Part shown: piece by piece, positions 1 to 20,000 of the stretch
How the letters are laid out: the number at the start of each line of letters is the position of its first letter
Position numbering within the stretch: the first letter of the stretch is position 1
Notes under the pieces: model-generated
What the model saw: only the letters and a program-made list of their open reading frames with translations
The model's database searches: none
Told to the model about the DNA's origin: nothing
Made by a program: the position numbers and the translations under genes
DNA from: an uncultured virus (IMG/VR IMGVR_UViG_3300030118_005288)
Taxonomy: Duplodnaviria > Heunggongvirae > Uroviricota > Caudoviricetes
Virus record (IMG/VR): IMGVR_UViG_3300030118_005288
Coordinates: 50,446 to 70,445 of that record
Length of the DNA: 20,000 nucleotides
Strand: one strand, 5' to 3'

Positions 1-1
1 A

Positions 2-3000
2 TTGTTAAGACCGTGGGATAATGTTCCTAGAAAAGCTTTAGCTCAAGAAATCGTTGGTAATAGATTAGTCTACGGTAACTATTTACAAAACTATAATCTT
101 TCAAATAACGCAACTGGTGATTCCAATATAAAAGTAGATTTAAAAGTAGGTATAAGATCTAGAAGTTTAGGTTCAATATCACCTGAAGAAGTAGAAGCTG
201 GTCCAAATAGACGTAGTATAAAATACAGTCCTAGTAAATCTTTAAAAACACTAAGAACATATCAGGTTGGTGTTGTTTATATAGACAAATATGGTAGAGA
301 AACACCTGTGTTTTCAGAAGACAAAAGAGGTAGAACAGCAACAGGTGCTGCAACTTCTCAAGCATCTGTTTATAACAAAAAAGAAAACGCAAACAAAAAA
401 AATAGTTTAACAGTAGAACTTAAAAACGATCCGCCAGACTGGGCTACGCATTTTAAACTATTTGTAAAAGAAACATCTAACGAGTATTACAATTTAGCAA
501 TGGATCGTTGGTACGATGCTGAGGACGGTAATATTTGGTTAAGTTTTCCGTCTGCAGAAAGAAATAAAGTAGATGAAGAAACATTTTTAATACTTAAAAA
601 AGCACATGACGCTAATACATTTATATCTGCTCCTGCTAGATATAAAATCATAGCAATATCTAACGAAGCGCCTAGGTTTATTAAACTTAGCAATATATCA
701 CAAGGTGGTATTATTGATGATGGTGCTACATTAGGCCTGTCTGCCGCAGGTTTTCCTTTAGAGGGCGGATTTTTTATATACGTAGAAAAAAGTAATTTTG
801 AAAATGTTGGCTGGAAAGAGTCTTTAGTAAATCAAGATATATCACAAGTTTTTATGAGGGTAAAGTCTGCCTCTGGTATAAGTGAATATTACAGACTAAA
901 GCAAATTACCTTTGACGCATCTACAGGTACTTATTATAAGTTAGAGTCTGATAGAGTTTTTGGACCAGACATGGCTCACACTTCGCCAGATGGTACTTTT
1001 TTAAACAGAATAACTAACTGTGAATTACAATTAATAAAAAGAATACCTGAAGACAAAGCAGAATTTGAAGGAAGATTTTTTGTAAAAGTTTTAAAAGACA
1101 ATATATTAATAGAGTCGTTAAATATAACACCTAACTCTGGTCTTGATTACATTGCTGTTGCAAGCATGCAAGTTCAGTACATAAATCCACTAGCAGCACA
1201 AGCAACTGGTGGTTGGGACGGTTTTGGTACTAATAAGTACAAAATATCTATGGACAAGCGTAATGATGATAGATGGACAAGGCCTGGTAGTAGTGCACCG
1301 GCTGGACATGGTCAAGATTTTTGGAAATACGCTAGTGACGATACAACAACAAACAACTCTAATTCTTTAGCTATTTCTAGTGGTTGGTTTATTGATGCTG
1401 TAGAAGGTTTTAGACCTTGGAAAGGTAATTATTGGGGTAAAAACGTGGGTGAAAGAAGTACAGGTGCTATAGACAGACCAAGTGCTTGGGCAGTAAATTT
1501 TTGCTGGGGCTTTTTTAGTAGTTACCACAATGATTTTGATGATGGTGAGTTTGATAGAAGATTACACGCTTTAGGTACAAACACTTATGGAACTACAGGT
1601 AACAATTATTTAGGTTCAAGTGGTTCAAAAAAAATGAAATCACCAAATAACGTACTAGCAACAACTCCTTCTGCTGATGGAGGACCAATAGCACCTGGTG
1701 TTGGTATAGATCCTAATAGTGGTATTATAAATTTATCTTATTCAGGTTTAAATGAAGACGATGGTGGTTTGACTGCAACATCTGGAAACTGGGCCGACGT
1801 ACTAACCACACATTATTTTGTTGATGCAGCTAAGCACGCTGCTGACGAACTTTTTATAGGTAAGCTTTTAACACCTGGTACTATATGGAGATGGAAAGAA
1901 GATCCAGATCAAGTTTTATATAAAACCGTGGCAATGACAGGTTTGTCTACAACATCAACTCCTTATACTAGTGCTCAATGGACTAATGAAGGTTTAGATT
2001 TTGATGGTAATCCTGGTATAGTTCTTTTTAATTATGTAAGCTTTGCAGATTATTTAATTAATAATCACACTCATAGAGTTGAATATTGCTGGGGTAGCGG
2101 AGATAAAGAAGATGACAAACCAGATTGGGTAACAAGAAATATTGGAAATCATACTGCTAGCGGTACGTGTTGTGGGGGTTGTATTCCTTGTGGTGGTGGG
2201 CTTGCTTGGACTTTAGTAAACACATCTTGCTCTATTACAGCTGGTACAGGGTGTGGTTGTAATCATACTGGTACATCTGGATCAAACGCTTGGGGACTTA
2301 TACCTAATTATCCTGAGCATTATAAATTTCCTAACCTTGTTGATGATTGGGCAAAATCAAAAAATAAAAGAAGAAGATTTAGATTTAAAGCAGAGACGTT
2401 AAGTGATCCTACAATACCACTTGGTGGTACTGGTCATAATTATTTACCAACAAATAATCCTACTTTTGCTCCACACTTTGATCATACAGCTACAGCTATA
2501 ACAATAGATCCTAGCACAAACGCTGCTTTTGTAGATCCAGCACCTGGCATTAGACCTGACGGTATGCACACTGGTTACACAGAACCTACTGGTAACTGGA
2601 CTTGGAATCCTGGAACCGGCTCAACAACAGAAACACTTATACCTCAATACAAAAGATGGAGCTCTGATAACATTGCTATAACACCAGCGCCTGGTAGTGT
2701 AACTTGGGAGATAGTAGAACCTTTCACACCTGGTGAAGGTAAATTTAGTAGCACTAACCCTGCTATATGGGAAACAGAACCTAAAGAAGATGTTGGTTTA
2801 GATATTTATTACGAAGTAGGTCATAAATACCCTATATACTTAAACGATAGAACAATAGAGCAATTTGTTGGCGCTGTACACGAAGACATTTCTAAAAACT
2901 CTTATGTGCAATGTTGGGATCCTGCGCCACCAATAGGTAACAGCGCTGGAACAATATCTTTAAATGCTGGTGGTAATAGCGATATGAGAGTTTACGCTGC

Positions 3001-6000
3001 GCATGGTAGGTTTGTTCAGCTAGCAGATACTTTAGGTAATGTTTTAGACGCTAACAACCCTGCACATATTTTACCTACTACAGGTGCTTATTTAATATTC
3101 TACAGAGCAGACGGAAGCACTACAGAAGCACATGTTGGTGTTGGTACATACAATAATAACGGTACTTGGTTTGAGTTAGTTGGTAACTCTTTTAATGATG
3201 ACGTTGGTGTTCATAGTAAAATGATAGAGGTGCCTTGGTTTAATTGTTACTCATTTGGTAATGGTGTTGAGTCTGATAGAATACGTGATGACTTTAACCA
3301 AGTTACAATAGACAATGGACCTAAAGCATCTACAACACTAGAAGAGCCTTATTTAGAAGATAGAAGAAAAAGTGGTTTTATATGGTCTGGTATATATAAC
3401 TCTAAAAGTGGTGTTAACAATTTAAACCAGTTTATACAAGCAGAAGCCATAACAAAAGACGCAAACCCTGTTTATGGTAGTATACAAAAAATGCATGTTA
3501 GAGATAATGACTTAGTTGCTTTTTGTGAAGATAGAGTGTTAAAAGTTTTAGCTAATAAAGATGCTTTATTTAATGCTGATGGTAATACAAATTTAGTTTC
3601 AACAAATAGAGTTCTTGGAAATATAAGACCTTTTGTTGGTGACTTTGGTATATCTCAAAATCCAGAATCTTTTGCAAGTGATTCTTATAGATCTTATTTT
3701 TCAGACACAAGTAGAGGCGCTATCGTTAGGCTATCTCAAGACGGATTAACAGCAATATCTAACTTAGGTATGAAAGACTGGTTTGCTGATAATCTACCTT
3801 CTTACAACAGAATTATTGGTAGTTTTGATGATAATAAAAACGAATATAACATAACATTAACTAAGGTAAATAAATCTGGTTATATTACTCCAAGTTATGG
3901 TTATATGCCTAAGACGTTATCTTTTAATGAACCTGCAAATGGTTGGGTTAGTTTTAAATCTTTTATAAAAGAAAGTGGTTTAAGTTTAAATAACTCTTAC
4001 TATACTTATTTTGAAGGTAATTTATATCAACATCATGACAATGAAATTAGAAATAATTTTTACAATGTTCAGTATGAGTCTAGTGTTGATGTTTTATTTA
4101 ACCAAGCACCTGGCGTAATAAAGAGTTTTAAAACTTTAAATTATGAAGGTACACAATCAAGAGTAACACCTGATTTAAATAACAACCCTGATTACTATGA
4201 TAATTATTTAAAGCAAGGTTGGTATGTAAACGAAATGATATCAGATGTTCAAGAGTTAGGTGTGATGGAGTTTTGGGACAAAGAAGACAAGTGGTTTAGT
4301 CAAATAAAAGGTGTTGCTACAGAGTGGTTAAATGATGGTACAGCTGGTAACATAGATCCTAGAGAGTTTTCTTTTCAAGGTATAGGTAATGCTTTTGACG
4401 TTGAGTGTGCTGACTGTCCAGATGTAGTTAGTTATGACTGTATAAATCAGCCAGCTGGATCTGTATCAGATTGTGATAATAGAACTTTACTTCCACTTCC
4501 TCCAGGGAACTACAATCCAGGTAACTATACTGTACACCCAGGTCATTTTAGAGATGAAGACTATTGGTTTTTACCAGGTAATGTTAACAAGAAAAGAAGT
4601 GATTATAAATTTATAGCTGGTCTACCAGGTACAAATAATGCGACTTACAACTCTCTTACACCAGGTTCTAATCCTGATTGGGTAGATCCAAACGATCAAT
4701 CACAAGGTTGGTACCAAAAATATGATGACATCCGTTTATACTCTTATGATTCTACACCTGTTTTATTATTTCAGTGTGATACTGTAGCAGAAATGATAAA
4801 CTGGGTTGCTACTAATTACGGATCGTTTTTCTCTAGTCCAAACGCAACTAACTTTCCAGCTCCATCTCCTGGAATGGCATATCAAAACTTTTGGGGTACT
4901 TGGTATGTAGCTTGGCACAATACGTCTTTTGTTCCAGCTGGCTCTAATGCAAACAGAAGAAACAGTCTTATATACACCTCTCCTTGTCAAAGAGTGTTTT
5001 CGCCTGGAGGTGCAAGGTGTACAGAAATACAAGGCCCTGGTGGTGCTTACGCTACAATGCAACAATGTATTGAGGGTGGTTGTGGACAGCCAGAAGAATC
5101 TTATAATTGTGATCCTCAAGCTGGTTGCGTTGATCCTGGAGATGGTACTGGTCAATTTTCTACTTATTGTGAGTGTGTTGAATCAAGGTGTTGTCCAGAA
5201 TCACAGGCATACTTTTTTGAATGTCAAAACATTAACCCGCCTTCAAACACGGCTATAGTTTTTGGTTGTATGGACGATGGTATTACAACTGATCCGTGGA
5301 TTACCCAAGATAGACCAGCTGGTTGGGTTGGTCCTGCTTCAAACTATTACGCTGGAGCTCAAGCTGATGATTGCAGTTGTATATACCAAACAGTTTCTAC
5401 TTGGGACTGTATAAACAGTAGTTGCGTAGAGGTGTTTAATGGTACTGGTCAATATCCATCACTTGCTGTGTGTCAACAAAATTGCGCACCACCTTGTGCG
5501 GGTCCTTTTGTTCCAACGCCACCTGCATTAACACATATAATAAGTAATAGGCCTGGTGGATGTAATTTAGGAGATTATTTTAATACTGGTGCGGCTGAAC
5601 TTGGTATAACAAACAATAGTATAAATCCTACTAATTGGTTTGTACAAGTGTTTGATAGTAATAATAACTTAATACACACGTCAGCTAATGTTTCTGGTGT
5701 TACTAGTATTATTGTTAACAATTTAGCACCTGGTATTTATACTTATAAGATTATTGATATTGATACTAATTGTGATTACGATTATACGTTTGAAATATTA
5801 TGCGAAGACCCACCGCCTCCACCACCTGTAACTTATGATTGTGTACTGGTAAATGGTATACATACTTGTGTAGATCCAGGTACTGGTAACGGGCAATATA
5901 CAGGGTCAAGCGCACTTACTGATTGTCAAACGGATCCAAACTCACCTTGTAATCCTAATTACCAAACAGGTGGTTGTACAGATCCTTGTGCTTGTAATTG

Positions 6001-7693
6001 GGATCCAAATGCTAATTATGATGATGGTAGTTGTATTTATGATTGTGATACCGGCGGTCTAACACTTTTTGATGCTAGTGTTGGTTACCAAAACCAATTA
6101 AACGCTGGTGTGTACACGGGCTCAGAAATAACTATAATTACAAATGCCTTGAACGGTCTTGTAAGTGCGTCTAATAGTACTGGTGGACCTACGACTTGTT
6201 ATGATTGTGGTGGTCCTGGTGTAAATTTACCTAACGAGCCATATTTTGTAAATAACGAGTCAATGATGGAGTCTTTTGTTCGTACTTATGGAATAGACAC
6301 GGATACAAGAGATTATAAGTTTTATAGAAGCCAAACTTATTTAAATCCTTCAATTAGAACCTATATGAATTTAAGAATTTCCCATATAGATCTTAATGGT
6401 TGGTACCAGCAACCTCAAAACTTCTTTACTTGGAGAGATTACATTGACACTGCTATTGCAACAGGAGTAATAACAAACGTGACAGATCTTATTGATGTTG
6501 GTTGTACTACTGGAACTTGTCAAACCGCACCTCATCAGTTTGACTCATCAACTGGTTATAGAATTGATTTAGATGCTGTAAGATATGTTATACATACTAG
6601 TATGGAAGCTGCTGGTGTTGAAACTTGTAATGGTATTATTAGTACTTATAATCAAAGTGGTCATGGTCAATATGACGATAAAAACTGCGATAGAACTAAT
6701 GTTACACTGTGTGATCCTTGTGTTGTTCCAGCTACAAATCCTTGTGGCCCACCGCCACCACAGACTACGTATCCTTGCATACCAGGTGACCCTAATTCTT
6801 GTATGCCGGGTTATACACCTTTAGGCCCTAACGTTTACACAAATCTTCAAGACTGTATAACAGCTTGCCATAGGATTGGTGTGGGTGAAGAACCTTTAAG
6901 TTATGATTGTATTAATGGAACATGTGTTGATCCTGGAACTGGTAATGGTCAATATGCTACATTAGCCGCTTGTCAAGCTGTTTGTAATATTAGTCCAGTT
7001 GGACAAAACTACGCATGTGAAGGTCCTGCTGGTTCTCAAAATTGTATTCCAACCTCTAGCCCTGTTGGTACTTACGGAAGTACAGTTGTATATGGTGACC
7101 AGGCAACATGTCTAGCTAATTGTGGTACGGTTAGTTCTACTGATATAGCGTGGGGAGGTTGTTGTCACCCATCTTCAATGGAGTACTCTCAACTTGGTCC
7201 TAATGGTCTTCCTTGTCACGCAGACAGCCTATGTCTTTGTTACTACGATCCGTTTCATTGTACTCTTCCAAATTGTTTTGTTGGTGACACTAAAGTGTTA
7301 TTAGCAGATGGTTCAAGTAAAAACATTGAAAATGTTGTGATTGGAGATATAGTAAGTTCTTACGATCAAGAAAACAAAGAGTTATCCGATGCTGTTGTAG
7401 TAGCTACACGATCGCAAGTTTCAAAAAACATGGTTGAATTTACTTTTAGCAACGGGGTTACAACAAAAAATACTTCGGACCACCCTTACTATGTAGAGCA
7501 AAAAGGTTGGGTATCATACGCAGATGATTTAAAAGTTGGCGATGTTTGCTATACTAATGAAAATAATAATATAAATAAAGTAACACTAACTAATATCAAA
7601 GAGGTTGATGGAGATAGTAAGACATACATATTTACACTCGATAGACACAAAACCTTCTTTGCAAACAGTGTGTTAGTTCACAATAAAGGATAA
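2..7693 (+). CDS. Tail stabilization/nozzle (muzzle)-like virion protein with Cys-rich repeat extension and C-terminal Hint domain (5'-truncated)
   Basis: Frame is open from the window edge, so the listed start is not the true start. Blocks DNVPRKALAQEIVGNRLVYGNY, RTYQVGVVYIDKYGRETPV, NCYSFGNGVESDRIRDDFN, GIYNSKSGVNNLNQF, YGSIQKM and FGISQNPESFA...YFSDTSRGAIVRLSQDGLTAIS match my recollection of crAss-like/flavophage 'stabilization' proteins. The core appears to end near EFSFQGIG (~4390). Confidence 0.75.
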   Translation: MLRPWDNVPRKALAQEIVGNRLVYGNYLQNYNLSNNATGDSNIKVDLKVGIRSRSLGSISPEEVEAGPNRRSIKYSPSKSLKTLRTYQVGVVYIDKYGRETPVFSEDKRGRTATGAATSQASVYNKKENANKKNSLTVELKNDPPDWATHFKLFVKETSNEYYNLAMDRWYDAEDGNIWLSFPSAERNKVDEETFLILKKAHDANTFISAPARYKIIAISNEAPRFIKLSNISQGGIIDDGATLGLSAAGFPLEGGFFIYVEKSNFENVGWKESLVNQDISQVFMRVKSASGISEYYRLKQITFDASTGTYYKLESDRVFGPDMAHTSPDGTFLNRITNCELQLIKRIPEDKAEFEGRFFVKVLKDNILIESLNITPNSGLDYIAVASMQVQYINPLAAQATGGWDGFGTNKYKISMDKRNDDRWTRPGSSAPAGHGQDFWKYASDDTTTNNSNSLAISSGWFIDAVEGFRPWKGNYWGKNVGERSTGAIDRPSAWAVNFCWGFFSSYHNDFDDGEFDRRLHALGTNTYGTTGNNYLGSSGSKKMKSPNNVLATTPSADGGPIAPGVGIDPNSGIINLSYSGLNEDDGGLTATSGNWADVLTTHYFVDAAKHAADELFIGKLLTPGTIWRWKEDPDQVLYKTVAMTGLSTTSTPYTSAQWTNEGLDFDGNPGIVLFNYVSFADYLINNHTHRVEYCWGSGDKEDDKPDWVTRNIGNHTASGTCCGGCIPCGGGLAWTLVNTSCSITAGTGCGCNHTGTSGSNAWGLIPNYPEHYKFPNLVDDWAKSKNKRRRFRFKAETLSDPTIPLGGTGHNYLPTNNPTFAPHFDHTATAITIDPSTNAAFVDPAPGIRPDGMHTGYTEPTGNWTWNPGTGSTTETLIPQYKRWSSDNIAITPAPGSVTWEIVEPFTPGEGKFSSTNPAIWETEPKEDVGLDIYYEVGHKYPIYLNDRTIEQFVGAVHEDISKNSYVQCWDPAPPIGNSAGTISLNAGGNSDMRVYAAHGRFVQLADTLGNVLDANNPAHILPTTGAYLIFYRADGSTTEAHVGVGTYNNNGTWFELVGNSFNDDVGVHSKMIEVPWFNCYSFGNGVESDRIRDDFNQVTIDNGPKASTTLEEPYLEDRRKSGFIWSGIYNSKSGVNNLNQFIQAEAITKDANPVYGSIQKMHVRDNDLVAFCEDRVLKVLANKDALFNADGNTNLVSTNRVLGNIRPFVGDFGISQNPESFASDSYRSYFSDTSRGAIVRLSQDGLTAISNLGMKDWFADNLPSYNRIIGSFDDNKNEYNITLTKVNKSGYITPSYGYMPKTLSFNEPANGWVSFKSFIKESGLSLNNSYYTYFEGNLYQHHDNEIRNNFYNVQYESSVDVLFNQAPGVIKSFKTLNYEGTQSRVTPDLNNNPDYYDNYLKQGWYVNEMISDVQELGVMEFWDKEDKWFSQIKGVATEWLNDGTAGNIDPREFSFQGIGNAFDVECADCPDVVSYDCINQPAGSVSDCDNRTLLPLPPGNYNPGNYTVHPGHFRDEDYWFLPGNVNKKRSDYKFIAGLPGTNNATYNSLTPGSNPDWVDPNDQSQGWYQKYDDIRLYSYDSTPVLLFQCDTVAEMINWVATNYGSFFSSPNATNFPAPSPGMAYQNFWGTWYVAWHNTSFVPAGSNANRRNSLIYTSPCQRVFSPGGARCTEIQGPGGAYATMQQCIEGGCGQPEESYNCDPQAGCVDPGDGTGQFSTYCECVESRCCPESQAYFFECQNINPPSNTAIVFGCMDDGITTDPWITQDRPAGWVGPASNYYAGAQADDCSCIYQTVSTWDCINSSCVEVFNGTGQYPSLAVCQQNCAPPCAGPFVPTPPALTHIISNRPGGCNLGDYFNTGAAELGITNNSINPTNWFVQVFDSNNNLIHTSANVSGVTSIIVNNLAPGIYTYKIIDIDTNCDYDYTFEILCEDPPPPPPVTYDCVLVNGIHTCVDPGTGNGQYTGSSALTDCQTDPNSPCNPNYQTGGCTDPCACNWDPNANYDDGSCIYDCDTGGLTLFDASVGYQNQLNAGVYTGSEITIITNALNGLVSASNSTGGPTTCYDCGGPGVNLPNEPYFVNNESMMESFVRTYGIDTDTRDYKFYRSQTYLNPSIRTYMNLRISHIDLNGWYQQPQNFFTWRDYIDTAIATGVITNVTDLIDVGCTTGTCQTAPHQFDSSTGYRIDLDAVRYVIHTSMEAAGVETCNGIISTYNQSGHGQYDDKNCDRTNVTLCDPCVVPATNPCGPPPPQTTYPCIPGDPNSCMPGYTPLGPNVYTNLQDCITACHRIGVGEEPLSYDCINGTCVDPGTGNGQYATLAACQAVCNISPVGQNYACEGPAGSQNCIPTSSPVGTYGSTVVYGDQATCLANCGTVSSTDIAWGGCCHPSSMEYSQLGPNGLPCHADSLCLCYYDPFHCTLPNCFVGDTKVLLADGSSKNIENVVIGDIVSSYDQENKELSDAVVVATRSQVSKNMVEFTFSNGVTTKNTSDHPYYVEQKGWVSYADDLKVGDVCYTNENNNINKVTLTNIKEVDGDSKTYIFTLDRHKTFFANSVLVHNKG
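4430..7123 (+). repeat. Dispersed Cys-rich protein repeats, consensus [ST][YW]xC-x(4-9)-C-x-DPGxGxGQY-x(5-8)-C-xxx-C (about 7 copies)
   Basis: Copies at ~4430/5018-5083 (split), 5099-5176, 5399-5485, 5831-5930, 6767-6868, 6899-6985 and 7007-7123. CVDPGTGNGQY is identical at 5867-5899 and 6923-6955. Confidence 0.85.
5264..6040 (+). repeat. Two GC[TM]D...A.N[YW]...A..DD.SCIY repeats
   Basis: GCMDDG...ASNYYAGAQADDCSCIY (5264-5386) and GCTDPCACNWDPNANYDDGSCIY (5972-6040). Confidence 0.8.
7274..7684 (+). other. Hint domain (bacterial intein-like / PT-HINT type), 137 aa, no endonuclease
   Basis: Block A CFVGDTKVLLADGSSKNIENVVIGDIV (Cys1 at 7274), block B TSDH (7472-7483), ADDLKVGD, and block F/G TYIFTLDRHKTFFANSVLVHN (His-Asn at 7679-7684), then K-G-stop. 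Confidence 0.93.
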
Positions 7694-7698
7694 TAGTT

Positions 7699-10356
7699 AT
7701 GATATATTTTTTTGGAAAATTACACCCTTATTTTTTAAGCCCTAAGCATTATAGCGGCCCAGCGCCTGCAAACGATGCTGGCGAAGGTGAAAACGAACAA
7801 CCTGCTATTGAACCTGCACTACCAAGTGAAGATCCTGCTGAAGACCCAGGTCCAGCTGAACCAGTTGAAGAGCCTGTTGTTGATGATGATGATGATGATG
7901 ATGGTGAAACGCCTAATGTTGATGATAACGACACGCCAAACCCTTATACTCCTCCTAAAATAAAAAAACCAAAGAAAAAGAAAAAAAAGAAACAACCTCC
8001 AAGACGTCCAAAACCTAAAAATTGTCCAGAGTGTATATGGGACGGTAAACAATGGGTAAGGCCTAAAACTGTAAAGCAAGACATCATAGAAACTAGTGGT
8101 GGTGAAAGAGTAGTATCTCCAATACAAAGTAAAGAAAAATTATACAAAACAATATCTTGTCCTTGTGGTTCTTATGCTATGTATGACTTTAATGGTGATA
8201 TAGCTTGTGAAAGAGATGCGTTTGGACTAAAACAGTATATAGCACCTACTCACATAGCTAACCATACGATAGGTGGACTTTCACCTACAATTGGTGATAA
8301 ATGGGTTTGCACAGGTGATTTTCACTGTCATCAAGATGATTTTAAGTTTGATACTTTTCACGTTGTTTTTGTAGAAGAAAATATTTCTGATGTTACAAGT
8401 TCTTTAGTTGATTCTTTAGTTTCTTTTTCTAATTGTTATATACCAAAAACATCTTTAAAAAATCTTCAAAATAGATTAAGTAGTAACACGCAGTATATAG
8501 ATGATTTTTTATTTAGTGAAAAAAATCCATTAGCATCTAAAGATGACGAACAACGAGGGTTTGACGATTTACCAGAAGGAATAGATTTTCTTAGAGACTT
8601 GCTTAAGTTTGATAAAAAAGTAAACGACGCACCAGTTTTTCCTACTTTTGCAAGAGCTTTACTTTGGGATAATATATATGGTCAAGGTTCTAACGTTTAC
8701 ACAGAATATATTAAAGACGGTATTGTAAATTATCTTCCTGGTTATCAAGACGTTAGCAATAAATATATATATAAAGTTTTTGTAAATAACAAAGATGTTT
8801 TAAAACTAAACGAATCAACAGCGTTCAACTATGTTTCTTACGAATCTCAAAAAGGTAGATTAATTTTAGATGCAATTGGTGGAGAGATAGTTATAAAACT
8901 TAACTCTATGGGTAAGGTTATAGTAGACATATCTATTGAAGATAGTTCTGGTTGTAATGTTTTAGACAAAAAAGCTAAGAATATAAGTTTTAACGGTGAA
9001 TACATATATAGATATAATATAGGTTCTTTACCCAAAAACAAAGCTAAAGAAATTTATAGTATAAAAATAACACCTAGTGCTGACACTTCGTTTTTTGCTG
9101 GTACAGAGTATTACAAGGGCAGCGTTTTAAACTACAAGGTTTATCAATATAAAGACCCAGTAGTTACTTTTGGAATACCAAGTGGCTCAATAACAAACGC
9201 TACTATAACCTCAACTAGTACTACTGTAACGGGTAAAACTAATAGATACTTTGAAGATCTACCTAATTATGCTCCGGTAGTACATGAAACAACAATAACT
9301 AGAAGTTCTGGTAGTGATAAATATTATAAAAAACCAAACATTATTTTTGAAAACATTATATCCAATACAGCTGTTATTAAAAAGCAAATTGTAGGTAGAA
9401 AAGTTAGCAACGAACTTGGTGAATGTTTAAGTGAGTTTATTGCTATTACAGCTCCATCTACAGACGGTTCAACAACATTTACAAACAGTGATATGGAGCC
9501 AGGTATGAGAGTTGAAGGTAAGCATACAGTAACTAAAACAATAACAAAAATTATTGATATTGAAGAGCATTTAAAAGAACCTTGCGATCATTGTGATAGA
9601 GATTTAGATATACTAACAAATAAAATTGAATTAGAAGATACTTATGATTTATATGTAGGCATGCTTGTTGAAGGTGTCGATACAAAAGGAGTAGAGTTTA
9701 ATACAGAGATATTGAGTATAGATTCTAATAAATGTATTGAGCTAACAACTCAACATCTTTTTGATTATTATTCTGATTTAACGTTTACTTATGAAGATGG
9801 TGGTGATATAATTGAAGTAAAAAATGATAATACTATAGTGTTAAACTCTTGTATAAAACTACCTAAAACAACAGTTCTTGACGTTTACAAGGCGTATAAA
9901 CCTAAAATTAACGCTTCAATGCATGTTGATAAAAGTGGTGATACTACCGTTAAAATAACAACGACTATTAATGATTTACACTTTAACAGTGATGATGTTA
10001 CTTTTTCTTTTGATGTCGGTGATATAATAACCACCAAACCAAACGCGCAAGATCAATATGTAACCGCTACTAAAGACGACACGACCGGTGCCAAAGGATT
10101 AACTTGTCTTATAGACTTTGTAAGAAACGATACTGATTATAATAAAGATAGCAAAGTTTTAACTATAACAAAAGAACCTAAAAGAGGTTCAATTGAAGGA
10201 ACAGGACCGGTTGACGGTGAAGGTACATTTACCAACACAAGAATTAAACTTTACACGCCAAACAAAGGTTTTGTTGGAACTGATACAATAAAATTTACAC
10301 TAGGAGATGGCGCAAACACTAGTGATGAAAAAACAATATATATAACAGTAAAATAA
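7699..10356 (+). CDS. Putative virion/tail accessory protein with acidic-then-basic low-complexity N-terminus and C-terminal Ig-like (Big_9/cadherin-like) domain
   Basis: 885-aa ORF starting 5 nt after the previous stop. The C-terminus (10036-10353) reads PNAQDQYV...IDFVRNDTD...TITKEPKRGSI...YTPNKGFVGTDTIKFTLGDG...TIYITV, the typical Big_9 pattern. Two GMxVEG motifs lie at ~9487-9519 and ~9646-9675. Confidence 0.7.
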   Translation: MIYFFGKLHPYFLSPKHYSGPAPANDAGEGENEQPAIEPALPSEDPAEDPGPAEPVEEPVVDDDDDDDGETPNVDDNDTPNPYTPPKIKKPKKKKKKKQPPRRPKPKNCPECIWDGKQWVRPKTVKQDIIETSGGERVVSPIQSKEKLYKTISCPCGSYAMYDFNGDIACERDAFGLKQYIAPTHIANHTIGGLSPTIGDKWVCTGDFHCHQDDFKFDTFHVVFVEENISDVTSSLVDSLVSFSNCYIPKTSLKNLQNRLSSNTQYIDDFLFSEKNPLASKDDEQRGFDDLPEGIDFLRDLLKFDKKVNDAPVFPTFARALLWDNIYGQGSNVYTEYIKDGIVNYLPGYQDVSNKYIYKVFVNNKDVLKLNESTAFNYVSYESQKGRLILDAIGGEIVIKLNSMGKVIVDISIEDSSGCNVLDKKAKNISFNGEYIYRYNIGSLPKNKAKEIYSIKITPSADTSFFAGTEYYKGSVLNYKVYQYKDPVVTFGIPSGSITNATITSTSTTVTGKTNRYFEDLPNYAPVVHETTITRSSGSDKYYKKPNIIFENIISNTAVIKKQIVGRKVSNELGECLSEFIAITAPSTDGSTTFTNSDMEPGMRVEGKHTVTKTITKIIDIEEHLKEPCDHCDRDLDILTNKIELEDTYDLYVGMLVEGVDTKGVEFNTEILSIDSNKCIELTTQHLFDYYSDLTFTYEDGGDIIEVKNDNTIVLNSCIKLPKTTVLDVYKAYKPKINASMHVDKSGDTTVKITTTINDLHFNSDDVTFSFDVGDIITTKPNAQDQYVTATKDDTTGAKGLTCLIDFVRNDTDYNKDSKVLTITKEPKRGSIEGTGPVDGEGTFTNTRIKLYTPNKGFVGTDTIKFTLGDGANTSDEKTIYITVK
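7882..7902 (+). repeat. (GAT)7 in-frame trinucleotide repeat encoding poly-Asp
   Basis: Seven consecutive GAT codons seen directly in the sequence. Confidence 0.9.
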
Positions 10357-10357
10357 T

Positions 10358-10765
10358 ATGGCTTTAATAAACTTAGTTTTTAATCATGAATTAAATGTAT
10401 CTGTACAAGTAGGTGACGTTGTGTATTATATAGATAACACGCCTGTAGGTCAACCTAGAACATGGGCGCAAACTACAACACCTCATATTTCTGGTGATAG
10501 AGAAGATGTTATTATGATAGGTCCTGTTACCGCTATTATACCGTGGAACGGCACGGTGTCTATAATAGAAGCTGATTTTGATGATAATCTAGCAGCTCAA
10601 TATGGACCACCAACATCAAATAGTTTTATTATGTTTAGTAAAGATAATAAAGCAAATTTAAGTAGTTTGTTAGGTTATTATTCATTAGTTAAACTAAGAA
10701 ACAACGCTACAGATTATTCTGAAATATTTTCTATAGCTAGTGATTTTGTTGAAAGTAGTAAATAA
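10358..10765 (+). CDS. Small structural protein (135 aa), likely tail-associated
   Basis: ORF starts 1 nt after the upstream stop. Motifs LNVSVQVGDVVYY and FIMFSKDNKANLSSLLGYYSLVKLRN...EIFSIASDFVESSK; beta-strand-rich composition. Confidence 0.7.
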   Translation: MALINLVFNHELNVSVQVGDVVYYIDNTPVGQPRTWAQTTTPHISGDREDVIMIGPVTAIIPWNGTVSIIEADFDDNLAAQYGPPTSNSFIMFSKDNKANLSSLLGYYSLVKLRNNATDYSEIFSIASDFVESSK

Positions 10766-10805
10766 ACTGTAAAAAATGTAATTATAAATAGATAAATATT
10801 ATATT
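10766..10805 (+). promoter_or_regulatory. Very AT-rich 40-nt intergenic spacer, possible phage late promoter and SD-less translation leader
   Basis: Longest intergenic gap in the window (ACTGTAAAAAATGTAATTATAAATAGATAAATATTATATT), at the boundary between tail genes and putative internal-protein genes. No second copy is present in the window to define a motif. Confidence 0.3.
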
Positions 10806-11459
10806 ATGGCAAGAAATTATAAAAATAGTCCTTTAAAACTTATAAGTGGAGCTATAGATGCTTTGGCTGCTTACGACTGGGGAGGTAAAAGAAAAAAGGC
10901 AATAGCAGAAGCTCAAGATGAGTATGATACTCAAAAAAGAGCTTTTATGAATTTAGACACTAGCAACCTATATGGTGACGTATCTAATCCCTATGCTAAT
11001 ATGCAAAACACTATGGAGGACTTAACAGTTAATCAACAGCAAGCTCAGTTTGAAGCACAGCAAGGAGCACAACAAAGATCAAACATAATGAACCAAATGG
11101 CGGGTGCAGCTGGTAGTAGTGGTATAGCTGGTTTAGCTCAAGCTATGGCAAATCAAGGTCAGTTAGCAACACAAAGAGCTAGCGCTTCTATAGGACAGCA
11201 AGAAGCTGCTAATCAAAGAGCTGCTGCAGAACAAGCTGGTCAAATACAAAAACTAGAAAGACAAGGTGAGTTTAAAGCAGATATGACAAGGCGTGCTGGC
11301 GCTGAACAATCAAGAGCTTTAGAGAAAAACAAAACTAATACATTATTAGCTATGGCTACTAATAGGTTAGGTACCGCTAAAACAGCACACCAAGAAGCAC
11401 AGCAACAAATGTATCAAGGTATTGGTAGCATGTTTAGCTTAACAGACGATTTAAAGTAA
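10806..11459 (+). CDS. Q/A/G-rich helical protein, putative internal virion (ejection/pilot-like) protein
   Basis: 217 aa with a coiled-coil-like Gln/Ala-rich body (TVNQQQAQFEAQQGAQQRSNIM) and the Gly/Ala stretch GAAGSSGIAGLAQAMA. It sits directly after the tail genes, as podovirus ejection proteins do. Confidence 0.6.
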   Translation: MARNYKNSPLKLISGAIDALAAYDWGGKRKKAIAEAQDEYDTQKRAFMNLDTSNLYGDVSNPYANMQNTMEDLTVNQQQAQFEAQQGAQQRSNIMNQMAGAAGSSGIAGLAQAMANQGQLATQRASASIGQQEAANQRAAAEQAGQIQKLERQGEFKADMTRRAGAEQSRALEKNKTNTLLAMATNRLGTAKTAHQEAQQQMYQGIGSMFSLTDDLK

Positions 11460-11469
11460 CAATATTATT

Positions 11470-12471
11470 ATGGCAAACGGAAACGATAAAAATAAAGAAG
11501 CTGGGTTAATCATGAAACAAATGTTTTCTGAGGTGATAGCAAAGTCACTTAAAAACCTAGACGGTTATACAGATATACATTTTAACGACCCTAGTTATAT
11601 ACCAGAATCTTTAAATCCTGTTATCAAAAACTTTGTTTTAACTAAAAGAAAAGATTATGATTTTTTAAGAAATGAGTTAGAAAAATATGACAAAGCTAGC
11701 GATCAATACATGTCAATAAACAACGAAATAGAACACGTGCAGCGATCATTAATGAATTTAAGAAGTGATGTAGATTTATATAAAAAAGCCAAAATGGAAT
11801 TTAAAAAAATTGTTCCTGGTATGAATAAAGGTACTCAAGACGCTAATCATTTTTTAAACTCAGCTATATTTGGTGAGTTATCAAAAGCTGAAATAGATGT
11901 AAATGGTAATTTATTATTTGCTGTTGGCACACCTAATTTTCAAGATCCAAATGGTGAGCCAGAAATTAAAAAACACAAAATGAAAGACATGTCTAATCCA
12001 ATGATGGGTGCAGCGCCTATTATTACAGAACCTTATGGTACTAAAAATATGGTGTGGAAGTTAGCAGAAGACACGCATAAGAAAAAAGAGCTAGGCGCAG
12101 GTTTTGACAAGGAATGGACTAGAAAAGTTGTTGCTAACAATATAAATGAGTTTGGACCTAATAACACTATAGGTACGGCATTTACAGATTTAGCTGGTGA
12201 TGGTAGAACAAAATCTTTTGCAGATCAATACGAAGAAGGTTTAAAACCAAAGTTTTATACACACCCTATAACAGGTGAAAAACTACCAACTGATTCAACT
12301 TGGATGAAAGACCCTGCTAACACAGAAGTTTTAGGTATGTTATTAACTGATTACATAGTTGATGTTATGGCAGACATATATGGTGTTATAGACCCTGAAA
12401 CAGGCAAGATAGATAGAACTCCAGGAGATAAAGCTAGAGAACTAATTGCAAAATACTCTAAAAGAAATTAA
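11470..12471 (+). CDS. Hypothetical protein (333 aa), probably an internal virion protein
   Basis: Full ORF with an AT-rich leader, located between the Q/A-rich gene and the giant gene. No motif recognised. Confidence 0.7.
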   Translation: MANGNDKNKEAGLIMKQMFSEVIAKSLKNLDGYTDIHFNDPSYIPESLNPVIKNFVLTKRKDYDFLRNELEKYDKASDQYMSINNEIEHVQRSLMNLRSDVDLYKKAKMEFKKIVPGMNKGTQDANHFLNSAIFGELSKAEIDVNGNLLFAVGTPNFQDPNGEPEIKKHKMKDMSNPMMGAAPIITEPYGTKNMVWKLAEDTHKKKELGAGFDKEWTRKVVANNINEFGPNNTIGTAFTDLAGDGRTKSFADQYEEGLKPKFYTHPITGEKLPTDSTWMKDPANTEVLGMLLTDYIVDVMADIYGVIDPETGKIDRTPGDKARELIAKYSKRN

Positions 12472-12476
12472 ATAAT

Positions 12477-12709
12477 ATGACAAAAGACGAAGTAATAGCT
12501 AACGCAAAAGCTCAAGGTGCGTCAGAAGAAGAATTACAAATATTAAGAAACACTCCAGACAGCGAGTACGGTAACGTTCCTTCTGTGGGAAAGACGAGCG
12601 ACATCACGTCAACAGGCGCGAATGTGATGTCGAGCAGTACAGCGTCAGAGAGTACGGGTTTAAATTTGGAACCTGGTTCTTCGGATTCTATAAAAGACAC
12701 GGTAGATAA
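12477..12709 (+). CDS. Predicted 77-aa transframe product of the giant gene (join of 12477-12593 and -1 frame 12593-12709)
   Basis: After ...PSVGK the -1 frame reads DERHHVNRRECDVEQYSVREYGFKFGTWFFGFYKRHGR then TAA (12707-12709). This frame is closed upstream by TAA at 12572-12574 and has no ATG/GTG/TTG of its own. Confidence 0.6.
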
Positions 12710-15700
12710 ATCACCACCACCAACATCTGAAGGGGAATTTAATAAAATTAACTATGGAGGTGATATTTATGGTTCAAGTCCTTATCAAGTTATAGATGAA
12801 AATGGTAATATAAAAAACGTATCGGCAGAAGAGTATTTAAAACTATATACAGACGAACAAAGACAATTAGATAATTTTTTAGATGCTAGAGATAGAGTTA
12901 AAAACCAATATTATGTAGATGCAAGTTATTTTGAAGGTAAGGTAGATGAAACAAAATTAAGAGAGCAATTAAATGTAAAACTAAAACCTTTAAATGTTAA
13001 AATTAAAGAAGTAGCCCCTGGTTTTGACGCCTTAGAGTTTACTTATAAAGACGGAACGGTAGAAGAAATTTCTTTTGATGATTGGGGTATTATTAATTAC
13101 GGAGCAGGTAAAGGTGGAAATGTAAATAGAGGTCAAGGCGCATTGACTAATCAAGAAAGAGCTGATTTTATAAATGATATTATTGACTCTCAAATAGATT
13201 ACTTATCAAATCCTGATAGCCCGGGTTATAGTGAAAACTTTGATTGGGGTATTTATTCTGGTGCTATGAACATGATGGGTGTTGGTGCTGGTAACGCAAA
13301 ACATAGAACTCTGATAAATGAAAACGCAATGATTCAGCTTCAATATGATTATGAAGATATGATGACTGAAGCGGTTGTTAACGGTAATTGGAAAGCAATG
13401 CTCGAGTCGGGTGATTTAACTTCTGATGAATTGATGAGAGTAAAAAATGCAAAGTACATAGATTTAATGGGTATGGTAATGGAGAGCGATAGATATAAAA
13501 CCGCTATGGCTCAAATAGAAGTTACTTTAAACGAGCTTAAAGGAAGCTTATTACAAGAAGTATTTAGCGAGTATAATCCAGAGCCTATATACGATCAAAA
13601 CGGTGTGTTAACTGGTTTTAAAGACGATGAAAACTGGGTAGCAGGTGCTGCCGCTATATTTGAAAAAAGATTTAAAGATTTAAGAGAAGACGTAATAAAC
13701 GGTAACTCTGAATTAAGAAAAATTATTGGTAGTATTGATTATGCTGTTAACAGTGTTTTTGACCCTGTAATACAAGACGTTTCTGCTTACGAAGGTCGTA
13801 TCGATAGATATGGAGAGTTTGTAGGTAGTAGCGATGTACTAAGCAACATTTGGAAGTTTATAGATTTAAAAGCGCCTATGCAGCTAAATCAGTTCAATGC
13901 TTTAAACAACAGCAACCAGAAGTCTATTTTGCTAAAGCAAAAGAACAGCTTTGCAGATTGGCAGAGCGGAAAAGGTGATAACGTTTTTAGAAACTGGATA
14001 GGTGCAGAATATAACATTGCAACACGGTTAGACCCAACTATACACTTAATAGAAGAACAAACAGATGCATTAGACGAATATGACAAGTTTCAATGGGATT
14101 ATACCACGTCTGGCATGCCGTTAAATAGAAGGTATAATTTTGATAGAGAGCAAATAGAAAAACAAGGTTATATAGATATACCTGTTTGGTTTGCGGAAAT
14201 GCCAACTGGAGATTATTTAGATAAATATAAAATACTAGGTAAGGCAGACCCTAGAAACGAAAACGCCATGTTTGGCGAAGAAGGTACAGGGTTTATGATG
14301 AACGTTAGGTTTGATAACTTAGAAGACGCATACAAAGAAATAGACAACCAGTACAAGTTGGTTGAAATAGCTTTAGACATGGAGATAATAGAAGACTTGA
14401 TGAAAGCTAAAGATTTTCAAAACACGTTAGGTGAGCTAACTTATTCAAACTCAGCGTTATATGATGAAAACGGTAACTGGAATGTAACAGCAGACAATTG
14501 GCAGGCTGCTTTAGGTGACACTGGTATGACTATGCTTGCTAGTATATTTACTGGTGGTATGTATACATTTTTAGCTGAATCTGGTGGTTTTTACATGGAA
14601 GCTTTAGAACAAGCGGGTATGGAAGAGTTTGGTGTAGACAGATGGAACAACATGTCATTGGAAGAAAAGAAAAGAGAACTGAACAATCTTATTGACACTA
14701 GACCAGAAATAATGAATAACGCATTTACAGTTGGTGGTGTTAACATGATGTTAGATAATGTTTCTAATTTATTTTTTATTGGTAAAGTTGGTAAACCAGT
14801 TATACAAAATCTACCTAAAGCTTGGGGTCTTTTAGTTAGAGGTAACGCAAAAGCAGCTGTTCAAAACTTAGGACTTAAAAGTGGTATAAAAAACGTTTCA
14901 ACCGCTACTTTAGTAGAAAGTTTTATAGAAGCAATGCAAGAAGAAAACACACAGTATCATTTAGGTAATACTATTGAAACTTATCAACATAGTTTTAACG
15001 GTACTATAAACTCTGGTGTTACAGCTTTGTTAACTACGCCTGTGTTTTTAGGTACTGGTAGCACGTTAAGTTCGTTTACAGGCGCTGTATACAATAAGGT
15101 AACAGCAATGAATGCTGAACCTGGTAAAATTATAGAGTTTTGTGACAACCAAAGAAAAGCTTTGTTAGACGCTAGAGCTAACGACAAAATAACACAAGAC
15201 GCTTTTGCAGAAAGAATGCAGCTTGTAGATGCTGTTCAAGAAACATTTGCTGGTCTTGGTAAAGAAAATGGTGGTTATACCGCTGATAGAATATGGAGTG
15301 ATTCACAAATAATTAAAGAGGTTTTTGAAACTCAAGCTTCTATAGAACAAAATAAAATACAGTTACAAAATCTAAACCAACAAAAACAAAAAGCTAAAAA
15401 AAGATTTGGACAAGATTATGCCTCTGATTTTGACAAGGTTAAAAATCAAGAACAGCTAGACGCTGCTATAAAAAGAATTACTTTTTTAGAGTACGAAAGG
15501 ACTAAATTAAATCATCTTAACGATTATAAAACAAAAACACTTACTAAGGCCGCTGAGATAAACAGTGACGCTAGCAATGGTTATACGGCTGTTGTTAAAA
15601 AAAATACACAAGACGCTGTTGCGTATTTAAAAAGTATTGGCTTAACAGATGAACAAATACAAACTGTTGGCGCTGCGTTTTTAAACGGAGAAGCAAACGC

Positions 15701-18700
15701 AATTATATTAAAGCCAGAGGAAGTACAAGCTTTGTTAGCAGAAAACGGAATAACTGGACCAGCTCAAGGCGTTGCCTTAATGAACGAGGCTACAATAGAG
15801 TCAAACATTAACCGTGGTAATGTTTTTAGTAGTAACACTATGCAACATGAGTTTGACCACGTAATATTGTCTACAAAAACAGATACTGAAATAAAAGATT
15901 TGTTAACAACGTTTGAAGAAACACTTAATAACTCTAGCGATCCACAAATGCAAGAGATTAAAAAAGTATATGACATAAGAGTAGAGCAGTATAGAAAGAA
16001 GTTTGGAAATAATTATTTAAGCACTAGAGCTGGTATGGAAGAGCTTATAACATCTATTGGTGATGCTATGAGCGCTGTACAAAACGGAGGTATTGTTAGT
16101 GAAACAACAACTGTTGATGGTAAAGAAATAACAAAACATAGTTTTTTACCTGGTGTTTTAACATCTGAAGGTAGACAGTCATTACAAATTATTGCTGACA
16201 AGTTACAAAGTATTTTATATGGTGAAACAAATACAGAAGTTAAAGTTGATCCTGTAAATATTATAAACTTCTTTTCTAATAATCCTTTTGCGTCTACTGT
16301 AGACTTTCAGCTACAAGATCAAGTTGTTATACTTGACGATGCTGGTAAGCCTATAGTTTCTAAAACCGCTAATTATAGTTTAGTAGGTGAAGGTGGTATG
16401 GACTTGCAGTTAGTTAGAGATGCGGCAAACATATACTACAAGCCTAACAGAGGTCAACAAGAAATAGTTGAAGAAAACAATAGGTTAGAACAAAAAATTA
16501 GAGAAGCAGAAGCTTTTACAAGTGAAGATAAAGACTTACAAGAAAGAGTTAGGGCTGGCGCAAGAAAGTGGAGAGAACAGTTAATGTTTAATAACTGGGG
16601 TGCTTTTGAAGAAGTACTTAAGTCATACGACAGAAGTAATGCCATGCACTCTACTTTAAACGAAGAAATGTTTAACGCTGAAAACTTAGAGTCTCTTGTA
16701 AAAGCTGTTATGGTTACATGGAAAGGTGAAATGCTAGATCCAAACACTGGTACGCTAAAGAAAGTTCCATTTGCTGCCTACTACTTTGGTAGCACAGATG
16801 GTAGGCCTAGTATAGCCCAAAGAAGACAAGCCGCTATATTTGACAAGCTTGATAAGGTGTTTAAACAAAGCTTAGACGAGATGGATATAGATGTTGATGA
16901 TAATACTAACACTATAAACGTACAAGACCAAGTTCAAGACAATGAGCAAAGATCTAAGCTAGTTCACACTATACCTGGTTTTGAGTGGAACGATGTTACA
17001 AAGAAAGGTAGTCAGGCGTATGAAAACTGGATTACTAAAGTTCAAGAGATCATGGTTACACAATATGATAATGTGTATGATAAAAACTTTAAGTCTATAA
17101 TACGTAAAGAAGGTAGAAAGTTTTTTAATCAACTTAAAAAAGATTTTGAAGGTGGTGTTATAAAAAATTATTTACCAACACAAAGTTATATAGATTTTAT
17201 AACAGAAAACGCAGAGCTTATATACGACCAACTACCTCAGAAAGTAATGAACGAAAACTTTACTGAGTTTACTGATATTATTTCAGAACGTATGTCTGCT
17301 GAAGAAGCAAAAATGCGTAAAGATTTAAAAACCGGTGATATATATTCTGGTACAAGCTTAAGAAAAAAGAAAGAGTTTACAGACGAGGTAAGAGCAGCAT
17401 TTTTAGAAAAACTATTAAAAACAAATCAAATAGCAGATCTTCAAGCTCAAGGTTTGAGTAACAAGGATATACACGATATAGTTAGAATGGATATGACAAC
17501 AAGAAGCACGTTGCAACATCTATCTGATATTTTGTTTAAAGATGCTGTTATGCAGGCTACAAATAATCCTGATTTTAAATCTGCTAACGGTATTGATCAG
17601 CAACAAATAATGCAAGCTGCTATGATGATTGATAGAGGTATGGATGTTAAGTTCTCTATAGTTGGTGATATGATACCTGGTGGTAAAGAGCAAACTCTTA
17701 GCGGTAGTTATGAAAGTACTTACTTGTTACAACAAATGAACTTAATACAAAGGTCTGTTTTACCTATGTATAAAAACGAAGAGGATGCTGATTTTATTAT
17801 AGACTTTATACAAAACAATGAGGCTTTTGAAAATGTACCTCAAGATATAAAAAACTTTGTAAGTAACTTGTATAGTTCTAAGTTAGTTATGGACGCAGAA
17901 ACAAGAGACTTTGTGCAATTTATAAAAACAAATGTGCCAGGTATAAGCAAAGATGTTTTATCTAACGTTGTAAACGTAAGTATAAGAGATAGAAAAGATA
18001 TAAAAGATAAAATGGTTCTTAACGCAAAAGAACTAATGACATCTTTACCTAGTGAGCTAGGTCCGTTTGTTTACGAAATGCTAGGCTTTAAAGGTGGTAG
18101 TAGATTTTTAGATATAACAGCAAAAGATAATAAAGGTGAATACTTACAGGATTTTGAAGATGTAAAGAGTTTATCTAAGTCAGCTGAGGAACTTGGTGTT
18201 ATTTTAGATTTTGACCCTAAAGATATATCTATATACAACAAGTCTACTCCTTTAAAAAGTAACGGTATATTTAAAGAGATTATAAATTTAAACCAACGTA
18301 TTGCTAAAGGTGAAATAACAAAAAGACAAGCACAAAGAATAATAGAGGAAACAAATTTAACAGATAGAATAGAAAAAGCTAACAAGGCTAACATGGGCGC
18401 TTTAAAACTTGTGTACAAAGCTATGGCTGTTAAATTAAAAGATGGTAAATTAGACGAAGCCGCTTTACTACAGTTGTTTAAGCTACAATCAAATTTAGTT
18501 GGTGGTTTTAGAGGGTTGTCAAGGTTAGACGGTTACAACTTGCTAGATGGTAAGTTTAAGTTTAATCCTAAAGACAAAGGCGTTACATGGACAGAAAACA
18601 GTAAAGGCGAAAAAGTAATTTTGTTTAAAGGTGAGCATGCTGCGTCTATGTCAAAGGTTGATGCTAATGTAATACAGTTAATGTATGATTATAAAGACGG

Positions 18701-20000
18701 TAAAGTAAACGACGCTTTATTTAATGCTATGCTAGATGTTGAGCTAGCTGGTTATGGTCAAGTGTTAGGACACAATGGTCATTTTGATATTATAGACAAA
18801 GCTGGTAAAACAAATATATCAGACACATATAGATTTAATCTGTTAGATGCTAAGACGCTAATGCAATACACTAGCATATACGGTGAGAATATGAAAGATA
18901 TGCAGATGCGTATACTTTTAGATCTTGATCGTAAGCAACAGATTGTAAACTCTATAAAGAAAGAAACTGCTATAGCAAATATAAGAACACAAAGAATAAA
19001 TGGTATTGAGCGTGGTGCTAGTGTTTTTGATTTTGATGGTACATTAGAAGAAGGTGGTGCTAATATTATAGTTGCAACTCACCCAACGTTAGGGAGAAAA
19101 GAAATTAAATCAGACGAGTTTCACAGTGTTGTTGTTGATCTTACTAATAAGGGTTATGAATTTAACTTTGATGATTTTGTTAATGTAAAAGAAAGTGAAA
19201 AAGGCCCTTTGTTTGAAAAGTTTAGAAATCAAATAGAAAAATATGGCGTTGACAACGTGTTAATATTAACAGCAAGACAACCAGAAGCTGCCATAGCAAT
19301 ACAAGCGTGGTTGAAGTCTAACGGTATAAACTTACCTTTAGAAAACATAACTGGTCTAGGTGTTACGGGTCCTGATGGTAAACCTATAACTGTAAAAGGA
19401 ACAGACAAAGCAAGGTGGATAGAAGAAAACTTAATATGGGACGGATTTAGTGATATATACTTTGTTGATGATGGTCAACAAATAGTAAACGACGTTCAAG
19501 CTATGTTTGATACTTATCCTGAAGGCTTGTTAGTAAATGGTGGAAAGTCTGTTTTAGTAGATCCAGACTACGATCCAGATCTAGGTCAAGAAATTATAAA
19601 CGAGATAAATGAAAGTTATCCTAATGATTTAAATGGTAACTTGATAGAGATAGAGCCTGGAAAATACTCTTTAACGGGACCTAATATAGATTTAAACAAA
19701 ACGTTTAACGATATAATAGAGTCTAAAACAGGTATTGAATCACAAAAAGTATTTTCTAGAGCAGAAGGTACTATCAGAGGTAGAAGCCACTTTAGTATTT
19801 TAGATAAAATATATCCAGCATCTGCTTATGATTTAGAAATGTTTACATATAGATATTTGTCTGAAGGTGCGTTAGGTGAAAATCAACAAGCGTTTTTTCA
19901 AGAAAAATTATTTAAACCTTTTGCTATAGCTAATAATGCTATAAACAAAAAGAAACAAGAAGTAAAAAACAATTATAGAAACTTAATAAAAAAATTACCC
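12477..20000 (+). CDS. Giant polyvalent/internal virion (ejection) protein, >2508 aa, 3'-truncated; zincin, sigma2-like and HAD domains
   Basis: ATG at 12477 (MTKDEVIANAKAQGASEEELQ...), 5 nt after the previous stop. My manual translation found no in-frame stop to the window end (...NYRNLIKKLP), which would explain its absence from the ORF track. Contains HEFDH, DFDGT/LTAR/FVDD, and Gly/Ala-rich hydrophobic segments at ~14500-15100. Confidence 0.92.
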   Translation, partial: MTKDEVIANAKAQGASEEELQILRNTPDSEYGNVPSVGKTSDITSTGANVMSSSTASESTGLNLEPGSSDSIKDTVDKSPPPTSEGEFNKINYGGDIYGSSPYQVIDENGNIKNVSAEEYLKLYTDEQRQLDNFLDARDRVKNQYYVDASYFEGKVDETKLREQLNVKLKPLNVKIKEVAPGFDALEFTYKDGTVEEISFDDWGIINYGAGKGGNVNRGQGALTNQERADFINDIIDSQIDYLSNPDSPGYSENFDWGIYSGAMNMMGVGAGNAKHRTLINENAMIQLQYDYEDMMTEAVVNGNWKAMLESGDLTSDELMRVKNAKYIDLMGMVMESDRYKTAMAQIEVTLNELKGSLLQEVFSEYNPEPIYDQNGVLTGFKDDENWVAGAAAIFEKRFKDLREDVINGNSELRKIIGSIDYAVNSVFDPVIQDVSAYEGRIDRYGEFVGSSDVLSNIWKFIDLKAPMQLNQFNALNNSNQKSILLKQKNSFADWQSGKGDNVFRNWIGAEYNIATRLDPTIHLIEEQTDALDEYDKFQWDYTTSGMPLNRRYNFDREQIEKQGYIDIPVWFAEMPTGDYLDKYKILGKADPRNENAMFGEEGTGFMMNVRFDNLEDAYKEIDNQYKLVEIALDMEIIEDLMKAKDFQNTLGELTYSNSALYDENGNWNVTADNWQAALGDTGMTMLASIFTGGMYTFLAESGGFYMEALEQAGMEEFGVDRWNNMSLEEKKRELNNLIDTRPEIMNNAFTVGGVNMMLDNVSNLFFIGKVGKPVIQNLPKAWGLLVRGNAKAAVQNLGLKSGIKNVSTATLVESFIEAMQEENTQYHLGNTIETYQHSFNGTINSGVTALLTTPVFLGTGSTLSSFTGAVYNKVTAMNAEPGKIIEFCDNQRKALLDARANDKITQDAFAERMQLVDAVQETFAGLGKENGGYTADRIWSDSQIIKEVFETQASIEQNKIQLQNLNQQKQKAKKRFGQDYASDFDKVKNQEQLDAAIKRITFLEYERTKLNHLNDYKTKTLTKAAEINSDASNGYTAVVKKNTQDAVAYLKSIGLTDEQIQTVGAAFLNGEANAIILKPEEVQALLAENGITGPAQGVALMNEATIESNINRGNVFSSNTMQHEFDHVILSTKTDTEIKDLLTTFEETLNNSSDPQMQEIKKVYDIRVEQYRKKFGNNYLSTRAGMEELITSIGDAMSAVQNGGIVSETTTVDGKEITKHSFLPGVLTSEGRQSLQIIADKLQSILYGETNTEVKVDPVNIINFFSNNPFASTVDFQLQDQVVILDDAGKPIVSKTANYSLVGEGGMDLQLVRDAANIYYKPNRGQQEIVEENNRLEQKIREAEAFTSEDKDLQERVRAGARKWREQLMFNNWGAFEEVLKSYDRSNAMHSTLNEEMFNAENLESLVKAVMVTWKGEMLDPNTGTLKKVPFAAYYFGSTDGRPSIAQRRQAAIFDKLDKVFKQSLDEMDIDVDDNTNTINVQDQVQDNEQRSKLVHTIPGFEWNDVTKKGSQAYENWITKVQEIMVTQYDNVYDKNFKSIIRKEGRKFFNQLKKDFEGGVIKNYLPTQSYIDFITENAELIYDQLPQKVMNENFTEFTDIISERMSAEEAKMRKDLKTGDIYSGTSLRKKKEFTDEVRAAFLEKLLKTNQIADLQAQGLSNKDIHDIVRMDMTTRSTLQHLSDILFKDAVMQATNNPDFKSANGIDQQQIMQAAMMIDRGMDVKFSIVGDMIPGGKEQTLSGSYESTYLLQQMNLIQRSVLPMYKNEEDADFIIDFIQNNEAFENVPQDIKNFVSNLYSSKLVMDAETRDFVQFIKTNVPGISKDVLSNVVNVSIRDRKDIKDKMVLNAKELMTSLPSELGPFVYEMLGFKGGSRFLDITAKDNKGEYLQDFEDVKSLSKSAEELGVILDFDPKDISIYNKSTPLKSNGIFKEIINLNQRIAKGEITKRQAQRIIEETNLTDRIEKANKANMGALKLVYKAMAVKLKDGKLDEAALLQLFKLQSNLVGGFRGLSRLDGYNLLDGKFKFNPKDKGVTWTENSKGEKVILFKGEHAASMSKVDANVIQLMYDYKDGKVNDALFNAMLDVELAGYGQVLGHNGHFDIIDKAGKTNISDTYRFNLLDAKTLMQYTSIYGENMKDMQMRILLDLDRKQQIVNSIKKETAIANIRTQRINGIERGASVFDFDGTLEEGGANIIVATHPTLGRKEIKSDEFHSVVVDLTNKGYEFNFDDFVNVKESEKGPLFEKFRNQIEKYGVDNVLILTARQPEAAIAIQAWLKSNGINLPLENITGLGVTGPDGKPITVKGTDKARWIEENLIWDGFSDIYFVDDGQQIVNDVQAMFDTYPEGLLVNGGKSVLVDPDYDPDLGQEIINEINESYPNDLNGNLIEIEPGKYSLTGPNIDLNKTFNDIIESKTGIESQKVFSRAEGTIRGRSHFSILDKIYPASAYDLEMFTYRYLSEGALGENQQAFFQEKLFKPFAIANNAINKKKQEVKNNYRNLIKKLP
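12587..12646 (+). promoter_or_regulatory. Predicted -1 programmed ribosomal frameshift element: G_GGA_AAG slippery site plus downstream stem-loop/H-type pseudoknot
   Basis: GTG GGA AAG in the giant-ORF frame (heptamer 12587-12593), then a 5-nt spacer. Stem 12599-12609 (CGACATCACGT) pairs with 12622-12632 (ATGTGATGTCG): 11 bp with one G-U. Loop GGCGC (12615-12619) can pair with GCGTC (12642-12646). Confidence 0.75.
15690..16060 (+). other. Zincin-like metallopeptidase domain within the giant protein
   Basis: NTMQHEFDHVIL (HExxH at 15846-15860), preceded by short strands (ANAIIL, GVALMN) and followed by a candidate third-ligand helix GMEELITSIGD (EE at 16038-16043). Boundaries are approximate. 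Confidence 0.7.
16572..16878 (+). other. Divergent sigma70 region-2-like segment within the giant protein
   Basis: REQLMFNNWGAFEEVLKSY...AENLESLVKAV...DPNTG...VPFAAY...RRQAAIFD...SLDE parallels the sigma70 pattern REKLIEANLRLVVSIAKKY...QEGNIGLMKAV..FDPERG.KFSTY..WIRQAI...SLD. Aligned by eye only. Confidence 0.45.
19014..19510 (+). other. HAD-superfamily phosphatase domain within the giant protein
   Basis: Motif I VFDFDGTL (DxDxT at 19029-19043), motif II VLILTAR (Thr at 19269), candidate motif III Lys (DKARW, 19407) and motif IV IYFVDD (19467-19472), in the correct order. Confidence 0.88.

Follow-up and report, generated by a model that had tools for sequence, protein, structure and literature searches.

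In an uncultured marine phage, the giant muzzle protein of the tail tip ended in an intact Hint domain with no cargo behind it, an arrangement that was conserved among related phages and for which catalysis is predicted. The domain (137 aa, 7274..7684, + strand) lay within the window, the 20,000-nt stretch of viral DNA analyzed here, and was followed by Lys-Gly and a double stop (7685..7696, + strand; AAA GGA at 7685-7690, TAA at 7691-7693 and TAG at 7694-7696). On balance, we slightly favor the reading in which the muzzle protein's final 139 residues form an autoprocessing module resembling the A-type bacterial intein-like (BIL) domains that would remove itself from the protein.

The window held the last 2563 codons and the stop (2..7693, + strand, from the open reading frame list and its translation) of a muzzle gene of 3028 codons that starts upstream of the window and occupies genome positions 49052-58138. 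The encoded protein matched the Pfam families crAss_MUZ (PF25731, 54.5 bits) and crAss_MUZ_C (PF25729, 38.7 bits), each with a cut-off of 27, and phrog_14478, a 'virion structural protein' (E 3.7e-83). The crAss_MUZ_C domain (4046..4309, + strand, residues 1349-1436 of P0001) marked where the conserved core of the muzzle stops. The gene closed the head-tail module, following terL, the portal, the major capsid and the tail genes, and eight consecutive genes from terL to the muzzle were colinear with those of Cellulophaga phage Calle_1 at 25-39% identity. The source was assigned as a 70-kb marine podophage related to Calle_1, closer to the Pervagoviridae than to the gut crassviruses, with marine Flavobacteriaceae as its likely hosts judged by relatedness. 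The original prediction had placed the Hint at the C-terminus of a phage tail protein, which was borne out as to position, while the two Pfam families identify the 3028-aa protein as a crAss-type muzzle protein rather than a generic tail protein.

The muzzle of PhicrAss001, gp44, has been described at the tail tip as a gatekeeper that probably contacts the cell surface and that varies in length among crassviruses (Bayfield et al. 2023, PMC10172136). A hexameric assembly closing the tail tip is known for PhicrAss001 gp44 only (PMC10172136). The source protein resembled gp44 in carrying both crAss_MUZ and crAss_MUZ_C above the cut-off and differed in its approximately 1100 additional C-terminal residues and the Hint. 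A phmmer search of the muzzle protein against PDB sequences did not reach gp44, the terms 'Hint', 'intein' and 'cleav' did not occur in Bayfield et al. 2023 (PMC10172136), and searches of the literature turned up no account of a muzzle or phage tail-tip protein bearing a Hint.

All of the residues required of a class 1 intein, apart from the +1 nucleophile, were present in the domain. Cys1 was encoded by TGT at 7274-7276 (C2890) and was preceded by Asn2889 (AAT) at position -1, block B read T2956-S-D-H2959 (ACT at 7472-7474, CAC at 7481-7483), and the domain closed with VLVHN, the terminal His-Asn (H3025-N3026) lying at 7679-7684 and its Asn at 7682-7684. These residues, the Lys at +1 and the TAA TAG two residues on were as originally reported, as was the position of the Hint and its flank (7274..7693) at the extreme end of the protein. 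The domain matched the Pfam pretoxin family PT-HINT (PF07591) with an E-value of 3.4e-11 and 44 bits (cut-off 27.7) over profile positions 5-136 of 137, the Pfam family Hint (PF01079) with 38.7 bits (cut-off 29.7) and the NCBIfam model intein_Nterm with 33.3 bits (cut-off 24.5). The similarity to Hint families was far beyond chance. The same stretch also passed the Pfam AXH model with 38.5 bits against a cut-off of 33. A search of PDB sequences returned the bacterial intein-like domain 2lwy as its top match (E 2.9e-11).

AlphaFold2 modelled the last 197 aa with a pLDDT of at least 90 for 133 residues, and a Foldseek search with the Hint model returned the Tetrahymena BIL2 domain 6y75 (E 3e-12) and 2lwy (target TM-score 0.90) ahead of mini-inteins and Hedgehog 1at0, with E-values ranging from 3e-12 to 2e-9. 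Alignment and model together identify a complete Hint with all class 1 catalytic residues and of the BIL type, similar to the A-type. The region carried no signature of foreign DNA, having a GC content of 0.331 compared to 0.366 +/- 0.038 in stretches of 417 nt across the gene.

The reading frames indicated that the Hint was genuinely terminal. The muzzle stop was TAA in all homologues and was double in two of them, and the next ATG followed at 8, 14 or 15 nt counted from the stop's first base, and thus in different frames, which ruled out read-through or frameshifting into the next gene. That gene (7699..10356, + strand) encodes 885 aa with a Big_9/cadherin-like C-terminal domain (Pfam Big_9, 34.4 bits), and a PDB sequence search with the giant downstream open reading frame gave no match.

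Between the muzzle core and the Hint was a variable Cys-rich extension (4394..7150, + strand, about residues 1930-2848 of P0002) in which no Pfam family was found at E <= 0.01. The protein extended approximately 1100 aa beyond the core, its last 1100 aa containing 65 Cys, and featured repeated modules of about 30 aa of the type Y-D-C-x-N-G-x-C-x-D-P-G-x-G-x-G-x-Y...C...C. The Cys-module content varied between related giant muzzle proteins, and the Calle_1 homologue, at 1324 aa, stopped about 125 aa past the point equivalent to the end of crAss_MUZ_C. The extension of this tail-tip protein is hypervariable and probably host-contacting. Directly upstream of the Hint was a Cys/His-rich module (7151..7273, + strand, WGGCCHP...CH.D..C.C..DPF.CTLP-N) that serves as the N-flank, running to the Asn-Cys bond where scission is predicted, and was poorly modelled by AlphaFold (pLDDT 39-63). 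Its CCHP and CT[LM]P motifs occurred in four of four Hint-bearing muzzle proteins searched and in none of ten Hint-less ones. The Hint-bearing muzzle of L016 had the variant GGCCDP...CLPP, and an unrelated protein of 282 aa (P0077) carried a similar module before its own Hint (41% over 66 aa).

A survey of homologues of the kind suggested with the original prediction found the terminal Hint in six muzzle lineages, which were 34-98% identical in the C-terminal region, and found it missing from ten related giant muzzle proteins and from the closest cultured relatives. In a tree of the muzzle core the Hint-bearing proteins formed one group with a single change (support 90/91). The Hint is read from this distribution as an accessory module of muzzle proteins. 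Scans of IMG/VR and metagenomes recovered only close members of the clade in addition to L016 and L017, and when 50,697 phage records were searched by tblastn with the Hint, no cultured phage with the same arrangement was found. The four records matched in that search were two Ruminococcus phages (hypothetical proteins) and two copies of one Acinetobacter phage with a terminase intein. None of the ten Hint-less relatives ended at the predicted cut, their termini being other modules such as VWA in P0164, and support of the form that relatives stop at the cut is therefore absent.

Within the Hint, degenerate catalytic residues among homologues would have spoken against activity and were not seen, as Cys1, T..H and LVHN-K were invariant down to 38% identity in the five muzzle lineages with an intact frame. 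Across these five full-length Hints (38-60% identical to that of the source) 31 of 139 positions were invariant, including C1-F-V, T..H-P and L-V-H-N-K. One metagenome contig, L015, had a 1-nt frameshift within the Hint, which may reflect an error in sequencing or a domain that is dispensable. The +1 position, occupied by a Cys, Ser or Thr nucleophile in inteins, was Lys in all muzzle homologues, and the last residue was G, A or Q, with a 10-aa tail in L016. At most 11 residues followed His-Asn in all six lineages, in agreement with the original view that there is no toxin or extein to release.

The wider subfamily was counted on the best 150 representatives of 8236 hits together with the relatives of the muzzle Hint. 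Cys was the first residue at 324 of 328 domain starts, and among complete domains the end was His-Asn in 280 of 304 and the +1 residue Lys in 197 of 304. Lys-Gly directly followed 91 of 292 complete domains, making it the commonest C-flank, and the Hint was the end of the protein in 48 of 148 representative proteins. It also ended the protein in all 22 Flavobacteriales loci inspected (the SR1 bacterium locus L102 was left out of the table of inspected loci). The Lys-Gly flank and the terminal placement are, on these counts, common in the subfamily and not peculiar to the muzzle Hint. Elsewhere, Hints with His-Asn-Lys were arranged as tandem arrays.

Among characterized systems, the A-type BIL domain of Clostridium thermocellum (PDB 2LWY) was the best sequence match, with Cys1, TxxH and His-Asn and no +1 nucleophile in common. 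A-type domains are described as sitting in variable regions of non-conserved proteins (PMC7765530), as the muzzle Hint does. They differ in having a protein on the C-flank to cleave or splice, while the muzzle Hint ends its protein, is hosted by a phage tail-tip protein and has an activity that is predicted. The closest fold was BIL2 of Tetrahymena thermophila BUBL1 (PDB 6Y75, 6TMM; target TM-score 0.85, rmsd 1.6 Å), which its depositors describe as conjugating a ubiquitin-like domain to substrates, the thioester being resolved by a Lys amine to give an isopeptide between the Lys epsilon-NH2 and the C-terminus (PMC8616854). That domain is eukaryotic, has ubiquitin-like flanks and is 22% identical to the muzzle Hint, and the BUBL-like representative P0054 has S or A at +1, not Lys, followed by ubiquitin-like sequence. 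The pretoxin HINT, the top Pfam family and one with relatives in RHS-repeat proteins, is defined by its place immediately upstream of a toxin at the C-terminus, which it sets free (Zhang et al. 2012, PMC3482391), unlike the muzzle Hint, which had no toxin domain behind it.

The Hog domain of Hedgehog (PDB 1AT0) shares the Hint fold (E 2.3e-9), the C-terminal placement, the action on the peptide bond with which the domain itself begins and an upstream part that is the functional product. The muzzle Hint lacked a sterol-recognition region and kept the intein-type His-Asn end, and cholesterol transfer is described as specific to Hedgehog (PMC5874633). Class 1 inteins differ in that the muzzle Hint had Lys at +1 and Lys-Gly then TAA TAG in place of a ligated C-extein; it was also not inserted in a conserved site, as the Hint-less relatives had unrelated termini and offered no contiguous allele. 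Phage tail fibres and tailspikes such as the T5 L-shaped fibre and the K1F endosialidase carry self-removing C-terminal intramolecular chaperones of the Peptidase_S74 type. These would share with the muzzle Hint only the outline of a module at the C-terminus of a host-recognition protein that comes off by itself once its job is done, and their fold and chemistry are unrelated (a Ser-Lys dyad versus a Cys thioester), with no sequence or fold match seen.

The fold, the full set of catalytic residues, their conservation, the terminal position and the family are shown by these results, while we infer that the chemistry runs in the muzzle protein and what it yields, cleavage being deduced solely from family membership. 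The Hint and the small Cys/His-rich module before it would have been added to the end of the hypervariable extension. Cys2890 would attack the Asn2889-Cys2890 bond in an N-to-S acyl shift aided by the block B Thr and His, giving a thioester that water or a thiol would resolve, thereby separating the Hint from the mature muzzle protein. Alternatively, in the manner of BIL domains, Asn3026 would cyclise, freeing Lys-Gly, whose amine would re-join the end of the muzzle. Both routes would have the same net outcome of a C-terminal module that removes itself and delivers no cargo. BIL domains have no nucleophile at +1, and their main products are those of N- and C-cleavage, as outlined in PMC7664689 and PMC7765530, and the background offered originally on self-cleavage by such domains agrees with the former account. 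The functional interpretation made at that time was partly supported overall. A point against self-removal is that it does not explain the conservation of His-Asn-Lys where cleavage on the C-side would free one or two residues.

A rival reading is ligation, and keeping His-Asn with nothing to release fits a reaction needing both junctions. In such a reaction the activated muzzle C-terminus (...CTLPN-thioester) would pass to an amine or other nucleophile, leaving the tail tip covalently bonded; the candidates are the side chain of the +1 Lys (an isopeptide 'splice'), a Lys on a neighboring muzzle subunit or other virion protein, or a molecule of the host surface. The nearest solved fold, 6y75, is described as splicing to an isopeptide bond (PMC8616854), and the +1 Lys was both a hallmark of the subfamily, in the sample counted above, and invariant in the muzzle clade. 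However, no partner was found, the two residues behind the Hint leave no region for sterol or adduct recognition, and the BUBL precedent is eukaryotic, with only 22% identity to the muzzle Hint. The neighboring 885-aa gene was unsupported as a Hint-specific partner, as homologues (30-32% identity) followed Hint-less giant muzzle genes at three of three loci as well as Hint-bearing ones. We consider ligation unlikely as a whole. Its specific form, in which the +1 Lys stands in for the Cys, Ser or Thr of inteins so that its amine, or a Lys of a neighboring subunit, the virion or the host, captures the Asn2889 thioester before cyclisation of Asn3026 frees the Hint, is a little more doubtful still. 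If Lys capture were true, the tail tip would bear an isopeptide-linked end, or a cross-link, formed with neither ATP nor an enzyme, and thousands of Hints with His-Asn-Lys, in tandem arrays and at the ends of Flavobacteriaceae RHS proteins, would constitute an unrecognized family for Lys-directed protein ligation.

It is also conceivable that the Hint is retained on the virion as a non-cleaving structural or binding module whose catalytic residues were kept for folding or reflect a recent acquisition. Hint-like folds can act as binding modules, which the AXH match would suit, and cleavage of the muzzle Hint is itself a prediction. The catalytic positions were nevertheless all invariant while 78% of Hint positions varied across lineages, and the same residues were preserved in thousands of distant relatives, so that we give retention a small share of the probability. 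The top match to PT-HINT and the location of close cellular relatives in Flavobacteriaceae RHS-repeat proteins would fit the remnant of a polymorphic toxin system, now functionless after losing its C-terminal toxin. This is very improbable given the conserved catalytic residues. The toxin-less terminal form is moreover the rule rather than decay, because the six muzzle lineages and the 22 Flavobacteriales loci all ended at most 14 residues past the +1 residue (at most 15 past His-Asn).

CrAss-type phages are among the most abundant viruses known. Their muzzle proteins close the tail and are probably the first to contact the host, and a Hint so placed probably serves to trim the end of a host-contact appendage or to activate it chemically. 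The terminal Hint suggests that, during its assembly or attachment, the tail tip undergoes trimming or covalent ligation after translation. Many surface and RHS proteins from the lineage of the likely host finish with the same His-Asn-Lys-stop module. The chemistry of the muzzle Hint would inform a large branch of the Hint superfamily and might give a new tool for protein ligation.

The muzzle gene extends from 49052 to 58138 of the 70,445-bp virus record, which is rated complete with 33.7% G+C and of which the window covers 50446-70445, and encodes a product of 3028 aa; in the ORF list it occupies 2..7693 of the window on the plus strand with an open 5' end. Translation placed the Hint Cys1 at 7274-7276, the block B Thr at 7472-7474, the block B His at 7481-7483 and the terminal Hint Asn at 7682-7684, all on the plus strand, and gave a C-terminus of ...HCTLPN / CFVGDTKVLL...NTSDHPYYV...KTFFANSVLVHN / KG and then TAA TAG, exactly the Cys1, TxxH, terminal His-Asn, Lys-Gly flank and double stop of the original prediction. 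The domain was matched by Pfam PT-HINT (44 bits, threshold 27.7, spanning 5-136 of the 137 profile positions), Pfam Hint (38.7 bits, cut-off 29.7) and NCBIfam intein_Nterm, and the top solved sequences were 2lwy, the bacterial intein-like (BIL) domain of C. thermocellum (E 2.9e-11), and the RHS-type protein 8w20. The C-terminal 197 aa were modelled with AlphaFold2 on a 27-sequence alignment; pLDDT was at least 90 for 133 residues, and the 58-aa N-flank was poorly defined. Foldseek ranked first the Tetrahymena BUBL BIL2 (6y75, E 3e-12) and 2lwy, with target TM-scores of 0.85 and 0.90 respectively; the next matches were mini-inteins and the autoprocessing domain of Hedgehog (1at0). The C-terminal domain is a real Hint domain that falls within the BIL branch of its superfamily. 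No compositional anomaly was found at this region relative to windows of the muzzle gene. AXH (Ataxin-1/HBP1 module, PF08517) also scored above its gathering cut-off (38.5 versus 33) over the same stretch (window 7274-7540, the N-terminal half of the Hint) and reached up to 133 bits on the N-terminal half of the Hints of many relatives; AXH annotations on such Hint-bearing proteins are probably Hint domains.

The protein is no generic tail protein but a crAss-type muzzle, identified by two Pfam families, crAss_MUZ at 54.5 bits and crAss_MUZ_C at 38.7 (cut-off 27 each); phrog_14478 'virion structural protein' also matched (E 3.7e-83). The PhicrAss001 muzzle (gp44) is a hexamer closing the tail tip, proposed as gatekeeper and cell-surface contact, and muzzle length is variable among crassviruses (PMC10172136); the terms 'Hint', 'intein' and 'cleav' do not occur in that paper. 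The nearest cultured phages by muzzle core (32-38% identity) infect marine Flavobacteriia (Cellulophaga, Tenacibaculum, Flavobacterium, Maribacter), and eight genes in series from terL to the muzzle gene were colinear with Cellulophaga phage Calle_1 (Pervagoviridae). The Calle_1 homologue has 1324 aa and ends about 125 aa past the crAss_MUZ_C region, whereas the protein studied here is about 1100 aa longer C-terminally, comprising a Cys-rich extension, a 41-aa Cys/His-rich pre-Hint module and the Hint, with 65 Cys in these last 1100 aa. The extension (window 4394-7150, residues ~1930-2848) contained repeated ~30-aa Cys modules (Y-D-C-x-N-G-x-C-x-D-P-G-x-G-x-G-x-Y...C...C) and the motif 'GGCTDPCACNWDPNA.YDDGSCIY', neither belonging to a Pfam family and both common to other giant muzzle proteins and to T9SS-sorted Flavobacteriales proteins (P0162, P0169).

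Searches with the C-terminal region recovered the muzzle proteins P0003 (98% identity), P0004, P0005 and P0006 (51-55%), all ending in CTLP[NTS] / CFV...T.DHP...LVHN / K[GAQ]. Scans of IMG/VR and metagenomes added further copies of these lineages and two new ones, L015 and L016. L015 (50% identity) carried, in the stretch 3060-3140, a 1-nt frameshift that breaks the Hint in that contig and may be a sequencing error or mark a decaying copy; past it the reading continued with ...FFANNILVHNKQ and two stops. L016, a distant syntenic locus (34-38% identity) with homologues of the next three genes downstream, encoded a muzzle ORF ending in ...CLPPITT / CFVAG...TSEHP...YLVHN / K and 10 further aa. 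Catalytic residues were not degenerate in these homologs, as C1, T..H and HN were among the 31 of 139 positions invariant in the five muzzle lineages with intact sequences, which included C1-F-V, T..H-P and L-V-H-N-K. Presence across homologous tail proteins was divided: the Hint occurred in six muzzle lineages, counting the broken frame of L015, and none was found in ten related giant muzzle proteins (P0163, P0164, P0165, P0170-P0173 and the L024-L026 ORFs) by phmmer (domain E < 2) for the P-series and BLAST for the L-series. The Hint-less proteins ended in a VWA domain (P0164), an Ig-like repeat (L024) or more Cys modules. In a conserved-core tree the four Hint-bearing proteins formed one group requiring one label change (support 90/91, short of the level that the tool marks with a star), with the Hint-less P0164 as sister. 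The CCHP...CTLP pre-Hint module was present in 4/4 Hint-bearing versus 0/10 Hint-less muzzle proteins searched, and a similar module preceded the Hint of P0077, an unrelated protein of 282 aa. This module occurs only with a Hint; module and Hint therefore look like a single cassette gained once in the clade. A tblastn search of the Hint against phage records found no cultured phage with the same arrangement.

Downstream, an 885-aa gene whose product has a C-terminal domain of Big_9/cadherin-like type (window 7699-10356, plus strand) followed every giant muzzle gene examined (six full loci and L016). It was rejected as a Hint-specific partner, being also present in phages without the Hint, and no conserved frame relation to the muzzle gene was found among the homologues compared, nor any match in the Calle_1 region examined (tblastn, E <= 1e-5); its product may be a second component of the distal tail. 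Further along, a plus-strand ORF of 2508 codons (window 12477-20000) ran off the record end with whole codons, and frame 1 was open from the record start to 2187 (1-2187); the two would form one gene of ~3236 codons on a circular genome, or on one that is circularly permuted and has no overlap. The 2508-codon ORF matched none of the Pfam families above cut-off, nor anything in a PDB sequence search.

Searching 1.84 billion representative proteins in full with HMMER, the 139-aa Hint being the query, returned 8236 at E <= 1e-3, of which the best 150 were analysed and, with muzzle-clade members set aside, 148 were tallied. Two or more Hint domains were present in 122 of the 148, a list enriched in multi-Hint proteins since its order was by whole-protein score. 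Within these best 150 of 8236, inter-Hint linkers were mostly of 1-6 residues (e.g. K, KG, KGG, then Cys), Lys-Gly was the most frequent dipeptide after His-Asn (91/292 C-side-complete domains), 48/148 proteins ended at most five residues past His-Asn and 16/148 ended exactly in ...HN-K; with the muzzle set included, +1 was Lys in 197 and the end HN in 280 of 304 complete domains. Tandem arrays of this HN-K type (a Hint ending His-Asn with Lys at +1) were seen in many metagenomic proteins (P0012-P0160), with K, KG or KGG alone before the next Cys1; P0012 had as many as 8 matched stretches. A recurrent ~750-aa family (P0018, P0027, P0040, P0050, P0063, P0094, P0095, P0100, P0111, P0122, P0139, P0144, P0160 and locus L017) began with MKGTLFSADF...RLLE[IL]NTDT, had no Pfam family upstream of residue ~450 and ended in two Hints, mostly as HN-K-stop.

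Among cellular genomes, a scan in which each prokaryotic species was represented by one genome gave 196 confirmed relatives and 79 kept loci, of which 28 were inspected (22 Flavobacteriales and six others, one of which, from an SR1 bacterium, was then left out). All 22 Flavobacteriales ORFs (Aquimarina, Dokdonia, Tenacibaculum, Polaribacter, Flavobacterium and others) stopped 1-14 residues past the +1 Lys/Arg, or Glu in one ending HS-E. RHS-repeat proteins accounted for 3/7 of the loci scanned with Pfam. In marine Flavobacteriaceae (L031-L066) long proteins ended in a Hint and 1-14 residues at the usual place of a toxin domain, with ~250-300 unannotated residues upstream. Elsewhere, two Woesearchaeota and one Thermoplasmatales ORF extended past the Hint to the locus end, the latter with another Hint directly after the first, a Legionella ORF continued for 435 aa and a Planctomycetia ORF stopped 19 aa beyond. 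'Lys-Gly and stop' is therefore the family norm and no oddity of the muzzle gene, and the terminal, cargo-less form prevails in the probable host lineage of the phage.

BIL domains lack a +1 nucleophile and give mostly N- and C-terminal cleavage products, and certain A-type domains can instead splice through a different route (PMC7664689, PMC7765530, PMC5874633). The polymorphic-toxin HINT lies immediately upstream of the toxin it frees (PMC3482391), whereas nothing follows the muzzle Hint beyond Lys-Gly. Asn2889-Cys2890 would therefore be the sole meaningful bond, which favours formation of a thioester there and release of the Hint, leaving a muzzle end that would be free or re-capped by Lys-Gly; we regard this predicted course as somewhat more probable than not. 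None of the ten Hint-less relatives compared stopped at the predicted cut site. A Cys is also conserved at -5 (C-T-L-P-N-C); we infer that its pairing with Cys1 might in principle render the reaction redox-dependent.

Release of the Hint does not account for the strong retention of His-Asn-Lys at the terminus, which would be explained if the reaction used both junctions, as in capture of the thioester by a Lys amine. The closest fold, Tetrahymena BIL2, is reported by its depositors to make a Lys isopeptide and to conjugate a ubiquitin-like domain to substrates (PMC8616854), so that by analogy Lys-amine capture is a live alternative, albeit a rather unlikely one for the muzzle Hint; its stronger form, extended across the HN-K family, is quite unlikely. 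Conservation fits poorly with a Hint retained on the muzzle protein as an inactive domain, which is improbable, and also with a decayed toxin cassette, which we consider highly improbable.

In BFVD the sole label on many phage proteins was 'Hint domain containing', and fibronectin or collagen repeats were present in some of them; databases therefore contain non-intein Hints on phage structural-looking proteins; literature searches found no study of these proteins or of non-intein Hints on phage structural proteins. The terminal Hint on the muzzle protein is real and conserved, and the terminus of a crAss-type muzzle appendage is a new host context for a BIL-branch Hint. It belongs to a large, unstudied HN-K subfamily of terminal and tandem domains, and terminal Hints of this type are now known to be frequent.

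Follow-up and report, generated by a model that had tools for sequence, protein, structure and literature searches.

A probable programmed -1 frameshift cassette near the start of a giant gene in an uncultured phage

Results and discussion

The giant gene and its surroundings

The DNA analyzed here (the window, a stretch of 20,000 nucleotides at positions 50,446 to 70,445 of IMG/VR record IMGVR_UViG_3300030118_005288) comes from an uncultured virus of the Caudoviricetes. From ATG 12477 onwards it is occupied by a giant ORF, which leaves both the window and the contig end and resumes for 728 codons at the contig start, giving a total of 3236 aa; homologues of the giant protein are 3091-3284 aa long. 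Four ORFs upstream, the ORF at 2..7693 carries the crAss_MUZ_C domain (Pfam PF25729, 37.7 bits for a cut-off of 27). The giant gene thus follows a muzzle gene in the structural module, which is a Crassvirales-type cargo position when compared with the gene order of PhicrAss001 as presented in PMC10172136. The best explanation is that it stands at the end of a crAss-type structural module in an uncultured marine phage. The label 'ejection protein' is an interpretation, its basis being this location downstream of a crAss-type muzzle-domain gene, and the giant protein may be a virion cargo or ejection protein. As regards a possible relationship to gp45-gp50 of PhicrAss001, it matched no PHROG or Pfam family outside its N-terminal domain; it contains an HAD-like DFDGT motif at residue 2185. 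Identity with a crAss-type virion RNA polymerase is not supported, given a missing DxDGD motif and no family match.

The features discussed below, all on the plus strand, are the following:

12477..20000, past the window end, plus strand: giant 0-frame ORF, starting at ATG 12477
12477..12593, plus strand: codons 1-39, common to both predicted products; two-helix N-terminal domain and a short linker ending G38-K39
12587-12593, plus strand: putative slippery heptamer G_GGA_AAG in X_XXY_YYZ phase (codons TCT GTG GGA AAG ACG)
12594..12598, plus strand: spacer ACGAG, 5 nt
12599-12609 / 12622-12632, plus strand: stem 1 of the predicted pseudoknot, 11 bp with one G.U; the 5' strand of stem 2 lies in its loop, 12610-12621
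12615-12619 : 12642-12646, plus strand: stem 2 of the predicted pseudoknot, GGCGC:GCGUC, 5 bp with one G.U
12633-12641, plus strand: loop 3 of the predicted pseudoknot, 9 nt
12594..12709, plus strand: -1 frame after the predicted shift, 38 codons (DERHH...KRHGR), stop TAA at 12707-12709
12647..12706, plus strand: -1 tail REYGFKFGTWFFGFYKRHGR, with a conserved motif and a predicted beta-hairpin

Taken alone, residues 2-37 of the N-terminal domain match Pfam PF11387 (DUF2795) with 30.1 bits, above the cut-off of 25, and are thus DUF2795-like, while the whole 2507-aa protein scores 21.4 bits, below the cut-off. AlphaFold predicts helices at residues 3-12 and 17-25 (pLDDT 86-92), and leaves the 0-frame residues beyond approximately residue 30 unstructured. 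This model fits an earlier remark, made in a preliminary description of the locus, that the 0 frame is featureless at this place.

Related cassettes

To the 0-frame start, slip site, RNA structure and -1 tail taken together we give the name of cassette. Twenty-one distinct cassettes were gathered by means of the tail peptide or the N-terminal domain, the slip site never being used as a query, and all of them lie 35-80 codons into ORFs that remain open for more than 400-2400 codons. A DNA pattern search with the tail motif led to one locus (G001), and an alignment search with the tail peptide to 17 loci, including 14 new contigs, each having a -1 ORF of 38-60 codons near the start of an ORF that is open for 411-956 codons up to the locus end. 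An alignment search with the N-terminal domain gave five loci, and the cassette was present in five out of five; a DNA pattern of the start region matched only two already known contigs. Altogether, the lineages with a cassette number about twenty and come from many marine metagenomes, and the cassettes occur in front of very different downstream proteins.

The preliminary description had suggested looking for the slippery site in related giant genes, and there it is retained in phase. A relative that is 90% identical (L003), and others that are 45-54% identical in protein (L004/L005 and L006), all keep in-phase G_GGA_AAG, the 5-nt spacer, the 11-bp stem and an open -1 frame. Another locus with the same N-terminal domain (L011) has G_GUA_AAG only, a diverged tail and a weak stem. 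Three called proteins (P0019-P0021) combine the N-terminal domain and the tail in one frame, and are either natural single-frame forms or indel artefacts. One match in a prokaryote genome, found by tail alignment in a MAG of 64% GC, was judged to be due to chance: the motif there begins a 77-codon ORF, and no giant gene is present. Among GenBank phages, blastn and tblastn with the region, the -1 peptide and the giant protein returned no match, and tblastn against 50,697 GenBank phage records revealed no cultured relative.

The putative slip site

A G_GGA_AAG heptamer had been proposed at 12587-12593, and its phase is correct when codons are counted from ATG 12477. Forward ORFs of the 70,445-bp genome contain 160 in-phase XXXYYYZ sites; GGGAAAG is found only here, and the fold downstream of it is the strongest among all 160. 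The codons GTG, GGA and AAG are rare in this genome (8%, 15% and 21% of their respective codon families), and the heptamer being made up of rare codons was counted in favor of a programmed frameshift. In the account of Atkins et al. 2016 (PMC5009743), G_GGA_AAG is strongly shift-prone in E. coli, the minimal -1 site is Z_ZZN, and natural sites include G_GU and G_GA as X_XX.

Canonical X_XXY_YYZ sites are present in 13 of the 21 distinct cassettes (ten G_GGA_AAG, and one each of G_GGA_AAA, A_AAA_AAA and A_AAU_UUU). The remaining eight have near-canonical sequences at an equivalent location (G_GAA_AAG, G_GUA_AAG, A_GUA_AAG and A_GAU_UUU), which were assigned solely from their position relative to stem 1. 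Inspection by eye of the collected cassettes revealed no consistent Shine-Dalgarno-like element upstream.

The predicted stimulatory structure

The 5-nt spacer, the 11-bp stem and the GGCGC:GCGUC pairing that had been described beyond the heptamer are all found as described, and the predicted topology is of the H-type, the 5' strand of stem 2 residing inside the loop of stem 1 and its partner downstream of stem 1. The region is indeed a GC-rich patch (54% GC at 12550-12649, compared to 27-41% in flanking 100-nt windows), in a genome of 33.7% GC. The fold energy of the hairpin is ordinary relative to shuffles of the same stretch (z = -0.99, with 37 of 200 shuffles folding as well). As folding energy by itself is not significant against shuffles of so GC-rich a stretch, the significance of the structure comes from comparative data.

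RNAfold predicted a hairpin in 21 out of 21 cassettes, starting 2-7 nt past the site, with a dG of -5.6 to -17.7 kcal/mol. The main helix begins 4-7 nt past the site in 19 of the 21; in the RNAfold predictions for the window and L003, an isolated outer pair stands 2 nt past the site, ahead of the 11-bp stem, which starts from 5 nt. At least 4 bp can form between the hairpin loop and downstream sequence in 17/21 cassettes (RNAfold combined with a loop search). Among the 21 cassettes, no stem 2 was detected for L029, L035 and L036; L026 has a weak stem 1, and a search for perfect helices also gave a weak stem in L020. In G001, stem 2 is kept (GAUGC:GCAUC) and stem 1 is wholly different.

Covariation was examined in an ungapped alignment of seven sequences, the structure being derived from one of the seven. 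Pairing is possible in 89.9% of cells, versus 17.6-44.5% when the partners are slid, and in 92.9% of cells for stem 2. Changes on both sides were seen in 9 of 17 pairs, six out of 11 in stem 1 and three out of six in stem 2, and the covariation score of 0.490 (0.277 when shuffled) was reached by none of 500 shuffles. Natural variants of stem 2 include GACGC:GCGUC, GGAUGC:GCAUCC, GGGUGC:GCACCC and GGGUGU:ACACCC. Stem covariation in related genes, which the preliminary description had named as a check, is thus observed for both stems of the proposed H-type pseudoknot. Related giant genes keep the stem 5-7 nt past the site, and in the window the distance is 5 nt; PMC5009743 gives 5-9 nt as the classical spacer range. 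An Rfam scan of 12300-12900 gave merely two chance-level matches.

The -1 frame and its predicted product

Translation of the -1 frame at the cassette reads GKDERHHVNRRECDVEQYSVREYGFKFGTWFFGFYKRHGR, ending at the TAA of 12707-12709. A -1 stop lies five codons upstream of the slip site. The open segment measures 44 codons, a length reached by only 8 of 2417 open -1-frame segments. The frame is open to 12709, as needed for the 77-aa product that had been put forward (39 shared and 38 trans-frame residues). The absence of a start codon of its own, also claimed previously, holds for the window, and ATG, GTG or TTG precedes the tail in 0 of 23 loci. In 22 of these 23 loci, 3-7 residues separate the FFG motif from the stop. 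In a 40-aa -1 peptide, strands are predicted at residues 19-27 and 30-38 (pLDDT block means of 84 and 75). A complex prediction with four copies of the tail peptide gave no answer (score 0.03, mark 0.42), and speaks neither for nor against oligomerization.

The predicted products form a family with a small N-terminal domain, often a Cys cluster, and a beta-hairpin tail of the type REYGFxFGxxFFG. Each genome has a single copy of the tail motif. Where most lineages have a Cys cluster, the window keeps just one Cys, implying that this part is not universally needed. Comparisons of the tail, of proteins resembling the short product and of the N-terminal domain with Pfam, PHROGs, ESM Atlas and PDB sequences found DUF2795 only.

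From the slip site onwards the -1 frame is open, and it evolves as protein-coding sequence. When 526 windows of 36 codons, covering the first 1240 codons, were compared between the present sequence, L004 and L006, the -1 frame was free of stops in all three only at the five windows of the cassette. Identity in the -1 frame also peaks there, at 0.63-0.65; the best window elsewhere reaches 0.46 and contains about 20 stops, and the median is 0.31. Identity at 0-frame third positions is raised over the cassette, though elsewhere as well, and is not cassette-specific. Column entropy in the tail is 0.48, 0.51 and 1.01 bits for the three -1 codon positions (14 lineages). For the tail core (13 codons, 17 lineages, 136 pairs), pS is 0.716 and pN 0.211 in the -1 frame, a ratio of 0.30, compared to 0.179 and 0.352 for the same 136 pairs in the 0 frame, a ratio of 1.97. 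The G-x-W-F-F-G-like motif of the -1 frame is therefore conserved while the overlying 0-frame residues diverge, which was a further check proposed for this locus. This coding signature is located outside the RNA structure.

Interpretation

Our main conclusion, to which we give a probability of about 0.86, is that the locus is a programmed -1 ribosomal frameshift cassette, situated 37-39 codons into a gene of 3236 aa. Ribosomes starting at ATG 12477 would decode a small two-helix N-terminal domain, and, once GGA occupies the P site and AAG the A site, would run into the H-type pseudoknot 5 nt further on. A fraction of them would slip back by one base onto GGG AAA, continue in the -1 frame for 38 codons and terminate at 12707-12709, releasing a 77-aa protein composed of the shared N-terminal domain and a tail ending REYGFxFGxWFFG. 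Ribosomes that do not slip would go on to make the giant protein, in which the overlapped 0-frame residues would be a tolerant, disordered Ser/Thr-rich linker. Judged from nucleotide sequences, the earlier frameshift interpretation is supported, the comparative tests proposed with it having all been positive. What comparison shows, at this level, is a conserved and covarying signal and purifying selection on the -1 frame; what we infer from it is that ribosomes do slip, and often enough to be useful.

Could the frameshift be real and yet serve mainly as a translational attenuator that limits the giant protein, the short product being a by-product or a tag for degradation or quality control? 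The site is very early, so that each slipped ribosome spares about 3200 codons of the 3236-aa ORF, and the tail matches no known family or function. The purifying selection on the tail as a protein (pN/pS of 0.30) argues the other way, however, and so does the position of the stop: any nearby stop would do for attenuation, yet it is kept right after the motif in 22 of the 23 loci. The single-frame combination of N-terminal domain and tail in P0019-P0021 also speaks against attenuation, and we consider it improbable. A -1 product arising from transcriptional slippage or from length variants of the DNA, instead of from slipping ribosomes, is more doubtful still. It might be suggested by L024, with its run of seven A at the site, and by P0018, which resembles a natural deletion variant fusing both frames. 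However, in 20 of the 21 cassettes no base is repeated more than 4-5 times in a row at the site, the unshifted DNA recurs in assemblies made independently from many samples, and a covarying pseudoknot at 5-7 nt is the arrangement of ribosomal -1 frameshifting as set out in PMC5009743.

We find it hardly credible that the RNA structure alone matters, for mRNA stability or for pausing during folding or targeting of the N-terminal domain, with a -1 frame that is never translated. The pseudoknot is the best-conserved nucleotide feature, and it is plausible for a long gene to have a pausing element close to its 5' end, but the strongest protein-type constraint is in the tail, downstream of the structure, where third positions of the -1 frame vary and first and second ones do not. 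Moreover, the -1 frame is open solely at the cassette, and every lineage has a slippery site that is in phase and suitably spaced. We give next to no probability to a separate overlapping gene, whether it were a -1 sense ORF with a start of its own or the 62-aa ORF at 12512..12700 on the other strand, even though the minus-strand ORF covers the cassette and one antisense frame has its wobble positions in common with the -1 sense frame. The -1 sense ORF is without a start codon in 23 out of 23 loci. In 3 of 17 lineages the core of the wobble-aligned antisense frame is interrupted by stops; this frame has no usable start in the window or L004, and its BLOSUM62 score per residue is 3.12 against 3.92. 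As for the 62-aa ORF, it is the in-register antisense of the -1 frame, and would have its greatest variability at the first codon position. On these grounds neither of the two antisense readings was retained.

If the cassette is a programmed frameshift, it may set the ratio between a many-copy small partner and a few-copy giant protein, both probably having a common docking domain, and the hairpin tail may give the short form a binding or membrane-interface function of its own. A role of the short form as a capsid-targeting partner had been suggested in the preliminary description as well. A more elaborate scenario, unlikely to hold in all its parts, is that of a portable leader module (docking domain, frameshift signal and beta-hairpin tail) that uncultured marine phages of one large clade would place ahead of giant cargo proteins otherwise unrelated to each other. 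Short and giant forms would be made in a many-to-one ratio, and the aromatic, glycine-alternating hairpins would form a ring or barrel at the portal, the tail channel or the host envelope, piloting or gating the exit of the giant protein with the same N-terminal domain.

The frameshift mechanism itself is classical. According to PMC10885494 and PMC5009743, known phage frameshifts concern mostly tail assembly chaperones and a few capsid genes. For the present gene context and product family, nothing matching was found in Pfam, PHROGs or the literature searched, and the new aspect would be a frameshift that comes early in giant virion-type genes and truncates the product. Such a cassette is overlooked by gene callers because the -1 ORF has no start codon, and it would reveal a conserved family of small proteins that is unnamed in databases. 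For recoding research, it would offer a bacterial-virus pseudoknot with natural compensatory variants, together with a natural series of slip sites; for phage biology, a handle on the dosing, addressing or ejection of giant cargo proteins. It would also be a textbook-quality case of dual coding, in which the off-frame holds a selected protein that the main frame tolerates as a disordered linker.

Comparison with known systems

In E. coli copA, an early -1 shift reportedly takes place at an X_XXA_AAG-type site with a downstream structure, and translation is said to end soon after the shift, freeing a small N-terminal domain protein, CopA(Z). The present cassette is alike in its early -1 shift in a long ORF and in the separate release of a small N-terminal domain. 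It differs in that there is no homology, that the 38-residue trans-frame part is itself conserved and selected, and that the gene is a giant virion-type gene of a phage, with the cassette standing before very different downstream proteins. The IBV-type H-type pseudoknot, known from the Brierley laboratory literature, has an 11-bp stem 1, a stem 2 of 5-6 bp, a short loop 1 and a loop 3 at least about 8-9 nt long, and starts 5-7 nt past the heptamer; it acts on eukaryotic ribosomes with U_UUA_AAC. The structure predicted here has the same 11-bp stem 1, a short stem 2, and similar loops and spacing, but in a bacterial-virus context and with a lysine AAG in the A site.

With dnaX tau/gamma, as described in PMC5009743, the cassette would have in common a truncating -1 shift, a lysine A_AAG A site with a 3' structure, and a fixed ratio between two products that begin with the same N-terminal part; here, by contrast, the shift would occur at codon 38-39 of 3236, with a pseudoknot. 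The heptamer G_GGA_AAG, the location in a phage structural-module gene, and a pair of products, predicted in our case, that are identical at the N-terminus and whose balance matters in assembly are shared with lambda G/GT (PMC5009743). According to the same source, the lambda shift is near the 3' end and extends the protein, in a gene that precedes the tape measure gene of long-tailed phages. An assignment as a lambda-type tail assembly chaperone was rejected, considering the position at codon 38-39 of 3236, the truncating effect, the lack of any chaperone match in Pfam and PHROGs, and the crAss-type module. Unlike lambda G/GT, then, the shift predicted here truncates, and the module in which it stands is crAss-type and podophage-like.

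Genomic context of the giant gene

The window is the final 20 kb of a 70,445-bp IMG/VR virus record (genome G+C content 33.7%), and its open reading frames (ORFs) are arranged as follows:

2..7693, plus strand: ORF of 2563 aa
7699..10356, plus strand: ORF, followed by three small ORFs
11470..12471, plus strand: last ORF before the giant ORF
12477 (ATG) to past the window end, plus strand: giant ORF

The giant ORF is cut at the contig end and resumes in frame at the contig start for 728 codons (G000:C1 1-2187, locus L039); the record is therefore a circularly permuted complete genome, though classed linear. The total of 3236 aa agrees with the length of homologous proteins (3091-3284 aa). The phage has genes for a large terminase, a portal, capsid-type 'virion structural' proteins, a ribonucleotide reductase, a primase-helicase and a ligase. 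It also carries a full-length GroEL-like chaperonin (G000:C1 32353-33918, that is, L040 12353-13918; phrog_5725, E = 2e-135), which may be relevant to the folding of its two very large proteins (each above 2500 aa).

ORF 2..7693 contains, mid-protein (residues 1349-1436), the Crassvirus muzzle C-terminal domain PF25729 (37.7 bits, cut-off 27). A Hint/PT-HINT domain (residues 2421-2561, E = 1e-9) forms its C-terminal end, 6 nt before the next ORF begins; the putative tail-tip protein may therefore undergo autoproteolytic or intein-like processing at its C-terminus. In PhicrAss001, as stated in part of PMC10172136, genes 3' of the muzzle gene encode cargo proteins, some of 262 and 277 kDa, and because of this gene position we read the 3236-aa protein as a putative virion cargo or ejection protein. 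Past its first 39 residues it matched no family in Pfam or PHROGs; a DxDGD motif was looked for and is absent, and a HAD-like DFDGT motif is found at residue 2185.

A candidate -1 frameshift cassette at the start of the giant ORF

The preliminary description had placed a slippery heptamer and a pseudoknot near the start of this ORF, and each element proved to be present. G_GGA_AAG (12587-12593) is in X_XXY_YYZ phase (codons TCT GTG GGA AAG ACG), RNA folding recovers an 11-bp stem 5 nt past it (12599-12609 with 12622-12632), and loop bases GGCGC (12615-12619) are complementary to GCGUC (12642-12646). The patch is indeed GC-rich, with a local G+C content of 54% versus 27-41% in the adjoining 100-nt windows of the profile. 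The -1 frame, which has a stop five codons 5' of the heptamer, is open as had been claimed: it reads GKDERHHVNRRECDVEQYSVREYGFKFGTWFFGFYKRHGR and ends at TAA 12707-12709, so that a slip at G38-K39 would yield the predicted 77-residue product (39 + 38 residues).

Genome-wide, forward ORFs of 100 codons or more contain 160 in-phase XXXYYYZ sites; this is the sole GGGAAAG among them and the one with the strongest fold in the following 50 nt (-15.6 kcal/mol). Its -1 extension, 40 codons, is the fourth longest, the two longest being spurious overlapping calls in a crude ORF list; just 8 of the 2417 open -1 segments of the genome reach at least 44 codons (median 4). Codons at the heptamer are rare in the phage's large genes (GTG 8%, GGA 15% and AAG 21% of their codon families). 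Taken by itself, the fold of the window is non-significant (z = -0.99; 37 of 200 shuffles fold equally well).

Relatives of the gene were found at loci L003 (90% identical) and L004/L005 and L006 (45-54% protein identity), and as proteins P0002-P0004. In each of the three diverged DNA lineages G_GGA_AAG stays in phase despite a changed preceding residue (GTG Val, GCG Ala, ATG Met); the 5-nt spacer and the 11-bp stem are likewise kept, as is a -1 frame open until just past ...WFFG[FI].... We scored 526 ungapped 36-codon windows over the first 1240 codons of the window's gene, L004 and L006: only five have no -1 frame stop in any of the three, and all five lie at the cassette. They also have the highest -1 frame identities (0.63-0.65), which exceed their own 0-frame identity; windows of equal nucleotide identity elsewhere reach at most 0.46, with about 20 stops. 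The median is 0.31.

The cassette as a family

A DNA pattern for the tail, the conserved C-terminal part of the -1 frame peptide, which included neither heptamer nor stems, picked up a fourth lineage in another genome, G001. Its gene (2475 aa) has a different N-terminal domain from the window's, G_GGA_AAG at codons 51-53, a stem 1 unlike the window's (GUUCUGCG/CGACAGAAC), a conserved stem 2 (GAUGC:GCAUC) and the tail ...QYGFKFGIWFFGITRA. Searching with an alignment of the four -1 peptides gave 17 IMG/VR loci, 14 of them new contigs; every match is a -1 frame ORF of 38-60 codons near the start of a long ORF, which runs on without a stop for 411-956 codons up to the end of the locus. A further alignment, built on a second type of N-domain, the part common to both products (MFEYEGQQYSLEE...), gave five loci, all with the cassette, and the family now totals 23 loci and 21 distinct cassette sequences.

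The giant proteins downstream are highly diverse: by BLASTP the window's protein matches only L004, L006 and G001, the last in the HAD-like region alone. At loci L018-L038 (first 900 codons of the long ORFs), at least two unrelated types of N-domain precede the cassette, and the proteins 3' of it are mostly unrecognisable by BLASTP. Judged by sequence, the cassette is the constant part around which N-domains and downstream proteins vary, a pattern which suggests that modules are exchanged around a leader that stays fixed. Locus L011 (2501-2860) has the window's type of N-domain and an acidic 0-frame linker; G_GUA_AAG is its only candidate slip site, the stem is weak and the -1 tail (KYGIHWGRKFYGITKV) has diverged. 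The cassette there may be decaying or driven in another way.

Conservation of the pseudoknot and of the slip site

A search for perfect helices revealed a common architecture in most lineages: a spacer of 5-7 nt, a stem 1 of 6-11 bp, a stem 2 of 5-7 bp and a loop 3 of 9-13 nt, with CGAGAR-UAY coming just after the 3' strand of stem 2. Results were weak for L020 and L026, and no pseudoknot was found for L029. The classical spacer range is 5-9 nt, according to a section of PMC5009743. In a second pass over the 21 cassettes, stem 1 was folded with RNAfold and pairing was then sought between its loop and downstream sequence. All 21 form a hairpin (dG -5.6 to -17.7 kcal/mol), whose main helix begins 4-7 nt past the slip site in 19; for the window and L003, RNAfold places a lone outer pair 2 nt past the site, ahead of the 11-bp stem at 5 nt. 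Stem 2 reaches at least 4 bp in 17 of 21 and was not found in L029, L035 and L036; L023 has none in this pass, where RNAfold filled the loop, but 6 bp in the perfect-helix search. No Rfam family matched the cassette RNA.

Seven sequences could be aligned without gaps over 75 columns, and 89.9% of cells pair in the 17-pair pseudoknot, versus 17.6-44.5% with partners slid by 1-3 columns. Both-sided changes affect 9 of the 17 pairs (6/11 in stem 1, 3/6 in stem 2), and the covariation score of 0.490, versus 0.277 in shuffles, was reached by none of 500 shuffles, in a test on few sequences (seven) of a structure originally read from one of them. The variants of stem 2 are GGCGC:GCGUC, GACGC:GCGUC, GGAUGC:GCAUCC, GGGUGC:GCACCC and GGGUGU:ACACCC.

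G_GGA_AAG is present in 10 of the 21 cassettes, and G_GGA_AAA, A_AAA_AAA (L024, 1780-1935) and A_AAU_UUU once each. For the remaining eight, the site was assigned by its 5-6 nt distance to stem 1: G_GAA_AAG (two), G_GUA_AAG (one), A_GUA_AAG (one) and A_GAU_UUU (four, one close group). The relevant part of Atkins et al. (2016, PMC5009743) reports high shift-proneness of G_GGA_AAG in E. coli, a minimal -1 site Z_ZZN, of which A_AAG is well studied, and natural sites with G_GU or G_GA as X_XX; because of these precedents the variants seem plausible, if probably weaker than the canonical site.

Selection acts on the -1 frame

Over the tail core, [RK][EQ]YG[FI]x[FIV]Gxx[FI]xG, which lies 3' of the RNA structure, variability is mostly at -1 frame third positions, that is, 0-frame second positions (mean entropy 0.48, 0.51 and 1.01 bits at positions 1, 2 and 3; 14 lineages). 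Nei-Gojobori counts (13 codons, 17 lineages, 136 pairs) gave pS 0.716 and pN 0.211 in the -1 frame (ratio 0.30), and pS 0.179 and pN 0.352 in the 0 frame (ratio 1.97). Here 0-frame residues (ESTGLNLEPGSSD, ENMDLDSEIGSSD, ENTELDLENISLA...) shift among small polar residues, and AlphaFold predicts, for the 0-frame N-terminus, two confident helices (3-12 and 17-25, pLDDT 86-92) with no structure beyond them. No ATG, GTG or TTG precedes the tail within the -1 ORF in any of the 23 loci, and the -1 stop falls 3-7 residues past the motif in 22 of them; the product of L024 continues into an 18-residue Cys-rich C-terminal extension (VGSCCAKSNESCCT).

Two antisense readings were considered as genes and rejected. 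One lies in the frame whose wobble positions coincide with those of the -1 frame; stops interrupt it in 3 of 17 lineages, and usable starts are missing. The minus-strand ORF 12512..12700 (62 codons), open because of local composition, is an in-register shadow of the -1 frame with no sign of coding constraint.

Comparison across lineages thus demonstrates, at the sequence level, a frameshift signal and a -1 coding constraint. A classical programmed -1 ribosomal frameshift fits these data; it would produce the giant protein and a 77-aa protein coincident with its N-terminus; the slippage itself and its rate we infer.

The short product and known systems

In the window's lineage the shared part is a DUF2795-like two-helix domain (30.1 bits scored alone). 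Most lineages have a Cys cluster after the shift (for example, CxxCxCxC), whose codons overlap pseudoknot-forming bases; it is reduced to one Cys in the window and absent from L029, L035 and L036. The tail is predicted to form a beta-hairpin (40-aa peptide, with strands at residues 19-27 and 30-38 whose block-mean pLDDT is 84 and 75, in a model of overall pLDDT 64 built on a 15-row alignment). By eye, aromatic residues alternate with glycine or charged ones along the predicted strands, so that the hairpin may be amphipathic. Searches of Pfam, PHROGs and the ESM Atlas brought up no family that matches the product.

Four called proteins have N-domain and tail in a single frame: P0018 (71 aa), which equals L038 minus the pseudoknot region, P0019 (90 aa), P0020 (92 aa, E = 4e-10) and P0021 (101 aa). 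The last three may be natural single-frame small genes or indel artefacts.

In the mechanism we propose, the frameshift would set the ratio between a many-copy small partner and a few-copy giant protein; a docking domain would be common to both, and the short form would gain a separate binding surface from its hairpin tail. The cassette is undescribed in the full-text literature searched, whose coverage is thin for subscription journals, so that prior description in print is possible. It has no homology to copA/CopA(Z), dnaX or lambda G/GT. The shift in copA/CopA(Z) truncates the product, and this system and dnaX, with truncating shifts like that proposed for the cassette, are the closest known arrangements; lambda G/GT uses the same heptamer and is a ratio-setting device of a structural module, as the cassette would be.
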